The notes beneath the pieces are model-generated. The model did no database searches. It was not told where the DNA came from and saw nothing but the letters and a program-made list of their open reading frames with translations. A DNA stretch of 64,000 nucleotides from Marsupella aquatica (lineage: Eukaryota > Plantae > Marchantiophyta): the NCBI GenBank assembly GCA_973895155.1, contig OZ316895.1, forward strand, positions 21,898,558 through 21,962,557, written 5' to 3'. The position numbers and the translations under genes were made by a program. Positions within the stretch are counted from its first letter, which is position 1. Every line of letters starts with the position of its first letter. Shown piece after piece: positions 1 through 64,000 of this stretch.

Positions 1-849
1 GCCTGAATCAAAGGTGTTCAGTCCCCTTTTGAATCTTATCATTAGGTCAAGTTGTCAGGCCATTACTTGAAACTTCTTATTGGAGAATGTTAAATAGCCA
101 TTTTTCCTCTCTCACTCTCACCCCAGATTGTCATTGGGGCCTCCTGTCAAAAAATGTGGCCATTGGAGTTTCAATTTCAAATCATTTGAGATAAAAGACA
201 ATCTTACAATTTATTAAACCCCAGCATTAATCCCCAGAATGCCCTCTCTAGCTAAATGACTCCTAACAGGAAATCCAGGGAAAATGAGTCACCCTCAACC
301 TGCCCCCAAAAGTTCTATTCCTTCTTTGAAATGAATCACTCGTTTCAAGAAGAGACTGGGCCATCGAGTGCCAATCGAGGCTAGTGAGTCGCAGCCATCC
401 AGTATGAATTTACATAGTCCCTTTGGGGCCCCTGTGAGCAACTTTTCATCACAAAGGTGGACAGCCTTTTGATTTCTCCTGACTTTGGATTTCTAGTGGA
501 TTTGAAGGTGAGCAAGTTTTGCTAGCCTAAAAAGGAATCCAAAAATTGGGATCTTGAAGGAACCATTGAAGCCGGCATTGAAGGTATGGTACACCAAATT
601 TTGGCTAGAGAAGTGGTGGATATTTTGGGTTTCTTCCTTCTATGAGGACTTTTCCATTTGGTACTGTGATGTACATATTCTATGAGATAAAAGTGTGGTA
701 TTAAGGGGAAAAATATTGTTTGCTGGCATGGAACTGATACCCGAAATCCATTTGGGGTTCAATTCAAGAGTGAATCGCCTGGTCCTGAGTACTTTGCCCA
801 TTAAAAAAATATCTCCTAGTCTAGTGCTTCCATCCACAAAAAATAATCC

Positions 850-1400
850 CTCAACGGGACTAGAAAGGTCCGTCCCCACCCAAAGCACGAGAGCGTACTT
901 TGAGAAGGGACAATGGAAGAGACAACAGAGTTGCTTGCACACGTGATTTGTTGCTTATCACCTTCTGCATCAGGACAAGGGATTTGTACTTTTAATGATT
1001 TGAAGAAGGATTAAAAAATGTAAGTTGAACGTGGAGGAGACAAGAGTGGACTGTCTAGAAAGCCAATGAGAGAGGTCGCTTTATGGTACCTGGCGAATGT
1101 TCCCTTGATGTTGCACAACTTTTGAGGCAAGCTTCACAGCCTTGCAATCGAATTGGCTGCACTCGATATCTCCCCGTTCGAGGACGAAAAAAATCTTCAT
1201 TCGAGGAGAAGGGTCACTAAGTACCTACCTCTCTACCAATTGTGTACCTTGGAATCTTGGTCATTGATTGGTTTACTCGATATCGCGTTCTGAGGTCAGG
1301 GCTATCGAGAATTTTTACCAGTTATGTGTGCACACGTGTATGCCTCGAACCCAGAGCCAAGCCATCTCTCCATTATTTAGTGGGCAGACAGATTTCCACA
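850..1400 (-). pseudogene. Possible heavily degraded LINE (L1-like) reverse transcriptase C-terminal remnant
   Basis: Minus-strand fragments ILDSPDLRTRYRVNQSMTKI and GRYL resemble the LINE RT F..SG..VN..K / KYLG region; many stops and frameshifts, no clear YADD. Confidence 0.2.
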
Positions 1401-1464
1401 AGGGATTCAGTATTTCAGTCACTAGACCCCTCCTGAAATTTTTCCATTTGTATGTGCTTTACAA

Positions 1465-1740
1465 GGTTAGAAAGCATTATTTCCAGGTGAAGCCAGGATC
1501 CAGTGGGCCACCTTGGCTTGGGGATTGCGAAATTTGAATGAGGAGTGCAAGTGGCAAAGGATGGGGATTCTGAAATTTGAATGAGGAGTGCAAGTGGGCC
1601 AGGGATGAAGCTTTTGCAGTGTTAAATTGATTTGAATGGTTCCAAAATGTTCACTCAGGCTTTAGGCTTAGTAATTCATTCACACTTGGGGGTAATGGTT
1701 GTAACCCCCTTGGGCTCAGTGCCCACTGGGCTACATCACA
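1465..1740. mobile_element. MITE-like dispersed repeat, left part (split by Helitrons; remainder at 9974-10005)
   Basis: Matches the reverse complement of 52030-52280 and resembles 56155-56230; the continuation ttaccccctcttggggatgggttacc resumes at 9974. Confidence 0.7.
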
Positions 1741-2254
1741 TCAGAAACTATAATACAGCGTTGCGCCTTTTTTTCCCGTGGTCGTCATTTGAATTTGCCA
1801 TGTCGTTTTCGGTGACAAAAATCAAATCCACAAAAATAAGAAGCAATAGGAAAGAACAAAAGGGAATGCAGCGCCGAATGCAGCCGCAAATGCAAAGCCG
1901 TGCAGAATACTGCAGCAGCGACCGTCCTTGCGGCGAGCCCGGGGTGGAGCGGGGCCTGAGTGAGGCCCGAGGATCAGGAGGGAGGCAGGCCTGAGGATCG
2001 AGGCCCGAGGAGCACCGAGGAGGAGCCAGGCAGGCGCGCGAGGGGCGCACCGACCTCAGTGCCCAGCCCAGCCTCACTGCCACCCCCCAAGCGTGGCCGC
2101 GACCCCGCCGATCGAGTCCGTGCCCGGCCTCAACGCCATCGCCGTCATGACGCCCTCCCCACTCTCCTCCCTCACCCGCCCCCCAAGCCTGGGCGCGACC
2201 CCCGTCGGTCAAGTCCGCGCCTGGACTCGACCCTGCCATCCTCGCGCCTCCCCT

Positions 2255-2440
2255 CCCCTCCCCGCCCCACCCCACCCCTCCTCCTCCCTGCCCCGCGCCT
2301 CGACGAGCGAGGACCGCGGCGGTCCTGCGCTCCCCGCCCCTCCCCTCCCCTCCTCCTCCCCGCCCCGCGCCTCGACCAGCAAGGGCCGCAGCGGCCCTGC
2401 CCTCCCCGCCCCTCCTCCTCCCCGCCCCACGCCTCGACCA
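2255..2440. repeat. GC-rich degenerate ~60-bp tandem repeat in the Helitron 5' region
   Basis: Recurring ccccgccc..cctcctcc..cccgcgcctcgac units (about 3 copies). Confidence 0.6.
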
Positions 2441-3085
2441 GTGAGGGCCCTCTTGCCCAGCCGCCAGCCCCGGCTCTAGCGCACCCTCCTCACCTCCAGC
2501 CCTGCGCCTTTGACGAGCGCGGGCTTCGACTCCCGCGCCTGGACCATGGCCCAACCCCCTTCGACCACAACTCGGCTGAATTCTCCCCGGACAGCCAATG
2601 ATCTGCCACACAGCAACTGGCCGCGACGACTCCCTCCGTGGCTCGACCCAAAAACCAAAAAGTTTTACTCGCACTGAGTCCAGCCCGCGGCATCTCCATT
2701 GCCATCAACTACCCCCGGGGTTTGGTTTCAGGTCCAGGCGTCCTCAACACGGGTTTCAGGTCCAGGCGCGGGGATTTTGGCAAAATGACATCATCAAACT
2801 TAGCCATCCTTGGTCATAAGTAAGCTTATTTTTATGGTTCTAAGTGTCGGCCCAGCCCTAGGCCTGGTATAACCTCTTGCCACTAGGTTTACCGCTCAAA
2901 TATGCATGGGTTGGGGGCCAAAAATATCGGGACCAAAGGTGGTCCGGGGGTGGCAGGTCCCCAGAAGCATATATGAGGGGACCACCTCCTCTCAAACATC
3001 CAAGTTTGAAAGTGTTGCAAACCACACCACCACCCCAAGGGGGCGTGGCGTTGGCGAGTAAGGAGCCGAGTAAGCTTGGATGAGG

Positions 3086-3530
3086 TACCAATGGGGTTGG
3101 GGGATGCAAGGGGTAGGAAAAAAGGTCTGTTGAAAAGTTGGCCGAGCCGTGCCGTTGCCCCAAGGGGACTCGGCATTGGGGCGGCCAAAGCCAAGTAAGC
3201 GGCCACGGCGACTTTAAGTTAAATGCTTAAAGTAATCAAAAATCTGGGGTTACCAATGGGGTTGGGGGATGCAAGGGGTAGGAAAAAAGTTCTATTGAAA
3301 AGTTGGCTGAGCCGTGCCATTGCCCCAAGGGGTCTCGGCATTGGGGTGGCCAAAGCCAAGTAAGCGGCCACGACGACTTTAAGTTAAATGCTTAAAGTAA
3401 CCAAAAATCTGGGGTTACCAATGGGGTTTGGGGATGCAAGGGGTAGGAAAAATGTTTAGTTGAAAAGTTGGCCAAGCCGTGCCGTTGCCCCAAGGGGTCT
3501 CGGCATAGGGGCGGCCAAAGCCAAGTAAGC
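3086..3530. repeat. 165-bp tandem repeat, ~2.7 copies, upstream of the Helitron ORF
   Basis: taccaatggggtt starts at 3086, 3251 and 3416 (period 165); units near-identical. Confidence 0.9.
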
Positions 3531-3867
3531 AAACATGGGTTAACTTAGGGGCAAGAGGCACAACTCCTGGAAGCAGGAGGAACGTCGCCAAGGTTGGGTG
3601 GGTGGGCGGGATGAGGGGGCCCTTATAGGATGTATCCTTGACGGATATTGGGCTCCTTCTAATATCCCATGTCTCTTGCGATGGTGTCCTCCAACCGGCG
3701 TTCAACTTACTTAGGGTTTGTCAAGCTTGGAATGGGGCATGTAAATTTGAATGACTCAATTAAATTAGAATGACTAACAAAATATGTGTGTTGGATGCAA
3801 ACAACGGACTATGGGCGGGAGCATGGAGTAATTAGGGCTTTCTTATGCTGAGGGTACTGTTGCCAAC

Positions 3868-6800
3868 ATGCCTCCTCCCGACCAGGTATTGGCGGCTCGG
3901 CGTGAGAGGTACGCCAAAAACAAAGACGCCATTAATGAAAGGCGGAGGGTGAGGCGAGCACAGCGTCGGCAACAACAAAATGGGGTGGTTGGAAATAATG
4001 GAGGGGCTGCGGGGGCTCCAACTGATGGGGTTCGGGCAGAGGCGAGCGCTCAACCAAACTTGGTTGGGCGTATGAACAGTTGGAGACAGCTTCGTCGTGA
4101 GGCTCGGGGCCAAGGGCAAGCATTGGAAAGGCCCCGTGCCATTTCCAATATTAGTGTTGGTGATCCGAGCACATCGGTCCGCCAACCCATGGTTCCCTGT
4201 GACCCACATGTATTTGATGAAGGATGGCTCATTCAAGGTGCTTTGGATGAAAGTCAGATTCACCATCCTCCATTGGAGTTAGCCTCCAACGCGTCCTATG
4301 AGGCAGCATCACATGTTCAGCCGGAACCTTGCCTCTATGATGAGGAGTGGCTTATCAATGGGGCGTTGGATGATGGGGGGATTGATTGTCCGCGGGAGGA
4401 ACCGATGCACGCTCACACTGAAACTCATTTGTTTGATGAGGAGTGGCTCATCAATGGGGCAATGGATGGCAGGTTTGATCAACATGCGGTGGGGGAATTA
4501 TATGACGTTGAGGAAGATTATGTCAACGATGGGGATGGTGAATTTGACACTTTTGTGGAGGGGACCTTGGAGCTGTCAAGTGGAGAAAGGGAACCGGATG
4601 TAGGGCCGGATATTATGTTTGAAGCGGGGTTTGAAGTCCAGGAGAGTTTGGCAGCTGCACCAGTCACACCTGCATTGCGGAGCGAAGAAGAAATAGCACA
4701 AAGAAGACGGAGGGCACAACTAATCAGTCGTCTTCCATAGGCGCGAAGGCCGTTGGATCCTCACTTGGCCCGACATGGTTTGGGGCGTATGGACATGGTT
4801 TGCCACACATGTGGGGCACTTCATTGGCTTCAAGAGTGCAAAAAGGGCACCGAAAACAATCCCCTTTTTAGTGCCTGTTGTGCGGACGGCAAGGTGAAAT
4901 TGCCTCCTTTTGGTGCCCCACCCGAGCCTCTACGAAGCTTGCTTACAAGGCAAGACAATGTTGGGAAGAATTTCCGCGACAACATAAGAGGTTATAACAA
5001 TGCCTTGGCGTTTACCTCCATTGGTGCAAAAGTGGATGAGCGCAATAATAGTCGAGGGCCTTATTCCTTTCATATCCAAGGAGCGTTGTACCATCTTGCG
5101 GGAAGCCTTTTGCCCCCTACAGGAGAAGGACCCAAATTCGCGCAATTGTACATTTACGACACCGCCAATGAAGTGGGGAATAGGTACCTTCCCCAATCCC
5201 ATGACCACTTGCTTTTCCATCTTGCTTAGGTACATTTTCATATATCTCCAACCCGAGTGGTTCTAATTGCTTTTGTTGCAGGCTCAACCGAATGCCGCAC
5301 TTGGATCCAAGGATACTGGCTCAACTACAAGACATGTTGCATGAACATAATGGATATGTTCATCTATTTAAGAACGCAGGAAGTCGGATCGAGGGGGGCG
5401 ATGTGCCAGAGGTATCTTTACGCCTCCTGGCCGAGCGCGACAATGATCCAAGACGTTATAACAAGCCCACGGCCGATGAGATCGGCGTTGTCATGGTGGG
5501 TGATGAAGATATAGAGGTATGCCATAGGGACATCATCCTTAGGCAAACAGATGGGCATTTGCGCAGGATCTCTGAGTGGCATAGGTCTTATGCACCACTC
5601 CACTATGTTCTTCTTTTCCCGCGAGGCCAAGACGGATGGTCATATGATATCCCGTTGACGGGTTTTGAAATGAGTGGCGGGGTTCTTCATCAAGCTGTTA
5701 CCGGGGCAAGGAGTGGACGTAACGGGTCCAAGAAGGTCACCCAACTACAATACTTTGCATATCATCTTCATGCACGATGCAATGATGATTGGCTCCTTCG
5801 TGGTGGACGGCTCCTAAAGCAGTACATTGTTGATGCCTACGCATGCATCGATCAAACACGCTTGACGTATATCCGCAATAATCAACAAAAATTGCGGACT
5901 GACCTATATTCGGGTCTTCAAGATGCCGTGCATGAGGGAGATGCACGCGCAAGTGAGTTGGGCAAGACTTTCATCCTGCCCTCGACTTATGGTGGTAGCG
6001 CACGTAGCATGGCCCAAGCATACCAGGATGCCATGGCTGTTGTACGCACATACGGCCCGCCAGATCTCTTCATCACATTCACTTGCAATCCAAAATGGCC
6101 GGAGATCAAAGTAGAGTGCTTTGAGGTTCAAAGTCCAGCCGACCGGGATGAGATTGTGGCACGATGCTTCAAACTGAAGCTAAGGGCGCTGTTAGCAGAG
6201 GTTCGCCAAGGGGTCTTAGGAAGGCCCGTTGCCTCTATGTATGTCATAGAGTTCCAAAAGCGTGGGTTGCCCCATGCCCACATGTTGATCATTTTGGCAG
6301 AGCAGCACAAGATTCGCACCCCTAACGAGGTGGATGAGTTGGTGTGTGCGGAGATCCCAGATAGAGTAAAATATCCTCGACTCCATGAGACGATAACCAA
6401 GTGCATGGTCCATGGTCCATGTGGCATAGGTTATCCAAACTCGCCCTGCATGGAAGATGGGAAGTGCACTAAGAAATATCCTCGGGAATTCTCCTCAGAG
6501 ACACAATTTGGGGACGGAGGCTATCCTTTGTATCGGAGGCGAGACAATGGCCAGTCATTCAGCAAGGACAGTAATGGATTTAGGTTTGACAACAGGTGGG
6601 TTGTTCCCTATAGCCCATACTTGAGCATGAAATACAATGCTCATATTAACGTGGAGATTTGTTGTTCCATTAAGGCAATTAAGTACTTATACAAGTATGT
6701 ATATAAGGGGCATGATCGGGCGACGGTGGAAGTTGGAGAGTCACGGGATGAAATCAAAACACATCTTGATGCCCGTTACGTGTCTGCGGCGGAAGGGACG

Positions 6801-9033
6801 TGGCGGATTTTCCAATTTAAAATGGCAGAGAGTAGTACTTCTGTCCAACGTCTCCAAGTGCATTGTGAAAGGGAGCAGGCGGTGATGTTCAATGAAGATG
6901 CAGACATCGTAAACGTGGTTGAAAGGGAGTCGGACAGGGACACCACTTTGACAGGATGGTTCAAGACAAATGCAATGTTTGAATCAGCACGCCATGTCAC
7001 GTACACTAATTTCCCTCAGGAATGGACGTGGAACAAGGCTCTACGGAAATGGTCTCCGCGTCAGCAAGGGTTTAGCATTGGGCGAATGTACTTTGTGGCA
7101 CCATCGGCTGGGGAGAGATATTATTTGAGAGCCCTCTTGATTGTTGTCACTGGGGCTCAAAGTTTTGAAGATCTCCGAACTTTTGAGAACGTGGTGCATC
7201 CAACGTTCAAAGAGGCCGCCCTCGCGCGTGGATTGTACGAGAATGATGTAGAGTGGGATAGGTGTCTTGGCGAGGCGGGCCTCATGCAGACCGGCTCACA
7301 ACTTCGACGGTTGTTCATCACCATCCTCATCTTTGGCGGCCCCATACAACCCTGTGATCTGTGGACAAGTTACGCTTCAAAGTTGAGTGATGATTGTTGT
7401 CATCGCCTTCTCAGCATGGGTTTTCTTGAACCCTCGGAAGAACAACAAAGGAGCTTCGCATTGTATTTAATTGGACAGGCATTGCACACCCAAGGGAAGA
7501 CGTTGGGCGAATTTGGGTTGCCCCTCCCTTCAGAACAGTTTTGTGAAGATCTGACGAACACCAATCAATTGATACGGGAGGAGATGTCCTATCGCCAGGA
7601 GGATTTGGAACAACAATTGGCTGAGCAGGAGCCGTTGTTGAATGTTGGGCAACGCATTGCTTACACTACAATATTGGAGGCAGTTCGGGGCCGTGAGGCT
7701 TCCACATTCTTCATAGATGGGCCAGGAGGGACAGGGAAGACCTTTGTGGAGAATGTTCTTCTACGTAGGGTGCGGGCTGATGGGGACGTAGCGTTGGCTG
7801 TGGCCTCTTCGGGAATTGCAGGTTTGTTGTTGGATGGAGGTCGCACAGCACATTCAAGGTTTAAGCTTCCTCTCAATCCTGATGCTCAATCACTATGCAA
7901 CGTGAAGAAGCAAACGGAGCTTGCTGAATTGTTGCGAAGGACAACATTCATTCTGTGGGATGAAGCGCCTATGGTTCATCGACATGCTGTGGAGGCGCTT
8001 GATAGGACACTTCGCGACATAAGAGAAGACAACAGAAAGTTTGGGGGGCTGGTGGTTGCATTTGCAGGGGACTTTTGACAAGTGTTGCCGGTGAAAGCAA
8101 GAGCAAGCCGTGCGCAGATTGTGGGAGGATGCTTGAAGAAATCTCACATTTGGCACTCTGTGAAAACATTCAAGCTTACGGAGAATATGCGTGCGCGGGG
8201 TACATCCACTTCAATTGAGTTTGGGAACCAGACTTTCCAAGAATGGCTCCTTCAACTTGGGGATGATAAATTGCCAAAGCAAGGAGCGTTGAATAACATG
8301 ATTATGGTCCCGCCATCCATGACGGAGAACATTGTTGATACCGACTTCTTGATTCGTGCAATTTATCCATCATTGGAGAATATTGATGACAAGTTCCTAA
8401 GCGAGAGAACAATATTGGCGCCAACGAACGAGGAGGCGCTGAAGATCAACAGTTCAATATTGGAAGGGCTAGCTCGCAGGAGATGCGCACACCTTCTTAA
8501 GTATAGATCGCCCCGATCAATTGGAAGGACGTGACTTTTACCCTACTGAGTTCTTGAATACGCTAACACCCAGCGGCTTGCCTCCGCACAAGCTGGTACT
8601 TAAGGTTGGATGCCCTGTTATTCTTTTACGTAATGTCGACTTCACTACAGGATTATGTAACGGGACACGACTCATAGTACGTACAATCAATAGTCGTGTC
8701 ATAGTGGCGCGGGTTCTTGCAGGCAAACATGCAGGGAACATAACGTTCATACCACGTATTCCGTTGACGTCAGATGAGGGACTTCCTTTCATGCTGCGAA
8801 GAGTCCAATTCCCAGTTCGAGTGGCATATGCCATGACTATTAATAAGGCACAAGGTCAGACTTTAGAACATGTAGGATTGCAACTTTCTAAGTCGGTTTT
8901 CAGTCATGGTCAATTGTATGTTGCCTTTTCAAGAGCAACATGTCCTACAAGGATAAAAGTGTTACTTCCAGACGATGAAGATGGAGAAGCAAAGTTGACC
9001 AAAAATGTTGTATATGATGAAGTTCTCTACTAA
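3868..9033 (+). pseudogene. Helitron Rep/PIF1-helicase (RepHel) gene; exons 3868-5183 and 5282-9033; disabled
   Basis: Zn motif CHTCGALHW..CC; Rep motifs DLFITFTCNPKW, EFQKRGLPHAH (HUH), KYLYKYVYKG; helicase DGPGGTGKT, WDEAPM, GDF*QVLPV, MTINKAQGQT, HGQLYVAFSR. A GT-AG intron 5184-5281 joins the frames (..GNR|LNRMPH..). In-frame stops at 4738-4740 and 8076-8078; frameshift near 8470. Confidence 0.95.
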
Positions 9034-9209
9034 ATCAATAAAGACCTCATCATGTGTATTCTCTTCAAAATATTGTATCAAGTGTGAATGTTATTCTTTC
9101 ACTTTTGTATTTAACAACATCTTTTACTTCATAATGTCTTTGACTAATGACATGTTTTACTTATTGACCATATTGTACTCACAACATTTTTATACTTAGC
9201 CAATTTTTT

Positions 9210-9540
9210 TCTCAACAACTTCTTGGGCAGCATAACATCTTTTCTCTCAACACCTCTTGGCCGGCACGACATCTTTTCTCTCCACGACCTCTTGGCTGGC
9301 ACAACATCTTTTGTCTCCACGACCGCTTGGTCGGCATGACATCTTTTCTCTCCATGACCTTTTGGCTGGCACAACATCTTTTCTCTCCACGACCGCTTGG
9401 CCGACACGACATCTTTTCTCTCCATGACTTTTTGGCGGACACGACATCTTTTTTTCTCAACGACATCTTGGCCAACACATCGTTTTCTCTCAACGATATC
9501 TTGGCCGCCCATGACATCCTTGCCGCCACGACTTCTTTTG
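9210..9540 (+). repeat. Helitron subterminal minisatellite (acgacatctttt..-based, ~37-bp degenerate units)
   Basis: Repeated cacgacatcttttctctcc..ttggc units directly before the 3' palindrome; related arrays at ~14900-15440, ~32680-33030 and ~37370-38240. Confidence 0.85.
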
Positions 9541-9564
9541 TGCAATGCACGGGTATTGAGCTAG

Positions 9565-9973
9565 TCTTACTATAAAAGCGGAAACTGAGGTCTACTTTTA
9601 AGAGCCTAGGTCTAGAGTGAAATCTCTAGACCATAACTTTATGGCCATCATATACATGGGAAAAAATGGTGACATGACTATGATGTATATGTCAATTGGT
9701 ATATGCAAGTTTTTTGTGATAATTTTTAATTATTTACATTCAAAAAGTATGGGCACTCTAGCCCCATCACAATATAGTGCATAGAAGATGGATGTGCATA
9801 CAAAAAGACTCATGTGCACATAAGGGAAATGGTATATTATACATGACTATTAAAATGATGGGTTTTTTATCATTTCATGAACCTTCAAAGAATATCAACA
9901 AAGAATATATTTTGATAACACTTTTCTTGTCCTCTTAGCTATTCACATTCAAAGAACTGGTAGTCGGGGCTAG
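9565..9973 (+). mobile_element. Short non-autonomous Helitron-like segment in tandem with the large Helitron
   Basis: Begins TCTTACTATAAAAG, ends CTAG (9970-9973)|T, after which the interrupted MITE-like repeat resumes; no clear 3' hairpin. Confidence 0.6.
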
Positions 9974-12245
9974 TTACCCCCTCTTGGGGATGGGTTACCT
10001 TACACCACCTTACAGTGAAAAATCCAAGTGGACTTGTTTGACAAGAAAGATGTGGCAGCTATCCACAAATTTAGGAATAATTTCTATGTAAATATTGGGC
10101 ACTCAGGTCTCAGTATTTCCCCTCTTACACTATTCACCAAAATTTATACAGTTAGTGCGTAGTTAATGTTGGTCATACCAATTTAAGACAGGGACAAATT
10201 TGAATAGAAAGTAACATTAAATGTGGTGGGTTTTTGGGCTAAGACTATTTCGTGTTGGAATTCCTTGAACTACAGTAGAGCAATTCAAATTTGTCTAATT
10301 ATATACTATTCCTGATTTGTGGTGACATATTTTGGCAAGTAGTGCAGCCCTTATGGTGACATAGTTTGGCAAGTAGTGTAGCCTTGTTGAGAGTGTTCCC
10401 TAATGTAGCTGTAGTTTTTCTTTTTCTAGTGATCTTCGGTGCATGAAACACACTCTCTTCCCTAGCTATTTGAGGTGAGAGAGCAATGTCTTTTGTGTCT
10501 GTGCATTGGAAACCTCTCACTATTGTTTGTCTGAAGTAGTAGTCTATGAAATGTGGCCTGCAACCAAAATCTCCAAATAGTGTTATACACAAATGGAATT
10601 AGTATTACCTTTGCTCTCCAAATAGTGGTATGCAAAAAACCAAAATTAGTATTATATTTATGCTACTTAATGTGTGCACTATTAGTGTTAGTCCATCATC
10701 AACAATAGTAATGTTAATTGAAGAGTAACCCCAAAAAATTTATGCTCCACAAATGTCATTACCAAGACTAATTGTGGTGAACAGTGTAGACTCTTGCAGC
10801 CATTGCCAGTTCAGTTCACTCATAACCATGTAAAAGACAATTGAGCTGTAAGCTCAAACCGGATTCCCTTTCAGACATTTTTCTTGGATAATATTTTCAA
10901 GCTTCCATGATGTCATTTATGAATATGTGCATTTGAACCAGAATGATATCAACTAGTGTAAAAAAACTGTGTTTAGTAAAGATAGCATTTTGGGACTTTG
11001 CGCTTCCCTACCTCAGCTTATGACTAGAACGGAATCACTGAAATTTGAGTTCTATAGTGTGGTGAGTAGTCTATTATTGAGACAAGGATTCAGGATGAGT
11101 GAAGCACCATCTCTCAGTTGAACTCCTTGATTTGAATAGGGGTTAAAATAGAAGGGCTTCAGAATGTGCTTTGCTCTAACTAGTTGGCAGTTCTGTTGGA
11201 GCAAAATGAGACAACTGGAATGAAACAACTCAAAATGAGGCAACTTCAAGTTCACAACAGTGCAGCTCCACAACCTCACCCAGATTTTCATGAATCATTT
11301 GTGTCAATGCAAAACCTTTTCTTACTCATTTTGTAGACTAACCGTAGTCAGGGAATCACCCTGTACTTTAGCATATAAGTCTTAGGGAGAAGAATACAAA
11401 CTTTTTATAGAAAGGGCCAAACATTTATAGGGGTTGTCTCAATATTGAGCAACACAACAAACAGATTTTGGTCCTCAAGAATGTTGTATTTTAGTTTTCT
11501 TGTGCACAGCATATGAAGCTTCTTTACTGCCATGTCATACGGATATCCTTTAAGAACAAAAAGTTACAAAACAATTATTTAGAAAGTCTCTAAGGGTTAG
11601 GGTATCTCAAACTTTTATTGTTACCTATGATGGATTTGCCATCACCGTATTTACAGGTCACAAGAGATATTATCCTCGAGATTATCCTCTAACCACATAG
11701 GCTGTATGGTCCCTTGTCCTGGTCAAGTAATGGTTACAGGATATATCCCTTTTCCTTCCTGCTTGGCCAGCCGTCACCCCAAATGTAGCAGCTCTTGCCT
11801 TGTTGGGCCCAAAAGCCCACATGTTTTGCATCACAGCTATCCAGATTCACAAATTCTATTTTATTTTGAATTTTCACCTAAAGATAACCAGAAAGTGATT
11901 AAGGTCATTGGTTATATGTTGAGCCCGTGGGATTTCCCTGCGAGAGCCTCAGATCATCTGTCCGCTCTTATGAGAGTTCCCAAAACTTGTGAGCTACAGG
12001 AAAATATTGTACAAGTAATTCATTTTGGAAACTCCCTATCAGGATTGAGTATTTTTTTGGTAGTCCTCAAAGCTCTTTGAGATTACAAAATTTCACAGGC
12101 CAAGCCACAAAGGAATTCTCTACACAAATTCCCCTTAGTGACAGTCCTATGCCATTTACTCCAACCCTTTACCAGGCATTTCCCTGCTCATTAGGGCCTT
12201 CTAGGCTACATTGTTAGTTCTTTGATTCTGGTTCCTTTTTTCATG

Positions 12246-12267
12246 TATATATATATATATATATATA
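12246..12267. repeat. (TA)n microsatellite
   Basis: Direct reading. Confidence 0.9.
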
Positions 12268-13778
12268 TTTGTGATATATACTTGATTCTTTTAGTCCTTT
12301 GGCACTGTGATATATGCAAAGGAATTACAAGAAGACTCAGGAGGCATGGTATCCATGATTCATCCCTGTCCATGAATTATGGGGGACCCCATGTATACCA
12401 TATCACGCCATGGCCCCCCTCCAACGTATCACTGCCATTCGTCTAGAAGTCCGTGCAAATCGACATACGGTTTGTCTTCGTATTTTCCTGTTTCAGAAAG
12501 GTACATTAGCATTCAAGTAGAAATACTTTCTCTTTTGTTGTAAAGCCAGTCCAGTAAATCTGGCAAAAGGACAAAGACACATGGGTCATACGAAGCCCAA
12601 GTCGATGTCGAAACACCGACATGTCGGAGTCTTCCACACCATTCTTCAATAATGTAGATTTCGAAAACCAAAATAATTTAAACAATGAGGTGTTTAATCT
12701 AAATATAGTCTATCCCATTCAATAATCTGAATATTGTATACTGGTTTTGTTGGATTTGGGTGAACTCTTTCTCTTGCTTAATGCACTTACAGTAGTGCTT
12801 TTTAATTTGTATATCTGGGTCCTTCATAGAGAAGAATGTATACTCACTCCAGATAGTATCTATTTTATTCAATTATCGTTCAGCAACCAAAAAATTTTGA
12901 ACTTATTCTTATGAGGCCCAGCACCAAATCATCTGAAAGATCCCACCCTCATGGCACAGCAGAAATTTGACCTATAGGTTCCAGAGTTGCTACAGAGTGT
13001 CTAACCCACTATCTTAACCAAGATCATCCAGACACTACAAATTGTCCCCAAGAGTATAATTACAGTATAGAGACACTACAATTGACAAAACCACAATATA
13101 GACTTTAAAGTTCCTCCTTACATTCCCTCAATCTACAGTTGGTATCGTTCTCAAATTTCCTTCTACAAATCATGAGTTTCGCATTGAAACGGTGTCGCGT
13201 TGCGCCTCCTCCGTTAGCCGGTAGCTGCCGGTAGCCGGTAGTTGCCTGCAGACTCAAATCAAATAAGTAAAGAATGCGCTTTTGTGCATCGGCAGTCCAT
13301 GGGCTACCGGTTAACTCAGAAGAGTGGGAACTCTCAGGTGTTGGGTTCGAATCTCACTATGAGCTTTTTAACATTCACCCGCCCCAAAAGTGGGGTTCAG
13401 ACGCCTCTTATTACAGTCATAAGTTGAGTTTGATTCAAAAAGAGCTTACACACATAATCCCCCAAAAGTGGGGTTCAGACACTTCTAGTTCACACAAACT
13501 CATTTTGATTCTAGATGGGAACTGGTTGTTCCAGTTTCTGGTCAATAATCACTACAATCCAAAGGAGTTACAGAATAGTCTTAAATACTGAACATGTTAC
13601 TTGTAGAAGTGAGTGTTCTCAAGTTCTCCTCAATAAGCTCCTGTAGCTAATCATTTGATGATGAAACTGAGAATCTGTCGTTCTCAAATGTCAAAGTCAT
13701 TAATGGATCAATACAAGACAAAAAAACACTGATGAGCATGCTAAATGCTTATGCTTGGTACACTATAGCTCGAAACTC

Positions 13779-13883
13779 GTGGCTACAAATGGGACGTCCC
13801 AAGATCATTTAGGATGAACTCATGGCTGCAAAGGGACGTCCCAAGATCTTTACAACTGAATTGATGGCTGCAGAGGGACGTCC
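13779..13883. repeat. ~42-bp tandem repeat x3 containing the palindrome GGGACGTCCC
   Basis: tggct(a/g)ca..gggacgtccc repeated three times; a further ggacgtccc near 13950. Confidence 0.7.
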
Positions 13884-14879
13884 CGTATAATGGCACAAAT
13901 CACTTGCGGTCTCATACACCGGTACGACTGAATTCCAGGTTTCACAAGGACGTCCCAGCAGCTGGTAGGACAAGGCGAATGTTGGTCTCTACATCCCGTC
14001 CTTTAGGGCCGTCTTGCATGTCCAAGGTTTTTAAAAAAAAATTGGCCCTCAAATGAACCCATGGCATCTCTAAATGAATTGACAAGCTGGCAATCCTGAT
14101 GGCGTCTTTGGAGGATATGCAAGGGCAAGGGCGGGGGCAAGGGCCCAAAACTTTCCGGCCTTTGAGGTCCCAAACTTTGAACTTTGAATAAAACAAAATG
14201 ACAGAAGATCCCTGACTCAATAAGCATTTCACACATAAGGTGTTCTTGATTGTGTTTAGATCCTGGGTCCACACTTTTTCCTGACATCTGTAGGCTGCTA
14301 AGGGTCGCATTTTTCAGGCCTCTTGGACATGCAAGACAGCCCTTAGAGTCACAGATTGCGGGGGGGGGGTGTTGGTATTCTTGGCTGATTTGGAAAAACA
14401 TATTTTCACCTAACGACCACAATTTCGGCAGCCCGGACAATACTTCACAGATTGACTAAGTTTCTATGCATAAACATTTGGTAGGTTATTTACCTCAAGT
14501 ATGAACTTCACACCTAGGACCATCCCTCATTGTCCACAAAGTCTCCATTATTGCAGCTCTTGAACTTGGATGTAAGTCCACAAGTCTCCATTCCAGCTCT
14601 CGAGGTTGGACTCTGGATGACTTAAATTACAGGCAGTCTGAAAAGTTCTTTCAATTTCAACCCCTGTTCAAAGTGATCCCTGTTCAACGTGGCAAAAGTT
14701 TATCTTGAGTTGGAAGCTTAACTCACCCTGAACCTGACTCAAAATGGCCGACAACTCACCCTCCGTCTACCCTTACGGAAAACCAAGAACCAATAAATTT
14801 GCCATGGACCTTTTTGTCAGATTTCATTGTGTCAACACAAGCCTTTTTCTGCCTGCAACTCAGTTGGGTTAAAACAAGT

Positions 14880-15468
14880 TTTTACTATTTTTAACCCAAC
14901 ATCGTTTACTTAACAACTTATTTTGTCTCAGCAACATCTTTTACTTGGTGACATCTTTTGGTTTACGACTGGTGTTAACAACATATGTTATGTCGTAAAC
15001 CATCCGCAAGGATGCTTTCAACCGCGACCTAGAATTTCCCACCCTTTCTTTGTCTGACAGTGCCCCTGGATCTCCTTCCAGTCTTCATGCAAGGATATCA
15101 TCAAGCCGTTGCTGGTGTGTAGGCTTACACTAATGACATTTGTACTAACATTTTTTACTTGTTTGACAACTTTCTTTCTTGCTTCTTTCTTTACTAACAC
15201 TATCCCTTTACCTGTCAACATATTTGACGCAACAACATCTTATTTACTTAAAATAACGTATTTCAACTTACTGACATATTTTTACTTAGTAAACAACATC
15301 ATTGACACAACAACCTATTTTTAATAATTACATGTTTAGTGTCAAGACACTTTTTTAATTAATGATATCTTTTTACTTGACGACATCTTAGAAGCCAAGA
15401 CATCTTTGTTTCCAATGTGACATCCTCAGTAACAATATTTTTTGTGCAACGCATGGGTATTAAACTAG
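14880..15468 (+). mobile_element. Non-autonomous Helitron 3' part (same family as 1741-9564); 5' end not located
   Basis: Degenerate acatcttttt array then tttgtgcaacgcatgggtattaaaCTAG|T (CTAG 15465-15468). Confidence 0.7.
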
Positions 15469-16462
15469 TCACAATGATAATATATGATATATTGTATCAT
15501 TCCATGCAATAAACTATTTAATTTCAATGACTGAATGTTATTCATTGTATATCATTATGATATTGTCACAATTTGATGAAAGTAGCTATGCAAGACCCAC
15601 CTATCTGCACATGAAAATGCCATATCATATTATATCACTCCATTCTCTGATAGACTTAATTATGTTGTTTAAATTATTGAGTGTTATTTCATAAGACGTG
15701 CCTATGTTTGGCGTCCACACAACTGCACATCAAAATACCATGGTTTATCATATTATATCATTTCATATACTATGATAGATTTAATTATTTTGTTTAAATT
15801 ATTGAGTGTTGTTTCAAAGGACACCTGAGTTATGTTTTTTTCTAGCCTTGAAAACGGAGAGCAGGCCCATCCAAGAGAGGATAGACGTGGAGCATGCATT
15901 TCACCTGAGTTATGTTGTCACATGTTGACTGGGAAGGCGAGATGGACACTGCGATAAGCGAGGTGTGCTGCACAACAACAAACAAGATACGATAACGAAC
16001 AACATTGAACGAGAGACCCATGGGGCAACAATAATAAATGACTTCCCAAGCCAGAGTGGTTTTTCTGGCACCTACTCTACCACCCTTGCCCCTTGGTGGG
16101 TAGGCTCCTTTTTGTCGAGCATCCTGTTGTGGAGAAATGAACAGGCTCCCATCAAATCATCGTCGTCAAATCATCGTCGTCAAATCATCGTCGCCATCAT
16201 TCTTTTGGTGGAAGAGCCAGAAGTGTGGACGGGCTGCACTGCTGCAGCTCAAGGTTCCCTCCTTTTGCTCCCTTCGGTGGTCGTGCGAACAGTCCAGTCC
16301 AAATCTGCTCCCTTCTGTGTCCGAAATGCGCTGATTCCAGCGGCTCCTAGTGATTCAGGTCCCACCGATTTCCATAGCTTCGTCTCTCGTCCGTCCTTTG
16401 CCTCTGCCATTCGGACCCACAGCTGGCTCTCTCGAACTACCTGTAGTTCTTTAGTATAGCTT

Positions 16463-16500
16463 CACTCTCTCTCACTCTCTCTCTCTCTCTCTCTCTCTCT
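16463..16500 (+). repeat. (CT)n microsatellite in the probable 5' leader of the TPR gene
   Basis: Direct reading; CT tracts are typical of plant 5' UTRs. Confidence 0.8.
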
Positions 16501-17428
16501 GGTCGCCGTTGCTTTTCTTGGAGAAGCTATGGAGGACCTACGACGATTCACAACAGCTGCTTCCTTCCTTGCATTATAAGCGCTCCGGCGTTGCTATCTC
16601 CGCGTTGAGAGGATTAGTGGCACCAGCTAGAAATGCGGGTGGAGGGGAGGACGACGTCGATGGAAATGTCTGATTGGGTGTCTTCTTCCCTCGGATAGAT
16701 AGTTGGTACTGTAGAGGTAGTGGACGGGGCTCTCTGGAGTTCGCTGGAAGGAGCCAGCCCCCGGTGGTCTAGACGCGGTGTGGCGGACTATTCTTCAATC
16801 ATCTCAGTGCAGTGAACGAAGAAGAAAGAGCGGAGCCATAACTAGAGGTGCATCATATTTTCAGGAGGGTAGGGAACAGACCGGCCAGGAGGTGCGAGCG
16901 ACAGGGTCCAGTCGAGAAGGAATCTGAGTTTGAGAGGAAAGGCGAGCAAGTGAGCGAGTGAGTGAGCGGAAGGGGGAAAGAGGGCGTCGTCAAGGCAGGT
17001 GGGCCTCGAATCATCTCGAATCTTGAGCGCTGCGGTGGCCCTCCAGTGAGGGATTGAAACAGCTTCCATACCAACGAAGCGAGAAGTAAAAGAAGAATCT
17101 CGTCTGAGAACTAGCGTTCGTATCGAGCAAGTCGTAGTTGATTGGTAGATATTGGGCGGTACTCTCTAATTGTGGCAGGGGGGCAGGGAATCTTGTGAGG
17201 GAGAACCTTGAGGGTGAGGGCGGAAGCGGCATTTACGTTGAGGAGAACTGATTGCAATTTGGATTCGTCGCACGAGGGGAGGAAGAGTGTTGGTTTTCAG
17301 CTTACCACAGAATTGGATGGAGAAATTTGGTGTTTTGACAGATGCGGATTTCTAAATAGGTTGAATTCTAAGCTGCCCAGGGAATTGATTTGTTAGTGTG
17401 ATCGACCGGTTTCATCGGGATTTTCAGG

Positions 17429-18802
17429 ATGTTGTGGCGAAGCACTTCGACGGGAGTTTTGAGCACTCTTCTTCCAGCAGTCTCCTCTCATCTGCAGCCG
17501 GGGATCTTTGACCTTTATGAGAGGAGTGCGTCAGATCTTTACCATCATCAGTACAGTCCTGCTCATGTCTCGACGCCGAGGTCTGGTATTCAATCCCCTG
17601 CCTCCCAACACTTGAGGCCTTCTGCCGATGTCATATCGCGTTCCACTGATGGAGGCGATTGGGAGGTTGAGGTGGGCTCCGGCAGTGTTTTGCAGTCACG
17701 GCCCAGTTTTCGGAAGGTGCAGTCGGAGAACGATTTGCAATCTCTGTGGAGGACTTCGTCCGGGTCTAGTGCCACCTTCGCTGCGGCGGGCTCCTTCAAT
17801 AATAGCGTCTATGAAGAGGATCGTGTTAGGCGCGGAACCTTGGACAGGCTCGGCTCGGAACTTGACTCTGCCATACTCGAAATGTCAGAGAACTCGGAAG
17901 ATGTTTCATCAGCAGGCTCGGAAGTCGCCGACGAGCCTAGAGAAATGATGTCGATGTTGGGTAATGGTAGTTACTGGAACGAAAGGACGCTGACGATGGG
18001 AAATCAGTCTTCGTCACAGGATGAGGGTCGATACTCCGCTCCTCTGTCGGATGATGCCTCTGGTGTTGTCTCTACGCGTACAAATGCTGCTGAAAGCAGC
18101 TCTTTCAGAGCCACCAGGAGTTCCACTAAGGTTGATAAATCCTATTCCCTATATTCAAGTGAGCAGGACCCAACGAGCATGATGACGAGCATGAGTGCTT
18201 CCACTCTTCAAGCGCCTCCTCGAGGAGCAGTGCTGGAGAGGAGCGCCTACACATCGGGGTCTTCGTCACAGGCCGAGAGTCGTGGCCCCATGCTGATTAC
18301 CGATATCGGATTTGGCAATGGTAATGGGGGAGGCGGGAGGGGAGTCTCAGGAGGAAGGGGAGGAAGTGGTGGTGGATATGGTGATTCTCATGGAGTGGAA
18401 GCTCAGTACCGGAGGATGTTGGAGGCCGATCCAGGAAACCCACTTCTGCTGCGTAATTTCGCGCAGTTCTTGCACGAGGTTAACCGCGATCCTCTCAAAG
18501 CAGAGCCTTATTATGAACGGGCGATTTTGGCCAACCCTCGTGACGGAGAAGTGCTCGGACGGTACGCTCAGCTCATTTGGGAAGTGTACAAGGACGAGGA
18601 TCGGGCCGGCGGTTACTTCGATCAAGCTCTGCAGGCCTGCCCTGATGATTGTTACCTTAACGCTGCTTATGCTTCGTTCTTGTGGTCTTCCGAGGGTGAT
18701 CATGAAGACGAAGTTCATCCACCCGTAGAGGTTTCCCATAGTAATGGTGCCCGATACGTCAACAACATGACTCCCGTGTATGGAGCTGCCACACATGCTT
18801 AG
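17429..18802 (+). CDS. Tetratricopeptide repeat (TPR)-like protein, plant family with MLxRSxS N-terminus and C-terminal TPRs (457 aa)
   Basis: N-terminal MLWRSTST, long Ser-rich region, Gly-rich linker, then YRRMLEADPGNPLLLRNFAQFL..AEPYYERAILANPRDGEVLGRYAQLIW..FDQALQACPDDCYLNAAYASFLW. Splice acceptor ttttcag (ends 17427) just before the ATG suggests a 5' UTR intron. Confidence 0.92.
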   Translation: MLWRSTSTGVLSTLLPAVSSHLQPGIFDLYERSASDLYHHQYSPAHVSTPRSGIQSPASQHLRPSADVISRSTDGGDWEVEVGSGSVLQSRPSFRKVQSENDLQSLWRTSSGSSATFAAAGSFNNSVYEEDRVRRGTLDRLGSELDSAILEMSENSEDVSSAGSEVADEPREMMSMLGNGSYWNERTLTMGNQSSSQDEGRYSAPLSDDASGVVSTRTNAAESSSFRATRSSTKVDKSYSLYSSEQDPTSMMTSMSASTLQAPPRGAVLERSAYTSGSSSQAESRGPMLITDIGFGNGNGGGGRGVSGGRGGSGGGYGDSHGVEAQYRRMLEADPGNPLLLRNFAQFLHEVNRDPLKAEPYYERAILANPRDGEVLGRYAQLIWEVYKDEDRAGGYFDQALQACPDDCYLNAAYASFLWSSEGDHEDEVHPPVEVSHSNGARYVNNMTPVYGAATHA

Positions 18803-19584
18803 GAGGTCTCTCGTCGAGTAACTTAAGCTTCTCGGCGGTCCGTGCTCGAAGGTTGAGTGGGTTGGCCTAGACTTGTCGATGGACTTTGTTTGTCGAGTTG
18901 ATTTCAAATAAACAGAGATTATTTTGTACAGTGTGCGGTAGTTTAGTTCTGGATGATTGAAAATGTATAGAATAATAATCATGACCGGCTTGGTGGAAGT
19001 TTTGAGAGTTCAGCTAAGTCATTCCGTGTCATTGCGAATCACATGGAGATGTGTACAAAGGACTTAGCTGGTGTGTTCCTTCCTGTAACTCTACAGTAGT
19101 TGCCTGAGAGTGAGTGTCGCCGTCTGAAGGCGAGGGTCTGTACTGTCTCCCACATTTATGCATTCAAAGCTATCCGTCGAGAGCAACGGATTCAGCTTTC
19201 TGTTCTCCACTCGAAGAGTTGAACCAATAAATGGATGAATGACTTCTTCATAATACATTTCCAGAGTGGCTTGTGGGTATCGTCTGCTGAATGATTTCAC
19301 AGGCCGACCTATGAGTATTCATTTGAGCGATCATTTCTGGACTCCTCTTGGTAGATGTAGATGCTTGTCGTCGTACTTGATGCAGGCACTTTCGTCTTTC
19401 ACCTCTTCTAGGGTTGGCTCGATCGCATCGTCAGCCAGCATCTGAGCCTGTAGGACAGACTGATGTAGCTTTGGCATTTGAAGTCTTCGATCCAAACAAA
19501 TGGCCCTGCTACAGGAGTTGATACCATAATGCCGTTTCCCTGTTTGTATGGTGTGCCGCAAAGCAAGTTGGTGGGAACGAGAAA

Positions 19585-19897
19585 GGAGGGAGAGAAAGGC
19601 CTTCTGAATTCGGAGTCTCTAGCAATGTCATGTCGAAAGTTGTCCGCGGAGCATCTACACCAACAATTGTGGACTGCATCAAAGACGGAATTGATTCCGA
19701 TGTCGCTATATTTGCCATGATTTTCTGACTGCGCAGGTGGGAGAAAAGGCCTTCCGAATGCGGATTCTCTAGCGATGTCATGTCCAAAGTTGTCCTGGGA
19801 GGGCCTGCCTTCACACCAACAATTATTGTGTTCACACCAACAATTATTGTGGACTGTGTCAAAGACAGCATTGATTCCGATGTCGCTATATTTGCCG
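19585..19897. repeat. Local imperfect tandem duplication (~130-160 bp x2)
   Basis: aaaggcctt..tctctagc.atgtcatgtc.aaagttgtcc..attgattccgatgtcgctatatttgcc occurs at ~19594-19716 and ~19746-19896. Confidence 0.8.
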
Positions 19898-22759
19898 TGT
19901 TTCCTGATTGCGCGGAGTTGCTGTCGTAGGCTACCTTCCTGCCAATAAGAGTCTCGTTTGGTTCACCTCGTAATACTGCAGTTATAGGTTCCATGGATTT
20001 TACTCGGGATGGAGTTTCAATGACAATGCTGAGTAGAGAAGAAAAGAGATTCATCTACTGATTGACTGAAAGATTTATAGAAGTGCACGAATTTCTTCTA
20101 CCGCCTTGTTACTCCTGCGTGCCAACCTTCTCTGAGACTATCTTTCAATTTGCAATTGGGTTGACGACATTGAGATTTATCTCACATGCGTCCTACTTGG
20201 CACAGGTATCTGCAAACAGACTGTCACTGAGCATGAGAATGTATAAAGTAAGCTGTCTTGACTAAATCGGAATTCAGGACCGGCATGTTAACTAAGAGTT
20301 CCCGACCAGAATCTTGACTGTCAAAATATTCTCACATGGTTGCTGTTGCTTGGCACAGGAAATTTCCTTACAGGGCCACTCACGATGGACATCTTCACAG
20401 TGTAATGGAATCATTAGCACGTTTGCATTAAAGTTCAGGATCTCAAGTAAGAAAACTAATGATGATCAGAACGTTGAATGTCTAGGATTGGTGCTCTGAT
20501 GTATATCACACTAGATCTACTGTAGAGACTCCCTTACGTCAAACAACTATTGACACAAAACTCTGAGGATTTGAACCATAATTGTGATGGAATCCAGAGA
20601 ATCTGGCAGTCTCGACAGTCCTAACAGCATGGCTGACGGCTGACCAAAATGCTGGGGTCCCGGTAAGTGCACATTTTGATCAATGCTGCCTCTCAGTTAT
20701 TAAATCTGAGCTGATTTTAGTTCTGTGGCCGTTTGATATTGTGGTGCAGCTGATGTGGCAACCAGTAGTAAAATTTTATTCAACAAATAACGAACAGTAG
20801 TAAAACTTTATTCAACAAATAACGATTCCGAATGGTCTATCCAAGTTGTTGTAGTCTATCTGGCTTCTTTGTCACATAATACTTCTTTGAATTTATTATC
20901 AATAAGTTAAAATAGCATGGTCTTAGAAGGGGCCAGCTATATCACATACTAGGGTCATCTTCGCTTCTGTTCATAATTCCCAAGATTGTCTCTAGTACTT
21001 GAAAACTGTGGCAACTATTTATGAGAACAAGAGTCACTTGTCCCTAAAACTGTAAAACAATTTTCCCCACATGCTGCCTAGATTTTACGCTGTCACATTC
21101 AAGACTCTTGACTTGAGAGGAGGGTTCCATTTATTGGGGTGGATCCCAGTGAATCTACCCTCACTCCCAATTCACCCCTTCCTAGATCCTTGGGAAAAAA
21201 TGTTGTCCACCATTTTGTCCGTAGATAATTAATTCCATGATGACATGGGGTACACCTATTCATTCTTCTCAGGTTTAAATGAGTCACATGCATATTGCAA
21301 GGTTTAGTTTTCCTCAAGAGTGATCCCCTAGTTCAAATTTTGCAATGAAAAACAAGGGTTTAGTACACGCATTTCCTGCCCTAAATTGCTTTTTTGAAAT
21401 GTGCATGAGTCACACTTGCGCCAACTCAAACGCCCTTGACATTTTGTAGGCTCAAATGGTCGCTATCTTTTGGGGTTTGTCCATTTGCAACTAAAGCGAT
21501 GGGAGAAACAGAATTCAGCTAGCCCATATTTGGGGACATGGGTTTCAATCCATTTCCAGCAGTGCGACACTTCTTGACACGGTTAGTGTGAGGGGCTGGA
21601 GCCCTTTGTCTACATGATTCTCTTTCCTTCAATCCTCGTTTTTTACGGGAAACCTCAATCCCTCGAGTCGGCTTGAAGGGAAAACCTCAGTTTTATAATT
21701 TTTTATCTAGTACCTATCATCATCTACAGATACACCACTGAGGGCCCAAAACAGCATTTGAATTTGGAGACCTGTGGTTGCAGAATCAGATGCCTAACAG
21801 TTGATATACACACGAAGACTATCTTTTTTTCAATCCTTGCCATTAAGAAATAAAAAATTCAATGTACTCTGTCCCTCAAATTAAAGAATACAAATTGCGA
21901 TTATTAAAAATTTCTGGGCAAGATGCAATGGACCCAAATATTTTGATATCAACCATCAAGTAAACAAAAGAAGTTCATGTAGAGATCAGAACTAATTGCC
22001 TGCGCGGTACTAATTATCTTAAACCACACCTGCCACTATGAAAGCCTCATTCCATGTCTCACTACTGACCATAAAAGGTGGAACACTAGCACCTTTTGTG
22101 TAATACTTGCCAAAAACAATTTTGCAATCAGCATCTTTTGTGGAGTTGAAAATACATTTTTGAATCTATATTCTTTACAATGAGAAGTACTGGTTATCCA
22201 TAACCCTTTATAGTGACAGGTGTGGTTTAATCTGAATCAGCAGAATTGTATTAATGAAGGTCTAGGTGAGTGGAGATGAAAATCTAGACGCAAAACTGTC
22301 CACAGGAATTTGTGGAAACACCGGTACCATAGAATCTGACAATCATAGACATCACAGAGGGCATCCGAAGGACAGTTTAACTCGATGATTGGAAACTAAC
22401 CCGGAAAGGATTCAGCCTTACCTGATGAAACTTAAATCAAGGGGATGCGAGGTCAAACACGTACTTCAAAAGTGCAGTCACAAGGGCTAACGCATGTCTT
22501 CACCTTAACACCAATCATAGAATGCCCGAACCCTGCAGAAACGTAATGTTTCTCGTAGAAAACTTAAGGGAAAGATGTTGCGCTTCGGAAAGGCTCACAA
22601 ATGAATTTAGGCAAATCTACCTATCATGTACTATTCCAACCTGCAGTCCGATGGCTAGGGGTCAGCGTCTACAATTTACACGTACTGGCCAGCATTCGGT
22701 ACACACCTCTTACCTTCGTTGTACATGCATTTTGTATTGAGAAGGAGAGATGCTGCATC

Positions 22760-22967
22760 TGTTGGTAACACTAATCTATTGCTACATAGGACTGAGCGCA
22801 GGACTCACTATAAGTAGGAATTAGGGAGAGGGGAATCAACGGAGGGAAGGTAGTAACCTAGGATCGACAGTAGGGAAGAGAGCGGCCAGAAGAAGAATGG
22901 AGGCGCAGGTTAAGCTAAGAGAAAAGCTTAATCTCCTAAGTGACTTACGAGCAAGTGTTTTACAACA
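22760..22967 (-). repeat. Copia 3' LTR
   Basis: tgttgg...caaca; near-identical to 28164-28373; adjacent PPT (+ strand ccccctctc, 22968-22976). Confidence 0.95.
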
Positions 22968-23056
22968 CCCCCTCTCGAGTAAGTTTTGGGGAGAGAAAGG
23001 AGGACGGTGATGTCCACAAAATAACTTAGGAGAAGAGAGAGGAAGGAAAGGCAAGA

Positions 23057-23521
23057 ATGTCGTTCCGTCATGTGCTAGTGGTGAGTATATGTGGTGTTTT
23101 GGAAGTGGTGGCGCGATTGCTGCAATTGCTGTCAAAGGGATGTAGGGGAGTCTCCCGATGGATTCGTTTGCAGGATGTCGAGGAGTTGATCAGAATGCCG
23201 AAGACAGAGGAGGAGAGGAAGGATCCTCAGGTGCGGATTGGTGAGCAGCAGGAGAGCCGAATGTTAGTGTCATTGAGGAGAGCTGAAGTGCATGAGCCGA
23301 GTGCCCCCTCTGAAGCTCAGGTCTCCCAAGAAGGTCAGGCTGATAGAATGCCGATGTTGTGTAGACGTCGTTATTATGCAGTGGCAGTCGGGCGTAGGCC
23401 AGGAATCTACCTAAATTGGGCAAAAGCAAGTAAGGAGGTCAATGGTTATTCAGGGAATTGTCATCAGAGTTTTTGTACATTGCGGGAGGCAGAGTATTTC
23501 TTGTCAAAATATGGAATGTAG
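23057..23521 (+). CDS. Antisense accessory ORF in Copia: RNase H1 N-terminal hybrid-binding / caulimovirus viroplasmin-like domain protein (154 aa)
   Basis: C-terminal YYAVAVGRRPGIYLNWAKASKEVNGYSGNCHQSFCTLREAEYFL fits the YYAV..GR.PG.Y..W.....V.G......KSF.T..EA..F consensus; ATG start; intact; convergent with pol. Confidence 0.82.
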   Translation: MSFRHVLVVSICGVLEVVARLLQLLSKGCRGVSRWIRLQDVEELIRMPKTEEERKDPQVRIGEQQESRMLVSLRRAEVHEPSAPSEAQVSQEGQADRMPMLCRRRYYAVAVGRRPGIYLNWAKASKEVNGYSGNCHQSFCTLREAEYFLSKYGM

Positions 23522-23535
23522 AAAGAAGGTGTTTT

Positions 23536-26500
23536 TCAGGAGTGTTTCTGTGCTCCTGAAATAGATTTCACTCCAATAAAATCGCGATGTTTCTCAAACT
23601 TGAGTTTTGAGAGAGGCTTGGTGAAGATGTCGGCGGGATTTTCGTTTGTGTTGATGTAAGATAATGAGATTTCCCCCTCTAGCACCCTTTCGCGGATGAA
23701 ATGGTGTTTGCCTTCAATGTGTTTGGTGCGTGCATGGAAAACGGGATTGTTGGCGAGCTTGATAGATCCCTGGTTGTCACAGTGTAAGTGGATGTCAGCA
23801 GAGGTAGGAATGTGTGCATGGGAGAGATTGTGATGAATGGATGAGTTTGAAGAAGTGAGAGGAACGGTAAGTTTGGAGTGAGGATCAAGTTCGGCAAGTA
23901 GTCTGCGAATATGGACAGCTTCCTTAGCCCCTTCGAAAAGTGCCTTGTATTCTGCCTCAGTGGTGCTGTCAGAGACGGTACTTTGAAGCTTGCTGGACCA
24001 TGAGATGGGACCATTCGCTAGTTGAATCAGATAAGCACCACGGGAGCGACGAGTTTCCGGGCATCCAAGAAAATCAGCGTCGGTGAATCCTTGAAGGGAG
24101 GTCGTAGATGTATTGACAAAAGTAATCCCATAGTCAGAAGTGCCGTGTAGGTACTTGAGAATGTTTTGAACAGAATCCCAGTGTCGTTGTTGTGGAGCGC
24201 TCATGTAGCGGCTGACGATGTCGACGGTGTAGGAGATGTCAGGTCGAGTATGAGTTAAAAAAATAAGTTTGCCAACAGCATGGCAATAAGCACTTGTGTC
24301 GAATGGCGGGGTGTTAGTATCAGTTGTGAGGATGTGGCCTTCAGGGAGTGGAATTGACGTTGATGTGTTGACGGAAAATTCATTGATGAGCTCCTGGCAG
24401 TAGGTAGCTTGGTGTAAAATGAGGCCAGTAGGTGTTCGGAGGAACTCAATGCCAAGATATTTCTGGGCCAAGCCGAGGTCCTTCATCTGGTACTTGTGTT
24501 GGAGATGGGATTTGATGTCAGCAATTTTGCCAAAATCGCTGCCGGTGATGAGGAGATCGTCAACATAGAGCATGAGAATAAGGAGCGCCCCATCTGAGTG
24601 ATAGAAGTAGAGATTCGGATCTGCAGTGCTACGGGTCCATCCAGTTACTCGAAGGTGAGAGTCGATTTCACTGTACCAGGCCCGGGGAGATTGTTTGAGA
24701 CCATAGAGTGATCGTCGTAGGCGGCAGACCATTGTTTCCTTTCCAGGAGTCTCAAAACCTTGAGGTTGCTGCATGTAGAGTTCTTCTGTGAGGGTGCCGT
24801 TGAGGAAAGCAGTGATGACGTCCATATGGTGTAGCTCCCATCCGTTGGCTATGGCGAGGGCGATGACAGCACATAGAGTGGACCATTTGACTACAGGGGC
24901 GAAGGTTTCATTGTAGTCGATGCCAAAATTTAGATCAAAACCACGTGCAACGAGCCTAGCTTTCAGTCGAAATCTGGTTGAGTCGGGCTTGACACGAAAG
25001 ACCCATTTTGCTGTGAGGGTGCGTCGTCCAGCAGGGAGGTAGACTAGCTCCCAGGTGCCCATGTCGAGGAGAGATTTGATTTCATCTTCCATGGCCTTCT
25101 TCCATCCTGGGTGTTTGAGAGCCTCTTTGACAGATAGATTTCCACATTCGGATCCAGTGGCTTCGACGAGATTGCTGCTCATTTCGTAGTCGTTGTGCCA
25201 AGGTGGTGGTTGTCGGGTCCGAAGAGAGTGTCGTAGCGCTGGTTGAGGTGTTGGTGGGACAGGATTAATAACAAGTGGCCCACGCGTAATTGGTTCACAT
25301 ACTGGTTCCAGAGGTTCGCAGACAGGCTCCTCTTGTGGAACTGGAGGCTCTTGATCAAGTGCTTGATCGGGCACTGGTTCCCCCTCTGGAGCAAGAATTG
25401 CCGGAGCGATCGAAGCTGTAGGAATATCATCAGTGAGGAGAGATTGAAATAGTAGTTGGGCGGCAGTAGGATTGGTGACGTGAATGCCCATGATATTCTC
25501 GTCGAATGTAACATCTTTGGATATGAGAATGCGTTGGCGTGTAGCATCAAAACAACGATAGGCCTTAGATTGATCGTCATAGCTGAGAAGGGTGGTGCGG
25601 ATGGCTTTGATGCCGAGCTTGGTCTGATGAGAGGCCGGTATAAGAACGTATGCAGTTGAACCAAGAACACGGAGGTGGCTGAGGTCGGGCTTGGAGCCAT
25701 GTAGAGCCTGAAATGGAGTAGTCTGATGAAGGGCGCGTGTGCCGGATTGATTTTGGACGTAATTAGCTGCACGGATACTTTCAGTCCAGAGAGATAGTGG
25801 AAAAGCATCATCAATTAGTATGGTCCGGGCAGCTTCAAGTAGGGTGCGGTTTTTGCGTTCTGCAATGCCATTTTGGTGTGGAGAGTCAACAACGGTTAGT
25901 TGACGTCGATTGCCGTGGAGCCTACAAAAGGATAGAAATTCTGTAGACATGTATTCCCCACCGCGATCTGAGCGAAGACAACCAACTTTGTGGTTGAATT
26001 GGTTTTCAACAAGAATCTTGAAGTCCTTGAATTTTGCGAACGTATCACTTTTGTAAGCGAGGAAGTAAACCCAAGTAAAGCGTGAAAATTCATCGATAAG
26101 AGTGAGAATATACTTGTTGGGACCGGGCCCATGAACTGGTCCGCAGAGGTCAGAGTGAATGAGTTCCAGAGGTCAAGAAGATCGAGAGCGAGAATATTTG
26201 GGAGCTTTGTCCCGATGGTGTTTGCCTAGAACACAGGTGTCACAAACCCGTTTTACCCGAGGAAGGGGTGGTATCCCAGTGACTAAGGACCCCGTGGACA
26301 TGTGATGTACCATCTGGTAATTCACGTGATTGAGGCGACGATGCCAAAGGTCGACAGTGTCGGTGTGAGAGACTTCTGTGAGCAAAATAGGGGACTGCTG
26401 AAGTAAGCCGGAATGACATGAGTGTGAAGCAACTAACGGCAGTGGTTGACGCAGTTTGTAGAGGCGGTTGCGAGGATCGCGAGCTCCTCTGAGGAAGATG

Positions 26501-27842
26501 TTAGACGGATTGTCCTTGTCAAAAACAAAGCAGGATTTTGAATTGAAAAGAATGAGATGGCCTGCATCGGTGAGGGACCCAATGGAGAGAAGATTTTGTT
26601 GAAGACCAGGCACGTACAAAACTTTGTTGATCTCTTTATTGCGATCAATAGAAATGGTACCATGTCCAGCTACAGGCAGCTGAGTACCGCTAGCAGTAGT
26701 CACTGATTCAGAGTGAGAGCCGGCGTTGATAGTGCGGAAGACAGAATTGTCTCCTGTAACGTGAGTGCTTGTGCCGGAGTCGAGTATCCACTCACTAGGA
26801 CTATGGCTAGTTGTGTCAAGCTCAGAGTAGTTTGCTTCAAAATACTCACCGTGCTCATTGTTGTTGTAGACTTCTGTGGTGTCCTCAGATCCATCGTAGT
26901 AGTCAGGAGGGGTCTCAACACTGTTGGCTTGAGGTTGGTACCTGCGTATCCCAGCAGCTTTGAGTTGAAGATCAGCGATTTGAGAATCTAGTTTCTTTAG
27001 ATCACATTGTGGTTCCCAGTGACCGGTCTTTCCACAGTAGTTGCAGGTGCCGATTCGCCGCCCACGTCCAGCTGAGAGAGCAGGATTGGGCCGAGATTGA
27101 GATTGAGGCGGAGGGTTGCGGAAGTTGTTGAGAGGTGGATAAGAATCCGGGCGATGAAAAGGTCATCCCCGGCTGCGAGTGAATGAACGTGTAACAGCCA
27201 TAGCTTCTTCGTGAGACTCAGCCTGAGCCTGTTTGGCCTTCCTCCAGTATTCATCAGATTGCAAACGTTCAAGAAGGTTAGAAAAATTTTGTTTAGGAGT
27301 ACGAGAGAGATCAGCACTGAAAATAGAAACAAATGCATTCCAGCTGAGCGGAAGGCCTTGTAGTACGATATGCATGAGATGTGTTTCGTCCACTTCGGCG
27401 TTGATGCTGGAAAGCTGTCCGGCCAGCTCGTTGATCCGGTTGATGTAGAGTTCCACAGAGCTCCCCTCGACCATGTGTGTAGTCTGAAGCTTCTGCATCA
27501 GGAACATCTGGCGTTGTAGTAGATCTCCACCAAAGCGTTGATGAAAATGCTCTCAACACTTGGCTGGATCGTCGGAGAACTTGTCCACTGTGGACAGAAT
27601 TTGGACTTCACTGTAGATGCAAGGATGGCGACAGCTTTGTCCTTCTTCTTCTGTTTCTCCTTGGCGGTCAGATGGGCTCCGCCATCTATGAAGTTGCCGT
27701 TGGCGTCAGGCTTGGCATTGAAGTTGAGTTCATGAAACACGGCTTCCTTTTTCAGAAGGTTCTTAACCACAATGGTCCAGGCCATGTGGTTACTGGTGCC
27801 ATCTAGCTTATCGGTGTCGGAGAATATCCTCAGTAGTTCCAT
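23536..27842 (-). pseudogene. Copia gag-pol polyprotein, disabled
   Basis: gag from ATG 27842; CCHC knuckle CNYCGKTGHWEPQC (~27005-27046); protease WILDSGTSTHVTG; integrase LWHRRLNH..CDTC, IHSDLCG, RSDRGGEY, QNGIAERKNR; RT KARLVARG, LYGLKQSPRAW, LYVDDLL; RNase H FTDAD, EAEY, HCDNQ, ADIFTK. In-frame TGA at 27163-27165 and 26173-26175; frame disruption in gag near 27500-27600. Confidence 0.95.
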
Positions 27843-27903
27843 GGTAAAAAAAAAGATTGATTCACGAATGAGAAGAATGGTAAAAAATGCAGAATAGTGA
27901 TGT

Positions 27904-28102
27904 GTCAGGGAACCTTTCAACCTGAGCAAAGCAATGAGTAGATCGAATCAAATCTAATCTTATGAATGTCAGTAGTTGCTCTAATCAAGCAAGGAATGTT
28001 CTAAGCAGTGCTCGTGTTAGTCAGGGAACTTTCAACCTGAGTACACGGCGAGTAAATCTAGAATGCTGCTGGTACTAACTGTCAGGGAACTTTCTACCTG
28101 AA
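27904..28102. repeat. Three copies of tcagggaac(c)tttc(a/t)acctga in the Copia 5' leader
   Basis: Copies near 27905, 28021 and 28082. Confidence 0.75.
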
Positions 28103-28150
28103 CACGCACGATACCTGAGGTCGCTGATCTGAGGACACTAATCAGAGCAT

Positions 28151-28163
28151 GGCTCTGATACCA
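28151..28163 (-). other. Primer binding site (tRNA-iMet)
   Basis: Minus strand TGGTATCAGAGCC immediately after the 5' LTR. Confidence 0.93.
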
Positions 28164-28373
28164 TGTTGGTAACACTAATCTATTGCTACATAGGACTGAG
28201 CGCAGGACTCACTATAAGTAGGAATTAGGGAGAGGGGAATCAACGGAGGGAAGGTAGTAACCTAGGATTGACAGTAGGGAAGAGAGCGGCCGGAAGTAAG
28301 AATGGAGGCGCAGGTTAAGCTAAAGAGAAAAGCTTAATCTCCTAAGTGACTTACTAGCAAGTGTTTTACAAGA
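28164..28373 (-). repeat. Copia 5' LTR
   Basis: Matches 22760-22967 with about 4 substitutions and 2 single-base indels by eye; terminal caaca changed to caaga. Confidence 0.95.
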
Positions 28374-29713
28374 GCATCATCAAATCTCATATGTTCCATT
28401 TTTTCCCCTTCGACGTTGCCGATCTCTCGCTGGAGTTACAGATGAAGGGACTCAGCCTCTGTCCAGTCTCCTCACATTAATGTTCTGAAATCAAAGTTTC
28501 AGAGATGAAGTCACCTCAAATCCATAGATGTTGAATCTCTCACCCTAGTATCTCAGTAAGGTGGCAGATGGAACAGCTTCAATCTGTCTGACACATTCTT
28601 TCTACCTGCTGGATGTCTTTGGTTGCAGAATGATTAAGCGACCTCAAATTTATCGGTGTTGACTTGTCTTTTCCCGCCTCCAACATTAATTAAAAGATGA
28701 ACTGATATCTGACGGTAGATCTTTTCTTTGAGGATAAGGCCACCCCAAAACTTTGAAACGTCACTCTTCCAACCTGCCCGGCCGGATCGCTTCACTCGAT
28801 CAAAATAGTGAGTAGCAGATGAAGTGAAGTCGATCCGATGCACGAACTATATATTCGTGTCCACAAGCAACCGCCAACCCTAAATTTAATGTACTCCATT
28901 CAGTCTGCTAGCCGACAACAAATCAGCACTAACAGCTCATGGGTACACAAGGTAGCTCCAAAGCGTTAGCTTTAGCAAGTTCCATATCCATGATTCCCCA
29001 TATACTCGCTTTGTGAGAGCTTGATGCTAGCCTAGCACAGAATTGGGCAGGTCTGTCCCAAATCTCCGAGTACTAATGATACACTGAACTTTCTCGACAG
29101 CTCAGATTGATTTCTCGACAGCTCTCGAACGGCGGTAAAGTATCAACCTCTGTTTCACACCGTCATGAATTGCGAAGTTGATTGGATAATCGATCCTCTT
29201 TTCAAATCAACAAAAGAAACCGTAATCAAGTCACATCCCCGGACTGATCTTTGATTCCATTGTACAGTACGATCTACAGTAATCTACAGCCCCGTCCACA
29301 GCATGTAAACATGTCACTAGACAATTGATTCGAATTTAGTTCTGGTTGGACGGGCGATGTCACTGAAAAGAATTGGGCGTGGCACGCTTAAAGTGAATTA
29401 TCTGGGATTGGATGCAGGCTAGGGGCAATCTCTTTCTCACGGGAGTAGACAGACAGACCCACAAAGCACGGAAATGGCTGAAGAGGAATATAAACGTGGG
29501 ACCACAGTGAGTGGGGCATGAATTCAGGTGGCACTCACCTTTCTGTTGATGGTCTCGACGGGAGATTCGACTGGATCATCCTTCTGTTGAATGCCGTGAC
29601 GGTCGAAGATTCCAATTCAAGGGTCACTGAGATTAAACTCGACGTTGTTGCACATGCACTTCAGTCTCTGGACTCAGTCAATTTGCAGATACTGGAGTTG
29701 CGAACTTGCGACA

Positions 29714-29716
<3 letters not shown>

Positions 29717-29750
<34 letters not shown>
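29717..29750. repeat. (TA)n microsatellite
   Basis: Direct reading. Confidence 0.9.
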
Positions 29751-29754
<4 letters not shown>

Positions 29755-30819
29755 TCTGCCACCAGAGCCTAGCTCGAGTACAAGCCAGCTAGCTAGCTCG
29801 TGAATTGTGACTTGCTCTGGGAGGTACTTCTGTACGTTCTCTGTACATTCAGGAGATATCCTCAATGCATGAGACCGATAAGTAAACAGAACGAAGTAAT
29901 TATATGCGAATGGAAATGGTACGTGGTAATAGTTAGCTCAAGATCAAACTAATGGAGAGCCCATGTAGCTTTGTGTTACTTTACCTCTCTACTTTGATTC
30001 AGATCTTTTATCGTACATGATTGAGATATTCACATGCATATCATATCCCAATCATATCTAATGCCAAAAAACAAAAGGCGCCCAACCAGGAGATTGGATC
30101 CCCAACACATAAGACCCAAGAGGATAGATCAAAGAGTCAGAAAGTCAGAGAGACCTTAACAATAGCAAAAGAATTGAACAACAAACTGAAAAGCTTGGTA
30201 GAGCTCGAGAATAAAATGATTTCATGAAGAGGGAAATTTGAAGGGGGCTTCCTTCCTTTAAACCCAATAAAACTACTAACCCTATTTTGTTTTGTTGCAC
30301 TGATGTGCCATTTTTGCAAAAATTAGACCCCCAATGACCAGTGAAGACATCTTAGCACCCAACAAGGGCGAAAGAGGCCACCGTGTCCCAGAAAAGAGAG
30401 TAAAAGCAGTTGGTGGGACTGGGCAAGGCAGGCAAAGTTTCACGTAGGATGGCTCTATGTGCCCAGCCAACCCCAATCAACACCCAGATCAACACCACCT
30501 TCACAAACTCTCAAACAAGAAAGGCCAGTGTGAGTTTTGAGTGAAAGTAGCAGTCAGACTGTTGAATGGTGGGGACAGTTTTGATATTGAAGGGAGCTGG
30601 ACCTTTAGATGCTCTCCAAATAATTAAGTTGCCACATGAAGAGAGCTACCATTGTTTGAATGGTCCAGGCAGGGTGTTAATTTGGAACTTGCTCAGGTAC
30701 AATCATTCATGATTGCATTCATATCTGAGTGACATGTCTCCATGAGAATAAGAAGAAAAAAATAACAACAGTTGCCAAATAGTTTACACTATGTGATCCG
30801 CTAACCTCCTGAAATTGAC

Positions 30820-31785
30820 ATATATGTTTGATGTGACCCTTGCCAAAACAAATGTAAGTGACAGGCCCCTACTAAACTTTTGTTACAAATTAGACCCTCC
30901 ACCAAAATGTTGTTACACACTAGGCCCCCTACATAGGTTTTGTATACATGGTTCTTAATTATGTGGTGCCTAACTGCAGGTCAACCATACATTTATCACC
31001 ACAACCATTGCACTATGTGTGAGTCATAGTCTATAGCATGTACATGTATTCCTGAAGACATAATGAATTATGTCTTCACATGATTATAGAGTTTAAGGGG
31101 ATCCACCGTTACATGATGGTGGCTTCGTACAACATTTAGTATGTGTAGTTCTTGCATGGTAACAAAATTTTCCCGTTATGATTAATATTGACTCCATGTT
31201 GTCTTTGTTTCACACTTAGACAATTTTTGAAAGTTACAACACGGGAACAACAAAAAAAACATTGGTTACTTCAATCCATACTTAGACAAATTTGGGGTCT
31301 AGATGTGAGAAGACAACATCTATGTAAGTTATGTTTGTACCACACTTGGACAATTTTTGAAGGTTGCAGTAGGGACCAATGGCCAAAAGTAAATCAGTCA
31401 TTCCATTCTTAGACAAAGAACAAAAAGAAACATCAAAATATCATGCAAACCCTGTGCATAGGATGGTATGGTAGAAATTCAATTGAACTTGAAGACATGA
31501 ACCATATTGTCTTCACTTATGTACTTGCAATTTGAGCAATGGTTGCCATTACTCCGCGGTTCCCCCAATGGTGTAGTTTGTCATTCAGCATGGTTTGACT
31601 TTAAACTTTACACTAGCTCTTATTGGTGATAATATTAAGCTAAAACTCCTCAATATAAGAACTTTAAAAGAACATATGACACAAAAGTATCAGAGGGGGC
31701 CTAGTATGTAACAAAAGTTTCATAAGGGCCTATTACCTAAAAATGTTTTTGCAGGGGTGAAGTTTACTATACTTATCAAACATAA
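30820..31785. mobile_element. Degenerate non-autonomous element with long inverted termini (Mutator/fold-back-like)
   Basis: aggcccctactaaacttttgttaca..actaggccccct (30862-30930) is an inverted match of agggggcctagtatgtaacaaaagtttcataagggcct (31694-31731); similarity extends outward. No TSD seen. Confidence 0.5.
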
Positions 31786-31851
31786 TAGTTGTCCCATCAA
31801 GCATATATATACCTCCCTAAAAGTGGATACGTTTCAGTTCCAACATCTACA

Positions 31852-33059
31852 TCTATACTATTGAATCCTGTTCATTTAATTTAGTCTTTCATCCCCTTTG
31901 GGCAGGAATGAAGATCTTTTGGGTGATTTTTTGTAACCGTTTGATTATTAATTCCATGGCAAGGGTACACATAAATACATAATGACTCATTGCAATAGTC
32001 TATGTGAGAACAAGAAAAATTGAAAGTTGAGAATACAATTATGAATTGTACCATGTTTGTCCTTTCTACTCTTCCCATACTCCCACAGGTATTACAACTC
32101 TACAAGGATGCAATGATTATTTATACTCTCATAAAAATATAAAGATAAAGCACTATCCAAATATCAAGGAGGAGGTAACAAGAAATTGGCATGGAGGAAA
32201 ACAAGGGGAGGGCCAAATAAAGGAAAAAAGGAACAAAAATTGAGGAAGAGGATAATGAATAAGGTAAGGAAAACTAGAGAAGGGGATAAAGTGAGATAAT
32301 TTTTTACTTTAATTTCCTGCCCCCTATTTAAAAAAAAAACAAGCATGTCTATATTTATGTATTTAAAATATTTTTAATAAAAATAAAAATTTCATCATTT
32401 TTGGGTGATCATGCTACGACTCCGTGATGGCCACTGTCACCCATTGTGCATCTCCATGTTCTCACTTTCATCCTCCTCAACAATAATAAGTAAATTCACA
32501 ATAATAATAATCAAAATGATAACATTTTTGCAACAATGACAAACATCATCAAACAATGACATTTATTATGTTACATTTTTTTGTAATGCATAGGGAATGA
32601 CTTTGTCTACATTTTTGTGTGTTTCCTGGATAACTTGTCTCACCTTGACATTTTTTTCTCCTTTCAGCATTTTCTTCACCTCAACATCTTTTGTGGGCAA
32701 TATATGGGCATTTTTTTGCATTCTTTACCTCACCCTCAACATCTATTCTCTTCTTGACATGTTTTTCTCATCTTTACATGTTTTTCTCACTTTGCCATGT
32801 TTTCTCTCCTCAACATCTTTTTTTCACTTTGACTTCCTTGCCTCACCTCAATTTTTTCATCTTTTTTCACACCGACATCTTTTCTTCGCCTCGAAATCTT
32901 TTTCTCTCATCGACAACTTTTTTCACACCAAATTTTTTTCTTCACCTCGAACATCTTTTAATTCTCTCATTGACAACTTTTTTCACACCGACACCTTTTC
33001 TTCACCTTGACATTTTTTCACCTCAACATCTTTTATGCAACGCACATGTATTGGGCTAG
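31852..33059 (+). mobile_element. Non-autonomous Helitron
   Basis: A|TCTATACTATTG at 31852 (5' end tentative); acatcttttt array; tgcaacgcacatgtattgggCTAG|T (CTAG 33056-33059). Confidence 0.65.
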
Positions 33060-36000
33060 TACGTACTACTAACTATATTTGGGAATCTCACATGGTTACA
33101 TGATGGCCCAGTTCCTCACTTATTTTCTTCTTACTCACAATGCATACTGTATAAGTATACTTAGGGCTTTATTGCAATTTGTTTACTAGTGGAATTCTTG
33201 TAAAACTATATGGCATAACAATAGGGTTTTCCAATCCAATTTCTAGCACTATAAGAAAAGATAGAGTTTTAAAATATTTGAAACCTTTGTGAAAAACGGA
33301 TTTATTTCTTAATATGGTATTTGTTATCCAAAAATCTTGAGCATGATATGGGGACTTGCCTTGGATTAATGCCCTCAAGCCTGAGGGGAGAGGAGGGGAG
33401 CTCCTCCTAATATAGCAGAAGATTAAGAAGTACACAGAATGATTAGGTACTGTATTGTACACTCAAGATTAGGTAAGTATTGTACCAATTTAAAGTATTA
33501 TATTTCATCACCTTGAAAGTACTCTGACTAGTGTTTCTTCCACTCACTTTACTACTATTTCAATACTCTTGAATAAGATAGGATAGCGTGTGTTTTGTGA
33601 ATTAGTTAAATTATTGAATACTTTACATAACATACAATAGCTTTTGTTGGTGAATAAGTTAAAATAAGTATGTTTTAGGACGGGCCAGCTATAGTCTGAC
33701 ATCACGATAGATTGAGGAAGAAGTCAATTTAGGCGAATAGACTGAATCCCCAAATTAAAAAGTACGTGAGAATGAAATAGAATAAAGTCCCAATGAAACT
33801 TACCAAAAACGAGAGAAATCAATTATATATTTTAGAAAAAGGGCTAAACAAAGTAGATTGACGAACAAGCAAAGGGTTGAGAGCAAGAGATTCTGGAGTG
33901 TGCTTTTTCGCCTCCAAATGTGAAGTCAGCTTAGTACCAATGATTGTGGTGTGTAACAGCCCAACTGTCCTTATCGTGGTTTTTGTGTGGGGTCCTGATT
34001 CCCAACATGATATACCTCCTGGTAACTAACATGGGATTTTATTGCAAACAAGTGCACAGCAAGGAAAGCAAAAAGCCCTAAAAGCTGCAGACCAAGAGCC
34101 TAGATACAACTTTAATAAACGGTACTGTACTTTATTGAGTTCTTTTCGTGTGTTATTTGCGTGTGTGATCATGTCTCCCAGTTTGGCGTCCCTGCCAAAA
34201 GATATATAGATACTGCTTTTGTACTAACTTGTCCTTTTTACTAACTTGTCCCCCAAACTGAACAAAACTTGGTAGCCTTTCCCCCAAGCTAACTTGGTAG
34301 CCTTTCCCCCAAACTGTTAAAATTATCACCTGACCCCAATGTGGGGTTAACCCAAGGGTCCATCAGGACTGGTATGCTGAGGTGTGGCAAGGCAAGACTG
34401 GCCTCTAAACCTCATTAAGCTAAAAGGGATCCCTGCCTGAAAGTACTATCCAGGTCTGTCAATACCTTACCTCCTCTTTTTAGTTATTTTTATGTTCAAT
34501 ATTTTCTCATTATCAATCATGAAACATTTAATATTTCCTATTAAAATAACATGATTTGCATATGTTTCTAATAAACAAAATTGTGATGTAATAGAATGGG
34601 TCAGTAGAGGAATTTTAAGGTGTTTCTTTGAAGTTCTTTTAAGGAAACCTCGGGCTCAACAGCTGTGAGATAAATCCTCAAATTTTCATTTTTTTCAATT
34701 TTCTTTGAATGGTCAATTTGGGAAGCTGAGAGTTGGGATATATGGGTTTTAATGGAGGGAAAGAAGAAATGGTTGCTCCTGATTTTTCTACAGGGGGGAG
34801 TGACAGCTGGGATGAAATGGGTGGTGGGAGTTGGAAAGAAAAATGTAAGGTGAGGGAGAGGGGAAGTACTTTTGTTTTTCTAGTTGCCTAAAGACAAATT
34901 TATTGGTTAGTGAGACAAATTGGTCGTCTGGGGGGATGTAGGGGGGGGGAGTGGAATGAATGGGATTGGTAATATGTTAGAATTGGGAAAAACAAGCCTC
35001 AAAGCCAAAAAGGGGACATGTGAATGAGCTAAGAGATCTTAAGAGAAAATGTTGTGATGCTTCTAGCTTTTATACAGATAGGCGTGTTTTTGCATTCATT
35101 CCTGTGTGATCAACTGCCCAAGGGTTATTCCAAATTGGATGTTAGTTCCTCGGTTAGTTCATACTAACATGCATGATTATTTTGCCATTTTTTGCCATTT
35201 TTCACTCAGTCTTCTTGTTCTTCTTAAATCGCCACTGTCCCCAAAGCAAAACCTGGTGGATCCAGGTTACTAAAATAAACCAAAATTAGGCTCAAAACAA
35301 TTTTAAAAAGTGCTCTATTTGTCCTCCCCTATTCCCTCACCTGGTGTGAACAGTGGTAGTTTAAGGACATTGATTGCACATTCACATTGCATCCTCACAA
35401 AGATAGTAGTTCCATTTCATTGTTTAATAGTCCATCAGCATGTTGTCTGACAGAGACAAAGGTCAGGAGAAAGAATCTGAGTCCTGACATATCATTTTTT
35501 TGCACAACTAAGAGTGTAAGTAGTTTAGTCTTCAAGACCATAATGATAATGGTCCTAGCAAAGTTCATGATTAAATTGTGAGGATTGCAAATTAAATACA
35601 TTTGAGTAACTCTTGCAAGTTAGCCTGAGAAGAAGTTTGAAAAGTAAAGCCTGAGTGGATGGACTGAGGGGTTTGCTGTGAAGCCCCCATGATGCTTTTC
35701 CAAAGCTGGGGTGGACTGACTCAGATCATCAAAATCTGCTCGGATAGTACTCTTTACAGTGTTTACTCATGTGCAACCTGTCAACAGGCTCCTCACCATT
35801 TGCGTGGTGGTAAGTTGCAACTCACACAAACTACTCAGGGCATCCTACACAAACGTGAAGCGTCTTTCCCAAAGTGGTAGTTTGGTGCTCATGCCCAAGT
35901 ACTAAAGGGGTTCTTCACAAAAGTGAAACATCCATTGGCACTTAGTTTATAATATTTGATCATCTTCGTACTCATTGGCAATGGAGCAAATGGCTCCAGA

Positions 36001-37345
36001 AAAAAATGAAACTTTGTCAGGTAATATATTGGACATCAGAGAACATGCTGGAAACTTTTGAGCTGAAACATAGATCCAAAAGTTGTCCAAATAAATGCAC
36101 AATTTTGATAGAAACTAGCATTTTATAGTTGATCAAGACACCTGGAAAAACTGGGGGGCAAAGTCCTACTCAGGGCGCCCTCTCAAAAGTGAAATGTCCT
36201 TCTAAAGATAGCCCAACAATGTGGATTTTGGGTACGAAGTTAAGCAGTGTTGGTCACAGTCCATTGGGATGGGCAAAACAAAACCCTCCGTCCATCCCTG
36301 CTTAACTTTCAGAAGTTTGGATAGAAGATGATATATAGACATCACATTATTATAAAAGAACCTGGATGGCAAATGTGGCATCCATACTTTGCCTTATGCA
36401 TTTTGGATGAATGCTCACATTTTTCAATATCAAAATTGCTTGGTCATTGATCCAGTTTTTTGAGTCAAAATGGTGGTCCAATTGGGTATCAACCTCTTTC
36501 ATTTTGTGGTAGTAAAGGTTTTGATTAGCTTGTCCTCCCTATTTCCACTAAAATTATATAGATTGCACTTATTTAAGTTGTATTATTAAAGTTTTAAATA
36601 CTTGGTTCTATACCAAGTGGCGGAACCAGTCCAATGGTGCCTTTGGGCTCACTACTCAACCCTTTCATGTCGTCGTATAAATCAAATGCTCTCACTATCA
36701 AGACATGACGCTTGCCTGGTGGAAAAAGTGCAGGGGGAGAAGAAAGGGCCAATTAGTGGACAACATGACAAGAATGTGACCAGGGAACAAATGGGATAAA
36801 GAGGTTTAGGGGACCACCAAAAGGACATATATTCCTCCTAGCTACAAGAGATCATTATTTTTCAAGATCTTGACTTTTTGGAGCTCCTTACACGGGAGGG
36901 ACGTCACGTATGGATCCAGAAGCAAACAGTGAGTTTCTATTGCCCTTTGTAGCCCCTAAAGGTCATTGCACAATTACTTGAATTAACTTATAATTTGTGA
37001 GGCCCAGCTCCAAGAGTGAATCTTTCGGTTGAAGTTTCTTTGGTAATTGGAAATTTTTATGTTTAGAGTATTTTTGTGAGAAAGGATGGGCAGGTGGAGT
37101 ACGGGTATGAGGAGAGTTCCTGGGCGTGTTCAGAGGGTAATCAGGATCATTACACACTGGAAACTATTTTTGATGCAGTACTAGTCTAGGCAATCAGCCA
37201 TTCATAAAGAAGCCAGAAGGTTGTAGTTAATGATTTCATACCCAGAATGATTCATCTTTTTACACCATGTATCTCACAGGTAGGTTTTATGAGATAAATA
37301 GTAAATTATGTAATTTGACCATAGCTTGCCCTCATTTATGTTGTA

Positions 37346-38698
37346 CTAGCTCAATACCCATGCGTTGCACAAAAGATGTCGTGTCGGCCAAGATTTGGTT
37401 GAGAAAAAAGATGTTGTGTCGGCCAAGATGTCGCTGAGAAAAAAGATGTCGTGTCTGCCAGGAAGTTGTTGAGAAAAGGATGTCGTGTCGGCCAAGATGT
37501 CCTTGAGGAAAAAGATATTGTGTCGGCCAATATGTCGTTAAAAAATATATATCGTGTTGCCCAAGACATCATTGAGAAAAAAAATATTGTGTCGCCCAAG
37601 GTGTTCTTAAGAAAAAATGTCGTGTTGCCCAAGATGTTGTGAAGAAAACCCGTGCGTTGCACAAAAGATGTCGTTAAAAAAACCCGAATTGCCAAAGATG
37701 TCGTGAAGTAAAAAGATTTTGTGTCGCCAAAGATGACGCAAAGTAAAAAGATGGCATTAAAAAAAACCCGTGGAGTAAAAAGATGTTGTTCAGAAAAAAA
37801 GGAGTCGTGTCTCCAAAGATGTCATGGAGTAAAAACATATTGTCAAGTAAAAAGATGTCATTATGTGAAAGATATTATTGCCAAGTAAAAAGATGTCGGG
37901 AGCCAAAGATGTTGTTATGTCAAAGATATCATCAAGTAAAAAGAAATTGTGTTGCCAAAGTTGTTGTGAAGTACAACATATGTCATCAAGTACAAGATGT
38001 AGTCAAGTAAAAAAATGTTGTGACTCCAAAGATGTCGTCAAGTAAAAAAATGTCATCAGTCATAGATGTTGTGAAGTAAAACATGTCATTGCATGACATA
38101 TTGTTAAGGAAAAGATGTGCAAAAAACGCCAATAAATTTCTTGCTCAAAAGATGTCATTAAGTAAAAAATATCATTGCCCAAAATATGTCTAAGTAATAA
38201 AAGATATAATTACCCAAAAATTGTTATCTAGTAAAAGATGTCATGGGGTAAAAAATGAGTGACAACAACCACAAAGTATTATCAGCTAAAATTTATTTTT
38301 GTTTTTGTATTTTTCATTTTTTTATTCCCCCCCCCCCCCCCCTCTCCCCCCCCCCCCCCCCTCTTTTACCGCTTTTGTACTATTTTTTGGTTTTGATATT
38401 TTTTATTACAGTATGTAATATTTGTAATCAATCTTATGACATAGATTATCATGGGGTATAGAACTATACTTAAATGGTACATAAAGTACTAATACATAGA
38501 TGGTCCATAAAGTACTCATTATTGTCATTCCTGGCATTCCCCTCTATTTATTGCTTGGAAAAAGTGTCACTCTTTACTTTACACCAAATATAATATAATT
38601 TTAGTTTATTCCTTCTCTTGGTCAGCTTCTTTAATTTTTGTGCCCTTCAAATTCAAATGACGACCACGCTATAAAAAGGCGCAACTGTTTATTATAGA
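37346..38698 (-). mobile_element. Non-autonomous derivative of the 1741-9564 Helitron family
   Basis: Minus 3' end gtgcaacgcatgggtattgagCTAG|T is nearly identical to 9540-9564; minus 5' end ctataataaacagttgcgccttttt..cgtggtcgtcatttgaatttg matches 1748-1797; long subterminal array. Confidence 0.85.
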
Positions 38699-38811
38699 AG
38701 TTAATAGTCATATCCTCAGCTTGCTATCATGCATGTTAAAATGGTGAATACAAATGCATGGGAAACTTAGCTAGGAACATGAGGAGGAGGGCTAGGTCAT
38801 GTTGATGCTCT

Positions 38812-39140
38812 TGTTAGGAATTTACTTTTAGGCCTAGACCATAGTCATGTGCTTGGCTAAAGTAAGATGTGCCACTACTAAATAGTTACACTAGCAGGAC
38901 TTAGCTAGGGAGAGGAACTTAGGCTTATTGTTATGGAACTAGTTGGGGGATAGGAAATTAGAGCTTAGTTTGTGGAGGCTTGATATGGCCTAGAGACTTA
39001 GTGTTCAATAAAGCTTTTGTGTGTTCCCGTGAACGTAGCCTATCAGAGGTGAAGCACATATCTCCCATGTTGACTCTTGTGTTTGGTGGATGTTGCATAT
39101 GTGCATGTTGACTTTTGAGTGATGATGGTTTTGCTCAACA
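38812..39140 (+). mobile_element. Possible old Copia-type solo LTR remnant
   Basis: tgttag...caaca ends, aataaa and a cccgtgaacgtagcc..ggtgaagcac motif resembling Copia LTRs; TSD not convincing (gctct/actgt). Confidence 0.35.
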
Positions 39141-39217
39141 ACTGTAAATGGCATTGGATCTGGACAATTAAAAGTGTCCATGTGGTGTCACAGTATTTTA
39201 TTGCCCTACCCCTCATT

Positions 39218-39791
39218 TGACTCTAATTACTAGCCTGCGTCCCCTTAACTATATAAATTGTTTAAGTACCCCTAAATTGTATGTGGGTTACATCAGCCAC
39301 ACAGGGCAATCTGCCTTAGTTAATTTGGTCCCTGACAAGACCCCCGGGCCTGACCCGTGGTGGTGAACTTAACAACCCCCTGGCCATGCCATGCAATGCC
39401 GCCATCTTGACTATGCCTAGACCTCCCCCTTTTACTCACCACCTTCTTGCATGACCTGAGCTCCCCATCACAATTTCATGCCACCTGTCCTAATGGTCTC
39501 TTGCCTGAGCCAAGCATTAATACAAGTGGGAACTGATGATGGAGGGAGTTGCAAAGGGTCCAGGAGACAGTAGAGTCTTACTTACTTGCAAAGGGGAACT
39601 GAAATTGTGATGGGGAGAGGCAAGATTGGTGGCAATTAGTCATGAAGGGGGTAGGATCCATGTTGTGGTGACCATAGGGGCATGGCAGGGCCTATCCGAT
39701 TTTTCCGGATGGTTTATACATTTACCCATATATGAGTTGGGGGCAGGTCACTAATAATAGAATAGTTTGGACAAGTTAATAATTAAAGTCA
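39218..39791. mobile_element. Fold-back/MITE-like element
   Basis: Termini tgactctaattactagcc / aagttaataattaaagtca are inverted; perfect internal 18-bp inverted repeat 39461-39478 / 39600-39617. Confidence 0.55.
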
Positions 39792-42700
39792 GTGTGGAGA
39801 GTAGGTCTCTATAACTTGGTTTTGTGTGATAATCCCCATTTCAAGCAAAAGAGATGGTTGTTCATTGCTGCTGCAATCCTGTCCAACCATGTTAGCCAGG
39901 ACCTGGTTCTCCATGGTACAACCTAAAGTCTGCCATGGGTTTTTACAAGGGAGAGAAGGAAAAGGGCGAGACTGACCCTTTCCTGCCTGCATGCTCCAAA
40001 AGCACATTGTAGTTTACACAAACCCAGTGCTATACTCTAAGTTTTCTGCTGCAACTCATTCTATGGCATGATGCATAGCTGTGGATGAATTATCTGCTCT
40101 AATCCCGGCTCTAATCCTCCAGCGGTTGCAGCTAGGCCTTTCAATATTCAGAGAAGAAAAAGAAATTTATAGATACATTAGGTCTCAGTAACATGATGGC
40201 TTGGAGTCCACCCTCCCTCCAGTCTCTTGGGTAGAAACCAGGAGGTCAGGGTCTCATATGTTTCCAGCAAACTTTCCATTTCTGAGCCTGAAAAGTAATC
40301 AAGTAGCCCTTATGAGGGGGAGATTTCGTGGGGGAAAGCAGGATTTCTGCTAACAGATTTATATGTAATTCCACCTATCTTACATCTTGTCTACTAGAGG
40401 AACAAGTCCCAAGGACAATAATACAGATTAGAAGGGGGCAAAAGTATGTTCCTGTTCACTTTTGCAAACTCATGTGCCCAGCATCTAGTTTTAGAGTAGC
40501 TGGCAATTGAGGAAACTAAACTACATTGTTGGGCATCCCTAGGTAGATATCTGGCTCAGAGAAAAATGGCCTTCTGATGTGCTCGTGTAAGGCACACTCT
40601 CACATCGATAAGCTCAACAATCATTGTTTCTTTCGAAGTAGGGAAGTAGAGCAGATCCCTCAGAATTTTTAACACCCAACCAACATTATCTTATAGTGAG
40701 ACGCAGTCAAGGAGAAGAGATACAACAAAAAACAAGGATGGCAAAGTCCACCCTCTTAAGGTTGTCTATTCTCCTGTCCTTTACCTTTTTGGCCATGGAT
40801 GGTCCCATTAATCTCAATCTGATGAAAGCATTCCTATTCCAATGGGAAATATTCATTTGTCATTTTAAATTTATGGCATTTGTTCATCATCAGACCACAT
40901 TTTTGGTTTAGTCATACAACACACAGTTTCATTAGAATGGTTCTTTGGTTTAGTACAGTTGTTAGTTTTCTGGACAAATTAATGTACATCATGACTCCCC
41001 CCCCCCCACAAAGCGCACCAAACACCAAACCTAAAACAGGACCCCATGGCAAAGCAGCCCAATGAAGGGACGGACAGAGGGGAAAATGCCCAAAGAAGAC
41101 CAAAAGAAACTAGCAAGCTACATTTGAGACCCAATGATAGCTAGGGGGTGGGCTGGGTGGCTTGTCTGAGAAGCACAAAATATTGGGGGAGGGTCTATGA
41201 GGCAATGGTCTACTAGTGCGAGTGCGTGTTGGCAGGGGAGACTGTGGACTGCTGCTGCAGTTTTGACATTTTGGAGGGACCAATTGCACCTTGCCATATG
41301 GCACCAAACCAATCGCGGGGGGCCTCTGGTCAACTACAAAACTGTACTGAACCCCATATGCAAAGTGTTCTAGTCAACCCCATATGCAAGTGGGGGGTCA
41401 AGATGGCAATTAAAATAGTTTTTGGCAGACAAGTTACACATTTCTAGCAGTTCTGGGGACCGGATAGTAGAAATTGGTTTCTCTTTATGCGCACAATCAC
41501 ACCCTAAAGCATTGCCAAAACAGTGGGCTTGCGTCAGTCCAAAATAATTCGCTTAGTTTATATGCACTAGCCTTGAGAGTGTGTTGGGCTTGTGGCGAGC
41601 TTGTGGTGAGCGTGTGGAAGCAGTGTGCCCTCCTTGAAGATTCATAGTGCAGTAGTGCACACCAAAAGACAAACAGTTGAGACTCATCTCATCTCCTCTC
41701 TTCCCAAGAGAACCTACAGTACTAGGGGTTGCTTCATGTGTTTGTATTGTCGGGTGTATTGTTCCCATTGGTTGGGCTCCATCTTAAACTTTTGCTGAGA
41801 TTTTGGTAAAAGATAAGAGTGTAGGGTTCTACAGTGGTTCATAGTTTCAAAGTAAATAAAACGTTTCCAAGTTCAAAATAGGACTAGGTTCACTAAGGTG
41901 CCCTCCAGACTCATTTAATTACTATGGTACCCCCTTGATGGAATCGGATGCCCGGGGTCCTCATTTCTTCTATTCCGACCCATCGCATGCAAAGAAGTTA
42001 GGGTTTTTTGATTCAATTGCAGGGAAGACTTAAAAAAATTTGTTGAAGAAATATAGGGGTGTTTTAATCCAATTTTGAGAATTAAGAACTATAGGGGTTT
42101 TGTAATACCAAATGTGGAATATTCTATAAAGTTAGGGGTTAAAAAACACTGAAAATAAAAATAAAAATAAAATAAAATAAAATAAAAAAACACTGAAAAT
42201 CTACTTTATTTACTTAAGTTTTAGAGTGTTTATCACTTGAAAACTTCATGTGTCATATGGGACCTCCCTTGGAGTGAGGCCCCCAAGATCGGATGGCCAT
42301 GAAGTAACTCAAGTGGTTGGAATGTGCAGCTAAGAGTAATCCGTGGAGACAACTTACTGGTTAGAATAGTTGGGGGGGGGGGGGTAACTTGATAATTTTT
42401 GGGCAGTTTGGGGTTAACTTAGTCAGAACAGAGTGGGGTTATTAATGAAGTTGCCCTCTAAACTCATTTGGTTACAAAGTTGCCCTGCTACCCATTTTCT
42501 TTATGAGTTGTCACCATAGTTTAAGTAACATAAATGAATGGACTTAACTTTTCACTCTTCAATTGTGCTAAATATCATGGATTCCCATGACAGAAAATCA
42601 GGCGATCCCATCGGGAATTGTTTTTTTGCCATATATACTAGTTCTAGTGATGGTATTTTGTGAGTAGGATATCTCTACCTTAGCGCATTAGAACAATGCT

Positions 42701-43094
42701 TGAATCATCTTCCAAACTACGGAGTCTAGCTGGATTCTGAGGTTATATGCGAGAATTAATATGAGGGCTGCAAAGAACATGAGAGCTTTACTTATGAGCC
42801 TGGTAAGGCATATGAAAGAGTTATGAGCAAGTTCATTTTAAGATTTTACTTTTGGCCAGGGTGGCAATTGTCACCTTGAAGGGAAGATGCTAGGAATACT
42901 CATTAAGTGATTTTCCTATATTAATATCTGACCATCAGATCTCCCTAAATTTAAGGATAACCATCAGATTCTGGCTAGGTTGGAAGGAACTTACGTCTCA
43001 TGAATGACAAAATACCTATCTAGTTTTCTCCAAAACAGTTTCAGATGGGTGGAATCTACCAAATGTTTACCACTAAAATAAAGCTGGTTTGAGC

Positions 43095-43126
43095 CCCGCC
43101 AGGCACAGGGCGGGTAATGGCTCTAG
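43095..43126 (+). mobile_element. Helitron 3' terminus of a different family (5' end not located)
   Basis: GC hairpin cccgcc-N8-ggcggg followed 8 nt later by CTAG (43123-43126)|T. Confidence 0.55.
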
Positions 43127-43924
43127 TGTTAGATCTAGATTACTCTAGAATACTTTTGTGAAATTGTTATAGCCATTCCCATAAAATATTTAGAGGAACT
43201 ATCTTTCTTGCCATAGTTTTGGTGATGATGCAACTGAATCTTTGATACACACAGGAATGGTTAACACTCCCTAAGTAAGTGCACACTTTCGAGATGAAGC
43301 ATCCGGTGTGCACCAAATGGGGTTTGCACTATGCAATGAGCCCATAGAATTGTGCATTTACCAATAAGAATTTACCCTTGGTCCAAGAGTAGTGTTGCAG
43401 TCTTAGTGGCGTGTGTGTGGCTCTTTGGACGTGTTGGTCTCCCGTGCCACTGGTTTTTGCAGCGGTTTCTTTGAATGTCATTGAGCGCACTGCCACCTCC
43501 TTTAAAAAAAAAAGAGTAGTGTTGCAACTCGCAACCCAAGTTGTACATCCCTGCCCTGAATTTGGTGTACTATTAGATAAGTGCATGTTTTACTCTACTA
43601 ATACATCCACTTACCAGGAAATGCAGTTTGATGGGATTGTGCTTGAACTGACAAGTGCACATGTACGCTTATCAGGGATTTGCACTTATAAATTTGTCAT
43701 GTAGCAAAACAAATTCAGGCCTGCTCGCATTCGAAAAAAGCAAAGAAAGTGCAAAAGTCCCTGTAAAAAAAGGAAGAACATGACTTCTTGCACTTATCCA
43801 GGTTTGTACCAAAAGGTTTTGCACTTAGAGACGGCCTACTGTACAGACTCTTAGATTCTGTCCGTAAATGGAAAGCAAACTCTTGCATCGTACCGTGAAC
43901 GAAGGGTTCACGTGGGCCCTTCCC

Positions 43925-44292
43925 ATTGGCCCGCCCTTTCTTTCCCTTCCGCCCTGGCCCGCCCGCCTGCCCGCTTGTCCTGCCCGTCCTCCTTTACCAG
44001 CCCTTTACCCTGCCCTGCCCTGCCCCCTCTGCCCGTTTGTCCTGCCCGATATCCTGCCCGTCCCCCTATACTGCCCGTACTAGTTTTTCCCTGCCCGTTT
44101 CCTGCCCGGAACTGCCCTGCCCTGCCCTGCCCTCTACCCGCTTGTCCTGCCCCATCTCCTGCCCGTCCGCCTATATACTGCCCGTACTATCCTCTGCCCT
44201 GCCCGCTTCCTGCCCATATGCCTGCCCGAAGTAGCCCTGGCCTGCCCTGCCCATCCCTAGCCTGCCCTGCCCATCCCTAGCCTGCCCTGCCG
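43925..44292. repeat. C-rich (CCCTG/CCTGCCC)-based degenerate repeat upstream of the carrier gene
   Basis: Dozens of cctgccc units with a higher-order duplication (ttgtcctgccc..cctatactgcccgtacta). Confidence 0.85.
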
Positions 44293-45189
44293 TTGAAGGC
44301 CTCGGTATTCATACAGTCCCTTCGCAATCGCAGGAAAGAACGGAACAAGCAGCCCTTCAGCGAAGGACCGACTTCGGTCCTTCACTCCTTCCGTCCTCCT
44401 CCCCAGTGTTCAGCTTTCGCTCGCTCAACAAACCAATTTCAACAATCAGCAATCAACGCTCACCTTCTCAGCCGGTGTTGCTACTGCATGCACGAACGAA
44501 ATAGTTCGTTGATCGCACATAGAAACTCTTTCTTCTTCCGCCACCAGCGGCGATGCATCGATCCATTGATCGCTCTCTCTAGTACTCTAGTAGTAAGAAT
44601 CCATCGCGGATTCGAGCAATTCAGTCTCGTACTACTGGACCCTCGGTGGGAATTCTAATTCCGCTTGGCACAAGCTGTTGCCCATCTATGTATCTAGTAT
44701 CCTTGGATTGTTGATTTCTTCTCTGCTTCCAAGAGACCCCTAGTGTCGATTCAGCTGTTCCTCAGATTGATTGATTGTCAGATTTGGGTGATTGGCCCGT
44801 ATTTGATTGACGGATTGACTGTCAATATGTAAAGTAAGCTCTCCCCGTTTCAGCCATCTATCCAGACTAGTTGAGAAATTGGTTGAGAAATTAGTTCGTT
44901 GATTGATTGATTGGTCAATGCGTAAGTAATTGGAGGCGAATTGGTGAGTGATTAGTACTGAATTCCGGTGGTTGGATGGGAACCATGGGAGGTTGAACCA
45001 GGCGCAATTGGTTGCAAAAGGGGCGTCGGAAAGGAGTGAATTTCCAGCAGAGAGCAGAGGAATAATAGGTGAGGATCGGTGAGGAGAGGAAGGAATCCAG
45101 GAAACCCCTTCTTCTCCTCTCTGGTCGACCTCACTCTCTTCCACTCCACTTGTAACCTTGCGACCGCTCTTTCCGACCTAGAAGAAACA

Positions 45190-47286
45190 ATGACTGAGGC
45201 CGCGTCAGAGCTGAGGGAGAGTTTACTGCGAGCTCACAACTCCAAGAAGGTGTCCACGAGCTATGGGGTGGGGGAAGGGAAGACGCTGGTGAAGGAGGGA
45301 TACCAACAAGTGTTGACCACAGCAGAAAGCTCAGCTGGATTTGACGGGCTGAGTTTTGGGCAGTACATGCTGGCTGGATCAGTGGCAGGAATGGTAGAGC
45401 ACATGGCGATGTTCCCTGTGGACACCCTGAAGACGCGTATGCAGATGCTGGCGAGTGCCGGGGGATCCATCCACACCACGATTTCGAGAGCTCTCTTCAC
45501 AATCCTGAAAACGGAGGGTCCTCTGGGTCTGTACAGGGGAATTGGGGCCATGGGATTGGGAGCTGGGCCGGCTCATGCTGTGTACTTTTCCGTGTACGAG
45601 CTCGCTAAGGAGAAGCTGGGAGGCAACGCTGAAGGGCACCATCCGTTGGCTCACGGTGCGGCTGGTGGCCTGGCGACAATTGCAAGCGATGCAGTGTTCA
45701 CTCCCATGGATGTTGTCAAGCAGAGGTTGCAAGTCAGGCGGAGCCCCTATAATGGGCTGACCGATTGTGTGAGGACCATGTTGAGAGAAGAGGGCTTGAA
45801 GGCATTCTATGTGTCCTACCGTACCACTGTGATCATGAATGTCCCTTTCACTGCCATCCATTTCGCTTCTTACGAGGCTGCGAAAAAAATTTTGATGGAG
45901 TTCTCTCCAGACAAGGCTAGTGAGGTACTGCAGCCTTTCTCGTTCTCTTTCTCCTTTTCTCCTCTGCTCTTACTAGATTCTTATTTTTCCCTGCTCCCAG
46001 AGAGTGTTTTGGTAAAGTTTTCATTCTTTGCAAAACGTTGTAAATATTGGGTCTTCCGGGATCTTTCCAGTGCAACTATGGAAACTCTTGTCATGAAGTC
46101 ATGAATTCTTGTCAGTGAATGGTGTCTTTCATTACTAGTAGCCCATCTGATAACGCTCGATGGATTACCCACAACTAATGCACTCTCGGTTCGCTAGTAT
46201 GAATTGTCTAGCCTAAACTTCTCCCGCGTGAGATGCGGCCGCCTTGTGGACTCTCGACCGAGTCGTCCTTCTATTGTTTCCCTATGCAAGGCTAGAATTT
46301 CCTTCGCGTTGGGGAACGAAGGCCTCATTTCGTGTCCATAGATGCCAAAGTTGATACTCTCTATTCCTGCTCTCCTCAGTTGCGTACTGAAATCATTATG
46401 CTTAGTATTGAGTTGACAATCGGACTGTCTGCATTGGTACACTGAAGCTCAGGATTCGAGGAATGTTGATTTTTCTAGATGGGGAACTCTTCAATCTCGT
46501 CTAAGCCTGGACTGTGGTATCGTGATATTCTTAGCATTCATTTGCTGATGATTGCCACTGGTGTATTCAGGAAAATCTCTTGACCCATATCACGGCTGGT
46601 GGCGCAGCTGGGGCACTTGCCAGTGCGGTTACTACCCCCTTAGATGTTATAAAGACACGTTTGCAACTACAGGTATGTTTTGGTGGTTTAGGTAGAAATC
46701 CAGGTTGCCACTATTCCTGATCTACAAGCGATGGTTGATGAAAATGTATTAGGTCGTCTCGTCAGATCTGATAAATAATTCTGTATTCAACCCAAAACCT
46801 AGGTCTGTGCTGTAGGATCATTCGAGCTTGTCATCCATACTAATTGTGCGGCCAACTTGTGACGTTCACATAGGGTCTCAAGCTAACAACACCACCCGTT
46901 TCCTTTGGCTCTACTGCGAAAGCTTCATTTTGTGCTAGAAGGATTGCTTACAACCTATTAAATTATCTGAGCACACAAAAGATTTAGATGGATTGGCCTG
47001 TCATTCGCCCATTGAATTACATGGATGCTTTTGATGGAGAGGTGGCCCTCTAACAGGTTAATGCTCTTGTTCATACTTGCAGGGACTTGGTGGGTCTGAA
47101 CGCTTTCAGAATGGATCAGTGCTGTGTGCTGCTAAAAAGATTGTGAAGCAGGAGGGACCTGGAGCATTGCTGAAGGGCATCCGTCCAAGAGTTTTGTTTC
47201 ATACTCCAGCGGCTGCCATTTGTTGGTCAACGTATGAAGCTGGAAAGTCATTCCTTATGCGCTGGAATGGTAGCCAAAATTTATGA
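45190..47286 (+). CDS. MIT: Mitoferrin-like mitochondrial carrier (iron transporter); exons 45190-45924, 46571-46672, 47083-47286; ~346 aa
   Basis: Three carrier signatures PVDTLKTRMQ, PMDVVKQRLQ, PLDVIKTRLQ; mitoferrin motifs AGSVAGMVEHMAMFP, GAGPAHAVYF, MNVPFTAIHF, PAAAICWSTYE; two phase-0 GT-AG introns give a continuous frame. Confidence 0.95.
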
Positions 47287-50200
47287 TCAGGGAAGAGCAA
47301 AATCAACTGAGGGAGGAGTTGTATATTTGGAAGATTCGTTATTATTGTCTTAGTTCTATTGGAGGAGTGGATGATCGATCTGAAAGCCCGGGGTCATGCA
47401 TGCCGAAACTTTTCTCATCTGGGGCGTCTTAGACCTAATCGGCAAGGTTTGAAGTCATTTACCGCCAGTAAACAATGAAAGCTTCCAGTTGTCATATCTC
47501 AGCAATCCCTCAATGACAATGATGAAAAGAAATCATGCCAGACTTTCAAATAGAGGTTTGTGTGTCTGATAGGAACCAATGTATTGTGTGCAAATGTGAC
47601 ACCTCAACAGGCACTCAAAATTGTACCATAGTCATCAATGTACGAGTAGGTGATGTTGTCAGTGCTAATGTCAGGACCATGCAGCTGAATGAAGCTCATG
47701 GCGGGCATTCAGCAAGTGATGTTTTTCCCTATAGTATTAGAGCACTTTAACAGCTTGTTACAAGTGTAGAGCCAAGTCTCGGGCATCAAAGTTTTTCTAG
47801 GCCCAAGAGCGTTTGAGAACCAGGTGATTTGCTTAATTTCAGATCAAGTCATCTAAGGATGCAGTGTCTCCAGTCCGTGTAGAGTTTCTTGAGAATTGCT
47901 CAAGTGTTTAGATGCTCAAAAAGTATAATTGTGGTTCCCTTGAACAAGGCAAGGAGTGAGTTTCTAGACACGTTGACTCAATTTCATGCGTGCCTGTTTA
48001 GCCTGGATGGATCTTCTCTTTGATATCATCATCTGGTCCTCGTAGTATTTGATCGGGTTTGGCTTCCGCATATATGTGATCTTTGTTCCTTGGGGATTTG
48101 TTTGTCGGGGTGCCTGAGGATCTCACCCCTGAAATTCACCTTGGTTGATGATTGAATTCCGCTCACGCCAGGAAGATTCTCTGATTGTAAGGAATGCTGC
48201 AGGTGGGGAACGTAGTCCATTTGATTTGATAAGAATGTGTTCATTGTCGGCAAAATTGATCTCCACATCGTGTGTCTTAACAGTAACCTATTACGATGTG
48301 GTACCATTCGCATAGACACTCTCATGAGTTGAATTCGTTTCCTCGAAATGGCCCTTTGGCGAAGGTATTGCAAGGAAGAAGATTTTAATCCAATTAATCC
48401 TCAAACGCGAAAGTGGCAATTTAAGAGGAAGAGCACATATATTGCTTTGCCCCACTGGTAGAACATCTACCACAATCTTCGGCCGGGACACATTGAATTT
48501 TGAGGAGGTAATCAATTTTACACAAGTTCAGTTCCTCGGTTCCCATACAACGAAAACTCCAAGATCTCGCTCAGCCACTGAAGCAATAATGTTATTCCGG
48601 AAGAGGTGGCTGTTAACATTTAACCTATTGGATAAAATAATGTACCACAAGTTCTCTTGACATCATGCAAGAGCTCACGTTCTGTCTCCATTATGTTATT
48701 TGTTGCAACACTTCATTGAAAGGAACTTCCACCTCTCCTTCTCTGTCCTCCAACTCTATGGCGCAGCAGGATTTACCTCCACGGTTACCTTGTTTTCTGG
48801 GATTGGATCATAAGAAATTGGTCTCCCTCTAGGACGACAGACGGCATTTCATGAAATCAAAGAGAAGCTTTGCTGGACCCGGATGACGATAGTGGACCCA
48901 GCTGACGATGGGAGATCGCTATGACGACCAGTATTCTCTTTGCCACCAGGTGTTACGAATCTTCACACAGATCTTTGGACACACGTTATTACTTGGATAT
49001 GCACGTTTCTCTCGGAAAGTGTTCTGCCTTTTTGTCACTTACTGGGCCCTTTTTGGCAAGACAGGAACCTCAGCACAGGTGAGGAGATTTGGCCGTCATT
49101 GCTTACGTTTATCTTGCTTCCCATTGCTGACTTACGAATCATTGAAGTATTTTTAAGAACTACAGTGTGCTTGACATGGAAATTGGTAGTCTTCGTGATC
49201 TGATAAATTGGTTGTATTGGTTAGCTGTTTATGGGCTGTTGTTGGGCAGAGAGGATGCAAGATGTTCAACCTAAGGCATCCGCATTGGGAGCCGATCATT
49301 TCTGGATCTGGACACCAAGAAGTTATTCCAGAAAGCTTGATTTGAAAGCTTGATGCAAGAAGCTCACAATTTCCGTCCTTTGCCCAATCATATAATTGGC
49401 AGTGATGGTCCAATACGAGACATAGTTGGCAAGCCCAGTATTTTTACCAAGTTAACTGGAATGGATGGATGGGCAAGTGAACTCGTTTAAGTTGCTCGCC
49501 TTTATACATTACAGCATCACACAACAGAAAAGAGTTGATCTGCTTGTTTTTGGTCGGAGTGGCTGTGGATTTGAAGTATATATTATACCCAGGACCACAC
49601 TGATCAATGCGTTGCCATTGTCGGCAGTTCAAGTTAAGTGTTTAGTTAAACAAGGGCAAACTGCTCGTCAATGTCTACGGGTTCCTTTGTGAAAGGTGAG
49701 TCTTGCGGCTGGTGCTTAGTTCATAAAGGATGGCCTCAATTTCAGAAATGGACTGACATGATTCCAAGCCTTCTCAAATCAGACTCTTGAATTCAACTTC
49801 GAGGTCTTTTTGCTTTTAATTTTCAGATGGTTTGCTGGTTTTGGCTGGATGTGGCTGTGGACTTGAATTGTGTATACATGAGGACACCACTGATGATTGC
49901 TCTGCCATTGTTGGCGGTTTTCAGATGACGATGGGTTCCCGCGAACCGAAGCTATATATCTGCCGCTATAAAACAAGTTGGTGATCGTTAATGACTATGA
50001 CGCATCTCGGTTCTGAAAGTGCTAAAATTGAAAGCGAAGATGCTTATCACTATTGATACTGCTTGTAATGACTCTTTTAGAGTGAGTGTCATAATGCTGG
50101 TTTGCATCACACGTAATTTCTTTGAATAGACTTTTTAAATCCGCTTTTGTAGAACTTCCAGATTAATTTCAATCAGACCTTCCACACACTAGTCGTTCAT

Positions 50201-51869
50201 TTCACTTGCAGCTCAAAGATTCCGTTTGGGAACTTTATCGTGCTAAGGGAATTCCTGACATGGTGATTGTCTTTTTTCACGGCCTTCAATTGGGTTTTGA
50301 CTTCTGGAAAACTTGGCTTGCCAGAGACTAGGAGTTGAACAGCTGGTGTGGCTCTAAAGATGGCTCTGTGGCTCTAAAGATGGCTCAATTGCAGGGAATT
50401 TCCTCGAGGAAGCATAATCAATCTCTTATAATGATCGACGAAGAGTTTCGGCAACATCGTGCAAACCTCAATGTACTCGCATTCTCGATAGGGGAGGGTC
50501 TACTTACCCATATGAAACTTTATTTGCGTGTCCCCATTACCTGCTCGAACTGAATTTCTATCCAAGTTTCCTGGAACTGAACGTCAATCTTTGAGGGTCA
50601 AGTGAAGCCGAATCGCATCAGGTACATTGTCGTCATCGATGTAAGCATTTTGTAAGCTGCCAAGCGTAGATGCAAAAATCGACAAACTGATTAATCATTA
50701 CCATGGAGATCTTCTAAAACTCCCGGTCTTCTACTTTTGAATCTCGATTTCCTATTTGAGACGAATCAACGAAACTCACTAGAATGTCGATCCCACCAAA
50801 GTGGTCTTCCAACCAGACTTAAATCTCACAATTTAGCTATCTAATGGGATTGAGCTAGTCCTGCCTCCATGGCTGCCTTTGCTGACTTCCTTCCGCCTTT
50901 TGGGTAATTCTCTAGAATGATTGTCGTGCTACGGTAGACCGTTTTATCCAGCATGCCCCACCACAATGATTACACTTCTGTCCGTGAAAGTAAGTCCAAC
51001 ATTAGAATCCTCGGCACTATATTCAGAGCTGCTAGATATATCGCACACTCAACCTGTCCAATCCAAAAGTTAGGAAGTCAGAACTCATGATCACATTATA
51101 AAACACGTAAGAAAAATTGGACAATCCTTCCAACTTCAGAGGTAAGGGCAGCTGGGCGGGTCAGGCGGCGAGTAGTCCAATCTTCAACTTATTACTGTAT
51201 TGCAGTCTCAGAGACTCGTCAACATGAATGCTTAATACGTCTTTGTGCCGGCGATTTTTCTTTTGGCTGGAGATCATGAATTCCGTCAATGAATTTTGTT
51301 GGCACTAGTATACAGTGATCTTTGACCTTCTTCCTCCTTCGTTCCTCCTTCCTCCTTCCTCCCTCCTCCCTCCTTGCTGGCCATTATGAACAGCTTCGGG
51401 GAGATCGGGGAGGAATGCCGCATAACACCGAGTCGAAAGACGTTCCACAAATGCTCTCTTGCACAGCGAGGACAAGTTGTCTGTAGTATAATTATGGACT
51501 TACAAACTCCATTCCCCGGAAACGCTCAGCCCGACCCAGAGATCAGTCCACAAAAGATCACAGCAGAACGTTTAAGATCTAGCGGGAAATCGTGGAGCTA
51601 AGGAGAAGTGATCGGTAGATGTCTCCACTGCTGCTCCCTCTCGATCTATCTGTCGTTTCAGATCACTTTTCATATTCGGGACCTTCAATTCTTATCTTGA
51701 CAGATAAATGCCAGGTCGAGCCTCGAAGGCGAGGGAAGTACTTAGCAACCTGGTTACCAATTAGATTATTTCGAAAAAACAAAGGGCTCTCGCATCTTCT
51801 CTTCGGCATCATACTCTATATTTTTCTACAATCCACACTTGCACCTGCAGAAGTCATCTCCAGATCCTC

Positions 51870-52365
51870 AGCTCACCACCATCCGCACCAAAAGTTGCTT
51901 CGCTGAATACCCTTCAAGAATCCTTTGTGCGCTTCAAAGAATTGTCAGCGATCATTCTAAAATTGTAGACGCCCAGCTGACCCCGGCCGGGAGTGTGTTG
52001 TGTAGGGTAACCCATCCCCAAGAGGGGGGTAATGGGATGTAATCCCACAGCTAGCTGAGCCCGAGGGGGTTAGAGCCATTATCCCCAAGTGGGGATGAGT
52101 TATCAAGTGTAAAGTGTAAAACTGAGTGAATTTTTACACAACAATTTTCAGTTCAGTTTTACACAAGAAAAGTTTGATCCATCTTGCAATTACCATATTT
52201 CTCATTTAAATTTCATAATCCCCAGGCCAGGCTGGCCCAGGGGTTCAGAGTGGCTTCACCTGGGGGTAATGCCTCGTAACCTGTACACACATACAAAGGA
52301 AAAAATTCATGAAGGGTTTATGGAACCCACCTTAAACCTGAAACCCTGTGGATTAAGTTGGCCCA
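51870..52365. repeat. First unit of a local duplication; second unit at 55159-55305 beyond the solo LTR
   Basis: caccaaaagttg, aagaattgtcagcg, gcccagctgacc and aaacctgaaaccctgtggattaagttggcc occur in both places. Confidence 0.7.
52008..52287. mobile_element. MITE-like dispersed repeat, uninterrupted copy (other copies 1465-1740+9974-10005 and 56155-56290)
   Basis: Inverted similarity to both other copies; weak terminal inverted repeats; absent from the duplicate unit at 55200-55300. Confidence 0.65.
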
Positions 52366-52477
52366 AAATTATAATTCTCTAAGGTTCCGAAATGTTGCAG
52401 GCGGGATGACAGACCAAAAACATGCGGCTCCCGCAAAAGGTTCAGACTGTCAATAACTTGGATGGGCAGCGCACCGC

Positions 52478-55153
52478 TGTGACTGGGCCCCAAACCCAAT
52501 GTAACTTAGTGATGACTTATAATTACGTATATAAGTAGAAAGACAAGTAGGTGTAGTAAAAGTGTTTGGATTTTCAAATTTTTTATTTTCGTTAGTTCCA
52601 ATAAATTGATGCGACAACCGGAGGCCGGAGTTGAGAGGGGTGTCGGGCGGTGATGGATGACAAGGGAACCATTGAGGGGGTACAAGGAGGCCACAAGGCA
52701 GCCCAAGGACTTGGAGCCAAGGTGTGGGCATCTTGGAGGGGTGGGGGCTGGTCGGAGGCTCCACGTAAGGCGCAAAACGGGAAGAATGACCAAAATATAG
52801 AAAACAAACTTAAAATAGACGTTGCTGCGCTAGTAGTATTCCAAACATGGTCATGTTTGGATTCATTTTGAAGCCCTCAATGAGCCCCATGCGAAACTGA
52901 GGTTCTTTAGTTGATTTTAGGTCTATATCAAACAGTGACATCTCGAGGGACCTCAACGCCCGTAAAACGGCAAACTAGGCAATCTTGGAGTAGTGATGGT
53001 GGGAGGGCCCTTAGAATGAAGGGGTTCCCACACTTGTGTTCCCCTTCACCCTTTGTGTGGTCCTCACATGGTTTTTGCTCTCTTTCCCTTCCCCACTCCG
53101 TAGAGGGGCACTCCGTAAAAGAACACATCCGTAGAAGGGGCCCTCACACTTTCTTTCTTCCCTTTTTCTCTATTCTCACTTGTGGGGTTTCCACCCATAC
53201 CTAAACCCTTTCCCTCTTGTGCTTGCTTCCACCGTGTGTACGGACCCTGGTTGTACAAACACCAGATTTCAGGAGTCTACGGGCTTGTTGGAAAGAGCTC
53301 GCCGAACTGAATCCAACGATGTGTCACACGGCCAAAACGGAGCTAAGACGGGGGAGATACAACAAATCGCGATTTTTGAGAATATAGGGGTTTTGAGGCC
53401 GTACGGACGTCCGTACGGTAGGAGGTCCCGGCTTTGGAAGGAGGAGGTAGCAACACATACGGGGAACCAGTGATCCATGTTTTGCAAAGCCGGGCCCCCT
53501 GGTGTTGTACGGACGAAACGAAGGGACACGGTGCCCCGTGAAAACTTAAACGACCATATCTTGGCCGTTTGACCTCCGTTTTGTGCACCGTTTATGGAGC
53601 CGTGATCAGGAAGAGGAGGGCTCCTCAGATATGTTTTCAAAAGTGAATTCTGATAAAATTTTAGTTCCGACAATTATAGGGGCCCCCTCCTTTTACAATA
53701 GACCGGTGGTGGCGATCAGGAGGATTGAGGCGGGTAGGCAGGGTAGATAAATAGGATAGGAGGTGGTGGACTCAAGTGAGTCCTTGTTTAGCCGAGTGGT
53801 ATCCACTCCAATGGAGAGCGATGAGGAGACCAACTCACGGGGCTCAAGCCAGGGCACCGTGAGTGAGGAGGAGGAGGACTGATGAGAAGACCAACTCATG
53901 GGGCTCAAGCCAGGGCACCGTGACTGAGGAGGAGGATTGATGAGGAGATCAACTCACGGGGCTCAAGCCAGGGCACTGTGAGTGAGGAGGAGGAGGACTG
54001 ATGAGGAGACCAACTCACAGGGCTCAAGCCAGGGCACCATGAGTGAGGAAAACTAGGGTAGCCGTACGGACTTGGTCATATGACCTTTGGATTTTGAAAC
54101 TTGTTGGAAGTGGGCACTCACGGGCTTGTTGGAAAGAGCTCGCGGAGCTGATTCCAACAAGAGGCAGCGCTCCTCAAACGGAGCCAGGATGAGTAAGTTA
54201 GGGCCCGACAAAGTTGATAAGTACATGAAACTAAAACGGCCATAACTTGGTCGTCCGATGTCCGTTTCGGGAGCGGTTTGGTGATTCATGATCAGGAGGA
54301 GCAGGGCTACCCAGGGGTGAGTTCAGAGGTGCAATCAGAGTGGTACCTAGTTTCGGCAATTGTGGGGTCACTTGCATTTTCGCGATTCACGAAGCAAGGT
54401 TGGGGCGCCATCGAAGGCACCGTCGGTCCCATTGTTAGATTAGGGTTTTAGGAGCATGTGTGTGCCGCATGCTTTAGGATTAGGGATTTCTTTCGTGAAG
54501 GTTTTAGCGGCGCCGCTAGGGTAGCCGCCATCCTTGTGACCCCGTGAGGGGTGCTTTGGTGTTTTTTTTTTAGTATTTAGGGGGAGAGCCCCGTAGTAGT
54601 GAGGGGGGAACTCAGTCTAGTGTTTGCCTTAGGAAGTTAGCTCATAGCCAGAAGAGGGAATCAAGCCAGAGTAGTGAGGTAGAGGTGTAGCACTTGCCCC
54701 AGTGAGGCAGTAGTTGGGCAGACGGCAGGAGGCCGAGTTGTCCTTGCAATGTGTTACGACGTTTTGCCAAAGGATATGGATTTGGTTTGATTCCTCAAGT
54801 TTTGGTGTGGTGTTACCTTTTCTAGTTCACGATTGTGTTCTTTCCCCAAGAAGCGTCTAAGGAATCCTTGCACGGTTTGGTCAACCATGTGAGTAGGAGG
54901 GGTGGTGACAGCACTCCACCAACGACCAGTAGGAGGGTGTGTGGTGTAGTCCATGGGACTTGATCAAAAGTAGAGAGGCTAGTCGGTAGACTTGATCAAA
55001 AATTACACTTCCGGGAGCGAAATCAAACATACTCATCCTACATGTAATAGAATCCGAATAGCGTCCCTCCACGTTCCCGTCATACGATAACAACCAATTT
55101 TAGTAGGAGTAAATACATATTTGTCATGTAAATCGTTTGATAAGCAGGTGACA
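52478..55153. mobile_element. Solo LTR (~2.68 kb; size suggests Ty3/Gypsy) with TSD ACCGC
   Basis: TGTGAC...GTGACA termini; accgc at 52473-52477 and 55154-55158; no coding domains; internal duplication (53281/54122, 53541/54228). Confidence 0.8.
53820..54049. repeat. ~60-bp tandem repeat x4 inside the solo LTR
   Basis: gatgaggagaccaactcacggggctcaagccagggcaccgtgagtgaggaggaggagg repeated four times. Confidence 0.92.
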
Positions 55154-57299
55154 ACCGCCGTTCACACCAAAAGTTGTTTCGCACAATGTGTCGGCACCAT
55201 TCAAGAATAGTTCCAGCCCTTCAAGAATTGTCAGCGCCCAGCTGACCTGCGGGAGCGCATTGAAGGCCATCTCAAACCTGAAACCCTGTGGATTAAGTTG
55301 GCCTGAAAGGTGGGTTTTGATCTAGGTAGTAGACATAGATTTCTTAGAATGGCTGTCCAAAAAAATGGGAGAGAGCAAGTTTGAGACCCCGTTTGAGACT
55401 CCCTAGAGACGAGGAGAGGACACCTAAAAAACTTGCAGAAAAAATGATTGCCCTTCAAATGAGGCCCTAAATGTCTCACATGCCAACATATCACTGAATG
55501 AGACTTACCAGGCTGATGTGCCAGGCCTGACGGCACCATCCATGCATTTACAAAGGCAAGGGCCGGAAGCTTTCCAAACCTTGGCCTTGTGAAAAAACCA
55601 AAAAAACTGTACACATGTTGCAAATTCTGTAAGACAGTTGTTGTTGGGAAATAGGGAACCAGATTTGTGTCATGTTGTGTTATCAAGGAAGTCTGTATTA
55701 CTTTTTCCCAAAAGTATACAAGTGCAATTGGACGCACACTTGAGGGTTCTCACATGCGAGTTGGCTCTAAGAGTTACAGCCTAGAGGTTTCACTCCAGAT
55801 AGTGGACCCAAGAAGCAACTTTTGATCGTGCTTCATTAACTAGCTACCTGACGTTATGGGCAAAGGGTCCTAGTTCCTACGCTGTATTTTAATTGTGACC
55901 AAAAAGTGAAGGCTTTTATGAGCATTCTGGAAGCAAGCTAGGTTCCCAGAACCCCAGCCCACACCATCATTCATCGTAATAGTATATTAAGTGTTGATGA
56001 TCATGATCTCAGTGGAGTACATTATGGAAATAGCTGGACCTCTAGAAATGGTTAAACACCTATAACCTTTGTTCCATACCAAATTTACATTTGGTGGCCT
56101 CAAGAGGGCTCAGTCAACCCCTCATGTATTTTTTTTGGTTGTATTTGTAGAGATGGTTATGAGGCATTACCCCACTTGAGCCATAGAACCTCTGTGCCAG
56201 CCTGGCCTGGGGATTCTCAAATTTGAATGGGACTAGAGGTAAAGTGCAAACAGTGGCAGCTGGTTTTGCAGTGTAAAGTGAAGTTAATTTTTCAAAAATT
56301 CACTTGGGGCATCTGATCAATGACTTGGTCCTACTCCTTAAGAAGTTTGATTTTGTTGTTTGTATGGCATTCATCCTGTGAGCCCATAGATCTGTTTCAT
56401 GAAAATGATGCTCCCATGGACCACAATGTTAGTCTTGAAAACCCCCAATCATACCACATTTCCTAAAATTGAGTTTAATTGTAATAACTTGATGTTAGTA
56501 ATTTCAAATATATTTTAGTTTTGAGGATGTGCTAGAGGAGTAGGTAAGCTGTACACTTCCCTCAAATTGAAAGTGAATTTTTGGCCTTTTCGGTTGATAT
56601 TTCATCATGTAATGCGGCGAGGCAAATTCCCTGGTAAATTCTATTAGATTGATTTTCATTGTTTTAATATTGCGTATTTTAGGTTGTGTTGTTTTAGGTC
56701 CCTCCTTCTCTAGTTGTATTGCAGCTGCACAGCTAATTTTATTTAAGGACTCATAATCATCAAGTTATAAGCCCAAAACTCCCCTAGCCCACCAAAATGT
56801 GGTCCACCGGAGCACTGTGTCCAACATGGTGGTCCATCCGGGCTTCACTTTCTTTGTTTCATTCAAAGGAATATGGAATTCACTGAAATATTTTGAGGAA
56901 ATAACAAATGAATTTAATTATAGCGCACAGAGGATTCAACCAATTATGTCGCTTTGATAAGACAAGGATAGCCTATTGTTTAAAATTTGGGCACATTCAT
57001 TCAAATTGTGGAACTGGTGATCCCATCTTGGTGAGACATTAATTTTGCATTGATACAGTCTTGGAACTTTCAGAGTCCAGTTTTTCCTAATCATGAGATA
57101 GGCCTAACAGTGCCACTGCATGTGCACCTTCATTTTCGTAGCCCACCCTGCAGTCACTCTCCCCACCCCCTCTCTCCCTGCAGCTTGTATACTCCGTGAA
57201 ATCCAATTTTCAGGCCGACTCGCCAAAGTGTCCACTACTGCTTTGCTCATCTCACTTGTGCTCAATAACACTTCCTCTCAACATCAGGCTTATTATCAA

Positions 57300-57760
57300 C
57301 AAAACTGTGCAATGCACAGGCATTGTTCATTATAATTACCTAGAATGCAACTGTTAGAATGCATGTCTAGCAGTGTAAATGTTGTACTAGAAGCCCATTG
57401 GACTTGGGCCACATCTATAAGGTCCATCTCCTTTACAATACTAGTGCCAAGACCCACTTTCAAAGTCTTCCATCTTCAAACAATTCGACAAACGTCCATG
57501 TTTTTGACTGACAAAGATGGTGGTAACTCAGGTGGTAGTTGAACAATTCAAAGTATTTGTGGGGTTTTCATTGGGGCCACAAGTTCCATTTTGAGATTCC
57601 AGCTTGCTTTCACTTTGGCCTATAAATGTTTAATACATGAGTTCCCTAAATGCACTTTAGTAAACTACACAAGGAAATAAATACAATCCTTGGCCAACTG
57701 GGTGGCCAGATGGGGCCCAAGGAAATAATAGACATATTCATTGACACCAGATGTGACCAA
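57300..57760 (-). pseudogene. Possible degraded PIF/Harbinger transposase remnant
   Basis: Broken-frame fragments ELFNYHLS, RWKTLK and IMNNACALHSF in the order of the Harbinger FN..S..R..IE..FG.LK.RW / ACC.LHNF motifs. Confidence 0.38.
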
Positions 57761-58109
57761 TGAGCTCTGACTTTCAACCCATTCTGTTTTGGCAAGGATG
57801 CAGTACTAAAGTTTTTGACTATCAGTTTTTGCTTCATTGACCTACCACATCTGTGGTTTGCTGATACTAGCCTGGACTATTGCCATAGCAATTAATTTAG
57901 AAATAAGGTCTAAAACAGAGTCTTAATTTAGGGGAAATAAGTCCTCACGACATCCAACCCCCGGTCCAACCCTGTCCAAAATGCTCAAAATTAATCGGCT
58001 TTTGTACCCCAGAGGAGATTTTCAGTACTAAACAATTCAATACGTACACTCTAGTAATACTGTCATTAACTAGACATATACTTGTGTACAATCACTACAA
58101 CACTACCGA

Positions 58110-58520
58110 CCCCTTTTGCGAGCCCCGTCCCATCGCAACTAACAAAGGACCAAATTATGAAATTCCGGCGTTTGCGAAATGCTATGCATCGCAACCCTTT
58201 CGCATTCTTTGAAACCCACAGCTTCGCAATCGGACTTTCGCAACCCCTTCGCAACACCTTCGCACACTACGAAACTTATTTTATCGCACATAAATCACAT
58301 TTATGCGATCTCGACAGACTCTTTATCGGTTTGCGACGCGCTCTGAACTATAACTTATTTGCGAAGCTGTTGTCTTGACAATTCCGTTGCCATTCATATG
58401 GTATCGCATAACTGCGTCAGTCAGGGTGTCGCACAATTGCGGAACCAAAAGTATCGCAATGTTCCAATACTCAATGTATGGCAAGTTTGCGATAGTATGG
58501 CGTTCGCATGTGTTTCGCAA
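58110..58520. repeat. CACTA subterminal repeat field (TTCGCAA/TTGCGAA); further fields at 59440-59605 and 60910-61125
   Basis: Many direct and inverted (t)tcgca/tgcga(a) motifs. Confidence 0.8.
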
Positions 58521-58736
58521 GGATAGTTTGAGGGCTTGGTTTTGTATATTTGGGTTCATAATTGGGTTGGGGTCTTATGCTCCACATGAAGATACCAAAG
58601 CAAAACTTTATATATGCCAAAAATCCCTGAATGTACAAAATTTAGGGTTTTCTAAAACCCTATGGGGTATCAAATACCAAGACACTGTCCTTTGACTAAT
58701 CCCGATGCCATACGGAGTGAACTACATCTGCATCCT

Positions 58737-60796
58737 CTAGAATGGAGCCCGCCTACTCCTCTTTGCTGGCCTCTTCCCCTTGTCCTTCTTGCTTTGGGCG
58801 GGACGAGCTGGACGGGAGGGGGGTGGTGGTGGTGGTGGCGGTGGTGGTGGTGCCTGCTGCTCCTCCCCATCTGGCTCATCCTCATCATCGTCATCATCCT
58901 CATCATCATCCTCCTGGTCTCCTGGTGTGCTAGGTGTGGCAGCACTCCCTGCCCCTCTAGACCCACTCGTGGTGGCCACGGTAGTGTCCCCATCATCAGC
59001 GCCGCTATCCTCCTCACTGCTATCCTCACTCCCCTCCTGCTCCTCCTTATCCTGCTTCCATGTCACAAGGTTAATTCGGGTTTAGGGTTAATAGGAAAAA
59101 TGTATAAACCTTATAAATGGAATGGGTGCGGGTTTAGAAAGGGTACTACAAATCACTCACACTAGCCAACTCTGCATCAACCAACTCAAAGAGATGTCTG
59201 GCCCCATGCTCTGCCCCTATCTCCATCTCCTTTATTGTTATCTTGCGGCGGTACCTCTTATACTACCACAAAAAAATGAAACACCAAAACATAAGGGGCC
59301 CGGGTTAGTAACTAAGGGTACTTAAGCAAAAAAGGAATCCTAAAAAGGGTAAAAAGGGTACCCTAACCAGAAAAAAAACCCATTACCCTAACAAACATTT
59401 GTCACTCGACACTAAACGTTTTTCAAAATGAAACAAGATTTGCGAAACTCCCACCTTCGCAAATTCAAATATATTTAAGTTTGCGAAATAGACTGCGAAT
59501 TGGATTGCCTTGCAATGGCTTCGCAAACCTTACGGGAAAAAGGTTATAATAGAGTTTGCGAAACAATTGCGAGGCAACCCGCTTCGCAATTGTTTCGCAA
59601 ATTGTGCTTTTAAAAAAATCCGAGAAATGGCTAAGGCACGCAATGTGTCAGGGTGACCTAAAACAAAAGGGGAGGCCATAAGGGGTAAAGCAGAGGTCTG
59701 CAAGGGGCATTGCAGGCAAGCAAACAACAATTGAAGGCGAAGGAAAAGAAGCAGGGGAGGAGGGGAGAGGACTCACGAAGGTTGCTTTCAGGCCGGGAAG
59801 TCCACCTTGCCCCATCTTGTGTGTGGTCTTGGGGCGTTTGCTGACTCGGTCTGCTGCAAGGATGAACTTCTCGGGTGGTGTCCCCACTGCATCCACGATG
59901 TGCTGCAGCTGAGAGACCTTCTCAGCCAATGCCTTGAGGTCTTTGTCTGACTTCCCGGCCTGAAGTGCCTTGGCCTCCTTCTCCTTCTAGAATTGGAGGT
60001 CCTTGGTTGCTTTCAGCTGCACCTCGACCTTATAGAACGCGTTCCACACATCCTCTGTGAATTGCACTGGCCTCCTCACGTTCCTGTACTCTTGCAAGCT
60101 TGCCAGGTAGGCCCTCACCTTCCTCCTATCATGGTATCGTGCTTGAGACATTGAATTCGAAATTCTATCTGCAAGCCACTGGTCATCAATCTCTGCTCCA
60201 TTTCTGAATGAATCTTTGACCTGAGTCATTACTTTCCTCTGCTCTGCTCTGCTTAGTTTCCCCCACTCAACACCTCGTGCAAAGCTAGTCCTCACAGCAA
60301 GCCTGATAGTGCTCTTTGCCCCAGTGTAGGCCAACTCAGTAGGAATGCCCTCAACCAAGGCAATCAATGGCAGCTTCTTCCTCTCTTCCTCCTTTTTCCG
60401 CTGCGCCTCACGTTGTGCTCGAATCTCATCTCGTTCCTCCCTTCTCCTCTTCTTTTCGAGGGCTGCAGGAGAGAGTACTCCTGCCTTAGCCCTCTCCTCC
60501 TTCTTTCGTTTCTTCTCTCTGGCCTTCTCCTCAGCTGCAGCCTTTGCCTCTTTCTCCCTCTGAGCCTGCCCTGCTGCAACCCCGGTTTGCAAAGCTTGCC
60601 CTAGAATTGCACTCAAAGAAGCAATCCCAGCTGGTGTACTCAAATCCAAATGGCTTAGCTGTGTGGCATTGAGATGCTCGGCCATCAAATTCGTCCATTG
60701 ATTACTCTCCTCATTCCTGTTCCCTCCATTGCCATTGCCACTCCCACTCCCACTTGCCCCTGCCCCATCCCCTCCACGCCCTCCACTAGAATCCAT
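58737..60796 (-). pseudogene. CACTA accessory gene (TnpA/ORF2-like?), exons 60796-59777, 59262-59161, 59051-58737; one in-frame TAG at 59987-59989
   Basis: Phase-0 GT-AG junctions join the frames; coiled-coil E/K/R region, HKMGQGG motif reminiscent of TnpA/Ptta-type proteins, acidic, poly-Pro and basic tail. Confidence 0.6.
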
Positions 60797-61414
60797 AGCT
60801 ATCCAACACCAAGCGCGCGCAAGCTCTCCTCCTGCCCTCCCTCACTTCAAAAAACGTCGAATGGGCCTTGTAACCCGGCGGGAAGGTCCGAATGCCCAGA
60901 CAAAACACATTTGCGACGCAGTCCGCGTCGCAATTTGCGAATCAGCCCGCTTCGCAACTAGTATCTCAACTTTCCAAAACCAATGCGAAACCACACGCTT
61001 CGCAAAGCCTTCGCAAAGCTGCAGACACGCGAAAAAACGCTCTCGGGCTCTGTTTTTCCGAAGCTGTTGCGAAACATTTTGCTTCGCAAATAATGTGACC
61101 AAATTCTGAAGCAGGTTGCGAAGCAGGTCGGTTCTCAATATCGTGGCAATTCCTGGCGAAATTTTTTTTCACATTCTTTCCCTCCTCCTTTTGTTTAGGC
61201 CATGTAAGTTATACTATGCCCTTTTGTGTAATTAAGAAATTCCGCCGTTTCAAATCCCGGCGTTTGTTAGGGTTGGGTCTTGGATGAAGCTGGGTTTTTT
61301 AGGGGTTAAAAGCGAGATTACCAGTCAAACCTTCCATTTTTTAAGCTATACATGGTGTGGGTGTAGGCTAATTTTGATAAGAGTTGGGTTTTGGTTTAAA
61401 ATTAATAAGTGAGG

Positions 61415-61725
61415 AAAGGGTTTAGGATTAAAGTTGGGTTTGGGTTTAGGGTTTAAGTCTTTAATTTTGGGTTTAAGCAGGGTTTGCATTTATGGTTGTA
61501 GGCTTTTAGGGTTCAAGCAAGGGTTTAGGGTTTAAAACAAAAGAGAGGAAGGGGATTGGGAGTGAGGGTCTAGGTTTTTGTAATAGGTCAGAGGTTTGGG
61601 GGTGAGGGTTTGGAAAAGGCAAAGCAAGGTTAGATGAGATTAATGTTTTAGTTGTTTTACCATGGGTTTTATGGGTTTTAATGGGTTTTATGGATCTTTT
61701 GGGTTTTAATGGTTTTTCCATGGGT
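61415..61725 (+). repeat. Degenerate telomere-like GGGTTT(A/T) repeats between the divergent CACTA genes
   Basis: gggtttagggtttaa, gggttttatgggttttaatgggtttt etc. Confidence 0.55.
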
Positions 61726-61901
61726 TTTATGCTAACAAAGGAGGAGGAGCTATGACAACTTGCAGGGTGCGGCACTTTTGCATGAATTGATACTAGCTAA
61801 TGCGTATGCATCGTATGAGCCCGGGCATCTGGAGGTACGGACTAAAATAGATGGGTCTAGTTAGGCTTATTCATGTAATTAAAATTTTTGGTTCCCACTA
61901 T

Positions 61902-62162
61902 CTATAAAGAGGACATGTATGTAAGGTGTTCACTTTGTGTACTTGCAGCTTTTCTCATACTTCCAGATTCGGTTCATTATTTTAGAGGCACAAGACCTAT
62001 TGGCACCGCTGAGCCTGGGTCTCAGAAAGGTATTTTTTAGTGTTCCTTTTGTGTTTGGTTTCATGTCATCATTACTTGAGAACTTACATTTGTCCAGCTT
62101 GATATTGTGATGTTATTTGGTAATAACCCCTAACTTGCAAATTATACATCTTTGTAGGGGCA
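61902..62162 (+). promoter_or_regulatory. Putative TATA box and 5' UTR intron (62030-62157) of the CACTA SET/transposase transcript
   Basis: ctataaag at ~61902; donor aaag|gtattt at 62030; acceptor tttgtag ending 62157, 5 nt before ATG 62163. Confidence 0.5.
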
Positions 62163-63313
62163 ATGTCTTCATCTTTTGAGATCTCCACCACAGATTCTTC
62201 CTCCTCCGATGAAGATATACCACCTCCTCCTCAACCTCACACGACTGCACCTCCTCCTCGTGGTCCACCCCGTCAGCTTTGCCAATGTGCCAAATGCGTG
62301 GGTCAGGTTTCCCAAAAGTCCTATATATGCACCCAGCATATTGAGAGATATGGACGTTACGGACGTCATACAACAGGGGCTTCCTCATCCCATGTGGTAA
62401 GTGTTTACGCCTTAGTTTCTACCCTATTTCCACATTGCAATGGTGAAGGTTTTTAATTTCACACCTCTTGTTGTTTGTTTTGGTTTGGGTGGAATAGGTA
62501 TCTAGTAGGCCTAGACCTGCGGCATCAGCACCTTATGTCCCATCACAAGGTGTTCTAGATGTTATAGGCAATGCATTCTCACAAGCCTTGGGTCTAGCAA
62601 CAGCCCCCTCCAGTCCTAGGGCAGTTGGGGGTGAGCCTGTTGTCCCAAGAGGGAGAAAGCGTTCCAAGAGACGGCCCCGAGGGGATACTGATTTGTACAA
62701 GGCAGTGGTTACCGGTAGGTGGGGTGATTGTGAGTTTACTGGCAAATGTGTTCCTATCATCAAGGACTGGGATCCCCAGACTCTTGGTTTGCCACAAGAG
62801 CTTTCCTATGGTGAGGAGGTAGAGGTTTGGGGAAGACGTTGGGTTATCAAACCTTCCACACTTGGGGATAGACATGGCTATGGAGTTTTTGCTTGTGAAG
62901 ACATCATTGTGGATACCGAGAGTGGAAGTGGTGGACGCGGTCGAGAAGGACCTACGTTGTTTCCTTATGGTGGACCCATCTACAAGAGAAGACATTGGAA
63001 CATGATCCTTGCACAACATCCTGAGTGGAAGACTTATGCCTTGGAGTTAGATACTTTTGATGGAAACACTAGGAGGTATAGTGAGCAGCGGGTGATAGAT
63101 GGGGACCCCATACGAACTGGGAATATAGCTGGTTTCATAAACAGTGCTGTGGGGACTCGCCCCAAGCGTAGGCAAAATTGTGAGTGGGTTTTCATTGAGG
63201 GTCCTCCACCAGCCCCTTATGGCCAGACATATCATCATGACCATTGTCTGGTTGTAGCTACTAGGACCATTCACTCAGGTGATGAGTTGTTTACTCACTA
63301 TGTGTGGGATTAG
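62163..63313 (+). CDS. Transposon-borne SET-domain protein (putative lysine methyltransferase); exons 62163-62396 and 62498-63313; ~349 aa
   Basis: Exon 1 has CQCAKC..C..H (transposase-associated-like Zn motif); phase-0 intron 62397-62497; exon 2 has NLS-like RGRKRSKRRPR and SET motifs HGYGVFACEDI, FPYGG, IDG..GNIAGFINSA, NCEW, VATRTIHSGDELFTHY. Confidence 0.85.
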
Positions 63314-63456
63314 AAAATGACCATACACATGGCGTTTGGCCACATTTTGTATTTACACCAGTACCGATATTATTTCATGTTTGCACACCCCCATATATTC
63401 TTCTACATGTTGTAACTATTTGCTTTGTAACTTTCAATTGTTTGCATTGTTTTTAG

Positions 63457-64000
63457 AATGTGCGACCCTCTCAAAATATGTTACCGCGGAGATTGAGAGC
63501 AGCATATCGGGAAATGGGTATGCCGGAAGAAGGACAAGGCTCTGAGTCACATTCCTCATCAAGTGACAGTGGAAGCAACAACCCTGATCGCAATGTACCC
63601 AAAACATATGAACAGGTTATTGATGACCAAGATAGAGCCATGGATGATTTTATGGTTGATTGGTTTGGTGTTGACGTCCCTGGTGATGATGCTGAGGTGT
63701 CTGCTGATCAAGGAGGTCATGTGCCCCCCAATGATCCACGACCAAGACATACCCCCGAGGGACAGCGCCAATGGGAGGAAGCAGAGGAACATGCCCGAAC
63801 TCCTATCTATGAGGGTGCTCGTTTGAGTCGTCTTTCTGCTATCTTGGGGTTGATGAATCTACAGGCCAAACACAAGGCAAGCAATGCCTTGTTATCTGAT
63901 ATGTTTGCACTTTGCCATGACCTTATGTTACCTTCTGGCAATGTGTTGCCAGGAACTTGGAAGGAGGCCAAGCGTGTTCTCTCATCAATTGGCATAGAAT
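63457..64000 (+). CDS. CACTA TnpD/TNP2-type transposase, N-terminal exon (runs off window; missing from the ORF track)
   Basis: After acceptor ttttag (63456) an open phase-0 frame reads NVRPSQNML...ARTPIYEGARLSRLSAILGLMNLQAKHKASNALLSDMFALCHDLMLPSGNVLPGTWKEAKRVLSSIGIE, the typical En/Spm transposase region preceding the IHAC motif. Confidence 0.88.

Follow-up and report, generated by a model that had tools for sequence, protein, structure and literature searches.

Does a land-plant transposon carry a chromatin-modifying enzyme of its own and, if so, is the gene truly part of the element, has selection kept it, and what would its product do? These questions are raised by a 64,000-nucleotide stretch of the genome of the liverwort Marsupella aquatica (contig OZ316895.1, positions 21,898,558 to 21,962,557 of the forward strand; hereafter the window), in which a preliminary description, made from the sequence alone, had placed a SET-domain gene inside a CACTA element.

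The window contains the left part of a CACTA element

A metagenome scan for related elements yielded at least 41 loci from 595 candidate stretches. Among the matches listed, 40 loci are 82-100% identical to the Sphagnum jensenii protein and another one, L001, is 77% identical; metagenome loci in this range (77-100%) are referred to as moss-type. The window itself holds the left part of a CACTA DNA transposon, with a terminus, subterminal repeats, a TnpA-like gene, a SET gene and a transposase exon. The features are the following (strand in brackets where there is one):

58090-58092: AAT, candidate 3-bp target duplication; the right end of the window copy lies outside the window
58093-58102 (+): left terminal inverted repeat CACTACAACA, its first 10 bases the same as the left end of five moss-type loci
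58114-58520: subterminal repeat cluster 1, TTCGCAA/TTGCGAA motif in both orientations, like the clusters in moss-type loci
58737-60796 (-): TnpA-like accessory gene with a basic/coiled stretch, a helical domain and a later acidic/Pro-rich exon; exon limits predicted
59438-59601: subterminal-type repeat cluster 2, inverted copies able to form hairpins
60909-61139: subterminal-type repeat cluster 3, lying where the TnpA-like and SET/transposase genes diverge
62163-62396 (+): coding exon 1, 78 codons, phase 0, with a knuckle C-x-C-x2-C-x13-H at 62280-62354
62397-62497 (+): intron 1, 101 nt, GT-AG
62498-63313 (+): SET exon, 271 codons plus stop, encoding a linker, a basic patch (62648-62680) and the SET core (62690-63310)
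62876, 62966, 63140, 63185 and 63299 (+): GxG, channel Tyr, cofactor Asn, Trp and presumed catalytic Tyr of the SET core, respectively
63314-63456 (+): non-coding spacer, a pyrimidine tract and then an AG acceptor (63455-63456), phase 0; in-frame ATG 21 nt on
63457-64000 (+): first transposase-specific exon of a Tnp2 (Transposase_21) CACTA transposase, continuing past the window edge

The terminus that had been placed at 58093 is indeed present, and comparison of long moss-type loci among the matches listed showed that their mutual homology starts at this very sequence, CACTACAACA. The subterminal repeats of the preliminary description were also found: motifs of the TTCGCAA/TTGCGAA type occur 29 times in 58093-61150, compared with a mean of 1.4 and a maximum of 6 in 200 base shuffles, and 14 times in the first 58 kb of the window. 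CACTA-type left ends are present in the window and in five loci, and the latter have four distinct, unrelated flanks, as dispersed insertions do. One full moss-type copy, L029 (6243-16135, about 9.9 kb), displays all these hallmarks together. Its right end matches the left one at 8 of 10 bases, it is flanked on both sides by ACA, which corresponds to a 3-bp target duplication, subterminal repeats sit at both of its ends, and it matches Transposase_21 (E 8.9e-39) as well as DUF4218. In addition, PF02992 is present in nine of the ten longer homologs of 63457-63999. In relatives, including the full copy L029, the terminus, the SET gene and the transposase are parts of a single element.

The minus-strand gene, which like the knuckle of exon 1 is absent from the preliminary description, is called TnpA-like on a presumed resemblance. 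An ORF 55-65% identical to it lies upstream of SET in 10 of the 14 informative loci among the matches listed, and comparisons of the window with moss-type loci gave dN/dS values of 0.14-0.21. It has no Pfam match above cut-off, and its fold model, built with four sequences, was unusable (pLDDT 45). The window copy of this gene contains a premature TAG at 59987-59989 (- strand), where the frame of L029 is continuous. The window element may therefore no longer be autonomous, though its SET gene is intact.

Several other observations concern the element and its surroundings. A T/G-rich stretch with telomere-like TTAGGG hexamers (61260-61720) lies upstream of the SET/transposase gene; the hexamers were dropped as a family feature, since moss-type copies are without them. 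Reading of the sequence also suggested a possible non-coding exon (61949-62029) before exon 1, with an AG at 61947-61948, a GT at 62030 and the next AG at 62156-62157. The right part of L029 contains a 143-aa minus-strand ORF (14845-15276) that has no Pfam match and is possibly a fourth element gene, and in L036 a 2.5-kb insertion, probably a nested element, separates the promoter region from SET exon 1 (about 2240-4720). Elsewhere the window contains a Helitron RepHel coding region in several frames (3832-9030, +; Helitron_like_N, PIF1), probably young because its open stretches are long, and a Copia-type LTR retrotransposon on the minus strand (23030-27947; gag-pre-integrase, rve, RVT_2). 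A plus-strand ORF at 23030-23518 encodes an RNase H1 N-terminal (Cauli_VI) domain (E 4.9e-16). Host genes are represented by a mitoferrin-type mitochondrial carrier (45193-45927, +) and a TPR protein (17402-18799, +).

Exon 1 and its predicted alternative splicing

The preliminary description treated 62163-63313 as one uninterrupted ORF. This view has to be revised, because the interval is 1151 nt long and the 101-nt GT-AG intron (62397-62497) must be removed to obtain a 349-aa product, which is encoded by two exons, one from the ATG at 62163 to the GT donor at 62397 and the other from 62498 to 63313. Gene models of Calypogeia fissa (P0001, 351 aa) and Sphagnum jensenii (P0004, 343 aa) have the same exon join and the same exon-1 Cys/His knuckle. 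Likewise, a transposase-coding exon does begin at 63457, as had been described, but the transposase does not start there, the position being a splice acceptor.

Exon 1 ends in phase 0, and the frame is kept whether it is spliced to the SET exon or to the transposase exon. Among the matches listed, the donor GT of exon 1 is kept in 20 of 20 loci, the SET acceptor AG in 27 of 29, and the acceptor AG of the transposase exon (63455-63456) occupies the same position in 21 of 23 moss-type loci. Furthermore, seven codons ahead of the transposase ATG are kept between the liverwort and moss-type copies (NVRPSQN and NIRPSED, respectively). Around 63456 the window and L030 have 15 of 43 bases in common in the intron and 13 of 21 in the exon; the conservation of these codons, as against the intron, suggests that they are translated from an upstream exon. 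These patterns point to SET being, probably, an alternative last exon within the first intron of the transposase gene, with exon 1 common to both products. The knuckle of exon 1 presumably resembles a domain at the N terminus of CACTA transposases; of seven sequences with a knuckle, one (P0175) matched Transpos_assoc (PF13963) weakly (E 0.031; 14.9 bits, below the cut-off of 27.7). None of the proteins retrieved has a gene model in which exon 1 is followed directly by the transposase exon. Because of the shared-exon layout SET and transposase would be mutually exclusive products, and a splice choice between mobility and a chromatin enzyme would be an unusual control point.

Fold and active site of the SET domain

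The SET motifs occur in the order given in the preliminary description, and the product of 62498-63310 matches the Pfam SET model with 27.5 bits (E 4.5e-06; curated cut-off 22.4). An AlphaFold2 model based on a 64-row alignment reached a pLDDT of 92.3, and the tops of the lists returned by Foldseek and VIA-align consist only of SET domains (best scores: Foldseek E 6e-07; VIA Z 12.1, rmsd 2.6 over 133 residues). Hence, the product has a SET fold. No Pfam domain flanks SET in the window gene. A single-sequence search of PDB sequences with the window SET gave no matches; matches were obtained with a profile, the best one being LegAS4 (E 5.5e-05).

PRC2, SET1, SET8, SET7/9, NSD2, PR domains and LegAS4 all scored Z 10.8-12.1 at 16-26% identity, with the PRC2 catalytic subunits and SET1 tied at the top (Z 12.1), and the host classes E(z), TRX, ASH, SUVH and ATXR5/6 were all tied, at 16-25% identity to the window SET. 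Tied fold scores at this level of identity therefore assign neither a subfamily nor a substrate to SET. The same holds for the PRDM-type resemblance proposed before, which is not diagnostic. PRDM proteins are defined by a PR domain that is followed by a C2H2 zinc-finger array. Membership of this group was rejected, as PRDM3/5 (Z 10.8-10.9) tie with or score below PRC2, SET1, SET8 and SET7/9, and neither a PR Pfam model match nor a finger array was found.

The roles of the active-site residues are presumed, partly from the alignment to LegAS4. In the 64 rows, which are 25-86% identical, conservation amounts to 60/63 for G63, 62/63 for G65, 64/64 for Y93 (Tyr or Phe), 59/63 for Y116, 56/63 for N151, 56/57 for W166 (Trp or Phe), 52/54 for E199 and 49/53 for Y204. 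When the first Tyr is counted together with Phe, 89-100% of the covering rows keep the GxG, the FPYxG-strand Tyr, the cofactor Asn and both the Glu and the last Tyr of ELxxxY. RFxNH is a canonical SET motif; in this family its Arg is replaced by Gly and the His of NHS by Ser, so that the motif reads G-[YF]-I-N-S. The NSA previously noted in place of NHS is correct as regards the absent His; the Ala is nearly private to the window copy (2/63 rows), the family having N-S-[S/T/V]. Loss of this His lowers but does not exclude activity, because it is likewise absent in the active enzyme LegAS4. The chain stops three residues after the presumed catalytic Tyr, in agreement with the preliminary description, and lacks the post-SET segment, which in characterised SETs closes the cofactor and substrate pockets. 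It is mainly this absence that casts doubt on SET activity. Two positions before the last Tyr the family has a small residue, where LegAS4 has Ile, and LegAS4 has Phe at the position of Trp166; the switch residue of SET7/9 comes from the strand corresponding to Trp166. By analogy, the small residue is no sign of a dead enzyme. Finally, the NLS-like stretch reported to precede SET is the basic patch at 62648-62680, and such a patch lies before the SET core in 26 of 42 homologs, compared with 18 of 298 control windows. Judged from these residues, we are inclined to regard the SET product as catalytically active, and if it is, a histone is its likely substrate.

Copies, linkage and distribution of the SET gene

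Relatives of the SET exon numbered 42 among 2082 candidates and 96 among 1.84 billion representatives, and no ordinary host SET was found among the 42 and 96. Among 30 proteins looked up, the organism-named clusters are from Sphagnum, Calypogeia or Riccia. Five Sphagnum-type clusters have 75-360 members each, and according to locus tags the cluster members listed lie on seven S. fallax and five S. magellanicum chromosomes. Among the matches listed, the transposase lies directly downstream of SET in 23 of the 27 informative loci, i.e. those with at least 230 bases past the expected SET stop; the other four are cut inside SET. A transposase N-terminal profile was run against 235 proteins; gene models that continue from SET into the CACTA transposase were clear for P0028, P0170, P0201 and P0177 and marginal for P0207. 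These models fall into three separate branches of a quick SET tree of 74 rows (P0028; P0170 and P0201; P0177 with P0207), and the linkage therefore predates the split of families that are now 35-45% identical. The SET gene is thus multi-copy and element-bound, which speaks against a single-copy host gene, and it is almost certainly a selected cargo borne by the element.

Two distant members of the SET family in Calypogeia fissa, P0198 and P0235, have repeated Cys/His motifs and a weak DUF5763 match (E 0.007-0.09) and differ in architecture. In viral contigs no SET relative was confirmed among 20 candidate stretches, PHROGs contained no relative of the window SET protein, and giant-virus SETs match at only about 20% identity, no better than cellular SETs.

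Selection and decay

Comparison of the SET exon of the window with 28 loci gave dS values of 0.72-1.05 and dN/dS values of 0.16-0.26, from non-independent pairs that mostly share one path; in the same non-independent pairs dN/dS was 0.12-0.26 for the transposase exon and 0.07-0.14 for exon 1. For SET proper dN/dS was 0.14-0.16 (bootstrap 95% CI 0.08-0.26), and it was 0.26-0.27 between subfamilies, L001 being compared with two other moss-type copies. By these codon comparisons (0.14-0.27 overall) SET is under purifying selection between element families.

A different picture was obtained for the recent moss-type burst. Changes common to several copies gave pN/pS values of 0.69-1.11 for SET and 0.16-0.49 for the transposase, in 18 loci (four were left out as another subfamily or as repeats of one site); the contrast was significant in one of four cuts (Fisher p 0.043, 0.24, 0.28 and 0.28). 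Private changes were neutral in both genes, as expected of dead copies, and 14 of 30 copies have a stop inside the SET core. Within this burst SET looks neutral from its substitution pattern, which fits a trans-acting product selected mainly when a family is founded, or dispensability in peat moss. A strictly self-acting benefit of SET is weakened, because the inherited SET changes are near neutral there. The moss-type copies also show C-to-T decay, at 12% of CG, 15% of CHG and 3% of CHH sites, with A/T transitions at 0.7%; the CG/CHG decay is the trace expected of host methylation. Module swapping, considered since the dS of SET was 0.8 versus 1.5-2.9 in other genes, was dropped, as four-fold sites gave 0.48 versus 0.57-0.59 (39-57 sites).

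Relationship between the liverwort and peat-moss copies

The SET core of the window (62690-63310) is 84% identical to that of Calypogeia, 69-75% to Sphagnum and 35-43% to Riccia (comparison with P0001, P0004, P0042 and P0133), whereas the mitochondrial-carrier gene of the window is 94% identical to that of Calypogeia, 79% to Marchantia, 77% to Riccia and 68% to Sphagnum. The order for SET, with Sphagnum above Riccia, is the reverse of that for the host gene. In a careful tree of 16 named rows, with a midpoint root only, six Sphagnum proteins join the window and Calypogeia in one group, which has 100/100 support and a long stem; a grouping of the window and P0001 with six Riccia rows, chosen after the quick tree, was rejected (p-AU 0.0008). 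These relationships give a hint of possible liverwort-moss horizontal transfer, between bog bryophytes; old paralogy followed by loss accounts for the tree pattern as well.

A predicted chromatin writer and its alternatives

The reading that we favour, with a probability of roughly 0.45, is that the SET exon of the transposase gene encodes a predicted nuclear lysine methyltransferase that acts on chromatin to the benefit of the element family. One pre-mRNA would give rise either to a knuckle-SET protein, by splicing to 62498 with a stop at 63313, or to a knuckle-transposase, by skipping to 63457. The basic patch would direct the SET product into the nucleus and to nucleosomal DNA, and the common knuckle would bring it to the partners or sites of the transposase, probably a repeat-bound TnpA-like protein. 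The product would then methylate a histone tail lysine with SAM, and the mark laid would oppose H3K27/H3K9 and DNA-methylation silencing, in trans on the family and not only on its own copy. Since PRC2 represses TEs in bryophytes, according to the available part of one study (bioRxiv 10.1101/2022.10.24.513474), such a counter-measure would have a target at the histone level. Against a writer speaks the observation that copies are heavily methylated, as traced by C-to-T changes, despite carrying SET. In our judgement SET probably helps rather than restrains the element. A bolder version, which we consider rather doubtful, is that an old bryophyte CACTA clade has an active minimal histone methyltransferase as an exon of its transposase gene, targeted by the knuckle to its own family, where it would lay an anti-silencing mark, and that this clade crossed between leafy liverworts and peat mosses and reached hundreds of copies there. 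If true, a land-plant transposon would be writing histone marks with its own enzyme.

Alternatively, a catalytically dead or weak SET could bind, reading or shielding a histone tail, or titrate a host silencing complex, so that the family would be protected without a mark. SUVH9 and MLL5, reportedly inactive SETs, are among the fold ties together with the PR domains, which agrees with such a binder, as do the missing post-SET segment and the replaced NHS His and RFxNH Arg. However, the GxG and Asn on the cofactor side, as well as the last Tyr, are 89-98% conserved even between deep branches, which would not be required of a pure decoy, and LegAS4 is active without the NHS His; we regard a binder of this kind as unlikely.

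The target might also be other than a histone. The knuckle-SET protein would then methylate the transposase, the TnpA-like protein or a host factor, or would compete through the knuckle, with splicing limiting the output of transposase. This possibility is in keeping with the shared-exon layout, which makes SET and transposase mutually exclusive, and with the ties among folds, in which none of the host families of histone methyltransferases clearly stands out as nearest (16-26% identity, tied Z values) and small SETs of the SET7/9 and SET8 type are included; SET7/9 has many non-histone substrates. It is nevertheless improbable in our view, as the conserved basic patch resembles a nucleosome-binding NLS and a conserved 200-residue enzyme fold is not needed for a splice-based brake.

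A third alternative, distinctly less plausible, is a repressive writer of the H3K27 or H3K9 kind that limits its own element or shuts down rival elements or host genes for defence. A chlorovirus SET writes H3K27 marks on its own, PRC2 catalytic subunits are at the top of the fold scores (Z 12.1) and the copies are heavily methylated, all of which would suit this possibility; yet the top Z is tied with that of the activating writer SET1 (12.1), and selection across many families is harder to maintain for a self-repressor. A neutral host fragment recently captured in the manner of Pack-CACTA elements, or a single-copy host gene beside a transposon, agrees with the near-neutral change in the recent moss-type burst but is largely refuted by the dN/dS of 0.14-0.27 between families, the linkage to the element in three deep branches, the hundreds of dispersed copies and the lack of an ordinary host SET among the 42 and 96 relatives, and is barely credible.

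Relation to known systems

Maize En/Spm, with TnpA and TnpD, has CACTA termini, a 3-bp target duplication and subterminal repeats, and produces more than one protein by splicing from one transcription unit. The window family has the same kinds of termini, duplication and repeats, and likely a spliced multi-product unit, but it differs in that the TnpA-like gene faces away on the opposite strand and that splicing would yield a SET protein as the alternative product. SETMAR/Metnase is a single-copy, domesticated fusion protein of SET and transposase. It resembles the window element in having SET and transposase sequences in one transcription unit (the SETMAR SET scored Z 8.2), whereas here the two are likely alternative products of a mobile multi-copy element.

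The predicted writer is also reminiscent of LegAS4/RomA (PDB 8swi, 5czy), a parasite-encoded chromatin writer that gave the best sequence and Foldseek match and has, like the window SET, an Asn without the following His and a basic NLS before SET. In the text available LegAS4/RomA is described as an H3K14 methyltransferase with a C-terminal switch region, the basic NLS of which is required for nucleosome binding. It differs in that identity is 22-26%, tied with many host SETs, and that its cSET helix and ankyrin repeats are absent here; no common origin is claimed.

As for cargo, VANC of VANDAL MULEs is similar in being an element-encoded accessory protein for which a role against silencing of its own family has been proposed or shown. 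As far as the available descriptions go, VANC is a sequence-specific DNA-binding anti-silencer that causes methylation loss and is without SET, whereas the window gene, a putative anti-silencer, has an enzyme fold. SET as CACTA cargo, unfamiliar to the preliminary description, is less new than it stated. The available parts of two reports describe SET genes in HarbingerS and MuDR of Phytophthora (PMC12730594) and in Helitrons and red-algal Plavaka, which belongs to the EnSpm/CACTA superfamily (bioRxiv 10.1101/2025.02.11.637652). HarbingerS, MuDR and Helitrons are, like the window element, DNA transposons with a SET histone-methyltransferase-like gene, but belong to other superfamilies and hosts, and the text available mentions no shared-exon layout for them. 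Plavaka PAG2 is closer, a SET carried by a widely amplified element of the EnSpm/CACTA superfamily, its function being proposed only; it is a separate accessory gene, an adenine DNA methylase fused to SET, within a PAG1-3 cassette of 17-19 kb elements (bioRxiv 10.1101/2025.02.11.637652, part of the text). Compared with PAG2 as described there, the element studied here is about 10 kb long, has Tnp2 (PF02992) and a land-plant host, and probably contains SET as one exon within its transposase gene; an N6-adenine methylase domain, which PAG2 has, is absent from the window gene and from the 38 proteins scanned.

The openly accessible literature surveyed, mostly as abstracts, contained no land-plant transposon-borne SET gene and reported no functional test of any transposon-borne SET gene. 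The main text of the Sphagnum genome paper (PMC9946827), the available part of which gives CACTA as 6.8% of Sphagnum genomes, does not contain the term "SET domain", and nothing on transposon-borne SET was found in the part of PMC11982613 that was available. SET cargo in transposons is thus already known; the land-plant host and the likely shared exon are what stand out and are notable.

Implications

VANC, the anti-silencer cited as established in the texts available, is a DNA-binding protein. A 207-residue, well-folded domain in bryophytes with model hosts and chromatin tools makes it testable whether transposons write histone marks of their own. In addition, hundreds of annotated Sphagnum "SET domain-containing proteins" are likely transposon cargo and should leave the counts of host chromatin genes.
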